From: Hemiscyllium ocellatum
Taxonomy: Eukaryota
NCBI RefSeq assembly: GCF_020745735.1
Contig: NC_083409.1
Coordinates: 5,755,534 to 5,819,533, forward strand
Direction of reading: 5' to 3'
Length of the DNA stretch: 64,000 nucleotides
Every line of letters begins with the position of its first letter. Position 1 is the stretch's first letter. The position numbers and the translations under genes are program-made. The notes under the pieces are model-generated. The model saw only the letters and a program-made list of their open reading frames with translations. It was not told where the DNA came from and made no database searches. Below are positions 1 to 64,000 of this stretch, piece by piece.

Positions 1-59
1 GCCAGTGCGTTGGAGCTTGGGCTACTGCCTCTGGCCCAAGTGTAGGGGCCTGTTCAAAA

Positions 60-1170
60 ATCTGCACATTGTCCTTTTTCTCTTTCTGAATGAAGTGGAT
101 CAAGTTGTAGTAACGAGCTGGAAACAAGGTGTCTTGTCTAAAATGTTCCCAGCATTGGGCACAGAACTGGCTTAGTCAGAGGAGACAAAGGGTAGCGATG
201 GAGGGCTGTGACGAGTGATGTTCCACGGGGATCAGTGGTGGGAACTCTGCTGTTCTTGATCTCCATAAATGATTTGGAGCAAAGCGTAGCTGGTCCAATG
301 AGTAAGTTTACGGTTGATACAAAGATTGGTAGAGTTGCAGATAATGAGAAGGATTGTCAGAGGATACAGCAGGATATTATATCAGTTGGATGCATGGACA
401 GAAAAATGGCAGATGTCGTTTAATCCAAACAAATGTGAGGTGATGCATTTTGAAAGGTGATGGACAGATTGAAATTATATAGTGAATGGCAGAATCCTTT
501 AAAGTATTGATGTGCAGAGGGACCTGGGTGCGTATGTTGACAGATCACTGAAGATGGCAGCACCAGGAGGTAAGGCAGTAAAAAAGGGTTATGGCATGCT
601 TGCCTTTATTGGAAGGGGCATTGGGTCAAAGGATAGACAAGTTATGCTGCAGCTTTATCGAACATTAGTTAGGCCACACTTGGAATATTGCATGTAGTTC
701 TGGTCACCACACTACCAGAAGGATGTGGATGTTATGAAGATGGTGCAGAAAAAATATGGCGGATAGTAGTCCTGAAGGAAGTTTGGATAGACTGGGTTTG
801 TTTTCACTGGAATGCAGAAAAATGAGGCCTGTCCTATTAAGTTGTGAATGGGATATGTAGAGTGGAGAATATGAGGCTTTTGTATGCCCAGGGTTGTGGG
901 GTCAATCATTGGGGGACAGAGGTTCAAGGGGCGGGGGAATTTAAAAGAGATGTGCGAGGCAAGTATTTCACACAAAGGGAGTTGAGTACCTGGAACACAC
1001 TGCCAGAGGAGGGGGTGGAAGCAGACACAATAGAAGTATTCAAGATATACCTGCACTAATGCATGAACAGGAAGGGAATAAAGGGATATGAATCCTGTAG
1101 GTGAAGACAGTTTCAGTATGGAAGGCCAAAATGTGTCAGCACAGGCTTGCAAGGCCGAAGGGCCTGTTCC
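60..1170 (+). mobile_element. CR1-type LINE 3' fragment (degenerate RT and 3' end)
   Basis: VPRGSVVGTLLFLISINDL, a degenerate FADDTK (FTVDTK) and LVRPHLEYC; also present in arm B at 33120-34250. Confidence 0.85.
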
Positions 1171-1237
1171 TGTGCTGTATTGTTCCTTATTCGTTAATCC
1201 CTGCTGTTGAATTGAATTCTCGGGCGCCAGCTTCAGA

Positions 1238-1372
1238 TGAAGAGCCTGTTCTCATTCTTTTGTCGGAGTTCATGCGGCAGTTGCTGCTTCCTTGCTACGT
1301 CACTGATCAAACCAACGATGCAGAAAGCCTCTTGATATTTTAAATGCACTGTCTGCAGGAAAATGTTTGACT
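1238..1372 (+). pseudogene. Degenerate RNase L/IRE1-like kinase-to-KEN linker exon relic (arm A)
   Basis: Only readable with frameshifts, as ...F-L-A-x-V-T-D-Q-T-N-D-A-E-x-L-L...L-S-A-G-K; resembles the segment preceding the KEN exon. Confidence 0.35.
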
Positions 1373-2434
1373 GCTGTTTTAATATTGTTAGATAAGATAA
1401 TTACGTCAATACACCAGTGCCGTTTACGGCTCAGAACATTTAACATTATGGTCCAACTTTTAAATGGATCCTAACTCGTGATCATATATTTTACAATGTT
1501 TCTCTCCCCTGACGTGTTATGAAGATCTTGCAAACGTGTTTTGATGAGGAAAGTGCATCTTCAACAATGTGTGACGGAGTGGGTGTCTGCTTGAACTCTC
1601 GCTTGTTTTAAATGTGTCAATGTTACTTTCCTCACTCTCTGGATGGTGTCGCTGTCATTGACTCCACACCACCCTTCACTCTCGGGGTGATACCATTTTT
1701 AGCATCCTTTCTGTCTGAGAATGCCCCTGTTCTTGTCCCCCTCTCTCAGGGACTGGGTGGGTGTTTCACATGCATCTGGTTTGTTAGTTTCATTTATTCT
1801 CTTGTAAAATGGATAGCCACTGTTTTAGTCTGGTAACAGTGAGTTAAAGCCCGGCACAGTTCACCCTTCATTTCCATCATATCTCAGGACGTAAGGATGG
1901 TCAGTTCTGTATGGGCCCAGAACAATGCCACCACTTCACATAGTTTTCCCTCTTTCCTATGTTTACTGAACACCTGATATCCAGAAATCCCCACTCCCGC
2001 CCAATCTCTGTAAGAGGCACAGCATAAATTTTCCACTTGGCAATCTATGTCTGCAACTCCCCAATACTGTATTATATACCCGTTTCAGTTGGTTTCCCAT
2101 CAATCAGGGTCCTTAATTGGCAAAGGCTGCATTTAACGAATCTCATTGATTGTGGAGACCTGGTGAGGTTGGGAAAAATCAGAAGGATCAGTGACACCAT
2201 TTGCATTATGTACAGGGTCTGAGAAGCAACAACCGGTACCTGGGATGCCAGGGGGCCCGTTGTGCTTGGGTCCGGGACTGAGGAGCCTGTGATCTCTGAT
2301 CGCTGTCCCTGATTTGTGGGTCCTCTCTGATGGAGACCATTGTGAAATCCATTGTCAAGATCACCACCTCGTGTACTGGAGAAGTAAGAACATGCAGAGC
2401 CCGTGGGAATAACCTGAATGTGATCAGAGGACAA

Positions 2435-2525
2435 GGTCAAAAATCAGCCGACACCAGATTATAGTTCAACAGGTTTATTAGAAAACATAATCTTTCTGAT
2501 GCTCGCCCTTTTTTCAGATGCTCAG
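2435..2525. mobile_element. Penelope-type terminal repeat fragment (aaaaatca...acaccag...aacaggtttatt family)
   Basis: Same family as 18950-19030, 32205-32290 and 34700-34795; family name recalled from shark repeats. Confidence 0.5.
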
Positions 2526-2588
2526 AGGAGCAAGAAAGGTGAATTTAATCAACAGAGAAAACAAACTCTGCTGTTCATTCCCTTCTCA

Positions 2589-2713
2589 GTTGACTCCATT
2601 CTCTGAAATGACATGAACAAGAGACAAGGCAAGAAGAAAGAATATAAGGACACCAGCAGTGACCGCCTGAAATCCATAAGAAGATTCACCCAGCACTTTA
2701 ATGAAAAGTAAAA
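2589..2713 (+). pseudogene. RNASEL: RNase L-like KEN exon, inactivated copy (arm A)
   Basis: 125 nt reading VDSIL*NDMNKRQGKKKEYKDTSSDRLKSIRRFTQHFNEK*; stops TGA 2604-2606 and TAA 2709-2711; acceptor altered; donor GTATGT at 2714 retained; homologous to 32016-32140. Confidence 0.8.
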
Positions 2714-3067
2714 GTATGTGAGCAATACTTAGTGACAATATTTTCCTGCTTTTTCTGTTTTCAGCATTGATTCAAAGCAGAAAGAGTCTTTTTTTTCTCC
2801 TTCATTCCTTGAAACGCTTACTGAGATGATCAAACCCTGTAAAAGTTCATGTGACGGGCTGAGGGATTGTCTAATGATTGAGAGAGGGGACTGGGTCAGG
2901 ACTCCCTGGAATTCAGAAGGATGAGATGAAATTTCACTGAAATATTTCAAATTTTCCAGGGCCCTGACAGGGTAAATTTTGGAAGGATGAGCCCCTACCT
3001 GGGGATTCTAGAGCAGAGTCCCAGCCTGGGAATAAAGGATTATACATTTCAATCAGAGATGAGGAAT

Positions 3068-3335
3068 GGGTGGCACAGTGTCTGGCGCCACTACCTGGGT
3101 TTGATTCCACCTTCAGGCAACAGTCTGTATTTAATTTGTATGTTCTCTCTGTGTCTGAATGGGTTTCCTTTTGGTTCCTCAGTTTCCTCTCTCAGTCTAG
3201 AGATGTGCAGGTTAGTTGGATTGGCCATGGAAGTGTAGGGTTAGGAGAGGGGGCTGGTTCTGGGTGAGATGCTACTTGTACTTGATGGGCTGAATGGCCT
3301 TCTTCCACACAGTAGGGATTTTATGATTCTATGTT
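3068..3335 (+). mobile_element. HE1/V-SINE-type tRNA-derived SINE (degenerate)
   Basis: gggtggcacagtg head and gggtttcctttggttcctcagtttcctc core; counterpart at 31485-31772. Confidence 0.75.
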
Positions 3336-3493
3336 GCTGTGGGTCTGAAGTCATATGTCAGTGGTATGGGAAAGGACAGCAATCTGATGGACATTAGTGG
3401 GCCCAACAGGGCTCGCCCCCAACACTGGTTGTCGTTAGACTCTTAACTCCAGAGTCTTTTTGAATTTAAAATTTCACTCCATACATTGCCAGG

Positions 3494-3806
3494 ATTTAGA
3501 TTAGATTCCCTATAGTATGGAAACAGGCCCTTAGGTCCAACAAGTCCACACCGACGCTCCGAAGAGTAACCCACCCAGACTCATTCCCCATATTCATCCC
3601 TGACTATGGACAATTTAACGTGACCAATTCACCTAACCTGCACATCTTTGGATGGTGGGAGGAGACCGGGGCACCCGGAGGAAACCCATGCAGACACAGG
3701 GAGAATGTGCAAACTCCATAAAAGTCAGTCACACGAGGCTAAAATCGAACCTAGGATTCTGGTGCTATGAGGCAGCAGAGCTTACCACTGTACCACCGTG
3801 CTGCCC
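3494..3806 (-). mobile_element. HE1/V-SINE-type SINE, arm-A-specific
   Basis: Near full length on the minus strand (gggcagcacggtggtacagtggtaagc...aatctaatctaaatc); no counterpart seen in arm B. Confidence 0.85.
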
Positions 3807-3974
3807 CACAGTGATCCCATCTTCCCCAGAACATTACTTGGTTCTTTGGATTAAGAATTTAGTGATGATAACATTTACTCATTGCCTCCCAACATGTGTA
3901 TTATCGCTATCTTGAATTTATTCAAACGCCTAAATATCGATGAGTATCACAAAGATTCAAAACCCTCCGAGTGA

Positions 3975-4215
3975 AGAAATCTTGGAATCGCTACAATGCG
4001 GAAACAGGCCATTCAGCCCAAACTGCCTCTCCCAGACCAACTCCCCTGTAGCCTTGCATTTCCCATGGCCATTCCTCCTAACCCGCACGTCTGTGGACTG
4101 TGGGAGGAAATCAGATCACCCGGAGGGAATCCAGGCACGCCCAGGGAGAACGTGCAAACTCCACACAGTCAGTTACTCAAGGGTGGAATAAAACTTTTGT
4201 CCCAGTGTTGTGCCA
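3975..4215 (-). mobile_element. HE1/V-SINE-type SINE (degenerate)
   Basis: gtggactgtgggagg...gtgcaaactccacacag core; counterpart at 30862-31140. Confidence 0.75.
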
Positions 4216-4239
4216 CCCCACTTGATTCTGGGCAATAAA

Positions 4240-4740
4240 TGCTGACATAGCAAATGATGCCCAATCCAGTAAATGAATTAAGAAAAGGTCAGTCAATTTT
4301 TGGATAGGACTGTGATGGGTTTCTCCCCACTTACCTGGATGGATGCAGCTCCAAAAACAATCAAGAAGCTTGATATCATCCAGTACAAAACAGCCTGCTT
4401 GATTGACACCACATCGATAAACATACACTCACTCCACCACTGATGCTCAATAACAGCCGTGTGCACCATCTACAAGATGCACTGCAGGAATTCACACCAA
4501 GTCTCTCGACACAGCACCTTCCAAACCCACGATCATTTCCATTAGAAGGGCACAGAACAATACTAAAAACAAGTTCCCCTCCAATGCGCATAGAATCTTG
4601 ATTTGAAAATATATTACTGTCCCTCCAGTGTCGCTGGGTGGAAATCCTGAAATTCCCTCCCTAAGGGCATTGTGGATTTATCTTCAGCACATGGACTGCA
4701 GTGGTTCAAGGAGGCAGCTCACCACCACCTTGCAAAGGGC
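4240..4740 (+). mobile_element. L2-like LINE 3' fragment
   Basis: gatgcagctcca...aagaagcttgatatcatccag...gcctgcttgattg family; relatives at 30330-30860, 38160-38520, 48040-48740 and 55290-55840. Confidence 0.55.
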
Positions 4741-4741
4741 A

Positions 4742-5075
4742 GGATCGTGGCTCAGTGGTTAGTGCTGTTTCCTCACAGCACTTGGGACCTGGGTTCAATT
4801 TCACCCTGAGACAACTGTATGTGTGGAATTTGCACATTTTTCCCATGTCTGTGTGGGTTTCTTCCACACAGTCCATAGATGTGTTGGTTAGTGGATTAGC
4901 CATGCCAAATTTCGCATAGTTTCGAGGGATGTGTTGTCTAGGTGGGTTGGCCATAGGAAATGCTACAGTACAGGAATAGTGTCAGTCGAGATGGAATGCT
5001 GTTCGGTGGGTTGATGTGGATTTGATGGGCTGAATGGTCTGCTTGTACACTGTATGATGATTCCATGATTCAGAA
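4742..5075 (+). mobile_element. HE1/V-SINE-type SINE
   Basis: gtggctcagtggttagtgctg head and tgtgtggaatttgcacatt core; counterpart at 29995-30328. Confidence 0.8.
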
Positions 5076-5159
5076 GGGCAATACAGAACGTGTAATAAAT
5101 GCTGGCCCAGACAGCAACACGCATGTCCTCAGAGTGAGTTTTAAACAAAAAGACCATCT

Positions 5160-6340
5160 TCAGTGCTTACTATTCCATCAGTCTTTGTGTCAATGTGGAA
5201 CTATGATTCTCATTAATGCATACAGTAAGTAGGTAAGGCCTCAGCACAGAATCCTTGTAGAAGACCACTCGTCACTTTCTTTCTATGTTGTCTGTCACTA
5301 AACCAGCCTCCGAACCAAGTCAAATATTCATCTTCAATCCAATGGGTTTTATTTTTAATCAGGAGACTGTATTGTGGAAAATTATCAAAAACATCTGAAA
5401 GTTGATGTAACTTTTTGCCCTATCGGCTATTTTAGTTTATGCATTTGGTTCGTTAGTCAGAACCTCCCATCACAAATGTATGTCGGCTATTTCCAATTCT
5501 CCACATGTTCATTGTATCGGCTGTTAATGATAGATTGCAATGAAACCCTCAAAAGAGATGTTGGATTGATCATTATATAATTTCCTCAGTTCCCTCTCTC
5601 ATTTTTCTTGAACCCGTGCAGTTACAGCAAGACATTTTCCAAACTAAAGGGATGGTTGCTGCTCTGGAAGCTGAAGAGAAAAGCTTCAGAAACTTTTCCC
5701 TCCTCCCCCTTCCTTAAAACCCCTGAGGTCCGGGAGATCTGTCAGCCTTTCGAGCTGCTCGCTTTCCAATGCTGTTTTCTGGCATGTATCAAGTTTCACG
5801 AATTCCAGTCTTCAATTCAGTATTAACCTCCCTGGAGTGGAAGCTGCATTATCCCATTCCTTGACGTGAAGGCTGACACAACTTATTCTTGTACATATCG
5901 GCCATTCCCTTAGTCTCATTTATGGAATTCCCAGTTAGTTTTTAAAGGGCTCGCATTGCACTGGAGCCCCCTTGATTCTCTAATTTTCGTGTAAAATATT
6001 TGTGTTATTCTTGTGACCCCTTCCAGGTCTCTTTATCCATCACTTTTTTGTAAGTCTTGCTTCCTTTTTGTCTTCCTTTGCAGTTCTTCATATCTTCCTT
6101 CAGTTGCCTGAATTTTCACTGATATTCCCGCGTTCGAGTGTTCTCATCTTTCTTTTTCTGTTTTGTCTCGCTTATTTTATCAGTGACAATGTGTTAACAA
6201 GTGGGGATCTGTTCCATACTGAGCTGAATTCATTTTTAACCATCTTCCCATCTCATTGGGAGTCTGATCTGACAATTTTGGCTGACAACAATTCCTGTTG
6301 CATTCTGTTTTCTGGTAGGTGGGTGTCACTGGCATAGATC
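5160..6340 (-). mobile_element. Old CR1-type RT fragment
   Basis: The minus strand gives degenerate W-K-x-A-x-V-T-x-x-F-K-K / NY-x-x-I-x-L-T-S sequence; counterpart at 28740-29920. Confidence 0.55.
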
Positions 6341-6564
6341 AGCATTTGTTACCCAAGACAAATTGTCCTTGAACTGCTGGTCTTTCTGTGGCCTCTCAGA
6401 AGGCACCTAAGATTTAAGCAGGTTGCTGTGGGGCTAGAGTCACATGAAGTCCAGACTAGGTAAGGCTGAGGCTGGGCAGCAATCAGGATCATTATCGTGG
6501 TCACCATTAATGAGGCTTGCTTTGTGATTTGTATTCAAATTCCAGCACTTGTCACTGGGGGAGA

Positions 6565-6785
6565 TATACCGGCCACTACAGCGGACAGCAACTGACAACC
6601 AGAAACGACAGAGACAAGCCACTATAAATGCCGAAGGAAACATGACAGAAGCGCTTCACAGGAGGCTCCCAAGCACGGAGGATGTCACCTAGAATGGGGA
6701 CGAAACGTTTGCCACAAAAATTCACAGCTCGCCGAACAGAACCACAACAATGAGCACGCGAGCTACAAATCTTCTCCCAAACTTT
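6565..6785 (+). mobile_element. Penelope-type 3' fragment with a hammerhead-like relic
   Basis: ccactataaatgccgaaggaaacatgacagaagcgcttcacaggaggctcccaagcac...ggacgaaacg; sits at the end of arm A homology. Confidence 0.55.
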
Positions 6786-7329
6786 GGCCACTCCTCTGCC
6801 CATTGCCCCATGCGATCAAAGTCCCGCTTTACCCTGAGATCATCTTCTTCACTTTCCACAGTCCCACCATTTACAAACTTACCATTACTCCTATGTTCAC
6901 ATCCAAATCATCTTAAATGATGAAAATCAGTGGACAAAGCACCAAGTCTTGTGGCACACAGCTATTCATAGATCTTCACTGAGAACGTGACTCATGTTTG
7001 ATATTTTGCCTCCCAAGTGTCAGGGTCTGTGATATCTCGGATCGTGCCTTTGAGGTCTTTGGGTTCCTGAACTGAGAGGGTGCCCAACCCCAACTCATGC
7101 ATCTGGCGGTACCAACAACATAGGTGGAAAGAGGTAACAGGAATGTAAGGCAGGATTTCAGGGAGCAAGGGTGGAAACTGATAGCTAAACCAAACACAGT
7201 TATTTTCTTTGGTTTGTTGCCCTGGCCAGGTGATAGTGAGGCAAGGAATAGGGAGAGCCATCAGTTGAACACGTGACTGCAGTGATGGTGCAGGAGGGAG
7301 AGTTTCAGGTACTTTGATAATTGGGGCTC

Positions 7330-10303
7330 ATTCTGAGGAAGGTGGGACCTCTACAAACAGAACGGTTGTCACTTGAACCAGAAGGGTGCAAACATCCTGG
7401 CTGATGAATTGGGTGAGTTTAAAGTAGCACAGCAGGGGGATGGGAACCTGAAGTGGCGTTCCAGAGCACGGGAGGATGAGAGTAGGGAGGGAATGGACAG
7501 GATTTCACGATCACAGGAATGTACTGCCAGAGAGCAAGCTGGTTTGAAGTGTGCCTATTTCAACGCCAGAGGTATCCGACATAAGTTAGGTGAGCTTGCA
7601 CATTGGATAGGTACCTGGGACTTCGATGTTGTGGCCGTTTCGGAGACATGGATAGAACAGGGTCAGGAATATTGCAAGTTCCAGGGTTTAGATCTTTCAT
7701 TAAGAACAGGCAAATGGTAAAAGAGGGGGAGATGTGGCTTTGTTACTCAAGGGCAGTGTAACGGTGGCTGAAAGAACTTTTGATGAGGAGTCGTCTACTG
7801 AGGTAGAATGGGCTGAGGTTAGAAACAGGCACAGAAGATGTCACACTGCTGGGAGTTTTTTTTTAATGACTTTTAATGAGTTCCAGGGAGGGGAAGGAGA
7901 GGATTGACAATATGATTCTGGCTAGGAGTGAAAGGAACAGGGCGGGAAGGTCATTATAGGCGACTTTAACTTCCCCAACATTGACTGGAAATGCTAGAAC
8001 CCTAGTACATCGGATGGATCAAATTTGTCTCGAGTGTGCAGGAGGGTTTCCTGACAAAGTATGTTGAAGGGCTGACAAGAGGGGAGGCCACACTGGATGT
8101 GTGCTTGTCAATGAACCAGGTCAAGTGTTTGATTTAGTTGTAGGTGAGCACTTTGGAGAGAGTGACCGTAATTCAGTTACATTTAGTTTAGCGATGGAAA
8201 TGGATAGATACATACCATAGGGCAAGAGTTATTGATGGAGCAAGGGAAATAATAAAGTGATTAGTCAAGATTTAGGATGTAGAGAATGGAGGAGAAAAAT
8301 GAAGGGGATGGGGCCAATCAAAGTTTGGAGCTGGCTTCAGGAACAGATATCGCGTCTCCTTGATAGGTATGTCCCTGTCAGGCAGGGACGAAGTGATAAG
8401 GTAAGGGAACTGTGATTTACTATAGAAATTGCATCTCTTGTTAAGCAGAAGACAGAAGCTTCTGTGACAATGAGACAAGAATGTTCGGGTGAGGTGATGG
8501 AGATTAGCAGATTAGCTAGGAAGGATTTAAAGCGAGAGTTAAGAAAAGCAAAGAGAAGACATAAGCAATCTTTAGCAGGTAGAATAAAGAGGAATCCTAA
8601 AGCTTTTGACAGGTATGTGAAGAATAAAAGATGACTAGGGTAGGAATAGGAACAGTCAAAGACAGAATTGAGAAGTTGTGTATGGATCCTGTGGAGGTCA
8701 GAGAGGTTTTAAATGAATATTTCTCATTGTTTATCACTCAGGGAAAGGAGTTTATTGTAGAGGAGAAGAAAGTGATGCCAAATATTAGACTAGAAATGAT
8801 CAAAGTGAGCAGGGAAGAGGTGTTACCTATTCTAGATGGAGTGAAAGTAAACAACTCCCCTGGGCCAGATGGGATTTATCTGAGAATTCGCTGGCAAGCT
8901 AGGGAGGAGATGGTGGAGCCTTTGGCTTTGATCGTTGAATCATCATTTTCTACGGTTTAGTACCAGAGGATGGAGGATTACAAATGTCGTGCCCTTGTTC
9001 AAGAAGGGCAGCAGAGCTTACCCCAGTAATTACAGACCAGAGGGCCTTACACCTGTTGAAGGAAAAGTTTTGGAAAGGATTATAAGAAATAGGATTTATT
9101 ATCATCTAGCAAGCAACAATTTGATTTCAGATATTCAACATGGTTTTGTCAAGTGCAGGTCATGTCAGAAACCTCATTGAGGTTTTTGAGAAGGTGACCA
9201 AACAAGGTTAGAGCAGTTGACGCGGTGCACCTGGACTTCAGTAATGCTTTTGATAATGTTCGACATGGTGGGCCATTGGAGAAAATGCAGAGGCTTGGGA
9301 TTAAGTGTGATTTAGTTGTTTGGATGAGAAACAGGCTTTCTGAAAAAAGGCAGCGAGTGGTGGTTGATGGAAAATATTCAACCTGGAGTCCGATTACGAG
9401 TGGTGTGCCACAAGGATCTGTTTTGGGACTACTGCTGTTTGTCATCTTTATAAATGACTTGGACACAGACACAGGTAGATGGTTTAATAAGTTTGCAGAT
9501 GACACTAAAGTCGGTGGAGTGGTGGACATTGTGGAAGAATGTTGCATGCTGCTGGGGGTCTTGGATAAACTGCCAAATTGGGCTGAGAGGTGGCAAATGG
9601 AGTTCAGTGCAGCAAAATGTGAGGTGATTCATTTTCGGAAGAATAACAAGAAGGCAGAGTACTGGGTCAATGGAAAGATTCTTGATAGTGTGGATGTATC
9701 GAGGAATCTTGAAGTCCATTTACATAGATCCCTGAAAGTTGCCACACAGATTGATAGTGCTATTAAGAAGCCAGAGTGTGTGTTAAGTTTTATTGGTAGA
9801 GGGATTGAGTTTCGGAGCCAGAATGCCATGCTACAAATATACAAAGTATTAGTGCAGCCGCACTTGGAATACTGTGTACAGTTCTGGTCACCTCATTACA
9901 GGAAGGATGTGGAAGCATTGGAAAAGGTGCAGAGGAGATTTACCTGGATGTTGCCTGGTCTGGAGTTAACGTCTTATGAGGAAAGGCTGAGAGACTTGGG
10001 TCTGTTCTCATTGGAAAGAAGAAGGCTAAGAGGGGATTTGATACAGACATACAAGATGATCAGATGATAAGATAGAGTAGACAGTGAAGTCTTTTTCTTC
10101 AGATGATGATGTCAACTTGTACAAGAGGGCATAATTACGAATTGAGGGATGATAGATTTAAAGCAAATGTCAGAATCAAGTTCTTTACTCAGACAGTAGT
10201 AAGGGCATGGAATGTCCTGCCTGCCAATGCAGCTAACTCAACCACATTAGGCAGATTTAAACAACCCTTGAATACGTACATGGATGATGATGGGATAGTG
10301 TAG
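7330..10303 (+). mobile_element. CR1-type LINE, most of ORF2 (APE endonuclease + RT), frameshifted
   Basis: LKCAYFNARGIR...DVVAVSETW, GDFNFPNIDW-like, NYRP, VPQGSVLG, FADDTK, LVQPHLEYCVQFWSP; 280-aa ORF 9225-10067. Confidence 0.92.
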
Positions 10304-10359
10304 AAGATGAGGTTAGATTGTTTCATAGGTTAGTGCAACATCGTGGGTCGACGGGTTGT

Positions 10360-12300
10360 CCTGCGCTGTGCTGTTCTACCTATCTTTCTATCCAGTCTGA
10401 AAAGCAACCCTATTCTACCACTCTCAGTTTCCTATCTTCAAGCCAATATTTTACTCAAATGGCTATCTCCCCCTGGATCCCATGTGGTCTAATCTTACAA
10501 ATTAGTCTATCATGTGGAACCTTGTCAAACACTTTACTGAAGTCCATATAGACAATGTCTACTGTTCTGCCTTCCTCAATCTTTGAACCTCCTCAATCAA
10601 ACTAGGGAGACATAATTTTCCATGTACAAAAGCACACTGATTATCCAAATGGATATAAATCCTGTCCCTCAGAATCCACTCCAACATCTTACCCAGCACT
10701 GACTTCAGGCTGTTTGGTCTATAGTTCCCTGGCTTTTCCTTGCAGACGTTCTGAAATAATGGCGTAACACTAGCCAACCTCTCTGTTTCTCCAGCACCTT
10801 ACCCATGGCTGTTCATGATGAAAATATCTTAGCAAGGGGGTCAACAAACTGTTCCTTCATTTTCCGCAATGTTCTGGGATACACCTAATCAGCTCTTCAG
10901 GATTTATCTACCTTTATATGTCTGGAGACCTTTAGCATGTCTTCATTTCTATTGTGTACTCTTTTCAAAACATCTCCGTTTTTTTTGAGCTTTCATGCCA
11001 TTCTCCACAATAAATACTGACCTGAAATAATTGTTTAGGATCTTGCCCATCTCTTGTGTCCTACCGAAACACAGCACTCACGTTTATCTGAATTCAACTC
11101 CATCTGCCATTCCTAAGCCTACTGGCTCAGTTGGTCAAGATTCCCTTGTACTCTTAGACAGCCTTCTTCACTGGCCACGATGCCACCTGAAACTTCACCT
11201 GAACACAGGTGCCCGTTATACTGCTACTACCCCAGTCTATATTCAGAAATTAAATCCCACGCTCCCACCACATTATTATGACTCCATCACACTTTCAGGT
11301 CTCTGTAAATTCCTTGCATTTGAATTCCTCCACATCCTTCCCACTGGGTGGTGACTAATTGACTGCACTGAGGATTCTGTGGACCTTGGTGTTTCTCTCG
11401 AATATTCCCCCCTGGCTCCCACAGCCCAGCCAAGTTAGCTTAAACTCTCTCCAACAGCACTAGTAAATCACCACAAACGAACTCAGTCCCAGCTCTGTTC
11501 AGGAGCAGCACTCTCTGGTTTGTCCAGGTCCCATCTCACCCAGACCCACTCCCAATGTCCCAAGAATCTGAAGCTCTCCCTCCTGGATCCTCTGTCCAGC
11601 CTCACATTTACCTGTGTTAACCTTCTGTTCCTATTCTCACTTGCATGGGGCACTGGGAGTAATCCAGAGATTCCTACATTTTAGTTTCTGCTGCTGAGTC
11701 CCTCCTGATCTCCCTAAATTCTGACTGCAGGACCACATCCCTTTTCTCCCTCTGTCACTTGGACCGATGTGCACCACCACTGCTGCACGTTCCCCCTCCC
11801 CCTCAGTGTTATCATTGACCCTGGAGCCAGAGAGACAACACAGCACTCTACATTCCCATCTGCAGCTGCAGAAACACCTATCAATTGTACTTAATCTCGA
11901 ATCTCCTCTCACTATCGCTCTTTCAGTCTTCCTGATCCACCCCCACCCACCCCCCCATACAGATGCCTTCCGCCTTGGCGTCATGGACTTGGCTCTGGTT
12001 CAACTCCCCAGATGAACCATCATTCTCATTAGGATTCTAAACTGAATCCTGTTTGGAAAGTGAGATGCACTCAGAGTATTACTGTACTAGCTAACTTGTC
12101 CTGTTTGACTGTCTGCTGCTCCACCATTGTCTGTCTCCCTGCACACTCTGAAGCTGCACAGTGACGACATCTAGAAATGTGTTCTCCACGGAGCTCTCAG
12201 CCTCACAGACGCTCCGCACTGACACCAGCTGCTGCTCAAGCTCCGAAACACAGAGCTCCAACTGCTGTCAGTGACAACACGTCCTGCTCGCATAGTGGGA
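10360..12300 (-). mobile_element. Degenerate CR1-type fragments (RT and ORF1 parts)
   Basis: Minus-strand VTPLF..KEKPGNYRP.SL.SVLGKMLE and ORF1-like AIVRGDS...VLCCLSGSRV. Confidence 0.6.
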
Positions 12301-12329
12301 AGCATTCAGATCCTAACTACCTCTTTGTG

Positions 12330-12745
12330 AAATACACTCAATGACATGGCCTCCATAGCCTTCTTCAGCAGTGATTTCCACAGATTCACAACCCTATTGC
12401 GGAAGGAATTCCTCCTTATCTCAGTTCAAAGGGTATTCCCTTCACTCTGAGGCTGTGCCGTCATGTCCTGGTCTCTTCCCCGGTTGGCAACATCTTCTCC
12501 GCCTCCTCTCGAGACAGGTCTCTCAGTATTCTGTAGGTTTCAGTAAAATTCCCTTCATCCTTCTAAACTACATCGAGTCCTCAACTGTTCCTCATTTGGT
12601 AAATCTTTCATCCCCTCATAATTCTTGTAAAACTCTTCTGTACACTCTCCAATGCCTGCACATTCTTCCTTATATCCAGGGCCCAAAACTGCTCACCATA
12701 CATGAATTGCGTTTTGACCAGAGCCTTAAACGGCTTCAGCAGTAC
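12330..12745 (-). mobile_element. CR1-type 3' fragment
   Basis: Minus-strand QFWALDIRKNVQALESVQKSFTRIM. Confidence 0.7.
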
Positions 12746-12759
12746 ATTTCTTTTCTTGT

Positions 12760-13082
12760 GATTAGATTCCCTACAGTATGGAAACAAGCTCTTCAGACCA
12801 ACAAAATAACTCCAACACTCTGAAGAGCAACCCACCCAGACCCATTCCCCTATGTTTAACCCTGAGTAATGCACCTAACACTACAGGCAATTTAGTATGG
12901 CCAATTCACCGAACCTGCACATCTTTGGACTGTGGGAGGAAACCGGAGCACCCGGAGGAAACCCACGCAGCCATGGGTAGAATGTGCAAACTCCACACAG
13001 ACAGTTGTCTGAGACAGGAATTGGACCCGGCTCCTTGGCGCTGTGAGCCACCGTGAGCTAAACACTGAGCCACCGTGCCACA
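12760..13082 (-). mobile_element. HE1/V-SINE-type SINE, near full length
   Basis: ggcacggtggctcagtg...tgtggagtttgcacattct...aatctaatc on the minus strand. Confidence 0.88.
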
Positions 13083-13149
13083 TGTTCTAGCCTTCTTGAA
13101 ATGAATGATGACATTGCATTTGCGTTCCGAAGTGCCAACAGGGTAACGT

Positions 13150-14330
13150 TCAGAGAATCCTGATTATGACTCCTCAGTTCCTTTGTGGTTCAGATTTCTG
13201 AATGCTTTCCCCATTTAAAAAAAGCTCACACTTTCCCACACTCTATTCCATCTGCCACTTCTTTGTCCACTCTCTGAGCCTGATCAACTCCTTCTTCAAC
13301 TTCTCCACTTCCTCAACATGACCTGTCCCTCCACTTACCTTTGGGTTACCTGCAGATTGAGCAACAATGTCCTCAGATCCTTTATCCAGATCATTAATGA
13401 ATCATTCATTTTTGGTAAATAGCAATAGTCCCAGCATGGACCTGTACAGAGTCACACTAATCACCGGTTGCCATCCTGAAAAAGATCCCTTTGTCCCACT
13501 CTCTTCCTTCTGCCAGGCGGCCAGTCTTCTATCCAATGCTGGACCTTATCCGTAACACTACGGGCTATTCTCTTCTTTAGTAGCCTCCTGTACGGCACAT
13601 TGTCTAATGCTGTCTATAAATCCAAATTGATCACGTTCATTAGCTCTCTTCTATTTAATTTGTTCATTCCTTCCACAAAGAATTCGAACAGATTTGCCAG
13701 GCCTACCCTTCATGAAGCCATGCTGACATAGCCCGACTTGACCATACACTTTCAACTCCCCTGCAATCTCATTTTTAAACTGAAGTCTACAATCTTACTT
13801 ACGACTGATGTCAGATTTACCAGCCCATAATTTCGCATCTTCTGCCTCCCTCCTTTCGTAAACAGGGGAGTTACATTAGCCATTTTACAGTCCTCGTGGA
13901 CTCTCCCTGACTCCAGTGATTCCTGAGAGATCACCTTCAATCCCTCCACAAACTGCTCAGCTATCTCCTTCAAATTCTGGGATGTTGTCCATCCAGTCCG
14001 GCTGATTTATCCATCTCAGAACTTTCAGCTTCCCCAGCACCTTCTCCTCAGTGATAACCATTACTCTCATCCCTGCCCCTGAATCTCTTTAAGTTCTGGT
14101 ATACTACTGGTGTCTTCCACCATGAAGACTGATGTAAAGTCACTATTCAGATCCTCTGCCATTTCTTTGTTCCCCATTAGTACTTCTCCAGCCTCCTTTT
14201 CCAGCAGTCGAACATCCAGTCATGCCTTCCTCTTAGCTTTTATATTGCGACGAAAAAAAAAACAGTCTTGCAGTCTTCTTTTATATTACCAGCTGCTTAC
14301 CCTCGGATTTCGTCTTCTAACCCCTTGTTA
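13150..14330 (-). mobile_element. CR1-type RT fragment
   Basis: Minus-strand ANVTPLFTKGGRQKMRNYGLVNLTSVV. Confidence 0.7.
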
Positions 14331-14339
14331 TTTTTTTTA

Positions 14340-14940
14340 GTTGTAAGCTTACAGGATCCTTGGGTTTTTAAAGTACAGCGCAGAGTATAAAAGCAAGGCA
14401 GTGATACAATACCTCTATAAATCACTGATCAGACACGACTTGGAGGATTGTGTTCAGTTCTGAGCACCTTATTTAAAGAACAATATCAAAACCCTGGAGA
14501 GAGTTCGAAGGAGTTTGAACGGAATGATACCAAGAATGAGTGATTTTAGATACAAGGAAAACTAAGAAAGATTGGGCTTATTCTCCTCTGAGCAGAGAAG
14601 ATTAAGAGGTGTTCTTATAGAGCTGTTCACTGTTTTGAACAATTTTTGACAGGGTTAAATAGGATATTCCGTTTCCGTAACTATGGGTAACAATTTTAAG
14701 ATGGTCAGAAAGACAGCCATGAGTGAGATGGGGATGGATGTCTTTACTAGAAGAGTTGTTAGGATTTAGAACATGCTGCCTGACACAATGGTTGAGGGGG
14801 TATCTATCGGAGGTTCCAATATGTATTATTAAAATTGATTAAGTTAGAGGACACCAGAAATCGGACTGGAGAGTGGGACAAGCTGGAAAGCTCTTTCTGG
14901 AGACAGCACAGGCATGATGGCTTGAATAGCCTCCTTCTGT
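14340..14940 (+). mobile_element. CR1/L2-type 3' fragment
   Basis: Degenerate LY-K-SLIR-x-x-LE-x-CVQF and W-N-x-LP segments. Confidence 0.55.
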
Positions 14941-15661
14941 ACTGAAAATTCGATCATTCCATTTCATTTTGTCAGCTCTTTGCTTTCTGCAGATCTTGTT
15001 CAATTTCACTCCTGCATTTTCTATCCTCTCAGCTTTCTGCAGATTTCAATTCCAGATAACCAACATTACCTTCCCTGTTTGGTCTGCTCTACTCTGGCTG
15101 CCTTTTGACATCCCAGGCTGAGAGTCTAGATTTGAGAGTCTCACCCTTACTCTTTGTAGGAACAGTTTCTGAACGATCTCTGTCTCATCCTTCGAGGGAA
15201 CCAACTGCCCTGACACTGATTTCCCGTCCAGTCGTTGTTTCCAGTCCAACTTTACCAAATCTCTGCACAATTTAGCAAAATGGTTCATTCCCAAATGAAA
15301 ACTTTTACACAGACTCCATGGTTCTCCATTTCCATCCCTACTCTCAATCTCACTGTCACTGAAATGCTCCCCCATTGATAGCCCTTCCAGCTGCCCACAT
15401 TCATTCCATAAACGATAGTCTAGAACTGTCCCTTCTCTCTCTGCTGTATCACCATCAGGGGCAGTTCGGGATGGGTAATAAATGCTCGCCCTGCCAGTGA
15501 CACTCACATCCCAAGAAGTAATTTGAACAATGACTGTTGTTTTGTCGGGCTTCTTAGGTATTGACTACAAATGTTTAAATGGATGGTTTTGTCAATTATT
15601 GTTCGAAGAGTTTAAACCCCTTTGAATGGCAGGGATTAAAATAGTTTCTCTTGTCTTTCAG

Positions 15662-15984
15662 GCTATGAGAACTCTCAGTTGACCTTCCTGACCCCCTCTG
15701 CGCAGCAGGTAAATGCCAAGGGCACTGTCACCCTGGTGTGCCTTGCCAATCACTTCTACGCCGATGAGCTGGAGGTGCAGTGGAAGAAGGACGGTGCAGT
15801 CATTTCGGGCGGGGTTCAGACCAGCAACTACTTGCGAGCTTCGGACAGCACCTACAGTGTCAGCAGCCTGCTGACCCTCTCTGGGACTGACTGGAAGTCC
15901 AACGCTCGCTTCTGCTTTGCCCTCACCCAGGAGATCCTCCCCTCTCACCTCAGCAAGAGCATCAGGAGATCAGAATGTGTGTAG
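15662..15984 (+). pseudogene. IGKC: Immunoglobulin light-chain constant exon, kappa-type (shark type III/NS4-like); open frame but probably non-functional
   Basis: Acceptor tttctcttgtctttcag at 15645-15661, phase 1. Reads (x)YENSQLTFLTPSAQQVNAKGTVTLVCLANHFYADELEVQWKKDGAVISGGVQTSNYLRASDSTYSVSSLLTLSGTDWKSNARFCFALTQEILPSHLSKSIRRSECV*. First Cys, Trp and C-terminal Cys present; GVQTSNYLRASDSTYS matches the recalled shark kappa C. Confidence 0.9.
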
Positions 15985-16350
15985 AGTGCTTGAGACGGTC
16001 TACGGAGGCGACACAACTTAAAAACAGAACAGGGCTGAGGTGGCAGTTGTTGAAGTCTGTCAGCTGTACAAAACAATGTGAACCTCATAAGTCTCTGCTT
16101 CAGTAAACCAGATCTCCTTCCTGCTCAGCGACCAGTTCCATTTTATGGTTTTGTCACTGTTTAAAGGGACAGGAATCTCATGTTATTGAAAAAATCCCCA
16201 CAAGTGTTTTGCCTCAAGCTCCATTGTGGCTGTGATTTGTGCAGCTTCCTCCGTCTGGGCTGTTAATTGCAGTCTGTTTTCTGTCAACGTCAATCTGGTC
16301 AAGGTAATAAAGATGAAGAAGATTCAGTCGCTGTCTCTGTGTACTTTGGA

Positions 16351-16613
16351 TTTTTTTATAATTAAGAGGATATCTGACACTTCTTTTCTTTTATTTTATA
16401 GCACCGCCACTATCACCTAACTGTAGTACTGCTTATATTTTCCCCAGCTCCCATGTTGTGTGTATGCAGGTGTGGGACACAGTGAAAGACACAAAGTATG
16501 TAAATCTTTATTCAATTTCACTACCAGAAAGAAAGGAAACACCCATGTGGCCAGTGCCAAGCAGTGCCCTTATTCAAGGTCAATGCTACATGATCAAACA
16601 GTGAAGGGGAGGG
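16351..16613 (-). mobile_element. Tx1-like (L1 clade) non-LTR retrotransposon 3' end, copy 1 (3' UTR only)
   Basis: T-rich tail on the plus strand; aatctttattcaatttc (AATAAA on minus); homologous to copies 2-4. Confidence 0.65.
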
Positions 16614-16627
16614 CTGTGTACATTGGA

Positions 16628-17032
16628 TTTTTTTCTTTTATTTTCTAACTGCAGTAGTGTTTATATTTTCCACAGCAGCCATGGTGTGTGTGTGCAAGTG
16701 TGAGACGCAGTGAGAGACACAATGTGCAGAAATCTTTATTTAATTTCCACCACCAGGAACACAGGAAAACACCCGGGTGGCCAGTGACAAGCAGTTCCCT
16801 TCACGCCAAAGGCCAATGCTGTGTGATCAAAACAGTGAAGGGGAGGGTAGGGGCTAAATTAAATAGAGTTGGAGGGTGAAATGATGCACTCCACTCCCTG
16901 CGGCGCCCACGCCTCCCTGAACAACTCCAGGGTGTTGGTGGATACCGCGTGCTCCTTCTCCCGGGCTCTAATGTAACCGCGGAAGAGGGGCAGGCAGTCG
17001 GCCCTAACGAACCCCTCCACGGCCCGCTGCCG
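16628..17032 (-). mobile_element. Tx1-like retrotransposon 3' end, copy 2 (ORF2 C-terminus + 3' UTR)
   Basis: Minus strand reads QRAVEGFVRADCLPLFRGYIRAREKEHAVSTNTLELFREAWAPQGVECIISPSNSI*, resembling recalled shark Tx1 ORF2 ends. Confidence 0.7.
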
Positions 17033-17046
17033 TTGTGTACATTGGA

Positions 17047-17238
17047 TGCTTTTTCTTCCCTTTTTTTAAATTAACTCCCACACTACCACTTAACTGCGGT
17101 AGTGCTTATTATTTCCCCAGCACCCATGGTGTGTGTGTGTGCAAGTGTGAGACACAGTGAGAGACACAAAGTGCTCGAATCTTTATTCAATTCCCACCAC
17201 CAGGAAAAATAGGAAGACATCCGAGTGGCCAGTGACAA
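17047..17238 (-). mobile_element. Tx1-like retrotransposon 3' end, copy 3 (short)
   Basis: Same 3' UTR, terminal hairpin and tail; truncated at gtggccagtgacaa. Confidence 0.65.
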
Positions 17239-17246
17239 AATCGCCT

Positions 17247-17691
17247 GTTTATTTTTTTTCTTATTTTTTCTGGTTATTTTAAAAAAATTATTCCCCCACA
17301 CTACCGCCTAACTGCGGTAGTGCTTATTTTTTTCCCCAGCACCCATAATGTGTGTGCAGGTGTGAGACACATAAGAGACACAAAGTACACAAATCTTTAT
17401 TCAATTTCCACCACCAGGAAAAATAGGAAAACACCCGAGTGGCCAGTGACAAGCAGTGCCCTTCACATCAAAGGGCAATGCTGTGTGATCACACAGTGAA
17501 GGGGAGGGCAGGGACTAAATCAAAATAGCGTTGGAGGGGGAAATGATGCACTCCACTCCCTGCAGCGCCCAAGTCTCCCTGAACAACTCCAGGGTGTTGG
17601 TGGACACCGTGCTCCTTCTCCCGGGCTCTAATGTAACGGCCGAAGAGGGGCAGGCAATCGGCCCTAACGAACCCCTCCACGGCCCCTGCCG
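17247..17691 (-). mobile_element. Tx1-like retrotransposon 3' end, copy 4
   Basis: Homologous to copy 2, with the same 5' truncation point; perfect 9-bp hairpin at 17299-17322. Confidence 0.7.
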
Positions 17692-18039
17692 CTGTGTACA
17701 TTGGAAATGGACCGCTGCCCTGAGCTGATTGGTTGCATTTCACCAGGTCATTGTCACAATTGGCTACTTTGCCTGTCAATCAATTACATGTCTGTTCTAT
17801 GTGATACTGACAGACAATCAGCAATCACTTTTAAATGATCCATTTGATCTGGAATTCTGTCAATTTTGCAAACAGAACATCAACTGAAAGCTGTTGAGAC
17901 TCAATACTTACAATCTGAGGATTTCCCTCCTCACTCTGTTGGTCCAGACACAGCTGGTGGGATTGCACTGTGCACTCTCTGTTGTAAGCCTGGGAGCACC
18001 TGAAATGATGTTCAGCCTATCACAGATACTGCAGGCTGT

Positions 18040-18810
18040 CCGTTTCTGTTAGTATGAGTGTATTACTTAATGCTACTTGTACATGTCTCTTTGAGGTATG
18101 AGTATGAGTATGAGTGTGTGTGCGTGAGTGTGTTACACAGGCAGAAACCTACAGGCAGCACTGAGTGACACACCCAAATTTAGAGACACATCTATAGGCA
18201 GCACTGAATAACATGTTCACACTCAGAGACACACCTATAGGCAGCATGGAGTGTGAGCATTTTACACAGTGCTATGCACACACTAAGAGACACACCTAAA
18301 GGCAGTGTGGAGTGTGCGTATTTTACACAGTGCTGCCTGTCTCTCTGACTGTGTGTGTTACTTAGTGCAGCCTGTCGGTGTCTCTCTGAGGTATTTGCCT
18401 CTTAGCGGTGGATACAGAATGAGCTTTGTGCTGGAGATTAAAGATTCGGCTTTAGTCTTCTCAAATCATGAATGAAAAACAGTTCAGCTGATTCAGTTTG
18501 AGATGGCAGCTCATTGAGATGGCCAAATTTCCTCAGCTGCCTAAGGAGAGACACTGACTGGCAGCACTGCGTAACCTGCTCACGCTCAGAGAGACACCTA
18601 CAGATAGCATGGAGTGTGAGCATGATACTCGGTGCTGCCTAGCTCTCTCAGTGCGTATGTTATTCTGTTCTGATCGTCGGTGTCTCACTGAGTGTGATTG
18701 CTTTACTCTGTGATGTCTGTAGGTGTCTCTCTAAGTAGGTGTGTTATTCTGTACTGCCTGTCAGTATCCCACTAAGTGTGAGTACGCTACTCTCTGATGC
18801 CTGTCGGTGA
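18040..18810. repeat. Degenerate ~40-bp minisatellite (gagacacacctataggcagcactgagt...) in alternating orientations, with a ~140-bp direct repeat at 18380-18527 / 18810-18945
   Basis: Recurrent gagacac...taggcagca units and their reverse complements (tgctgcct...gtgtctc); tatttg.ctcttagc.gtggata...gaga.ggccaaa occurs twice. Confidence 0.6.
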
Positions 18811-18949
18811 CTCTGAGGTATTTGTCTCTTAGCAGTGGATAGAGAATGGGCTTTGTGATGGGGATTGAAGATAAGGCTTTAATCTTCTCAAATCTTAGGT
18901 GAAAAACAATTCAGTCTGAGATGGCACCTCAGTGAGACGGCCAAAGTTA

Positions 18950-19030
18950 AAAATCACACAACACCAGGTTAGAGTCCAATCGGTTTATTTGGAAGTTCAA
19001 GCTTTCGGAGTGCTGCTCCTTCATCTGATA
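18950..19030. mobile_element. Penelope-type terminal repeat with a hammerhead relic on the minus strand
   Basis: aaaaatcacacaacaccaggttagagtccaatcggtttatttggaag...ctttcggagtgctgctccttcatctg. Confidence 0.6.
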
Positions 19031-19371
19031 GCGAGCAGGGCAGGATCATAGATCATAAAATTTATCGTGAAATTGAGACGGTAGCTGAGAAACGTGAATA
19101 CTGAGAGTATTTCACAGTTAGGGAGAGACTCCAGAGTCAGTGCACACTGTGTTCCCTAATGTGTTGCCCGATGACAAGGGGATTTTCTGGAGCCAGGGTC
19201 ATTGCAGTAGTGGCTGCCTACCCAGCTAATGCTGGTGAGCCACAGTCATATTTCAATGGTTAATTAGCCCTAAACTAAATGCAGCAATATCACCTTCCAG
19301 GGAGGGGAACTGTCTGAGGCAGGGAAGTTAAACTCCAGCAGTCCCAAGAGGCGCAAACTCACACATTCCTG

Positions 19372-19545
19372 AACACAATGGGCTATTTTAGTATGATCAA
19401 TTCACCTAACCTGCACGTGTTCGGAAACGCACAAAGACACAAGGAGAATGTGCAAACTGTACAGAAGTAGTCACCTGGGGCTGGAATCTACCCGAGTCCC
19501 TTGGGCTGTGAGGCAGCAGTGCTAACCACTGATCCACCTTTCCAC
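19372..19545 (-). mobile_element. HE1/V-SINE-type SINE fragment
   Basis: ttcacctaacctgcac...gagaatgtgcaaact...gtgaggcagcagtgctaaccactg. Confidence 0.75.
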
Positions 19546-19829
19546 CCTTTAAAAAAGCCCCAAAATTTGAGCTTTTGTTAATTTTGTTAATGTGAGCTTG
19601 AGGTGATATAAACTATAAACACACAACCCTATGCCAGGGAAGGTAGTGGAGGGTGGAACCTCACATTCTTTAAATAGAATAACATTCAACGATCTTGGAT
19701 AAGTGCAGCAAATTGGGATTAGGATGCTTTTCGTGGTAGCTATGTTTGTGCAGACTCAATGGGCCAAAGGTTGTATCAATCTATGCTCCATGCTGAGAGG
19801 ACAGTGCAAGATAATGGTGACTAGCTTAG

Positions 19830-20160
19830 GCTGTTCCAAGATGGCAAACTCATCATCAAGGGTCAGAGGAAATACTTCATTCTTCAGTGAAGGCCCAAGT
19901 CGGTGCTTGGAAGAAGGGTCAAGGCTAATGGACACAAGGTCAATGGATACTGAGCGAGGGCACAGGGTGCTGGCTGGCATCTCCAGGAGTTGTAATTAGG
20001 CATGTGGAGACAAGGGGGGAGTGTGTAAGGAGGGAGTGCACTTTCAGATGAAATGCGAACTCTGCCAGCAGCAATGTGACCTTCAGCACCAGAGGGTGTC
20101 CCAGACTGTCAGGCTCACTGGCGGCTCTTTGTGTGATTTTACACAACCACTTATCTGGTC
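19830..20160 (+). mobile_element. Possible PIF/Harbinger transposase relic
   Basis: Fragmentary motifs in order: FILQ, GDKG, LQHQRVSQTV, LCVILHN (cf. GDxGY ... LQYxPxRVSxIVxACCxLHN); frameshifted and shortened. Confidence 0.35.
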
Positions 20161-20419
20161 ACCATGCAAAGCCTTCCTCATGTCTATACTACCATCTACA
20201 CCACTGTCTGCACCCACTGTCTGCACCCAGCATCCACAACCCTGTCTGCACCCTCCACTTGCACATCCCATATTTCTGCTGTTGTATGATTGTATTCAAT
20301 AATTCCACGGAGAATACTGCAACAGAAATCTGAATTTCAGAATTGTCAATGATTATCTTCAAACCTTGACCTTCGAAGTCTGTGTTCCACAATGAGCTGA
20401 TTAATATTAATTACTGAAT

Positions 20420-20870
20420 GCCATTTGATTTCTGTGATGGCAGGCCTAACGTATAAGGAGAGGTTGAGGTGGTAAGGATTGTGTTCACTGGAGTTGAGAA
20501 GAATGAAGGAAGGGAATCTAGGAGAAAGCTATAAAATTGGAACCAGACAAGACAAATGGAGTTTGGATATTCCCAATGGTGAGAAGTTCAGAACCAGGCT
20601 TCATAGTGTAAGGTAGAGGGGTAAACCCTATAGGACACAGATGAGGAAAAATGTCTTCACCCAGAGAGTGGTGAGCCTGTAGAATTCTCTGTCACAGAAA
20701 ATGGTTGATGCCAAAATATTATGTTTTCAAGAAGGAGGTAGAGATAGCTCTTGTGGCTAAAAATTTAGGGATATGCGAGTAGAGAGGGACTACAGTATAG
20801 TGCTCAATGATCAGCCACAAACATTTTGGAGAGGCTGAATGGCTTACATCTTCTCCTATCCTCTATGTTT
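20420..20870 (+). mobile_element. CR1-type 3' fragment
   Basis: L-x-Y-K-E-R-L-x-x-x-G-L-x-S-L-E-x-R-R-like sequence and ttcacccagagagtggtgagcctg. Confidence 0.6.
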
Positions 20871-22727
20871 CTATGGAGCGTAAAATAGATTGCCAGATGG
20901 AGGTCAGCCTGTCAGATGTGTCAGTATCCATTCAAAGATTCCACCCACACCACAACCATTCCATTTTAATTGGGCCCACTCCCTCTCTTCCTACGTCTTT
21001 GTTATTTCACCAGTGACCACACCTCCCCACCACCACTTCCCACCCACTTCACCCCCTCCCAACTCTGGCAGGAGCTGTGCTTGTGACCCATTGTTTGTTT
21101 TATCTTACTAATTGGGTGATGTGATGGTGAGGCTTTCAAAGGCTGGAAGAGCTGAATTCTTATCGCCCCTTGTGTTGATTTTGTTGTGTGCCTCAATAAA
21201 AATATGGACGACATAACACGGCGCCTCACAGAGCCAGGAAGCCAGGTTCGAGAGTCATACAGCTCAGAAATAGGCCCTTCAGCCCACCATGTCAGTGCTG
21301 ACCAACAAACTACACTAATCCCATTTACGCGCAGTTGTCTGGCGCCTACTATGCCCTGGCATTACAATGGTCATCCAAATGTTTTTTAAAGATTGTGATA
21401 TTTTCAGCCTGCACCATCCTCTCAGGCAGCATGTTCGATATACCAACCACATGCTGGGTCAAAAAATACTTTCACCTGAATCTTATGACCTCTGGTCTTA
21501 AACAGGTCTGGGTGAGGATGGGAGGCTGCAGAACAGTGTGAGAGGTCAGCCGTGGAGAGAGGGAGAACAGTGTGAGAATGAGGGTGAGGAATCAAGTCTG
21601 CAGCAGGAAGATACATGTTTTCTGGAAAGCAGAACAACTAGGGCAGAGATCCAAGAGCTGGTAGGAATAGTTTCCATGCTTCCTAACAGTAGCTTTATGG
21701 TAGAAAAGAAAATAAATCAGGAGATAATGAGGTCTTGTAACAAAAGCTTCTAATTAATTACCAATAACTTTAATCTTAATGTCGATTATTTATTGTCAGA
21801 AATTTCTTTTTAATTCATTCAAAGGATGAGGGCATCACTGACTCGGACAGCATTTATTACCCACCCTAATTGCCCTAGAGGGCAGTTAACAGTCATTCAC
21901 ATTGCTCTAGGATTGGATTCCCATGTAAGCCAGACCAGGGAAGGATGGCAGTTCCCTTCCCTAAGGACATGATTGAACCAGATGAATTTTCCTGACAATC
22001 GACATGGATTAATAGCCATCGTTAGGCTCCTAATTGCACATTTTTAAAATTGATTTCAAATTCCCCCATCTGCCATGGTAGGATTTGCGCCTGTGACCCC
22101 GGAACCACATCTGGGTCTCTGTGCATTAATCGCAGGAGGTTAGTGTGTAGGTACAGCAATTAATCAGCAAAACTCATGGAATGTTATGGTGTGCTGTGAG
22201 CGGAAACTGAATGCAAGGCTTTATTGCAACATGCAAGATCCTGAGTGGCCTTGACTGGGTGGATGTGGAAAGGATGTTTCCTCTTGTTGGAGAATCCAGA
22301 CTAAGGATCACAGATTAAAAATTAAAGGAGAGTCCATTCAAAACAGAGATTCAGAAACATGTTTTTATTCTCAGGAATTGCCAGTCTTTGGAATTCCCTT
22401 CCTTAAAGGGCAGTGGATGCAGAATCTTTAAATATTTTTAAGGCAGAGTTAGATAGATTTTTGATGACTGAAGGGATGGAACATCATGGGATAATGTAGA
22501 GTTGAGGTTAAAATCATATCAACCATCGAAGGCTGTTGCTCATATTTTCTACCTGCAGATAAAGCTGCTTGTGCAATACGCCTCATCTGCACAGTGTTTT
22601 CTCCAGAGTTTCACAACGATATGTGAAAGATAGTGGCCTCCCAAACAATCCATTAACTCTGAATTGGTTTACTTAAACAATAAACACATTACAAGTAATG
22701 AAGCAGACATTACAGTAAGCAATAATG

Positions 22728-23035
22728 GGCAGCACAGACCTTCAACGGTTAGCACTGCTGCCTCACAGCGTGTGGGACCTGTGTTCAATTCCACCCTCAG
22801 GCGACTGTGTGTGGAGTTTGCACATTCTCGCTGGGTCTGTGTGGGGGTCCTCTGGGTACTCCAGTCTCCTCCCACAATCTAAAGATGTGCAGGTCAGGTG
22901 AATTGACCATGCTAAATTGGCCATGGTGTTTGGTGATGTGTGGGTAGGTGCAGTTGTCAGCGTAAATGTCGAGTAATAGGATGGGGGAATGGGATACTCT
23001 TTGGTGATTCGGTGTGGACATGTTGGGATTCTGTG
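22728..23035 (+). mobile_element. HE1/V-SINE-type SINE
   Basis: gttagcactgctgcctcacagcg...tgtgtggagtttgcacattctc...caggtcaggtgaattg. Confidence 0.85.
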
Positions 23036-23290
23036 AATTGATCTCTCTGTGCAGCTTGCAGGCTCACAGATGATTAACTGATAAGTGGATTTTCTCAAAA
23101 GCAATATGTTCACACACACACAGCCACTTAACATAAAGAGGAGATAGTTACATTCTCTTTTGTTGGAGACAGTCATTGGCTGGCAGTTGTGTGGCACAAA
23201 TGTAACCTTATTCATGTTCCAGGCCCACATCTCTGGCACTAAACTGCTTTGGAACATCCTCAGGTGATAAAAAAAATTGCCTTACATGTG

Positions 23291-23608
23291 GGTGCACGAT
23301 GGCTCAGTGGTTAGCACGGCTGCCTCACAGCATCAGGGACTCACCACAGGCAGGTCTGTGTTGAGTCTGCACATTCTCCCTGTGCCTGTGTGGGCTTCCC
23401 TGGGTGCTCTGGTTTCCTCCCATAGTCAAAAGATCTGCAGCCTCAGTAAATTGACAGTTCTAAATTGCCCATAGTGTCCAGGGATGTGCAGGCTAAGTGC
23501 ATTAGCCATTGGAAAATACAGGGGGCTGGGTGGAGTGCTCTTCAGTGGGGAAATGTGGACTTGATGGGCTGAATGGCCTACTTCCACACTATCGAGATTC
23601 TGTGATAC
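23291..23608 (+). mobile_element. HE1/V-SINE-type SINE
   Basis: ggctcagtggttagcacggctgcctcacagc head and conserved core. Confidence 0.8.
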
Positions 23609-23712
23609 AAATGCAAGTTCCTTCTTTCAATTCTAGCCCTGAAACATGCATGTGGTTCTGTCTCATATCCATTCAAGAGATGGCAACCCCATGAAGGCAG
23701 AAGCAACCTCTA

Positions 23713-23830
23713 TTATTTTGGAAGATACTTCTTCCACTCTGTGTCCTTCACAGGCTTGTAGACAGCAACAATGAGATCGGGAAATAACCCAAAGCTATAA
23801 TCTTCTGGACTCTTCATTAAACTGTGGAAC
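23713..23830 (-). CDS. RNASEL: RNase L-like terminal exon (C-terminal KEN helices), open; functional status uncertain
   Basis: Acceptor aattgttcttttcag, then one leftover G and FHSLMKSPEDYSFGLFPDLIVAVYKPVKDTEWKKYLPK* (TAA 23715-23713). Aligns with recalled human RNase L [37 protein letters not shown]. In frame with exon 32140-32016. Confidence 0.8.
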
Positions 23831-24199
23831 CTGAAAAGAACAATTAATGTCCAAGTCAATGAGGATATTTCTCAGCAATACCTAAATGCTGAGTTTTAGT
23901 ACTCAGCAGGCCCCAGAAGTCAAAATAACTGAGTAGACCATTGCTCTGAATTGTTCATACATGTTGCCTTCACATTTCTGGAGGCTATGATGAAAAAGGG
24001 TTGATTACTCCTCTCCAAAATACAGCTTAAAATCAACTCAAACACCCAACCATCCAGCTGAGAGCGGAGCCCTGTACTAACTGGAACCTGGTCAGTGTGA
24101 GCACTGTCACCTCTGTCTCAGAAGCTTTGCCTATTTAAACCAGAAACTTAGTCTGAGAGTCTTTCGGCACAGAAACCGTTCCCTTGGTTCAACGCATCC

Positions 24200-24690
24200 A
24201 TGCTAACCAGTTATTCTAAATTAATCGAGTCCCATTTGCCAGTCATTGGTTCATATCCCTCTGAATCCTTTCTATTCATATAGCCATCCAGATGCCTTTT
24301 AAATGCAGTAAGTCTAATAGCGTCCACCATTTCCTCTGGCAGCTCAATCCATGCATGCACCACCTTCTGCATGAAAAAGTTGTGTCTTAGATCCCTACCG
24401 TTTGCTTCCTCTCTCACCTTAAACCTATGCCCTCTAGTTGTGGACTTACAAACCCTGGGAAAAAGATCTTGGCTATTCACCTTATCGAAGCCCCTAATGA
24501 TGTTATAAACCTCTATAAATTCACCCATCAGCCTCCACCGCTCAGAGGAAAATAACCCCAGTATATTAAGCCTCTCCCTACAGCTCAAATCCTCCAACCC
24601 CGGCTACACTGTTACAACTCTTTTTTGCCCCTTTCAAGTTGAACAACATTGTTCCTGTTGCAAGAAGACCAGAACAGAGCTCTGTATTCT
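24200..24690 (-). mobile_element. CR1-type 3' fragment
   Basis: ORF 24211-24597: EDLSCRERLNILGLFSSE...TRGHRFKV...WIELPEE. Confidence 0.85.
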
Positions 24691-24699
24691 CAAGGTGTG

Positions 24700-27600
24700 C
24701 TCACCAATGGCCACTTTGGGGTCAGCCAGAACATGGCAGCCAGAACTCTCTCATTTTGTGGGAACGAGAGAGACTCACGATTGATGTGTTAACTCCCAAG
24801 TTCCAGAGTTTGTGAAGTCTCTGATCATGTTTTTGGGATCCTTGAGGGGGAGGGGGAGCAGCCCCAAGTCATAGTCCACAGAGGCACCAACCACATAGGT
24901 AGGAAGAAAGCTGTGGGATTTAAGTCAGAAATTCAGGGAACTAGGGTAGAAGCTTAGAGGTAGAAGAAACAGAGTTGTTACTTCTGGTTTCTTGCCCTTG
25001 CGACGTGCTCGTGAAGAGCAGAGCTGCAGGGGTGGTGCAGGAGGGGAGGCTTTGGATTCTTGGATAATTGGAGCTAATTCTGGGTAAATTGGGACCTCTA
25101 CCAACAGGATGGTCTTCACCTGAACCAGAGGGGTCCCGATATCCTAGGGGTTAGAATTTGATAATGCTCTTCGGGGGAGTTTAAACTAATGTTGCAGACG
25201 GGTGGGAACCTGAATTGTAGTCCCAGTGTACAGGAGGTTGAGGGTCGTGAGATCAGGAATAGGTTTACAAGGTTGCGAGAGGGCACCAGCAATCAGGGTG
25301 TTGGTTTGAAATGTGTGTGCTCCAACGCCAAGAGCATCCAGAATAAGGTGGGTGAACTTGCAGCATGGATTGTTCCCTGGGATTTCATACTGTGGCCATT
25401 TCAGAGACATGGTTAGAGGACGGTTAGAAATGGTTGTTGCATGTTCCGAGATTTAGATGTTTAAGCCATGATGGTAACAGAGGAAGGGGTGTGGCATTGT
25501 TGATCATGGGTTGTATTACAGCAGCTGAGATAACATGTGAGGACTCATCCACAGAGGTAGCTTGGGCTGATGTTAGAAACAGGAAAGGTAAGGTCACCCT
25601 ATTGAAAGTTTTCCATAGACCTCCAAATTGTTCCACGTATGTAGTGGAAAGGGTGGCCAAGAAGATTCTCGGTAGGAGTGAGTTTAACAGGGTAGTTGTT
25701 ATGGGGGACTTTAACTTCCCCAACATTGACAGGGAATACTATAATTCAAGTAGTTTAGATGGGTAAATTTTTGTTCAATGTGTAGATGAGGGTTTTATGA
25801 ACACAGTATATAGACAGGCCAATAATGGGTGATGCCATATTGGATTTGGTACTGGGGAATGAACCCGGTCAGGTGTTAGAATTGGAGGTAAGGGAGCATT
25901 TTGGCGCTAGTCACCACATTTCAGTTATGGTTAAAATGCCAATGGGCAGGGATAGGTGTATATTGCAGGGAAAGATGTATAACTGGGGAAAAGGCAATTA
26001 TGATGTGATTAGGCAAGATGTAGGATACATTGGATGGGGAAGTAAACTGCAGGGGATGGACATACTTGAAAATTGGAGCTTATTCAAGGAACAGCTATTG
26101 TGCGTCATTGATAAGTATATACCTTTCAGTCAGGGAGGTAGTTGTCGAGAGAGGAAACTATGGTTTACTAAAGAAGTTGAAGCTCTTGTCACGAGGGGTA
26201 AGGTGGCTTATGTGAGGATGAGGCGTGAACACTCAATTAAGGGGCTTGAGAGTTAGAAGTTAGCCAAAAAGATCTAAAGACGGGTCTGAGAAGAGCCAGG
26301 AGGGAACATGAGAAATTGTTGGCAGATAGGATGAAGGAAGACGGGAAGGCCTTCCATAGGTGTATCAGGAATAAAAGAATGATCCGAGTAAGATTGGAGC
26401 CAATCAAAGATAGTAGTGGGAAGTTGTGTGTGGAAGCTGAGGATATTGGGGAAGCGCTCAATGAATACTTATCATCAGCATTCACATGGGAAAAGGGCAA
26501 TGTTACTGAGAATAGGGAGTTACAGCGTACTAGATTAGATGGAATTGTGGTTGACAACAAGGAGGTTTCCGCAATGTTGGAAGATCTGAAAACAAATAAG
26601 ACCTCTGGGCCGGATAGGATTTACCTCGGATTTTCTGTGAAGCCAGGAGGAGATTGCAGAGGCTTTGACTTTGATCTTTACGCCATCATTGTGGATAGGA
26701 ATTATGCCAGAAGATTGGAGAATGACAAACGTTGTTCCCTTGTATAGCAAGGGGAGTTTAATAATTATATGCCAGCGAGCCTTACTTTGGTTGTGGGTAA
26801 GGCGTTGGAACAGATTACAAGAGATAGGATTTATAATCATCAGGATTTATAGTCAACACGGATTTTTGAAGGATAGGTCATGCCTAACTAACCTTATTGA
26901 GTCCTTTGACAAGGTGACAAAAAGAGTGAATGAAGGTAAAATGGTTCTTGTGGTGTATGTGGACTTCAGTAAGGCATTTTATAAGGTTCCATACGATAGG
27001 CTATTTCACAAAATACGGAGCTTCAGGATTGATGGTGATTTAATGAATTGGATCAGAAATTGTCAAGCTAAAAGAAGACAGAGGGTGGTTGTTGATGGGA
27101 AATGTTCATCCTGGAGCTTAGTAACCGGTGGTGTGCTGCAATGTTCTATATGGAGGCCACTGCTGTTTGTCAGTTTGATAAATGATCTGGATCTGGGTAT
27201 AGAAGGATGGGTTAATAACTTTGCGGATGACACTAAGGTAGGCAGAGTTGTAGATAGTGCCAAAGCATGATGTGGGTTACAGAGGGACATAGATAAGATG
27301 CAGAGCTGTGTTGAGAAGTGGCAAATTGAATTTAATGCAGAAAAGTGTTAGGTAGTTCACTTCGAAAGAGATAACAGGAATGCAGAGTACGGGGGTGATG
27401 GTAAAATTCCTAGCAGTGTATATGAAAAGAGCAATCTCGATGACCAGGTGCATAAATCGCTGAAGGTTACCACCCAGGTTGATACGGTTGTTAAGAAGGG
27501 ACATGGTGGGCTGGTGTTTATTGGTAGGGGGATTAAATTTCGGAGCCACGATGTCATGTTTCAGCTGTATAAGACATTGGTCAGTCCACACCTGGAGTAT

Positions 27601-27750
27601 TGCATACAGTTCTTGTCATCACATTATAGGAAGGAGGTGGAAGCTTTGGAAAAAATTCAGAGGAGATTTGAAAGGATGTTGCATGGTATGGCGGGAAGGT
27701 CTTTCGAGGAAAGGCTGAGGGAACTGAGGCTGTTTTCATTGGAGAGATGA
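24700..27750 (+). mobile_element. CR1-type LINE (ORF1 remnant + ORF2 endonuclease/RT), frameshifted; antisense in the RNase L-like intron
   Basis: LKCVCSNAKSIQNKVGELAAWI, MGDFNFPNID, ILDLVLGNEPGQV, FADDTK, LVSPHLEYC. Confidence 0.9.
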
Positions 27751-27869
27751 AGGCTGATTTGTCCCTTAGCAAAATGAAAAGCCTGACAATTATCTAAATA
27801 AACCCCATCTCCCACTCCTTGCCCATTGGTCATTTGATCAAGCTTTGATCGTATATTATAAACCTAAGC

Positions 27870-28440
27870 ATCTATAAGGCATTTGTTTGACCACATCTGG
27901 GGGATTGTCTCTCCTTGTTTGAGGAAAGATGTAGTGGCACTGGAGGCTGTTCAGAGGATGTTCACCAGACTGATTCCAGAGATGAAATGGCTGTCCTACG
28001 AGGAGCAGGTAAAGAGCTTGGGCTTGTACTCGCAGGATTTCAAAAGAATGAGGAGAGATCGGATGGAGGGAGAGAAAAAATGTGAAAGGAGATTGATAAG
28101 GTGGACTTTGAATGGATGCTCCCCTTTGTGGGACAGTCTAGAACAAGAGATCATCAATATAGAGTGAGGGGAGTTGGGTTCAAATCCAAGATGATGAGAA
28201 ACTACATCTCCCAGAGGGTTGTGAATCTGTGGAACTCAATTCCCCAGAGTGCAGTGGAGGCAGAATCAAACAACACGTTCAAGAAAGATGTGTTTATGAT
28301 GAAAAGTGTGATAAAGAGCGATGGGGAGCAGGCGGGAGAGTGGAGTTGAGACCAGGATAAGATCAGCCACGGTCATGTTAAATGGCGGAGCGGGGTCGAA
28401 GTGCTGAATTGCCCCCTCCCGCTTCTAATTCATATGTTGA
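27870..28440 (+). mobile_element. CR1-type 3' fragment
   Basis: LRKDVVALEAVQRMFTRLIPEMKWLSYEE and QRVVNLWNSIPQ. Confidence 0.8.
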
Positions 28441-29994
28441 GCACACAGTCAAGGCTGACACTGCAAAACTGTGGGACCTGTTGTCTTTCAGGTGAGATAC
28501 AAAACAGGGTCCTGCCACAATACATCGAACTGCATTACTTCCCCCAGTGACAAGTGCTGGAATTTGAAATCAAATCACAAAGCAAGCCTTATTAATTGTG
28601 ACCACGATAATGGGCCCTGATTGCTGTCCAGCCTCAGCCTTACCCAGTCTGAGTAATGTGACTCCAGCCTCTTCTGAAAAGCCACAGCAAGGCGAAAAGT
28701 TCAAGGGCAATTAGCCTTGTGTAACAAATACTGATCTGTGCTAGTTACACCCACCTCCCAGAAAACAGAATGCAACAGAGATTGGTGTCAGCCAAAATTG
28801 TCAGATCAGACTCCAAATGTGATGGGGAAATGTTTAAAAATGAATTCAGCTCAGTACGGGACATGTCCCTACTTGTTCATTCATCATCACTGACAAAATA
28901 AGTGAGAGAAAGCAGAAAACTAAAGGCGAGAACACTCAAATGTGGGAATATCAGTGAGAATTCAGGCAACGGAAGGAAAATATGAAGAACTGCAAAGGCA
29001 GACAAAAAAGAAGTTACAGGAAGTGATGGATAAAGAGACCTGCAAGGGGTCACAAGAATAACAAAAATGTTATACACGAAAATTAAAAAAATCAAGGGGG
29101 CTCCAGTGCAATGTGAGCCCTTTAAAAACAAACTGGGAATTCCATGAATGAGACTAGGGGAATGGCTGATATGTACAACAATTAGTTGTGTCAGTTTTCA
29201 CAGTCAAGGAATGGGATAATGCAGCTTCCATTCCAGGAAGGTTAGTAATGAATTGAAGATTGAAATTCGCAAGACTTGATAAGTGCCAGAAAACAGCATT
29301 GGAAAGCGAGCAGCTCTAAATGTTGACAGATCTCGAGGACCTCAGGGGTTTAAAGGAAGGGGAGGTTGAAGTTTCAGAAGCTTTTCCCATCAGGTTCCAT
29401 AGCAGCAACCATTCCTTTACTTTAGAAATTATCCTGCTGTAACCCTACGCGTTCAAGAAAGATGAGAGAGGGAACTGAAGAAATTATATAATGATCAATC
29501 TAACATCTCTTTTGAGGATTTCATTGCAATATATCATTAACAGCCGAGAGAATGAACATATAGAGAATTGGAAATAACCCTCATAGATCTGTGACGGCTA
29601 GGTTCTGACTAACAACGCAAATGCATTAAATAAAGTAGTTGATCTGACTTAAAGGCTTATTTACTTTCAAAAGAACGAGCTAATCTTCCACAAAACAGGA
29701 TGCTGACCAAAGCTAAAATCCATGAGGGTGAAGATCAATGTTTGACTTTGTCCAGAGGCTGGGTTAGTGACAGACAGCAGAGAAAGAAAGTGACGAGTGG
29801 TGTTCCACAAGGATTCTGTGGTCAGGCCTTAACTACCTATTGTATGTATTAATGAAAATCATAGTTCCAGATTGACACAAAGACTGATGGAATAGTAAGA
29901 GGTGAAGATGGTGTTTTTGTTTAAAATTCACTCTGAGGACATGCGTGTTGCTGTCTGGGCCAGCATTTATTGCACATTCCTAGTTGCCCTTGAG

Positions 29995-30328
29995 AATCAT
30001 AGAATCATTGTATGTTGTGGAAGCAGGCCATTCAGTCGATCAACTTCATACCAATCCACCAAACAGCGTTCCATCTAGATAAGCCCCATTCCTGTAATGC
30101 TGCACTTCCCATGTCTATTTCCACCCTGCCTGCACATCCCTGGATACGACGTGCAATTTAGCATGTCTAATCCACCAACCTAAACATCTGTGGATTGCGT
30201 GGAGGAAACTCACTCAGACATCGGGAAAATATACAAACTCCACACAGACAGTTGTCCCAGGATGGATTTGAACCCAGGTCCCTGCCGTTGTGAGGGAGCA
30301 GCATTAACCACTGACCCACAATGCTGCC
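29995..30328 (-). mobile_element. HE1/V-SINE-type SINE (counterpart of 4742-5075)
   Basis: caaactccacacagacag...cagcattaaccactgacccac. Confidence 0.75.
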
Positions 30329-30861
30329 CTTTGCAAGGTGGTGGTGAGCTGTCTTCTTGAACCGCTGCAGTCCATGTGCTGTAGATCAACCCACAATTCC
30401 CCACAGGAGGGAAGTCCAGGATTTTGACCCTGCGACCCTGAAGGAACAATAATATATTTTCAAATCAGGATGCTATGTAGATTAGAGTGGAACATATAGG
30501 TGGCTGGTGTTCTGTGTATCTGCCTCCCTTGTCCTTCTAGATGGAAATGGTCGCGGGTTTGGAAGGTGCTGTCTCATGAGACTTGGTGAATTCTTGCAGT
30601 GCATCTTGTTGATTGTGCACACCGTTGCTGCTGAGTATTGGTGGAGGAGGGAATGAATGTTTGTACATATTGTACTAATCAAGCAGGCTGCTTTGTACTG
30701 GATGATATCAAGATTCTTGACTGTATTTGGAGCTGCACCCATCGAGGCATGTGGGGAGTGATCCATCACATTCCTATCCAAAGCTTGACTGATCTTTTTA
30801 AAATTCATTTACAGGATTGGGCATCACATGGTATGCCAACATTTCTTGCCCTAAATCACGT

Positions 30862-31140
30862 GGGGTGGCATAGAGACTAGCACTGCTGCCTCACAGCGCA
30901 GGGTCCTGAGTTTGATTCCACCCTTGGGCAGCTGTTTTTGTGACGTTTACACATTCTGGCTGTGCCTGCTTGGGTTCCCTCCAGGTGCACTGGTTTCCTC
31001 CCACAGTCCAAACATTGTGTGATAGGTGGAATGGCCATTGGAAATACATGGTAAAAGAGGAGTGGGTCTGGGTTGGATGCATTTTGAAGAGGCGATATGG
31101 GCTGAATGACCTGTTTCCACATTGTCGGGATTCTATTGAT
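30862..31140 (+). mobile_element. HE1/V-SINE-type SINE (counterpart of 3975-4215)
   Basis: tagcactgctgcctcacagcg...ggtttcctcccacagtccaaa. Confidence 0.78.
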
Positions 31141-31484
31141 TTCTTCACTCAGAGAGTGATGAATTTTTGGAACACTCATCCCAAGGTATTTAGTCGATAC
31201 TTAGTCATTTGAAAAAAATCAAGATAGAGATCACCCACGTGTGGGGAGGCAATGGCCTAGTGGTATCATCACGTAATTTTTAATCCAGCCAGCCAAGTCA
31301 TGTTCTCGGGGACCTGAGTTGAAATCCTAACAAAGGCACGGAGTGGAATTTAAATTTTAAAAACCCTCAAATTAAGTGTCTAATGATGACAATTGTTTGG
31401 GCAGAGTCCCGTCGAACCCATTCATGTCCTTTAGCCCGCTGTCATACTAACTGACATATCACTCCAGACCCACAGCAATGAAGA

Positions 31485-31772
31485 ATCATCAAATCCCGAC
31501 TGTGTGGAAGAAGGCTGTTCAGCCCATCAAGGCAAAGCAGCATCTCACCCGCGGCCACCTCCCTCTCCTATCCCTGGAGCCTTACACTCCCCATGGCCGA
31601 TCTACTTAACCTGCACATGTTTGGGCTGAGAGAGGAACCACCCCCCCCCCCCACCCCGCAGACATGAATCCAGGGGAGAACATGAAAATTCCACGCAGAC
31701 AGTTGCCTGAGGGTGGAATCGAACGCAGATCCCTCGTATTGTCTGGCAGTGGTGCTAGCCACTGTGATACCC
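31485..31772 (-). mobile_element. HE1/V-SINE-type SINE (counterpart of 3068-3335)
   Basis: acttaacctgcacatgttt...gacagttgcctgagggtggaatcgaac. Confidence 0.72.
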
Positions 31773-32015
31773 ATTCCATACTGGAGATTGAAACGTCTAA
31801 CCCGTTATTCCCAGACTGGGACTCTGCTTTAGAATTCCCAAGTAGATTCTTCCAAAGTCTACCCTGCCAACCCGTCACATGAACTGTTGCTCGGTTTCAT
31901 CATCTCAGTAAGAGTTTTAAGGAGGGAAGGAGAAAGAAAGACTATTTTCTGCTTTGAGTCAATGCTAAAAGTTGAAAACGCTGGAAAATATTGCCACCAA
32001 CTATTGTTCACATAC

Positions 32016-32140
32016 TCTTTCTGTTCATCAAAGTGCTGGATGAGGTTCCTTATGCATTTCAGGAGGTCACTGGTGGTGTCCTTATATTCTTTATTCTTGT
32101 CTTGTCTCTTGTTAGTGTCATTTAGGAGAACAGAGTCAAC
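32016..32140 (-). CDS. RNASEL: RNase L-like KEN (ribonuclease) exon, open with canonical splice sites; functional status uncertain
   Basis: Acceptor ttcatttccttctag, 125 nt (phase 0 to phase 2), donor GTATGT. Reads VDSVLLNDTNKRQDKNKEYKDTTSDLLKCIRNLIQHFDEQK(E); cf. recalled human [23 protein letters not shown]. Confidence 0.85.
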
Positions 32141-32929
32141 CTAGAAGGAAATGAACAACAGAGTTTGTTTTCTCTGTTGCTTGAATTCACCTTGCTTGCT
32201 CCACTGATCACCTGAAGAAGGGGCGAGGCTTGTGTCCTGTAATAAACCTGTTGCACTATAACCTGGTGTCGTATGATTTTTGACCTTGGGGATTCCTGGA
32301 TACAAGGTGTTCAGTAAAGATAGGAAAGAGGGAAAACTGGGAGAAGTGGTGGGATGTTCTGGAGCCAGACAGTGCTGACCAACCTTAGGCCCTGAGATAT
32401 GATGGAGATGAAGGGTGAACTCTGCTGGGCTTTAACTCAGTGTAACCAGAGTAAAACAGGGATTATCCATTTCACACGAAAGGAAATGGAACTAACAAAC
32501 CAGGTACGTGTGAAACACACATTTTGTCCCCGAAGGTTGGGGAGGGGGTGAGGGATCAAGAACGGGCACACTCTCAGATGGAAAGGATGCTAAAAACGGC
32601 ATCACCTCCAGAGTGAAGGGTGGTGTGGCATAGTGACAGCGATACCCCCCAGAGAATGGGGAAAGAAACACTGACACATTTAAAACTGTATTGTCACAAG
32701 TGAGAATTCAAACAGCCACTCATTCCGTCATACGGCGTTGAATGATGCAGTGTCCTCATCAAAGCATGTTTGCAAAACTCGTCGTAACACATAAGGGGAG
32801 AGAAACATCGAAAATTGTATTTTCACCAGTGAGAGTCCATTTAAAACTTGGACCATGATGTTAAATGTTCCCAGTCTTAAACAATACAGGTGTATTTACA
32901 TCATTATTCTTATTAAACAATATTAAAAC

Positions 32930-33070
32930 ATCGGCCAAATATTTTCCTGCACACAGTGTATTTAAACTATCGAGAAGTTTTCTGCATTGCTTGTTTGATC
33001 AGTGACGTAGCAAGGAAGCAGCAGCTGCCCCATGAACTCCAACAAAAGAATGAGAACAGGCTCTTCATCC
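32930..33070 (-). pseudogene. Degenerate RNase L/IRE1-like kinase-to-KEN linker exon relic (arm B)
   Basis: With frameshifts reads H-S-F-x-W-S-S-W-G-S-C-C-F-L-A-x-V-T-D-Q-T-S-N-A-E-[fs]-K-L-L-D-S-L-N-T-L-C-A-G-K-Y-L-A-D. W-to-VxD spacing equals that in IRE1/RNase L. No clear donor. Confidence 0.4.
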
Positions 33071-33119
33071 GGAGTTTACTCCCGAGAATCCAATTCAACA
33101 GCAGGGATCAAAGAACAAG

Positions 33120-34250
33120 GAACAATACAACACAGGAACAGGCCATTCGACCCTACAAGGCTCTGCTGACACATTTTGCCCTTCCATACTGAAACTACCT
33201 ATTCCCTTCCTATTCATGCATTAATGCAGGTATATCTTGAATACTTATATTGTGTCTGCTTCCACCCCGTCTTCTGGCAGTGTGTTCCAGGCACTCAACT
33301 TCCTTTGTGTGAAATACTAACCTCGCACATCTCTTTTAAATTCCCCCCTCCCCCCGCACCTTGAACCTCTGTCCCCGAGTAAGTGACCCCTCCATCCTGG
33401 GAAAAAGCCTCATATTTTCCATTGTACCTATTCCATTCAAAACTTAATAAACTTCTATCAGGTCACACCTAATTTTCCCTCACTCTGGTGAAAACAACCG
33501 CCGTCTCTCCAACCTTTATTCAGAACTAAAATCCCCCATACCAGACAATATCCAGGTAAAGATTTTCTGCACCATCTTCAAAACATCCACGTCCTTCAGA
33601 TGGTGTGGTGACCAGAACTCTCTACAATATTCCAAGTGTGGCCGAACTAATGTTCGATAAAGCTGCAGCATAACTTGTCTATCCTTATACTCAATGCCCT
33701 TTCCAATGAAGGCAAGCAGGCCATACCTCACTGTGCTTCCACCTTCAGTGATCTGTGAACTACACATCCAGATGCCTCTGCATATCAATACTCCAAATGA
33801 TTCTGCCATTCAATGTATAATTCCCACCTGTACATCACTTTCAAAGTGCATCACCTCACATTTGTCTGGATTAAACTACATCTGCCATTTTTCTGTCCAT
33901 GCATCCAACTGATCTATATCCTGCTGTATCCTCTGACAATCCTTCTCATTATCTCTACCTCTCTGTCAATCTTTGTATCAACTGTACACTTTTTAATTAG
34001 ACTAGCTACACTTTCCTCCAAATCATTTATGTACACCATATACAGCAGAGTTCCCACCACTGATCCCTGTGGGACACTAGGAATCACAACCCTCCATTCT
34101 GAATACCATACTCCCATCACTGCCCCCGTCTCCTCTGTCTCAGCCAGTTCTGTATCAAATGGTGTGAACATTTTAGACAAGACACCTTGTCGCCAGATCC
34201 TTACTGCAACTTGATCCAGTTCATTCAGAAAGACAAAGTACAAATTGCAG
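33120..34250 (-). mobile_element. CR1-type LINE 3' fragment (counterpart of 60-1170)
   Basis: VPQGSVVGTLLYMVYINDLE and QLYRTLVRPHLEYC on the minus strand. Confidence 0.85.
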
Positions 34251-35138
34251 ATTGGAGAACTGGCCCCTACACCTGGGACAGAGGCAGGGGCCCAACCTCA
34301 AACACACTGGCCTCACTTCACACCAAACTTCACACAGAGTGAGGTCATGCCCTCCAGCCATCAATTCCTCTGGGACTGGGACGGAGTGAGTGAATAGGGA
34401 CAATGTCAAAGAGTCAATAAAGAGTAAAACAAGATGGAGAGATTGTGTTGGAAAGTGCTTGATGTAGGAAACATTCTTTGTGATACACAATACTGACATA
34501 ATCCATGCTTATCACAGAATGAACAAAATAGCACACCGTGAAGACAATCAAAAGTCTCATCAAAGCGCTTTGTTTTTGAAAATCTATAGCATGCAGGACT
34601 TCTTCATTGTGGTGTGATCAGTATCACGGTCCGAAGATCTTCGCAGAGCCCCAGTTTGTTTGTACTGTTCAGTAATGGGGGGATACCGATGGGGGCGCTG
34701 GGGTAATCTTGATGAAGGAGCAATGCGTTGAAAACTTGTGATTTCAAATGAACCTGTTGGGCTAGACCCTGGTGTTGTGTGACTTCCGACTTTGTATTGT
34801 TTGGGCACAGTGAAATAGTTGCCTTCGCATAACTATAGAGTACTTGCATTGCAACTGCGGATTATGGGTAACGACTCCATCCATTGGCCATGTACAAACC
34901 CGTCGTCACTCCAGTGGATTCCAACCTGTCAGTTGCTTCCGAGATCTTACTTGATTCACCACCACTCTCTCCAGGGCAATTAGGGAAGGGCAACAAATAA
35001 CCAACACAACAACGCCCACCCCATCTCAGGAGATATCAAAATAAATGGCATATAATTCAAATGATCAAACTGGTGAGGCTTGAATTCATCTCTTTGAAAG
35101 ACTGGAGTCTCGGCCAGAAATAGAGCCATGACATGAGT

Positions 35139-35785
35139 TGTGAGATTTAGATTTGCTTTATTATGCAACAAGAAGCTATTAAGATGTGCATGGTACCCTA
35201 GACATTTAATATACAACCAAACTAAATATGTGGTATGTCTTGCTACTTTATTTTATATATACTGGCTGTTTTATTTTAAGGAAATGTTAACGTTTGGGCT
35301 AATTTACGTAAAGATTGATCTTCTAACGATCAGTATTGCAATGTAAGCAGTTAGTAGGAAAAACAAGCTAGCTGGGGGCAAGGGGTCAGCTTTGAAAAAT
35401 AACGAAACCTTGAGCGAGACAATACTTCTGCTAATATGGTGCAAAAACAACCAGATAAGAGTACAAGGTGCGAGACGGTTGCTAAGTTCAAGGGCTGAAA
35501 ATATCATTAGACAGGGAAGTGGGTTATGCGGCTGGAGTTCGAGACAATGAGGACATGATCATATGCTTTCTCTGTAAGAAATGAGATCATTGTAAACCAA
35601 TGACCCTCGTGACCTCTAGGGGCCATAGGGGAGGCTCTAAATTGCTATATAAGAAAGATCGCTGTAATGCTTGGGTACGCTTTTCTTTGGGAAGGCGTCC
35701 AATTCTGCAGAATTTGTTAATAAAATCTTTGTTCTCTTGAATTTGTCCAGAGCAATTATTTAGAAGTGAATTTACATTTCTAACA
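35139..35785 (+). mobile_element. Solo LTR (647 bp) with 5-bp target-site duplication TGAGT
   Basis: TG...CA termini; TGAGT at 35134-35138 and 35786-35790; CCAAT 35597, TATATAA 35646 and AATAAA 35719 in promoter-to-polyA order. Confidence 0.85.
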
Positions 35786-36539
35786 TGAGTGAACCTGATT
35801 TGTCGGACAGGAAGGTGGAGTGTCCTTCAGATTGACACTGGGATCATCAAAAAATGAATTACACTCAAAGATCTAACAAACCGCTCTCAAAGCTTGCCCC
35901 CGAACTGCAGTGAACAGTACTTCAGACTTCGCGTCCCCATCTCTGTCCTGACTTGTTGCCCTTCCTCAACTGTCCTGCAGAGGGCGGTGGTGAGCCATGA
36001 GTTTCTCGAAGACAATCTGACAGAGGGACAGGGTCATGTCCTCGGCCTGAGCACAATTGCCTAATCTGCTGCGCTTTCCCAGTGCCACACTTTTCGAATC
36101 CGAGCACAGCTATCCCTCAGAAGAATGAGCTGCGGCACAAGAGGAAACGCGGGAGTGTTGGAAATGCACCGGTGTAGCCTGGTCAGCCTGCAGAAGGGCA
36201 CAAACAGATTTGATGAATGAGCTGATATCCTCCCGAACTGAGATACAAACTCAAAATTTCAGAGTCACACAGTTGACATTGTTATTGACCGTGGCACCAT
36301 GGGCAATGTTCCTGCCTCATAGTCAAAATGGTCATCGGATTGAAAGCCACCTCAGAAATGAGAGCACAGAATCCAGGATGAGACTGTGGTGCACTGCTGA
36401 AAGTTGCACAGTCTCTTGCACCATCATTTGTGGCTCCACCACCACCACACCCTGACCACACCCATCCCCACCTCAGGGGTTCGACAAGATCTCCATTCTG
36501 AAGAGATCCCCTCAAGTATCCTGCTCAAAGGTCTTTGGT

Positions 36540-36870
36540 ATGCTATCTTTTATTCGTCAGAGTATTGAGTACAGGAGTTGGGAAGTCATGTTGCAGGTGT
36601 ACAGGCGATTGGTTCGGCCACTGTTGGAATATTGCATGCAATTCTTCTCTCTTCCGATCGGAAAGATGTTGTGAAACTTGAAAGTGTTCAGGAAAGATTT
36701 ACAAGGATGCTGCCAGGTTTGGAGGATTTGAGTTACAAGGAGAGGCTGGACAGGCTGGGGCTGTTTTTCCTGGAGCATCGGAGGCTGAGAGGTGACCTGA
36801 GATAGTTTACAAAATTATGAGGGGCATGGATAGGGTAAATAGACAAAGTCTTTTTCCCTGGGGTCGTGGA
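36540..36870 (+). mobile_element. CR1-type 3' fragment
   Basis: RKDVVKLESVQERFTRMLPGLEDLSYKERLDRLGLF. Confidence 0.85.
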
Positions 36871-39667
36871 ATCCAGAATGAGTGAGTTGACAGATCACAT
36901 GGAATCCTTCAGACAAGTTACACAAGGGCACAGTCCAGGCTTGCTGCAAACATTGGCATTCATTCCATTGAAGGGCTGGGAACTTCTCTATGGCGGTTTC
37001 CAGAGCACATCCTCCCTGGAAATATCACAGACTTTACTGAAATGGAACGAACTGAAAGAAGAGAAGGAAATGGGAAGAATTAACCAGACAAGGGTGAGCA
37101 TCAAGAGAGGTGGGAGTGTGTGGGAGATTCAATGTCATTAAAGAAATCCCAACTGGGTTTCACAAGAAAATGCTCAAATCGTCACCAGGATATAACAAGG
37201 GGAATCCTCACTGACGTAAACAGTATGAGAGTCAGAGACCCTGAGCCCCCGGTGCCTGACTCTCTCTGATGCATTACAGTCAAGGACTGTTTATTTGTCA
37301 ATGAAGGGAGACTTGTTGACATGGGGTTATATTATAATCAATGATAGGGGAGTATAGATAAAAAAAGAAGCGGCCAAAGGTTAAGAGGGAACAGAAAGAA
37401 AACGTTTTCACTCGGAGGGTGGTGGCAGTCTGGGACTCACTGCCTGTAAGGGTGGTTGAGGGAGAAGCTCTCCCTTAACATTGACATATTTTGATGTATG
37501 GCTCTGATGTCAAGGTATACAGGGTTACGGGCCAAGTGCTGGAACATGGAATTAGAATAGTGAGGTGGTTGATTTGACTGGCTTTAGCTCATTGAGCCGA
37601 AGAGCCTTGCCATTGTAGACCTGTTGTAGATGTCTGAATCAGCCAGGACTCCAGCAACGTGGCTGACCCTTACCTGCCATTTGAAAGGCCGATCAAGTCA
37701 CTCAGTTTCAGGGCAGTTAGGGATGGAGGGTGCCAGTGATACCCTCATTCCAGCCTCAGTGATAACCTGAACCTACAGGTTTCAAGTCCCACTCCAGACA
37801 CTGGAGCACTGTCTTGAGGTTGTCAAAGGCAAAGACGCCTTCTGCTGGATGATCGGTTAAACCACTGCCCCCTCAGGTCGATGTGAAGAGAAGGGCTTTG
37901 TGATCATCTCAGGTAAAAATCTCCCCAGTGTGCTGATGAATGCTTCTCCTATAGCCAATGGCATTAAAACAGATAAATAAACAAAATGCTGCAAATCTCA
38001 AATAGAAGCGCGATGCTGGAGAAAGGGAGCAGGTGCAGCCTCTGTGGGGAGAGGAAGAGTTAGCTTTTTTATTTCATCAAAAAGGCAGGGCATTTTATTT
38101 TATTTTATGTTGAATTATATTATTTTATTTAAATCTCGTTGAAAAATTGTTTAGCCCACTTGATTGGCACCACATCCACACACATCCATTCCCACCACAC
38201 CGAGGCTCAGTAACGGGTCTGTGTACTATTTACAAGATGCACTGCAGAGATTAATCAAAAATCCTGAGACAACATATTCCAAAGCCACGATTACTGAAAT
38301 CAAGGACAAAGGCAGCAAATACAATGGGAACATCACCCCAGCAAGTTGCCCTCCAAGCCATTCTCTAGTTTGACTTGGAATTATAACACCGTTCCTACAT
38401 TGTTACTGGGTCAGAATCCTAAATGCGTTGTGGATCTACTTACAGCACGCGGACTCCAGGGGTTCAAGAAGGCAGGTAATCACCACCTTGTCCAAAGCAA
38501 TTGGACATGAACAGTAAAAAGGCTGGTAAAAGTAAGAGTAGGCGTGCTTAAGGACCAGAAAGTGAGACTGTGATGTTTCAGTTATTACTAGACATTAATG
38601 TGACCACATCTCCAATAATGAGGGTAGTTTGGTCTCCTTATTTAACGAAGAATATAAATGCATTGGAGGTGTTGCAGAGGAGTTTTACCCGATTGTCACC
38701 TGGAATGAGTGGGCTGTGTGATGAGGCAAGGTTGGAAAGACAGGCCTTGTTCTCAGTGGAGTTTAGACGAGTCAAAGGTTTTCCTGTCGCATAGTATTTT
38801 CCAACTCCCTATCTGCCTCCCTCAAGGGTCATACCCTCCTGCCCCTTACTGAACTGTGCTGTCCTGAGGCCTATAATTTCCTTCTGGAACAAAGTCTCCA
38901 GGTATCGCCGTCCCTTCCGAATGTATCATTTTTCTCAACTCAGCCTCCAAGTGGGAGTTCCTGCAGTTTTATATATTCACTCCACATGTATTTACGCTGA
39001 ATCATTTCAATTCAATAAATATAATGATCTCACTTACAAATGAAAGTTTCCTTCATTGGAGCAGGAATTGTCTTCAATCTGTTTTGAAGTTTCAGTACTT
39101 TCAATTTATAAACCTTCCCTAATGGACATGTCCTGAAGCAGTCTATTTAGACAGTCCCTCATACTAAACAATTCCCAGCTGATCTGCTTACCAGACTCCT
39201 ATTCTCTTGTTTATCATTTTGTTTCATTCAAAACAAGTGTATGTGCAGGCTCCTAGCAACTGAAGTAACAGTTACAAATCAGTTTGGAAAAGCAAAGTGA
39301 GACTCCTTCTCCGAGTTCACCGAACTCCCACATTGACCAAAATTCCCAGCAACCCCCTCTGTTCTGGCTGCTCTCAGTGGTAGCTGCAGTATTAAGGCTG
39401 CCCTGTATTTATACTGTTTATGATTTATATCACTTCATTCTATTGTGCTAACGTTCAGGATCTGGGTTAAGCTCACTCGTTTCTCAGTTGAAAGCTTCTT
39501 TCTTTCATCCTGACAGAGACTTTACATGTGCAACCAGCAAATGGGACTTCAATGTTGGAATCAGTTTTCAAGATTGATGTGCTCAATAGTTTGATTTAAT
39601 GAGATGAGGTATGCAATATCTGTGACTCTTGTTGCAATCCAACCTTCTCCATCTAATCTCTTCACGG

Positions 39668-39700
39668 GTCGACATTTCGGGTATAACCCTTCTTCAGGAC
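39668..39700 (-). ncRNA. Minimal type I hammerhead ribozyme motif (Penelope-associated type)
   Basis: Minus strand: GUC-CUGAAGA-A-GGGU-UAU-ACCC-GAAA-UGUC-GAC. Intact CUGANGA/GAAA core, 4-bp stem II, 3-bp stem I, GUC cleavage triplet. Confidence 0.65.
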
Positions 39701-39709
39701 TCAGGGTTG

Positions 39710-42002
39710 GTGTTGGGGGAATCTGTGTGATGAGGTGGGGATAGATTGAGAAAGGTCGAGAGTATGACCTGATTGGTTGATGGGAGAAATGAATCTGGAT
39801 GGCATTGTCGCGAATAATGTGAAATTGAGTAATTTTGGGGTGGGGAAGAGGGATGTTTCCTGTTGCCCCTACTGTCTACCTTGGTATTTGAACCACTGGC
39901 AGGGACTGTCTGAAAAGACCCTGGAATAACGGCACCGAAGGTGGGAGTTGGGGACGAGAAAATCACTTTGCGTATGGACAATTTCTGCTGTTTTTAGCTA
40001 ACTCCGAAAAAGCCATACCCCGGCTAATACAAAAATTAAATTATTCAACAACGTTTCGCGGTAGAGTATAAGTTTTCCAAAATCGGATGACCTGCCTGTT
40101 GGGTGATTGGTGGAGGTACTGAAGCTGGAGGATCGAATGGAGTTTCCTTTTGGATGGTCACAGAAAAGTTTTCTTTTTTTGGGAATTTTAATTAACCCTC
40201 ACTTCCCGCAACTGTATGGGGCCAACCTAGTGTCGCTGTTTGACGGTGTAAAGCAGGACTTGCAGCGATGGAAGGGAATACCCAGATCATGGCTCGGCTG
40301 TATAACCTTGATTAAAATGAATGTTCTTCCTTGGTTGTTATATCCTGTGAGGATGCTCCCTTTGTTATTACCCAACCATGTGCTGCAGAGGTTTGTGGGA
40401 TGGCTTGAATCAGTTATTTGGCGCTGTCGGCGCAACTTAATTAAATTTACCAAATTGCAAATTCCGCAGGATATGGAGGGTGAGCGGTGGACCTCCCCGA
40501 TCTGAAGATATCTGAAGAGTAATCAGCACCCTATTGCCATATGTAGGTGAATGGGTGTGTAATGACTCAAAGTTGATGTCGCTTGATGTCGAGGCCTTGC
40601 AGGCGAGATGTCTCTTAGGAAGCTTACTGTTCATGGATGAGATGTGATCGGTAGGTGCGCATTGTGAAAGTCTGATTATCATTGATACGGTAAAGCATGG
40701 AGGATAATGCGGCAGGGTGGAGGCAATTTGTATTTCAGCCCGATAATGGGAGCCCCAGGATTTAGACTGGGGTCAATGGACTCCGGCTTCAGAGCATGGG
40801 AGCATAAAGAATCCCCAGTCTGGGCGATTTATTTGAGAGAGGGGTCTTGATGGCTTTTTGCTAATTAGGTCCGAAATATGGAATCCCTAATCGGGAACTT
40901 CTTTGATATTTCCATGTTAGGGATTACATACAGAGAAGAATACATTCTTGACCCACCCTGACAAGTCGGAGATAGAATGAAGAGTGCTCCGATGTGGGAC
41001 GCTCTTTCAGTTACTTCCACATATTACCTGCAGAGAGGGAATGCCTTAGGGGACATGTAGACAGTCAAGGAGATTTGGAATCAGGAGGTTAGGGGATAAA
41101 TCTAATCGGAAATGTGGGAGGATGTATGGGGGAATGTAAAGAAAATTTCAATCTGCAATAAGGCACAAGCAATGCAATTGAAGATCATCCCCTGGGCCCA
41201 AATGGAGCCAGAGAGGTTAGCAAAGTTTAATAAAGGGTCTTCCCCGAAATGTCCCAAATGTAAAAACAGTATTGACATCCTTATACATTGCTTTGGGTCC
41301 TGTTACAAAATCCGCGGATCCTGGGGGGCCATTGTGAATGAACTGGAGACAATCCTGGGATTGAACGTTTGGGAGGATCTGGTGTCCCTCCTTTTGGGAC
41401 TGTCGAAAATTCCCTCCTTGGGAGAGCACGGGAAGAGGTTATTCAACTTTCTTACACATTGTGTGAGGAAGGACATCCAAATGAATTGAATATCAGCAAA
41501 GCCTCCAGGTCTTGCAGGGTGGCACAGACTTGTGATGGAGCACATCCCTCAAGATTACTTGACAGTATGGGGCACCACGGAATGGAGCAATTTTACAAGA
41601 CATGGCTGCCCTTTCTAATTTACATCAACATGGATCTGTCGGCAGTACTGATTAGGGCCTTTATATCGGCACAAGGGCTTTATGTGGTGGTCCGGGGACC
41701 CCCGGGGAGTTGGTGGCTCGGAGGGGGGAGTTCTAGTAAATACGGGTATAATCACTCTTGCTCCTGTGGACGGGAGCCTTGATGGAGGGTGCGGCGAGTG
41801 GATTAATGTAATATAGTACAATGTAGTGCAATTTATTTTTAGTGGATTGTAATTGAATATAATGTTATTTTATTTGATTTGAGTTTGTGCTCATTTGTTT
41901 TAACTTAAGCAAATATGAGACAACTGTATCTTGAACACTACCCGGCGGTTTATTCACATTACTGTATTATATTTTTTTTTCAATAAATATTTACTAAAAA
42001 AA
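39710..42002 (+). mobile_element. L1-clade LINE, 5'-truncated and degenerate (RT C-terminal half, Cys/His knuckle, polyA)
   Basis: LIKMNVLPWLLYP; PERLAKFNKGSSPKCPKC...LIHCFGSC; ends aataaatatttactaaaaaaa. Confidence 0.8.
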
Positions 42003-42088
42003 GAGGAACATTAGGGAAAATTAACAGGCAGAAGCACCATGCAATAGAAATGATCAGGAGTGGTGACAAAGGAGGGAGAAAACGAGAT

Positions 42089-42093
<5 letters not shown>

Positions 42094-42119
<26 letters not shown>

Positions 42120-42160
42120 CAAGAGAGAGTGAGTTCTGAAGTAGAGAGAGAGAGAGAGAG
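42094..42160. repeat. Interrupted (GA)n microsatellite
   Basis: Directly visible gagagaga runs. Confidence 0.95.
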
Positions 42161-42835
42161 TTCTGAAGAAGTTCTGAATCAGTGCAAGTGATCTCAAAAA
42201 CTGCTCAAAGTTTGCAACTTTTTCCTGAAAACGAATATCACAAATACAGACCATTTAAATGAAAAAAATCAATTCTCCTTTCTGAAATTGTTTGAAATTA
42301 AAAAAAATAAAATCAAGACTTATCATAATGAAGCAAGTGCAAGTATTTAAAATCCTCAATTCCTCTGCCTTCCACTTCAGTCATGCAGATATAGTCCTCC
42401 TCACTCAGAGGGAGTATTCAGTGTCTGATATCAGCCATTGTTTCAACTCTCAGAGCTAACGTACACCAAACACATATCATCGCACCAATGAATATACTTT
42501 TTAAAAAGGTAAATGAAGGTGTAAATGAAAAAAACAAAATTGAATGTGCAAACTTCTTTGAATTCAAGTCTGTGCTACAGTTTGGATAAATAAATGGAAT
42601 AGGATTGTATATAAATAGTTAGGGAGAAAGATTGGCACTTCTGGTATGTACATCCTGCCGTTTGGCTGACTCCAATAATATCCCAAACCAGCTACTTATT
42701 GAGGAAATTCTATGCCAGGTGTCAAAATTCAATCAGAGAGAGGAGTTTAGAATCCGAGGTGGATTCTGTTCCGCTGGGGACATGAAGTTTGATTTTGTTC
42801 TGGAGTCGACAAGTTGGCCGATGGCATGGCCCGTG

Positions 42836-42999
42836 TTAGGATGACATGAGTTTTAACTGTTGCCCCGAATCTGATTCGGTACATTTATTGTGTCTTTTAT
42901 CAGAGCTTCAAAAATATCATCTGCCAACTGCATCTTCACACAAAGCTCATTCTCATCATAATTCACCCATTGGGCTTCCTCCTCATAAAGCTCTTGAAC
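42836..42999 (-). pseudogene. CEP350: CEP350 last coding exon
   Basis: AG|VQELYEEEAQWVNYDENELCVKMQLADDIFEALIKDTINVPNQIRGNS* (stop 42855-42853). A probable 1-nt deletion near the end shifts away from a TAA at 42838-42836. Confidence 0.9.
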
Positions 43000-45191
43000 C
43001 TGCCAGAAAAAAAAACAGAGGGGGTGTTACAGTTTTTATATCAAGATTTATTTGTTACAGCTCTTTCCTGTCGTAGCGAGCAACGTTTGCCCTGAAATCA
43101 CTTAGACTTCAGGCCTTCCACTTTCCTTGTGTCCAGGATCGCACAAGTGGCCATTCCCACACAGCAGTGCAGCTTGGACAGGAGTTCTGGAGGGATTGCT
43201 GTGAGATCAATGGAGAATCACGTGTTATTCTTGGACAAGACAATACCAAAGCTGAGAAGATTAAGTACTAGCTGCATAAATTAGGTCTGACCTGAATATT
43301 TCCAGCACTTATTTTACTTTTATTTGATAAACTAGGCCTGAATTCTCTTGAGTAAAGATGACTAGGGGATCGATCTACAGAAGTGACTGAGATGATTAAA
43401 CGATTTGACAGCGACGGAAGTGAGAAACTAGTTCCTTTGGCGAGGCAGGCCAGAAATAGGGAATGCAGGAAAATAAGACTTACGTTGATTAGAGGTGATG
43501 AGAAGAAGCATTTTGTCACCCAAACCATACTAAAATAATCTAATTCCGTCCAGCCTTAAAAACTATTGTGTCTATTACAGCATTTTAATACGAGCGTTGA
43601 GAGTTATTTGTAAGGTCAATAACAGTTAGGAACAATTAGGAAATCAATATGCAGAGTTAAGATACAAAACAGCTATGATTACGAGTACGAGAACTGATTG
43701 AAGGGTGCTGTTGGCTTAAACCTGTTCCTGCCTGGTTTTGAATTTGGTTCCAACGCCACAACTTTTCAAACCAGTAAGATCAATCACCAATATTGCCAGT
43801 AACATAATAAATGAGTGGAGATGTTTTACTCAGTACGCACAACCAGAAATGAATACCCACCACAAGGAAACAGCTGGTGAGTGTAACTGAATTACACGTT
43901 TTAACTTTAGGCTGCCCCTCTGCCCTTGTGTAGCTGTGATCTGGCGGTATCACTACTTGAGCTGGTGCAGAACAGAGATTTTCAACCATTGCCTAATGGA
44001 CACACAATATCAGCAGGAAGTCTTTGATCCAAAGTGTGAAAAAAGCAATGATTTGATGTTTTGGCATATCAAGCACCAATTCTTTTTAAAACTTCAGTGT
44101 TGGGATGTTGACCCCCATTTATCCACAGAAAGATATTTTTCATGAAGTACTGTAGCTTGCGTGTTGAAGGTATTCCCACAGCACTGCACGCTCAGGGATT
44201 CCAGGAGATTAACCATGTAAATATAAAAGGAAAGGTGACATCTGACCGAGTCAAGGTGGTGGTGTGGTCTGAAGATAACGGTGTTCTTACAGACCTGTTA
44301 AACTCATCAGTCTGCTCACACATGTTGTGCCATGACACACCAACACATGGGGAGGACTGAAAAGGTCTGCAAAAACTGCCTTCTAATTTTTCTATACTTT
44401 AGATTTTGTACTCAAATGGGAATAAAGCAATCTTAAAACCCAAGGATTGTTCAGGGATTGCTGGCACTTCTCGGTAGCAAACTCCCTGACATGCACTAAA
44501 TGCTACTCACACAGTTCAAGCAGTATTGGATGGCTTTCAGACAAGCTGTTTCGAAGGGCTGTGTTCAACGGGAGATTCAGTCAATATTAAGTAGCTAACT
44601 AGTCACTAGTCCACAGACAAAAATTCTTTGGACAAAACCTGAGATTGGCTCCCAGGTAACTGATCAGCCTGGGGCTGTATACATGTGACTTGGCAAATCA
44701 CGACATCTCCACAAGTTAAGGATCGGTCACTGCAGGAAAAAGCCTGAAGAAAATCATTTTCTTTTCCCTTTAGCACTTGCTGTAAACTGCGACTATTAAT
44801 TAATAAGTGAGAGACTTGTACACGTGTGGACTTGTCACCCTGCGCCTCCTGAAAACCAATCGGAGCATCTGGAGTAGGAAGATGAAGGAACAGAATTCTG
44901 ATCAGCACAAGGATTATCTCAGGAAAAGCCATCAACAGGTACCATGGAAGTACGTTCCCAGTCCTTCTCTTTATGCAAAACACCCAATTCACTTTGTACC
45001 TGTCTTTTTGTCTGTGTATGTATAATGAGGAATGCATGTGGGAGAGGTTGTTAGATTTAGTTAGTAGTTATTTGCCAGTGGTTGGTAACTATTTTAATTT
45101 TTATTTGTAGCAAACTGTAACTCTTGTTAAGCAAAGAACCCTGACCTGAACTTTCTGTAACATTGGGTCGAAAAGACAGGTAAGTGAGGAA

Positions 45192-45372
45192 CCAAAAGAG
45201 AAAATGATGGAAAGGCTCAGCAGGTATGGCAGCATCTGTAAGGAGAGACAAGAACTGACGTTTCGAGTCTGACTCTTTTCTGTCCTAACAGAAGCTGCCA
45301 GACTTGCTGAGCTTTACCGGCATTTTCTCTTTTGGTTTCAGATTCATGCATCTGCAGTAATTTGCTATTATT
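45192..45372. mobile_element. 181-bp hairpin non-autonomous retroelement with 14-bp TSD
   Basis: TSD aggtaagtgaggaa at 45178-45191 and 45373-45386; ~45-bp inverted arms (45195-45240 / 45288-45333); tattatt tail. Confidence 0.75.
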
Positions 45373-45666
45373 AGGTAAGTGAGGAATTCAATGTACTTCT
45401 GAATTTCTTTGAAACTTTTGTGGCAACTAATGAATAGCAGGTATTGAGTTTCAGCAAATTACTCTAGCGAGGGCCAAGTTTTCAATTCAGTCAGAAAGTT
45501 AAAGCATTTTATGGACAAATGCAGGATAGCCAGACAGGTCAGCCAAAGACAGGTAAAGCATTTGTCATTTGAAATAATAGAAAATTCAGATGTACGATGA
45601 GGTGTTCATAATTGTGATGCAATAGTACAATATAAAACTGAACAGTTACTAAACTGAAGCACTTAC

Positions 45667-45788
45667 CAAAATATGGTCCCCCCAATCACGTTGTTTGTGC
45701 CAAATTTCTTCAACTTCTGCAAAACCGTCTTCTGATGTTGCTCTACGTTCAACCCAAATAACTTCAAAACTTCATTAGAAATGAAGAT
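45667..45788 (-). pseudogene. CEP350: CEP350 penultimate exon, frameshifted
   Basis: IFISNEVLKLFGLNVEQHQKTVLQKLKKFGT-[fs]-RDWGDHIL|GTAAGT; 122 nt where the recalled human exon has 41 codons (123 nt). Confidence 0.85.
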
Positions 45789-47039
45789 CTGTGGGTAGAA
45801 GCAAGGAGAAGTGGCAGCTGGTGCACACAACCTAAATACAGACAAAAACACCCAAAATCTATTATCCTTCCCTAAAACTGCTCAATGAAGACTTTAATGC
45901 TTCGACCTTATGATTCTTCCCCCATTCAGAATTATGGGAAAATTGGATGGAACTCAAAGCGTGTTCAATGAAAAAGAATCGACTAAATGCTTTAAAACAT
46001 AATTATAATTGAAATCAATAACATTAGTGAGATCCAAAAGCACAGACAATGCAACTTAAAGGTAACATGCGAGAGCATTGAGAGAAGTTTTGACATGTTC
46101 CATTGCCTAAGACCTCGGTTGAGAAATGATTAAATATTCACTGATCGACTCTCTGCATTGCATGGTTCAGCACTTTGCCTACATCATCTTCGAATCAGCC
46201 TCTGCTTCGTCAAATTCCAAAAATGCTCTGCCTTTAATTGACTGTAGGCAGCCAACTGAAGATCAGCACTGTGGGAAGTCTCACAATAAATATTGGGGCT
46301 TACATGGATTCATACAGCCCACCCAGCCATTCAGGAAGGTCAAATTATTCTCAATTTAACAGATGAGTACTTCAAAGCTATATGATCTAGCCACTGACCA
46401 CGGCCTCACATGGCTCCAAGCAGAAGGATTTTGATAGGTTTCTCGGCTCACACCGTTCAAGGCAAGTAACACGCCCAGACATCTTGGTGCGAAACAGTTC
46501 AGACTGAAGATACATTCGAGTCGAGTTATAAAGACAAAGCAAAGGAAATGATCAGTTCCAAATTTGGTCTGTGACTGAAAAGCTAATTTACACATGCCCA
46601 TTCTCAGTCCATGGCAAAGTGCAACACTTCACAAACTATGCTCAAAGGGAAGTCAGGCTAGACAATGAGCAGCTTGATGTTGACTTTAGACCGTGGCAAA
46701 AAGTTCATATTGCCGCGTTGCAAGTCTGAGTTACTGGGAAGAATCATCCAGTGTACACTTCAATGTCAGTGCCACAGTAAAATAGAAATTGCATTGTTGT
46801 AATTGTAAAGAACTTGGTCTGCATGCTGGACAATACTTTGTAACCAATGCTCAAGTCACCCACCTTAACGTCAAATTGCCAAAAACAACTTGCAAATATA
46901 TATCACTTTTCACACTTGTACTATGTTGTTCCCAACCTTTGAAGTATAGCTACTAATTATAATATCGTCAAAAGTCGGAACAAACTTTCACACAGTCGGA
47001 ACGTATTCGGAACAAAATTGCCAGTCAACGACCATTTCC

Positions 47040-48030
47040 AGTAGGAGGCCTGTGACCAGTGGTGACCCACTAGGATCAGTGCTGGGTTCACTTCTTCTCG
47101 TCATTTAAATAAATGATTTGGATGTGAACATGGAACATAGAATGGTTCGTACATTTGCAGATGACACCAAAATTGGAGGTGCAGTGGACAGTGAAAAGTG
47201 GACATTCAGATGGGATGAGGAGTGGCAGATGAAGTTTAATTCAGATAAATGTGAGGTGCTGCATTTTGGAAAGGCAAATCAGGTCAGAACTTATACACTC
47301 AACGGTAAAGTCCTGGGGAGTGTTGCTGAACAAAGAGACCTTGGAGTGCAGGTTCATAGTTCGTTGAAAGTGGAGTCACACGTAAACAGGATGGTGAAGG
47401 TGGTGTTTGGTATGTTTGCCTTTATTGGTCAGAGCATTGAGTACAGGAGTTGGGAGGTCATGTTGCAGCAGGATAGGATACTGATCAGGCCTCTTTTAGA
47501 ATACTCTGGGCAATTTTGGACTACCTGCTCTTGGAAGGATGTTGTGTATCTTGAAAGAGCTATGCAAAGATTTACAACGGTGTTGCCAGGATGGGGGGTT
47601 TCTGATATAGGAAGATGATGAATTGGTTGGGTTACTTTCCCTGGAGCATTGGAGGCTGAGGGGCGACTGCGAAAGATTTATAAATCATGAAGGGTATGGA
47701 TAGGATAAATAGGCAAGTATTTTCCCTGGTGAAGGCAAATCCAAAACTAGAAGGCATAGGTGAGAGGGGAAATATTTAAACGGTACGTAAGGGTAACTGT
47801 TTCATGTGGAGGGTGGTGTGTACATGGAATGAGCTGCCAGAAGAAGTGGAGGCGGCTGGCATAATGACGATATTTAAAAAGGCATCTGGCAGCGTATATG
47901 AATAGGAAGGGTTTAAGTGAGAAATGGACCAAATGCTGGCAAATGGGATTCGATTTTATCTCGGATAACTGGTCTGTATGGACAAGTTGAACCGAAAGGT
48001 CTGTTTCTGAGCTGTACATCTCTACGACCC
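47040..48030 (+). mobile_element. CR1-type LINE 3' fragment
   Basis: FADDTKIGGAVDSE, QMKFNSDKCEVLHFG, LIRPLLEY. Confidence 0.88.
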
Positions 48031-49079
48031 TAAGAGACATTTAACCAATGGCCCTTCACATTCAATGGTATTACCATCACTGAATCTTCCACAGTGAACA
48101 TCAAGGGGGTTACCATGGACCAGAAACTCATCTGGACTTATTTAATAAATACTGTGGGCTACAAGGGCTGGTCAGAGGCTTGGAATACTCTGGTGTATAA
48201 CTCACCTTCTGATTCCCCATAGCAATTCCAACGAGTACAAAGCACAAGTGTGGAGTCGGATGGAATCCGCCCACTTGCCTGTATGAGTGCAGCTCCAGTA
48301 TCATACAAAAAAGCTTGCCACATCCAAGGCAAAGGAGCCCACTTGATTGGCACCACATCTGTAAGCAGCCATGACCTCCACCACGCTCCCCTCAGTAGCA
48401 GCAGTGTGTACAACCTACAAGATGCAGAGCAGAAATTCAGAGATCTTCAGCCAGGTCCTCCCAAATCTGTGACCATCTAGATCAAGAAAGACAAGAGCAG
48501 CAGTCCGCCACCTGTAAGTTCCCCTCCAAGCCACTCATCATACTGACTTAGAAAAATACCATTGTTTCTTCAGGGTTGCTGTATCAAATTCCGGGAATTT
48601 CCTCCCGAAGGGCATTGTGGGTTTACCTAAAGCACATGGATTGCAGTGGTTACAAAAGTTAGCTCACCAGGTTCTCAAAAGCAAGTAGGATCAGTCAATA
48701 AATGCTGGCCAGCCGGCGATGCCCAGATTATGTGAGTCATTTAAAAACGTTTATTGAGGAGTTCAGAATGAAAATGGGGTTCCTTGGTTCTCAAAGGGCC
48801 TAGAGGATTTTTCTTGTTCATTCATGAAATGTGGGTGTCATTGGCTGGCCAGCACTTATTAACGCCTCCTGGTTTTCCTTAAGATGGTGTTGAGCTAAAC
48901 CCACAATCTCATTAGGGAGGGAACTCCACGATACAGTGACAGATTTCCAATTCATGATATTGGCCACCGTTGACAAGTTGAGTCACTCACTCAATCTACA
49001 TACTTTAACTCCAACCAGCATCACGTTTGCAACATTATTACTGACAAATCGGAAAAAAAGGACTACATGGAGTTATTAA

Positions 49080-49225
49080 CTTCACTTCACTTAAATTCTG
49101 TGGATTCCTCACTTGTTTGAAGAATGAAGAGGTAAATCGGCTTAGCTTCATCCTGAGGCTGAGGTGGCACTGACGTAGTCAGAAAAGATGTCAGCAAAAA
49201 TTTCCCTTGTCACATTAAGGAGAAG
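49080..49225 (-). pseudogene. CEP350: CEP350 third-last exon, frameshifted with defective donor
   Basis: LLLNVTREIFADIFSD...[fs]MKLSRFTSSFFKQVRNPQNLSEVK (cf. recalled human AVFDLTKEIFEEIFAE...WMKPCRINSSYFRRVKNPNNLDEIK); 146 nt vs 147; AAG followed by TTAATA instead of GT. Confidence 0.82.
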
Positions 49226-50494
49226 CTGGAAGAAGTAAAAGCATAACAGAGAGAAAAAAAAATATATTAGATACGTCCTCTCCACGCAAAAAAAAACGCT
49301 TGTTAGATCACTGCAGTGAAAATAAACGGGAATATTGTTGAAAATATATGAAATAACAACTGTTTGCTTCACGATCTGAACCAAGGATATATTTAGATTT
49401 TCATTGATTGAAGGAGAGAATGCAACAGAGAGAATAGAGAAGGGGTTTAAAATGATTGCAGAACTACCAAGGGTAGGTGCAGATGTATTAGACAAGATTA
49501 CCTGCATAATACTAAGGAAGGCACCACAACGCCACATGCTCTTGCTACATAACCAAATTTTTAAACGAACACAAAAAATGTTCCCTCCCCAGAAACAAAC
49601 CTAGAAACTACGACTTACTTGAACCACTCTGGAACTTCCCCAAGTCCTTTTCGATATCTCCACTCTTCTGTCTATTTAAATCCCGTTTGCTATCCCTGCC
49701 TTAATTCCTTGCCAACTAATCTCATGCATGATACCTTGTCATATGTCTTTTTTTTAAAAAGTGCCTGTACCCACCCATCATATCTCCACATCTGAAAACG
49801 GAGTTTTTTAAGCAATGTCATCTCTTTTGAAATCTGCTCTGACTGCTTTGTTTTGCAGTTACCTGTTTTCTTCCTGTTTCATCTTTAAAAACTTGCATTT
49901 ATAACAAATCTTTCATATGATAAAACAAATCAAGTGGTTTCACAGAAATAGCATAAAACTGAATACTGAGCCTCAAATAGTTCCAAGGGAAGATGTGAAA
50001 TCTGTCATACAGTTCGTGTGTCTTGAAAGAGGAAAGCGACATAGACAGAAGTAAAGTTCAGGGAGGGGATTAAAGAGGTCACTGTCTTAGTAACTGAAGG
50101 CTTTTCCATTAATGGAGCAATTAAAATTGAAATTCTCAAAGATTTAATTAAACGAATACAAATAGCTTGCCTGAAATGTATAATAATGTAAAATAACGTA
50201 AATGGTGCAAATACTGGTTCTAGTATTATCCTTCACCAACCTGCTTTCTGGAATAGAACAAGTAGTATAATTCAATCGTCAAGTCTGGAAGTAAGACAGA
50301 CATTGACGTAGCTTCTGCAGGGGAAGAACGGAGGTGAGGCAGAGACAGATAATTGGAGATTGTGTAAAATGTCGAAGCAGGTCATTTGGCCTTTTCAGTC
50401 CACATCAACCCTCCGAGGACCAGCCCACCCAAAGCCCCCTCCCCACCTGGATTTCTCATTGTTAATCCACCAAGCCCGCACATAGTTCCCATGC

Positions 50495-50715
50495 CTTCAC
50501 AAAATTCCTATACATTCCCACATTATATTTCTCATTCCCCCTCAGAATTCCCATTCTCTGCCACTCCAGTTTCCAATTCCCTCTCAGAATTTCCATTTAA
50601 TCCCACTCCCATGTTTCCCATTGCCACTCAGAATTCCCATTCCCCTAAAATTTATATTTTCCAATCATTCTCAAAACTCCCATTCCCTCAGATCGCCCAA
50701 CCCTCCTCCTCACAT
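50495..50715. repeat. Degenerate ~43-bp pyrimidine-rich minisatellite
   Basis: ctcagaatt(c/t)cc at 50541, 50583 and 50627, and ctcaaaactccc near 50670. Confidence 0.6.
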
Positions 50716-50857
50716 TGTTTCCCATTCTCTCCACTTCCTGTTTCTCTGGGATTGATTTTGAGCGAAGCCAAGGATTTTCTATTCTCTGCAGCCTTATATG
50801 ACATTCTTCACTCATTAGAAACAGTTTTTGGAGAAAAAGATGCAAAATATCTTTTAC

Positions 50858-51036
50858 CATTTTACTGTATGTTGCGACAAAACCCTGGGAATAAACACCA
50901 TCTGTGAAAGTAATATGGGCTGCTGCTGATGATTCCAGAATCTGAGTAGATGAACATCTAACCTCCACAGGAATTGAACTGTCACTATGGGGCTGAGAGC
51001 AAGGTGGCACAGGACATTCTTCCTCACTGCCTGTGT
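50858..51036 (-). pseudogene. CEP350: CEP350 exon (SEEExPVP...SxSSIP), open
   Basis: AG|(D)TGSEEECPVPPCSQPHSDSSIPVEV...YSKM|GTAAAA; 179 nt, phase 1 to phase 0. Confidence 0.75.
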
Positions 51037-51889
51037 CTAGAGAAAATATCAATACTTAGAACATTTATACTGCAATGGATTAACAATGCTTAAAGTGAGC
51101 TGCACAATTCAGAATGACTGCTACAAGTCCGTTCGCCTTTCAATGTATTTTTTATTTCAGATGCAGGTAACGATATCATAATGGGAGGAGATTAGAAACA
51201 GTTAACCAGAGAAAGTTAAGTCTGCACAGATCACAGATGAAAAGCACCTTGAGCTAATTCAGATACTATCCGACATATCTCTTCATCGTCAAAATACTCA
51301 GATACAACATTCAGTGCAGACCTGGAGTTACAGTTTCATGCTACTGCTAATGGTGAGGAATGAAAAGAATTACCAATATTGTAAAGAAAATTAGATTTTT
51401 CCATGTAAACAAATATGCCACATAATCTTGTGTAAACGATGTCCAAGCTCTCACGTTGATTACAAAATTTTGCTGCTTCTCAACTCTGCAAGTGATACGC
51501 AACCACCAGCAGTGAAAGGAATTAAAATCTGAAACTTCAGCTTCCATCGAGAGGGTGAGTGGGAAACTACACTGAGCTATCGTGTCAAGGTAACATTGAG
51601 AAAGATGATAATTCCAACATCTGACCTATGCTGATTAAATGCATCACGGCAGCTGCTGGGGAAATGTGATTTCCTTGAATGCATGAGACAGGCAAAATAA
51701 AAGGCCAGGTTTTCACCTTGCTTCTTCTGCATTAATCCAGAATGGTGACATTTACACATCAATATATCACCTCATACGTGCCATGACAATCAGCGGAAAC
51801 AACGTGCACTTGAAAGCAGTCAGAACCACAGTAAGTGCATTACTGTCTTGGGGAAAAACAAACAAACAAGAAACAGAGGCGAACATTAC

Positions 51890-52086
51890 CTTTAAATTCG
51901 GGAATCTTCTTGCTTGCCTCTCTCTTTACCATGTTTGATTTGACCTCCTTGTCCCAAGCAGCTAGAGCCTGTTTTTCCATTTGCTGGGGAGCAGCTTCCT
52001 CAGCATCGAGCCGCCGCTTCCAATCCCGCAGTTCCTCTGTATGCCATCGGCGATGCATCAGTTTCTGCTCCCGTTTACTGAGGAAC
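51890..52086 (-). pseudogene. CEP350: CEP350 exon (FLxKREQKLM...WKRRLDAEEA...QALAAWDKE), open
   Basis: 197 nt, AG/GT intact, phase 2 to phase 1; strong match to the recalled human sequence with non-conservative changes. Confidence 0.92.
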
Positions 52087-53294
52087 CTGATGGACATACA
52101 AGCAGGATGGGGATGAGAGAACGGAAGTGTTAGCTAGCTGGCGATTTTCATTTGTAAAATCTTACTATTTTATATTCAACACTGTTTGGGTTATAGTTTC
52201 ACAACACAAACAAAATTCAGGTTAAGGTCTCTTTGTACACGTCACACATCCGAGAACATTGCAGCACTACTGCATGTAAATAGGCTCAGTGCAGTTAATC
52301 AATATATTCAAAAGGATTTCCTCCAAGTTTGCTGACGCAATATTAGTCAAAACCATCAATTTCAATCTGTAATGCTGATCTTAAAAATAAACTTCAATCT
52401 GACACAGTCTTCCCCACCCAACTGCAATTGGTAACCTGGCCCGGCCCAGGGATTGGTACTGGGACATTAGTGGACTGTGATCTCAAAGGAAACGACCAAA
52501 CAAAATTCTGATAGCATGGTCCACAAAGTTTAGTAAGAGGTTTGAGACAAGTTAGATGCTATGCCTTCTTGTATTTAGCTCAACTGCATTGCCTCTTTAC
52601 ATTACAGTGTTTTGCAAACTGTAAAGTATTTTGTGTTTTTTTGCCATGGTGGGGGATTTTTCATCCTCGTTTATCACAGTTGCTGTCTGTCGCTCCCCAA
52701 ATCAAATTATTAGGATCTGAAACAAAACAAAGAACTGCACATGCTGCACATATGAACCAAACAAACAAAGTGCTGGAGAAACTCTGTGAAAAGAAAGAAA
52801 GGTTATGTTTTAAGTTCAGTAACTCTTCATCTGAACGGACAACAGATCACTGGACTTGAAACGTATAACTTCTTTTTCTCGTCAGTGATGCTGCTGAACC
52901 TGAATTTCGCCAGCACTGCATTTTCTGTATTGAACTTTATTTATGAAACAGATCGGAAAAATACTATTCCGCAAAAGTGAAACAAGAGCGTAAACTTGAG
53001 TGTAGTTTCCACACTTGAGTTATAAAAGGACACCTCAGTTTAAAAACAGGATTTAACTCAAAGTAGCATTCCATCTCAATATGAGCCGAGTGACACTCAG
53101 TAGTAAAGCTCACCCATCCAATTGGGCACTTCAACACAACATCCTGTAGTGTTGGACACAGCCATCTTTATCAAAGAATGATCACATGTCACAAAATTGT
53201 CAGCCGAGAGCATGTGTCTTCAAAGAAGCTGAAAATAAACTCTCAATTTTTGCGAGGTTTTGTGATCATACCTAATTGAGCACTCGAATCGCGT

Positions 53295-53540
53295 GGGTGG
53301 CACGTTAGCACAGTGGTTTGCACTACTGCCTCACAGCGCTAGAAACCAGGGTTCAATTCCTGTCTGTGGAGTTTGTACTTTCTCCCCGTGTCTTCGTGGG
53401 TTTGCTCCCGTTTCCTCCCACAGTCTAAAGATGCTAAATTGCCCGTAGTGTTCGATAAGGGGTAAATGTATGGGTGGATGGCGGGTCGGTGTGGGCTTGT
53501 TGGGCCGAAGGGCCTGTTTCCACATTAGAAGTAATCTGAT
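53295..53540 (+). mobile_element. HE1/V-SINE-type SINE
   Basis: gggtggcacgttagcacagtggtttgcactactgcctcacagcg head; gggccgaagggcctgtttccac tail. Confidence 0.85.
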
Positions 53541-53869
53541 TTGTTTTTTAAAGAATATTTGTGCGACACATCCTACATCTTGCTAAACGTTCGGTTAGGT
53601 CTGATCCAAAGAAACAAAGGTCAAGCAAGCATCACACTTTGCATTCACTTCTACAAAGCGCTGGCATCACGTTTCTTCAGAAATTAAAGAATTTTGGAAA
53701 TTGTTTGGAATATTAACTACCACATTAAAGAACTAGACAATGAATGTATGCAATAAGAGTGAAGCCTGCGACAGCAGATTTTGCTTTGGAGGGCAATGTG
53801 CCTGCTTTACAAATTCTTGGAGCAGATACATTTACAAGCTATATTGGCTAACATTCAAGTTTCTTTCCG

Positions 53870-54800
53870 AACAGTGACAGGTTTGGACAGGTTTGGATTT
53901 AAAAGACGGGAATCATACGTCGCACATCTACTGCAATTTTGAGGATCTAACGAGTAGAATTGATAAGGGGCAACCAGTGGGAGTTACTTTGACTTCAGAA
54001 TGCTTTTGATCAGGTCCCACATTAAAAAAAATAGCATATAATGTGAGAGATTTGGGGTGTGTATTTGCATGGACAGAGAGTTCGTTGGCAGACAGGAATC
54101 AAAGAGCTTTAACAAACAGGCCATTTTCTGAGTGGCAGCCAGTGACCAGTGAGGTACTACAGGTTCAAACCCAATTATTCACAATATATATGCAAATGAT
54201 TTAGATGAGGGAACTATTGCTACTTCCAAGCTTGTGGGCGATACAAAGCTGGGTGGAAGGTAACCTGGGAGGAGAATGCAGAGATGATTCAAGTGTGATT
54301 TACATCGGTTGAGTGATTGGGAAAATGCATGGCAGATGAAAGATAATTTTGATTAAGGCGAGATTTTTGGTTGCAAAAACGGACAGTGAGATTATCTGAA
54401 TAAATTAGGAAAGGGAGAGTTACAACAAAGGGTGTATTTGTGCACCAGTCACTGAGAGTAAGCATGCAGGTGCAGCAGGTGGTGAAGGCAAATGGTATGT
54501 TGGCCTTCATGGTGGGGTGGGACAGAACCAGTGGTCATAGCCTAAAGGATATAGATTTGTCTATTCAGAAGTGAGATGAGGAGAAATTTCTTCATCCAGG
54601 TAGTGTTGAATCAACAAAATTCTCTGCCACAAAACGTATCTCAGGACAAAAAAAATAATATTTTCATGGGTTAGTTATAGTTCTTCGGGCTAAAGAGATC
54701 AAATGGCATTGGGAGAAAGTGGGGCCAGGATATGGAGATGAATGATCAGTCATGATCATATTGAATGACAGAGCAGGCTCAAGGGGCTCATTATTACTCT
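53870..54800 (+). mobile_element. CR1-type degenerate RT/3' fragment
   Basis: W-Q-P-V-T-S-E-V-x-Q-G, YxNDLDEG, DTKLGG remnants. Confidence 0.65.
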
Positions 54801-56860
54801 TGATTTTCACGTTACTAACAGGAAAAATATACAAATACTTCTAAAACATGTTAATTGCTTATCTGGATCACAAAAGAAAAAAGCTTATTTTTTTTACAGC
54901 CTCTTTAAACGTTTACACAAGCATAATTACTCCAAAGTTCCATTGGGATTTAATTCACCCTGGGCAACCATGGTGAATTAGCTTTCTAATATTACAACAT
55001 TCACACAATAAACATAATTCACAATTCAAATTCTGCAATATTTTTCAATGATTTCACTAATTCTGGGTGAATTTCACTCAGAAATGTGTACAGCCTGTAT
55101 GTAATCTAAACGTTCACATCACATTGTATAAGACAATGAGATCTTCAATTAAACTGGATTATCATGAAATACTATTCCATTGCTGTAAAATGACAAAACG
55201 TTTTCCTCTCTCATGATTAATTAATGAATAAATATTCAGTTAGATGCAGTGTTATAACGAAAATACTATTTAGAACAGGTAATGTTTGTAGCACAGTGTC
55301 TGCAGATTGTGTAAACAGCTGCACTGGAACCACGGGGTATATTTGTGCTGCTTTCTTTCACTGGAGATGGTTTCAAGGAATAAGAGTGGTGCCAGTGAAG
55401 CCAACATTTGTTGCTCATTTCCAATTGCCCATAAGTGGTGGTATGCTGCCCTCTGTGCTTGGAAGGGATTTGCGAGGTTAGGGAGCATTAGTAACGAAGC
55501 AATAGCTACCATTGTCTTTAGATGGCACAGGTCATGGAGTTGGAAGGTGCTGTCAAAACAGCCTTGGTTAGTTGCTGTAGTGCATCTCATATATGGTACA
55601 TACTGCTGCAAATGTGCGCCATTGAGGAGGAAATCAATGGGTGGGGTGTCAGCCAAGTGGGCTGCTTTGATCAGAACAATATCATGCATTTTCCTTGCTG
55701 TTGGAGCAGTACTCATGCAAGCACGTGGAGAGTATTCCATCACACTCCCAAAAAATGCCTCTTAGGCTTTGGTCAGTTATTCTTTGCAGAATATCCAGCT
55801 GTTGAGCTGCTCTTGCAGCCAGAGTATTTATGTGACTGATCCAGTTAAAATCCCAGGTAAGTTACCCTGTCATAATGCCAAGTCCATTTCTCTTGAAAAC
55901 TAAACAGGAAGAAGATGGTAGACTAACCCCACAACAGATCCTGTACGGCTTTAAATATCAACTGTCAACTTGCAAAAACACTAATCCAAAGCAAAAAGAG
56001 GGAGATGTGATTGTCTTTTCTGTGGGGGTCTAAGAAGGAGCTGAAGAAAAGTATTAAAGTAACAAACTTATTTTGAATGCAGTTTAAAACAAAATGTAAA
56101 AGGGGAAATCACATAGCTCTGAAGCAAGATTCAGTTCAAATTAGAAATCAATACAGAATTCCGACCAATGCTAAAATCATCCAAAATGCTCCTGAGTTTG
56201 TCCAGTTGCTACTAAATGCAACACTGAGCTCTGAATATTATTTCTTATTGGTACTTTCAATTTTTAATAAAGATTTAAGATATGATAGCACTATTAAACT
56301 GACAGGCTTTTTAACAAAAGTAGTTGCACGGAGTTGGAGATACTCATGTGTACTTGTGACGATTACATACCAATCATGTTTCCACATCCATAAGACAACT
56401 TCATATGTTCACCAAAGACACATTTGCACTCTTAAAGTGGCACTGCCGTCCGAAAATTCAAGTTTGCAACTCAAATTTCAGATTTATTCAAGCAACATTT
56501 ATCAAGATTACTGAGCTGCTAACTCTGCCAGACTATTTGCGAAAGTCCAACTCAACGTTAAACAGGTCAATCTTTATTGCATCGTGTTAGCATGAGCAGC
56601 TCAGGATTGTTTGTGTAACATCAACTTCTTGCTTTCACAGTAATACCCCTTTAAAACCATGTTCCAGATTCATTATAAAGTCTGCAGTATATTGCCAACA
56701 AGCACCTTGCTGCATCTATGTGAAGCCACAACTAAGTTAAAGGAATGCACATTTCTCTCCAAATTCCTTTCCTTGACCCTCCACTGTGCCCCACATCATT
56801 CACATGCTTGTGATGAAACAGAGTATGCTCGATCAGTGAGAAGCAGAGGTTGCACAGTAC

Positions 56861-56976
56861 CTGACCAGCTGGTTGTACAGCTGGGATTTGAGATGTAGTT
56901 TGGTGAAACAGACACTGAGAGAAGCCCAGAGATGAGACGTAAAGACAGAGAAAAAGTAGTGACAGGAGAGCAATGT
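56861..56976 (-). pseudogene. CEP350: CEP350 symmetric (phase 2-2) cassette exon, inactivated
   Basis: HCSPV-[fs]-YFFSVFTSHLWASLSVCFTKLHLKSQLYNQLV(R)|GTAC; 116 nt (one short of 117); acceptor AA instead of AG. Identity rests on my recollection of a tetrapod CEP350 isoform. Confidence 0.65.
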
Positions 56977-57359
56977 TTACAAAAAAAAGGAGCAAAATAA
57001 GAAAAACAAAACAGCTGAGTATCGTGTCAAATTTGCTTCATCTTTCGATACTCAAGAAAACCTCACATTATTAAAGACAAATTCCAAATATTCAATCAAA
57101 ACATTTATAGCTAACCTCCCTACACCTCTGCGTCAACACAACCCCTTCTGGTCGGATTCATTATTTTCAAATGGCAACAGAGCTCATCAAAGTCAACCCC
57201 ACCTCCATTTCTCTTTCTGACTTCGATACTGGGAGAATCTCAAGCACTGCCTTCCGAACAGTCCAACCACAGAACCACAGCTTACAAACCCATCTGATTT
57301 TTTTTTTAAATTTTATAATTATTGTTGCCTTCACTACCAACTCAGGCAGCTCATTCCAT

Positions 57360-57870
57360 ACACGTGTGAAAAAGTTTCCCCTTATGTAACTTTTAAATAT
57401 TTCCTATCTTACCTATGCTCTCTAGTTTTCAACTCCGCTATCCCGGGAAAAAGATCACGGCTATTCACCCTATCCATGCCCCTTATGATTTTATAAACTT
57501 TTAAGGTAACCCTTCAGCCTCTCCCTAAAGCTCAAACCTTCAACCCTAGCAACATCCTTGTTAATCTTTTCTGAATCCTTTCAAGTTTCACAACACACCA
57601 GCACTGAACACATTATTCCAAAAGTGGCCTCACCACTGTCCTGTACAACCATAACATGACATCCCAACTCTTATACTCAACGCACTGACCAATACAGGCA
57701 AGCACACACCAAACGGTTTCTTCACGATCCTGTCTGACTGAAACTCCGTCTTCAAGGAACTAGGAACCTGCACCCCAAGGTCTCCTTGTTCAGCAACACT
57801 GCCCAGCACCTTCCCATTAAGTCCTGTCCTGATTTGCCTGACCAAAATGCAGTACCTCACATTTATGTAA
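57360..57870 (-). mobile_element. CR1-type 3' fragment
   Basis: LNGKVLGSVAEQGDLGVQVPSSLK on the minus strand. Confidence 0.8.
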
Positions 57871-58469
57871 ATTAATTAGATCAGAAAAAAAAATCAGTAG
57901 TCTAGCACATCATCCCAATCTAATTATGTATTAAATATGCTAAACCTGAATCAAACCTTGCTTAAACCGTTCTTGGATACAGTGTGCAGGCTGATCATCA
58001 TACTATAAATAGAAAAAAGAGAAACTGAAGTTGGTACACAGACAAGATTGACAAGGTTGTTCACAGAAATGTATGGGTTCACATGTCAAGAAAGAGTTGG
58101 CAGGCTACGTCTCTTTCCTCTGAAAGGAGACCAAACTGGGACATAATAGAGGTCTTTAAAATGTTGAGAGGGTTCAGCAGACTGGATACAGACAAAATGT
58201 TTCCTTTCACAGGAAAGAGCATACCTTGAGGCCACAAAGTTGTCACCAAGAAATCCATCAGGGAGATTTGGAAGTTCTGCAGAATTGGATTACAATTAAG
58301 ACTGAACAGGGAGTGGTTGAATCAAATATCATACGAGTGGTTCAGGGGAAGAGAGATAAGATTAAAGGGAGAAAGGAATAGAGGATTTGGGTAATAGATA
58401 AGCAAAGGTGACAGGAGTCTCAAATGGAGCAGTAACACTGATGTGAAGTGATTGAAACAAGTCATAGAA

Positions 58470-58795
58470 TCCCTCAGTGTGAAAACAAGCCATTCAGCCC
58501 ATTGAGTCCCATAATGACCTTTCGAACAGCATCCCACCCAGACTCACTCCCCTACGCTATCAGTGTAACGCTGCATTTCCCATGGCAAATTAACCTAGCC
58601 TGAATATCGCAAGGCACTATGGGCAATTTAGCATGGCTAATCCACCTAAAATGCATATTTGTGTACCGCAGGAGGAAACCCATGCAGACACGGGGAGAAT
58701 GTGCCAACTCCAGACAGTCGCCTGAAGGCAGAATCGATCCCGGTTTCCTAGCATTGTGAGGCAGCAGGACTCGCCAGTGAGCCATGGTACTGCCC
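58470..58795 (-). mobile_element. HE1/V-SINE-type SINE
   Basis: ggaggaaacccatgcagacacggggagaatgtg...gtgaggcagcag. Confidence 0.82.
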
Positions 58796-59345
58796 CAATA
58801 AGACCTCTGTAGTGTACACAAATGTCTCCATTGGATAAAAAAAAGCTTACACAGTGATGTCAAGCTAATTATTACAACAGAAAAAAAAACAATTCCTGCA
58901 ACATTTGCATGTACCTCCAGTTTCCCAACACACTCCATTGAAAGGCAAAGCAAGCTTTGCACGAGTGAAAATTTTCACATTGCAATCCCATTCTGAGACT
59001 GTTACACCAGGGAAATTTGTGCAATTAAAAAAAGATGAGGGTAAAACAAAAAGCTCCACTACTTGGAGAGCAGTAGCAGTGAGGCCACAGAGATGTTTTG
59101 CTGCGCCACTCGCAGAGTCAAACATGACAACACCTCAGTTGAGATCATTAGAAACACCATATGAAACAAACACACTGCCTTTGAAAAGCACAGTTAAATG
59201 GACTTCATATGTTTATTTCTGCTCAGAGCCACTCTGTCTCTCTCTTTCTCATCCTCTCCATAACATCACCAGCTGACAAATGAGCTGGTTGGCTTGTCAA
59301 TCTTTCACAACAATATGCCTTATAAGAAGCCATAAGAGATATTAC

Positions 59346-59536
59346 TTTTCATCCATATGACTGCGCATCTTCTTCAGTTTTTGCATGATGCTGCTGGTCT
59401 CACTGCCTGAAGTCGAAACAGGGAAGGGACTCCACATCGCCGTATCTGTTTGTAGGGGACTGGAAGTGGGGCTCACTTTGGAAACATTCTCCATTTCTGA
59501 TTGTTCTGCATTCCGCTGATCCTGTCGAGTTGGAAC
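59346..59536 (-). pseudogene. CEP350: CEP350 exon ending SETSSIMQKLKKMRSHMDE(K), open
   Basis: 191 nt, AG/GT intact, phase 0 to phase 2; matches recalled human SETSSIMQKLKKMRSRMDEK. Confidence 0.9.
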
Positions 59537-60382
59537 CTGAGAATATACAAGATGGACGCATGGAAAGTTAAGTTTGCTCCTAAAGGAAACAGCTCCAGAA
59601 TTAGTTGCAGTGAAACGCAGATGAGGTTCAACGACAGGTTTCTACAACAAAGCAACATCATTTCCTTTCAGACAGGCAGAGTGTTTCATTAGTTTTCAAT
59701 TAATTGAGCTTTGAGTTAATAAACTTTTTAAAATGAGTCTGATTTTTTTTTGTTTGTTGGGAATGTTAATTCAAGGAAACAGATTAAGCGAGGGAGACGT
59801 CGATGAATTATAATAGAAGCAAGTGCAAACAGATGAGTGGTTCAACAACCTAGTCCCATTCCTATGCACATGATCAAGTGCAAAAATATTTTTCCACCTT
59901 TGTAGGATATGCTGATAACAGGTCGGAGCCAGATTGCAGGGAGCGAAAGTACAGAAGCACAGATACGTTGGGCTGAAATCTCCTTTTCTTGTACTGTGAC
60001 TTCTACTGAAAGCAGAACAAAACTCGATATCGATGAATACAAAGGATGATATTCTTGGCAGCAGCAGGTATTCCTGCATATGCAGTTTTACGTTGCAGAG
60101 ATTTGGCCTCAACCTAAGGGAACATGTGAACATGTTATCAATTTAATAAAAGTACTGAGGATTAAGTTGACGTTTCTCAGTGGCAGACAAACCATTCTTA
60201 AATCTTTTCTGTAAAATATTAAAAGTTTTATTTACATTGTAATATAGACCAGAAACCTTGCTGATAGCAATTTGGATTGAAAGTGATCACCCATCATTCA
60301 TGCTGCAGAGTAAGTAATTCCTTACTTTAATAGTAACCATGCATTGAACAGTTCAGGCGTTTGAAAATGGTGGGATACTAAC

Positions 60383-60529
60383 CAACTTGCTCTCCCCAGC
60401 TGATTTGAGTCTCTCCTGAATTTTGATGGTGGTCTGGAGCATATGTTGAATCTCCTCTTGCTGTTTCAGAATCAGCTGCCTCTCCCTGTGAGCAGCCTTG
60501 TTGGCTTCGTGAAGATGCCGGATTTCAGC
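60383..60529 (-). pseudogene. CEP350: CEP350 exon AEIRHLHEANKAAHRERQLILKQQEEI...LKSAGESKL, open
   Basis: 147 nt, AG/GT; matches recalled human AEIKRLQEANKAARKERQLILKQQEEIEKIRQTTIKLQEKLKSAGESKL, with R-to-H type changes. Confidence 0.92.
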
Positions 60530-61379
60530 CTGTGATGAAATTGTATGTAATGCATTACCATGTTAGAGACCAAACAAACCCGTCTTTAAGTCTTCAATAA
60601 ATTTATTTTGACGACAGACTGCAGACAAAACTGAAGTCAGGGCACACAACTCCATAACCCAATAAGTTCTAAGTTGCACAGTTTCCAGGTGGCATTGTGC
60701 AACTTTTACAACTTAGAATGCTTGCTCTTGATGAAAACTTTGTGGTTTATTTTCGACAAAATGTATTGCCAACACGAACTCAAACAGTCAAGTACTCCAG
60801 GTAGAAAATTATCATGAAAGAGCTACGCACGTTCTTTTTGGACAGCTGATGCCTAACTTGGAGTGAGCATTTCTGATTTTATTTCCGGAGGTTGCTTCCT
60901 GGTCTGTGGTGAGTTAACCTGAGTTCTCAAACCTGAAAAACTGTCCTCAGCATCCAAGTACTTTGCATAAGAGAAAGATGATGAACAAGAAGATTTCTGC
61001 TTTCGAGAATTGCATATTAGCTCTTGCTGCTGGGCAAGTTGGAAAGAGTGCCTGGGTTGAGTGAATACATAATCTAGCAAATCTGCCGTGTGTCCAATAG
61101 CAAATAACATAACATTCTAAGTCTGCGTGAGACTGCATGATTGGTAAAACTTCTGCCAACAAAATCAGCAACTTGTTGAGACTATCACTATGTTTTTCTC
61201 ATTTTTGGTTTGGAACTGTGAGCTGAAGTTGAGAAGAGAACTTTGAAAAGTTTGGACGTCTTCTGGGCTGACTGTTCTTGGTTGCTCTCTTTAGTTATTT
61301 TCCAGTGATTGACTTGTTGAAAGTTCTGAGAAACAATTCCCAGACTGTTAAAAAATAAGTTAAAGTCTCCAGAGGTCTG

Positions 61380-62110
61380 CGGAAGCAAAATTGTGAGCAA
61401 AGTTTTGGAAATGATTACAAGAGATAGGATATATAATAATCTAGAAAGGAATAACTTGATTAGGGATAGTCAACATTGTTTTCTGAAAGGTAGGTCATGC
61501 TTCACAAACCTTACTGAGTTATTTGAGAAGGTGAGAAAACAGGTGGATACGGGTTGGTGTGGTGTACATGAATTTCAGTAAAACGTTTGGTAAGTTTCCC
61601 CACGGTGGACTATTGTAGAAAATACAGAGGCATGAGATTGTGTGTGATTTAGCGGTTTCGATCAGAAATTGGCTAGCTGTCAGATGACAGACATGGTGGT
61701 TGATGGAAAATGTTCATCCAGGGGTGTACCGCAAGGATCAGTTCTGGGGCCACTGCTGCTTTTCATTTTTATAAATGTCCTGGATACGGGCACAGGAGGA
61801 TGGGTTCGTAAACGTCTGGATGACATTAAAGTCGGGGGAGTTGTCGGTCGTGCAGAAGGGTAGCACGAGGGGACATAGCTGTAAATTGAGGGATGATAGA
61901 TAGAGGACAGATGTCAGGTATAGGTTCTTTACTCAGAGTGGGAGGGGTGTGGAACACACTGCCTGCGACAATAGTGGACTCACTAACTTTAAGGGCATTC
62001 AAATGTTCATTGGATGAACATGTGGATGATAATGGATTAGAGTAGGTTAGATGGGTTTTAGTTTGGTTTCGCACGTCGGCGTGACATCGAGGGCCAAAGG
62101 GCCTGTACTT
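61380..62110 (+). mobile_element. CR1-type RT/3' fragment with internal deletion
   Basis: SKVLEMITRDRIYNNLE, SQHCFLKGRSCFTNL, GVPQGSVLGPLLLFIFIN. Confidence 0.85.
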
Positions 62111-63067
62111 CGTACAATGTTACATGTAAGTAGTGTAAATGTTCAAACCAGATTAAGCTTACATTGTGAATATTAATTTGATTTCCTTGAAATTCATCTG
62201 CATTCTGTTAAAAATGCTTGTTTTTGTTTAAGTTCTAACCTTGGTGTCCAAGATCTGTTGCTTCTGAAGTCAGATTAGGAACAATTGAGCAATTTTAAGA
62301 GTAAGTTAATATCTCAATTTCACTGTGCTCCAACTCGTGGTAGTGATGTAATTTGGCTTGGCTTGCAATCTCTGTATCAAACTTCAAATTCGCAGTTCAT
62401 GAAGGAAACAGGACAAAGGGAAAACCATAAAGTTGGCTTTATGACGAAATCAGATGAAACAAAAATATAGGACAATGTTTTAACCAGGATCAAGGCAGCA
62501 GCTCACTACCTTTTCCAAAGCAATTAGGAATACAACCAAGTGATCACCTAAACTGCATCACCATGCCTTGGAAGCAGTTTAAAAAATACAAGGGCAAGGG
62601 GGGGCAACAGGGATGAAAAATAAAACATTTAAATGGTAATAAATGTCGCATCCCTTCCATTCACGTCATCAATGAAGATATATCCAGGGCATTTGACATC
62701 CAGTGAGAGCTGGATCCTTTTCATTTTTATGTGTGAGAGCTCATCCATTGCAATAACAGCAGGCAGCTAATTACTTTCACATGGAAGGATAAGGCAGGGG
62801 GAAAATCACCAATTTCAAAATACAACAATTTGCATTAAAAGTATTGTGCCCTCATTGTACAATCATTCTTATCAAGATTTGGTTAATAACACACCCCTTA
62901 AAATGCAATATTGAGGATAATCATAGCAAAGCATTGCCAGTGGGAAAACTGCATTTAAAAACGCATAGCATATATATTACATTCAGCAGCCTGTGTTGTT
63001 TGCATTTCAAGCAAAACTAGGCCACCATTCGTGGTCGATATTTTCCCTGGCATTCAGTGGGTCATAG

Positions 63068-63155
63068 CTGCTCCTGCTGCAGCCTGAGCCGAAGCACACG
63101 CTGTCTTCGACGGATGGATAGCATCTTGTCATCTTCTCCCTTGTCTCGAATGCAT
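63068..63155 (-). pseudogene. CEP350: CEP350 exon CIRDKGEDDKMLSIRRRQRVLRLRLQQEQ with mutated donor
   Basis: 88 nt; cf. recalled human HLRDKGEDDKMPPLRKKQRGLLLRLQQEK; donor reads CTATGA instead of GT. Confidence 0.85.
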
Positions 63156-63189
63156 CTGGTTAGAGAACATGGCAAAGTCACATGAACTT

Positions 63190-64000
63190 AGAACATGAAC
63201 ATTACAGCACACGACAGGCACATTGGCCGTCAATGTTGCACCGACCTGCAGAACCAATCTGAATCCTATCTATCCTACACTATTCCATTTTCATCCATAT
63301 GTTTATCCAATGACCACTTAAATGCTATTGAAGTTGATGAGTCCACTACTGTTGCAGGCAGTGTGTTCTACACCCCTACCACTCTGAGTAAAGGAATTAC
63401 CTCTGACATCTGTCCTATATCTATCCCCTCGCAATTTAAAGCTATGACCCCTCCGCCTAGCCATCACCATCTGGGGAAAAAAGGCTCTCTCTGTCCACCT
63501 TATCTAACCCTCTGATTATCTTATATGTCTCAATTAAACCAACCTTCTTCTCTCTCACGGAAACAGCCATAACTCCCTCAGCCTTTCCTCATAAGACCTT
63601 GCCTCCGTCCCAGGTAACATCCTTGTAAATCGCCCCGTACCCTTTTCAAAGCTTCCACATCCTTTCTATAATGCAGTAATCAGAACTACACGCAATACTC
63701 TGTGTGTGGCCACACTAGGGTTTTGTACAGCTGCAACATACCTTGTGGCTCAAACTCAATCCTTCTACCAATAAAATCTAACAAACCGTATGCGTTCCTA
63801 ACAACCCTATAAACCTGGGTGGCAAATTTCAGTGATCTACACAAGGACATCGAGATCTCTCTGCTCATCTATACTACCAAGAATCTTACCATTAGCCCAG
63901 TACTCCTTATTATTATTGCTCCTTCTGACCTGAATCACCTCACACTTTTCTGCATTAAACTCCATTTGACACCAATCAGCCCAGCTCTGCAGCTTATCTA
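63190..64000 (-). mobile_element. CR1-type 3' fragment
   Basis: FATQVYRVVRNAYGLLDFIGRRIEF...QLYKTLVWPHTEYCV. Confidence 0.85.

What the first reader, a model, noticed from the sequence alone, without database searches (positions are those of the whole stretch)
23713..32140. RNase L-like KEN nuclease gene in a shark: two open, correctly phased exons missed by the ORF track
Seen: minus-strand exons 32140-32016 (AG...GT, phase 0 to 2) and 23830-23713 (AG, phase 2, TAA) splice across an 8.2-kb intron into VDSVLLNDTNKRQDKNKEYKDTTSDLLKCIRNLIQHFDEQKEFHSLMKSPEDYSFGLFPDLIVAVYKPVKDTEWKKYLPK*. Known: human RNase L has [19 protein letters not shown], with D661, R667 and catalytic H672, followed by ...[25 protein letters not shown]. 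As I recall, its last two introns are phase 0 and phase 2, as here. The FPDL..TE.+K tail resembles RNase L more than IRE1. Inference: this is an RNase L-family (2-5A antiviral effector) locus or paralog in a cartilaginous fish, relevant to the origin of the OAS/RNase L system. Whether it is functional is open.
Basis: partly seen in the sequence, partly recalled or inferred. Interest (0 to 1): 0.85.

Follow-up and report, generated by a model that had tools for sequence, protein, structure and literature searches.

The report
Dead RNase L gene tail fragment
The two exons are real and come from the shark antiviral RNase L gene, but only its last two exons are here, drifting without selection beside an antibody light-chain exon, so this is an ordinary dead gene fragment and not a new RNase L gene.

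Summary
Minus-strand exons 32140-32016 and 23830-23713 have AG/GT/AG signals and phases 0 and 2. It is 91-92% identical to the last 80 residues of the annotated RNase L-like proteins of Chiloscyllium and Hemiscyllium. It sits inside that clade (support 100/97), not with IRE-type proteins.

It is not a gene. No ankyrin, pseudokinase or first-third KEN exon lies anywhere in the 64 kb, although the whole gene spans 20-33 kb in those relatives. Similarity to the Chiloscyllium punctatum gene stops about 240 bp upstream of the penultimate exon. It stops at the same point in a second, inverted copy (window 1-6562). That copy's exon (2589-2712) carries two stops.

The open copy has replaced residues that are invariant from chimaera to mammals (M9T, F29C, F78L; also K40Q). 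A G-to-T change ends its frame one codon early. Its exons change about as fast as their intron flanks.

RNase L in cartilaginous fish has been published since 2007 and was tested functionally in 2023.

Earlier notes of this scan list at least 12 similar tails among Ig light-chain clusters on the same chromosome. One follow-up reached the same verdict. Interest is low.

The parts
32016..32140 (-). Copy A, penultimate RNase L coding exon (125 nt, phase 0 to 2). It encodes peptide residues 1-42, including the D25...R31-N32...H36 catalytic motif. It contains no Met codon.
   Evidence: Same boundaries as L001 37398-37522.
23713..23830 (-). Copy A, last RNase L coding exon with its TAA stop. A G-to-T change (GAA to TAA) ends the frame one codon earlier than in the orthologs.
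23831..32015 (-). Last intron of copy A (8.2 kb), swollen by LINE fragments on the + strand, for example the reverse-transcriptase ORF at 26665-27267. Both ends are homologous to the C. punctatum intron.
   Evidence: RVT_1, E = 7e-11; 30726-31869 matches L001 38966-37822; 23831-24462 lies within the match to L001 44198-42275.
32141..32378 (-). Remnant of RNase L intron 5, carrying a deletion of about 460 bp relative to copy B and C. punctatum. Similarity to the parent gene ends at 32378.
32379..34311 (-). Sequence unrelated to C. punctatum intron 5 (it includes a LINE fragment). It is shared by copies A and B beyond the common breakpoint.
   Evidence: A 34311-32287 matches B 1-1993 at 79%; no trace of exon E or its flanks.
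19138..23712 (-). 3' flank of copy A, homologous to the 3' flank of the C. punctatum RNase L-like gene up to the end of that contig.
   Evidence: 22525-24462 matches L001 44198-42275 at 80%; 19356-20824 matches 45869-44358 at 75%; 19138-19351 matches 50766-50553.
1..6562 (+). Copy B, an inverted and degenerate duplicate of the same tail. It is cut off by the window start and has no last exon.
   Evidence: matches A 34311-28540 at 79-83%, one 568-bp stretch at 70%; 1923-4356 matches L001 36712-38967.
2589..2712 (+). Copy B pseudo-exon. The acceptor AG is displaced by 1 nt. There are in-frame TGA (2604-2606) and TAA (2709-2711) stops. The catalytic N is replaced by R.
15679..15984 (+). Ig light-chain constant (C1-set) exon, convergent with copy A and 7.7 kb beyond its stop codon.
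   Evidence: (PF07654 C1-set, E = 6.9e-16).

Best explanation
This is a truncated, non-functional copy of the 3' end of the shark RNase L (2-5A-dependent ribonuclease) gene.

Shown:
- A genomic segment was copied. It runs from the middle of intron 5 through the last two coding exons and several kb of 3' flank.
- The window holds two such copies, in inverted orientation.
- Copy A keeps its splice sites, its reading frame and the catalytic D/R/N/H motif. Copy B has decayed.
- The fragment encodes only the last 80 of about 122 residues of the KEN nuclease domain. It lacks the ankyrin repeats that bind 2-5A and the pseudokinase domain needed for dimerisation. It has no start codon of its own.
- Its sequence changes at about the neutral rate.

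Inferred:
- It cannot act as RNase L. Its open frame is simply what survives after about ten neutral substitutions.
- The segment was probably copied together with the neighbouring Ig light-chain sequence.
For: 1. Identity of the exons.
- The peptide is 91-92% identical to the last 80 aa of the RNase L-like proteins of Chiloscyllium punctatum, C. plagiosum and Hemiscyllium ocellatum.
- DNA similarity to the C. punctatum gene runs through introns and the 3' flank.
- In the tree the peptide falls inside the hemiscylliid RNase L clade with support 100/97.

2. The rest of the gene is missing.
- tblastn with 11 RNase L proteins and the profile HMM find only the two exons and the copy B pseudo-exon in the 64 kb.
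- The whole gene spans 20.6 kb in H. ocellatum, 25.3 and 33 kb in two C. punctatum assemblies, and 25.9 kb in C. plagiosum.
- Intron 5 is 1.7 kb in C. punctatum. Here 31.9 kb upstream of the exon hold no exon E.

3. The truncation point is shared.
- Copies A and B stop matching C. punctatum intron 5 at L001 36692 and 36712.
- They go on matching each other for 2 kb beyond that point.

4. Constraint is relaxed on copy A.
- Its private replacements are M9T (M in 30 of 30 orthologs), F29C (F in 29 of 30, inside the DLLKFIRNL motif), K40Q (K in 27 of 30), F78L (F in 30 of 30) and A68P. A nonsense change removes the last codon.
- Its end branch in the tree is 0.087, against 0-0.014 for the orthologs.
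- In exon F, polarised with copy B, copy A has 7 private nucleotide changes (one of them at a site where all three differ) and C. punctatum has 1.
- Exon identity to C. punctatum is 93.6-94.8%, against 90-91% in the adjacent intron. That fits neutral drift on the A lineage: about 15 differences expected, 14 seen. About 8 would be expected if both lineages were constrained.

5. An open frame is not evidence of function.
- Only 5% of single-base changes in this sequence make a stop. The chance of staying free of stops after 10-12 substitutions is 0.54-0.60.

6. Leads only, not checked by me.
- Earlier notes of the scan list at least 12 such tails among Ig light-chain clusters on this chromosome.
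Against: - Both exons of copy A are intact. Splice signals are conserved and all four catalytic residues are kept.
- Pairwise dN/dS against C. punctatum is 0.24. One of the two lineages in that comparison is the constrained functional gene.
- DNA beyond position 64000 cannot be seen. Upstream exons behind an intron longer than 31.9 kb are not strictly excluded. The Heterodontus gene spans 50.6 kb.
- The counts behind the rate arguments are small (14 differences in 240 nt).
- No transcript data were available.
Confidence: 0.82

Rival explanations
1. These are the true last two exons of an intact RNase L gene, or of a full-length paralog. Its upstream exons lie beyond the window, behind a greatly expanded intron 5. 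Copy B is then a partial duplicate of that gene.
For: - The frame is open, the splice sites are intact and the catalytic motif is kept.
- The 3' flank is collinear with that of the C. punctatum gene.
- Shark introns can be long. The last intron here is 8.2 kb, and the Heterodontus gene spans 50.6 kb.
Against: - Intron 5 would have to be more than 31.9 kb, against 1.7 kb in C. punctatum.
- Residues invariant in 29-30 of 30 RNase L proteins are replaced.
- The end branch is at least six times longer than in the orthologs.
- The exon changes at about the rate of its intron flanks.
- Earlier notes of the scan report many similar tails in this genome (unchecked).
Confidence: 0.07
2. The tail has been put to another use. 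It could be spliced into another transcript of the Ig light-chain region. It could be made as a non-coding or antisense RNA. It could serve as a donor in gene conversion with the functional RNase L gene.
For: - The splice signals are preserved.
- Several copies exist.
- Identity to the parent gene is higher close to the exons (about 90%) than further into the introns and flank (74.8-85.5%). Occasional gene conversion could produce that pattern.
Against: - No upstream exon, promoter or transcript evidence is available.
- The protein-level changes look unconstrained.
- Copy B is plainly decayed.
- Higher identity near exons is also expected from conserved splicing elements.
Confidence: 0.06
3. 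It belongs to IRE1/ERN or another KEN-domain kinase family, not to RNase L.
For: The KEN domain is shared by IRE1 and RNase L. Exon 1 alone scores just under the Pfam cutoff.
Against: - The PDB searches find only RNase L and no IRE1 chain.
- The peptide is 91-92% identical to shark proteins with the ankyrin, kinase and KEN architecture.
- It lies deep inside the RNase L clade, away from the IRE2-like outgroup.
- Intron-level DNA similarity to the RNase L-like gene is present.
Confidence: 0.01

Closest known systems
2-5A-dependent ribonuclease-like (RNase L) genes of hemiscylliid sharks: Chiloscyllium punctatum XP_072429488, C. plagiosum XP_043555869, Hemiscyllium ocellatum XP_060686052
   Same: - The last two coding exons have identical boundaries and phases.
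- Amino-acid identity is 91-92%.
- Introns and the 3' flank are 74.8-91% identical at the DNA level.
- The catalytic D/R/N/H residues are kept.
   Different: - Exons for residues 1-792 are absent. These encode the ankyrin repeats, the pseudokinase domain and the first 42 residues of the KEN domain.
- Four residues that are invariant or nearly so are replaced.
- The stop codon comes one codon early.
- The last intron is enlarged by LINE insertions.
Duplicated (non-processed) pseudogene fragments carried along in segmental duplications
   Same: - Introns and flanks were copied along with the exons.
- There are several copies with a shared breakpoint.
- The sequence drifts neutrally, and one copy carries stops.
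   Different: Copy A happens to keep an open, correctly phased two-exon frame.
IRE1/ERN1 KEN domain
   Same: It has the same fold family (Pfam PF06479) and the same catalytic R-N...H arrangement.
   Different: The PDB searches give no IRE1 hit. The tree and the intron-level DNA similarity place the sequence in RNase L.

Membership tests
RNase L (2-5A-dependent ribonuclease) | C-terminal KEN / Ribonuc_2-5A nuclease domain (Pfam PF06479) | tested here: inconclusive
   Only the C-terminal part is present. The peptide corresponds to residues 793-872 of P0018, whose domain spans 751-872. Exon 1 alone covers profile positions 45-79 of 127 at 22.5 bits, under the 23.3-bit cutoff. The first 42 residues of the domain are missing.
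RNase L (2-5A-dependent ribonuclease) | Catalytic residues equivalent to human D661, R667 and H672. R667A and H672N appear as RNase L mutants in PMC3973342 and bioRxiv 10.1101/2020.09.10.291690; that they are nuclease-dead is from my own knowledge, as those papers were not read here. | tested here: met
   D25, R31, N32 and H36 are present with the right spacing. The neighbouring F, found in 29 of 30 orthologs, is replaced by C.
RNase L (2-5A-dependent ribonuclease) | Pseudokinase domain upstream of the KEN domain | tested here: not met
   There is no hit in 64 kb on either strand with tblastn or with the profile HMM.
RNase L (2-5A-dependent ribonuclease) | N-terminal ankyrin repeats that bind 2-5A | tested here: not met
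   There is no hit in 64 kb. In relatives the large ankyrin exon lies 13-14 kb upstream of the penultimate exon.
RNase L (2-5A-dependent ribonuclease) | Descent from the RNase L gene, shown by phylogeny and by similarity of non-coding DNA | tested here: met
   It falls inside the hemiscylliid RNase L clade with support 100/97. Intron and flank DNA match the C. punctatum gene.
RNase L (2-5A-dependent ribonuclease) | Purifying selection typical of the family | tested here: not met
   Residues that are invariant or nearly so are replaced (M9T, F29C, K40Q, F78L). The last codon is lost to a nonsense change. The exon changes at about the intron rate on this lineage.
RNase L (2-5A-dependent ribonuclease) | Expression and 2-5A-dependent RNA cleavage | not testable with these tools
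   No transcript data or assay was available.
IRE1/ERN kinase-endoribonucleases | KEN domain closest to IRE1, with a luminal sensor and an active kinase domain | tested here: not met
   The PDB searches give no IRE1 hit. The tree separates the sequence from the IRE2-like outgroup.

The most novel reading that the evidence does not exclude
RNASEL sat tail-to-tail with a kappa-type Ig light-chain cluster in an ancestor of this shark. Its last two exons were then carried along each time the cluster was amplified. The many tails, some still open like this one, would act as more than debris. They could be gene-conversion donors that vary the KEN domain of the working RNase L gene. They could also be exons or antisense RNAs within light-chain-region transcripts.
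Probability: 0.05. Interest if true: 0.5.

Novelty: already known. Interest (0 to 1): 0.13.

Why it matters
It matters little for the biology of RNase L. The gene is known, annotated and functionally tested in cartilaginous fish, and this copy is a dead fragment.

It has two modest uses.
- It is a clear example of an open, correctly phased exon pair with an intact catalytic motif that is still non-functional. That is a caution for annotation.
- The RNase L tail, with its shared breakpoint, is a convenient marker for tracing how the Ig light-chain clusters of this shark were duplicated. It hints that RNASEL lay next to that array in the ancestor.

Tried and rejected
- The ESM Atlas search with exon 1 gave no usable hit (best score 0.66, no family).
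- Regex and ORF-by-eye hunts for upstream kinase or KEN exons on the minus strand turned up only chance matches. One was HP..FFW at 43026-42856, which has no Pfam hit.
- DNA of the chromosome-level RNase L loci of C. punctatum, C. plagiosum, H. ocellatum and Heterodontus could not be fetched because the files are too large. Synonymous changes could therefore be polarised only for exon F, using copy B.
- I tried to identify the species from the Ig C exon. The search returned only fish-like Ig fragments filed under bacterial assemblies.
- I looked for the Ig C exon in the C. punctatum locus L001. The contig ends about 3 kb short of where it would be. The claim that the parent gene abuts a light-chain cluster therefore remains an inference.
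- No V or J segment and no recombination signal sequence was found in the window by simple motifs.
- The spliced 80-aa peptide was not sent to Pfam or to the large protein searches, because it has no single reference. The exons were searched separately and the joined peptide was used only in scripts.
- The search of earlier findings by sequence returned nothing.
Full report
**Observation**

The two minus-strand exons are as described.
- Exon 32140-32016 is 125 nt long. It follows a pyrimidine tract and an AG. That AG is part of an in-frame TAG, so the exon cannot extend upstream. It ends before GTATGT.
- Exon 23830-23713 is 118 nt long. It follows TTTTCAG and ends in TAA.

Each exon, searched alone against all PDB chains, has pig and human RNase L as its best hits, at adjacent collinear positions (4o1o residues 640-670 and 676-711). 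No IRE1 chain appears. Exon 1 alone hits Pfam Ribonuc_2-5A at E = 1.3e-4 and 22.5 bits, against a cutoff of 23.3.

**What it derives from**

A search of 1.84 billion representative proteins with exon 1 returned an 811-aa protein of Mustelus asterias, named '2-5A-dependent ribonuclease-like'. Follow-up searches listed full-length proteins with ankyrin, kinase and KEN domains in more than 15 chondrichthyans.

The window peptide is 91-92% identical to the last 80 residues of the proteins of Chiloscyllium punctatum, C. plagiosum and Hemiscyllium ocellatum. In a maximum-likelihood tree of KEN regions it falls inside that hemiscylliid clade with support 100/97. It lies far from an IRE2-like outgroup and from a teleost KEN-repeat protein.

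The C. punctatum locus L001 (contig BEZZ01001581) has seven coding exons. The window's two exons have exactly the boundaries of its penultimate exon (37398-37522) and last exon (from 42896). DNA similarity of 74.8-91% runs through the last intron and at least 4.6 kb of 3' flank. The family assignment is therefore right, and IRE1 is excluded.

**It is only a tail**

Two searches looked for the rest of the gene. One was tblastn with 11 RNase L proteins. The other was a profile HMM of 16 chondrichthyan RNase L proteins, run with filters off against all 2,814 ORFs of at least 15 aa. Both find three things only: the two exons, and a degenerate copy of the penultimate exon on the plus strand at 2589-2712. 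There is no ankyrin, pseudokinase or first-third KEN exon on either strand.

The whole gene is compact in the close relatives.
- H. ocellatum: 20.6 kb.
- C. punctatum: 25.3 kb and 33 kb in two assemblies.
- C. plagiosum: 25.9 kb.

Intron 5 is 1.7 kb in C. punctatum. Here the 31.9 kb upstream of the exon contain no trace of exon E or its flanks, even with 7-base words.

Pfam places the KEN domain of the C. punctatum protein at residues 751-872 and the kinase domain at 510-742. The window therefore encodes only the last 80 of about 122 KEN residues.

**Shared breakpoint**

Similarity to C. punctatum intron 5 ends at window 32378, which corresponds to L001 36692. A second copy (B) lies on the plus strand at 1-6562. 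It matches L001 from 36712 onward. It matches copy A from 34311 down to 28540 at 79-83% identity (one 568-bp stretch at 70%).

Beyond the common breakpoint, A and B stay alike for 2 kb, while C. punctatum is unrelated there (alignments A1 and A2). The simplest reading is that both copies descend from one already truncated segment.

Copy B's exon is dead.
- Its acceptor is displaced by one base.
- It has in-frame TGA and TAA stops.
- The catalytic N is replaced by R.
- It has no last exon.

Copy A is convergent with an Ig light-chain C1-set exon at 15679-15984. Earlier notes of this scan place at least 12 similar RNase L tails among Ig light-chain clusters on the same chromosome. One follow-up (s1-228427) called its copy a dead tail fragment. 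I treat these as leads. My window independently shows two copies with one breakpoint.

**Is copy A under selection?**

Six amino-acid differences separate it from all three hemiscylliid proteins. A seventh, S49N, is private to C. punctatum. Against 30 RNase L proteins from chimaera to mammals, the window's residues depart from conserved positions.
- M9T: M in 30 of 30.
- F29C: F in 29 of 30, inside the DLLKFIRNL catalytic motif.
- K40Q: K in 27 of 30.
- F78L: F in 30 of 30.
- A68P: P is seen in no ortholog.

A G-to-T change (GAA to TAA) ends the frame one codon early. The end branch in the tree is 0.087, against 0-0.014 for the orthologs.

In exon F, with copy B used to polarise changes, copy A has 7 private nucleotide changes (one of them at a site where all three differ). 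These amount to 4 amino-acid changes and 2 synonymous changes. C. punctatum has 1.

Exon identity to C. punctatum is 93.6-94.8%, against 90-91% in the adjacent 150-200 bp of intron. If copy A drifted neutrally and only the C. punctatum gene were constrained, about 15 differences in 240 nt would be expected. About 8 would be expected if both were constrained. Fourteen are seen.

The pairwise dN/dS of 0.24 therefore reflects the constrained partner and shared history.

Only 5% of single-base changes in this sequence create a stop. An open frame after 10-12 substitutions has a probability of 0.54-0.60. The open frame is not evidence of function. Exon 1 contains no Met codon.

**Mechanism**

The fragment lacks three things an RNase L needs:
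- the ankyrin sensor for 2-5A;
- the pseudokinase dimerisation module;
- the first third of the nuclease domain.

It cannot work as a 2-5A-activated nuclease. Most likely it does nothing.

Two alternatives cannot be strictly excluded without DNA beyond the window or transcript data. I rate them at about 7% and 6%.
- A giant intron 5 hides the rest of an intact gene.
- The tail is used in another transcript or in gene conversion.

**Novelty**

RNase L and OAS in a cartilaginous fish were reported in 2007 (PMC1845163). A 2023 study found RNase L in all major jawed-vertebrate lineages except ray-finned fishes. It also showed that Callorhinchus milii OASa and RNase L work together in yeast (PMC10400998).

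**An unexplained detail**

In three-way alignments of about 1,500 non-coding and exon columns, the C. punctatum gene has 55 private changes. Copy A has 158 and copy B has 123. The two tails have therefore changed about 2-3 times faster than the parent locus, or they have exchanged sequence with other diverged tails. I did not resolve this.

Noticed in passing
window 15679-15984 (+): Ig light-chain constant exon (Pfam C1-set, E = 6.9e-16), convergent with the RNase L tail. Simple motif scans found no V segment, J segment or recombination signal sequence anywhere in the window.
   Followed up: partly
window 1-6562 and 28540-34311, against L001 36692-38967: In three-way alignments the C. punctatum RNase L locus has 55 private changes. 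The two window tails have 158 and 123. The tails seem to evolve 2-3 times faster than the parent locus, or they exchange sequence with other copies. This is unexplained.
   Followed up: partly
window 16381-17705; L001 47271-49923: Tandem retrotransposon-end repeats lie downstream of the Ig C exon. They are 80-94% identical to a repeat stack in the 3' flank of the C. punctatum RNase L-like gene.
   Followed up: no
protein P0001 (Larimichthys crocea TMS01848.1, 449 aa): This teleost protein is made of three tandem copies of a segment resembling the KEN C-terminal part (motifs LLRFIRNL..H and FPDLF). It was hit by exon 1 at E = 6.7e-6. Teleosts are reported to lack RNase L, so this KEN-repeat protein is odd.
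   Followed up: no
proteins P0072 and P0073: Ig C1-set proteins 71-72% identical to the shark C exon are filed under Aeromonas veronii and Salmonella enterica, on contigs of 507 and 990 bp. This is almost certainly fish DNA contaminating bacterial assemblies.
   Followed up: no
window 24167-28167, 6989-10067, 33444-34243, 47045-48031: LINE fragments: reverse-transcriptase ORFs with Pfam RVT_1 hits at 26665-27267 and 9225-10064, plus similar stretches without a Pfam hit. They fill the last intron and the sequence upstream of the tail.
   Followed up: partly
window 60356-60562 (-) and 42856-43026 (-): Two exon-like ORFs upstream of the tail. One is a coiled-coil segment with a weak, sub-threshold PRP9_N hit (E = 0.002). 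The other has no Pfam hit. No gene could be assigned to either.
   Followed up: partly
window 50534-50642: A 42-bp tandem repeat, 2.5 copies, 80% matches.
   Followed up: no
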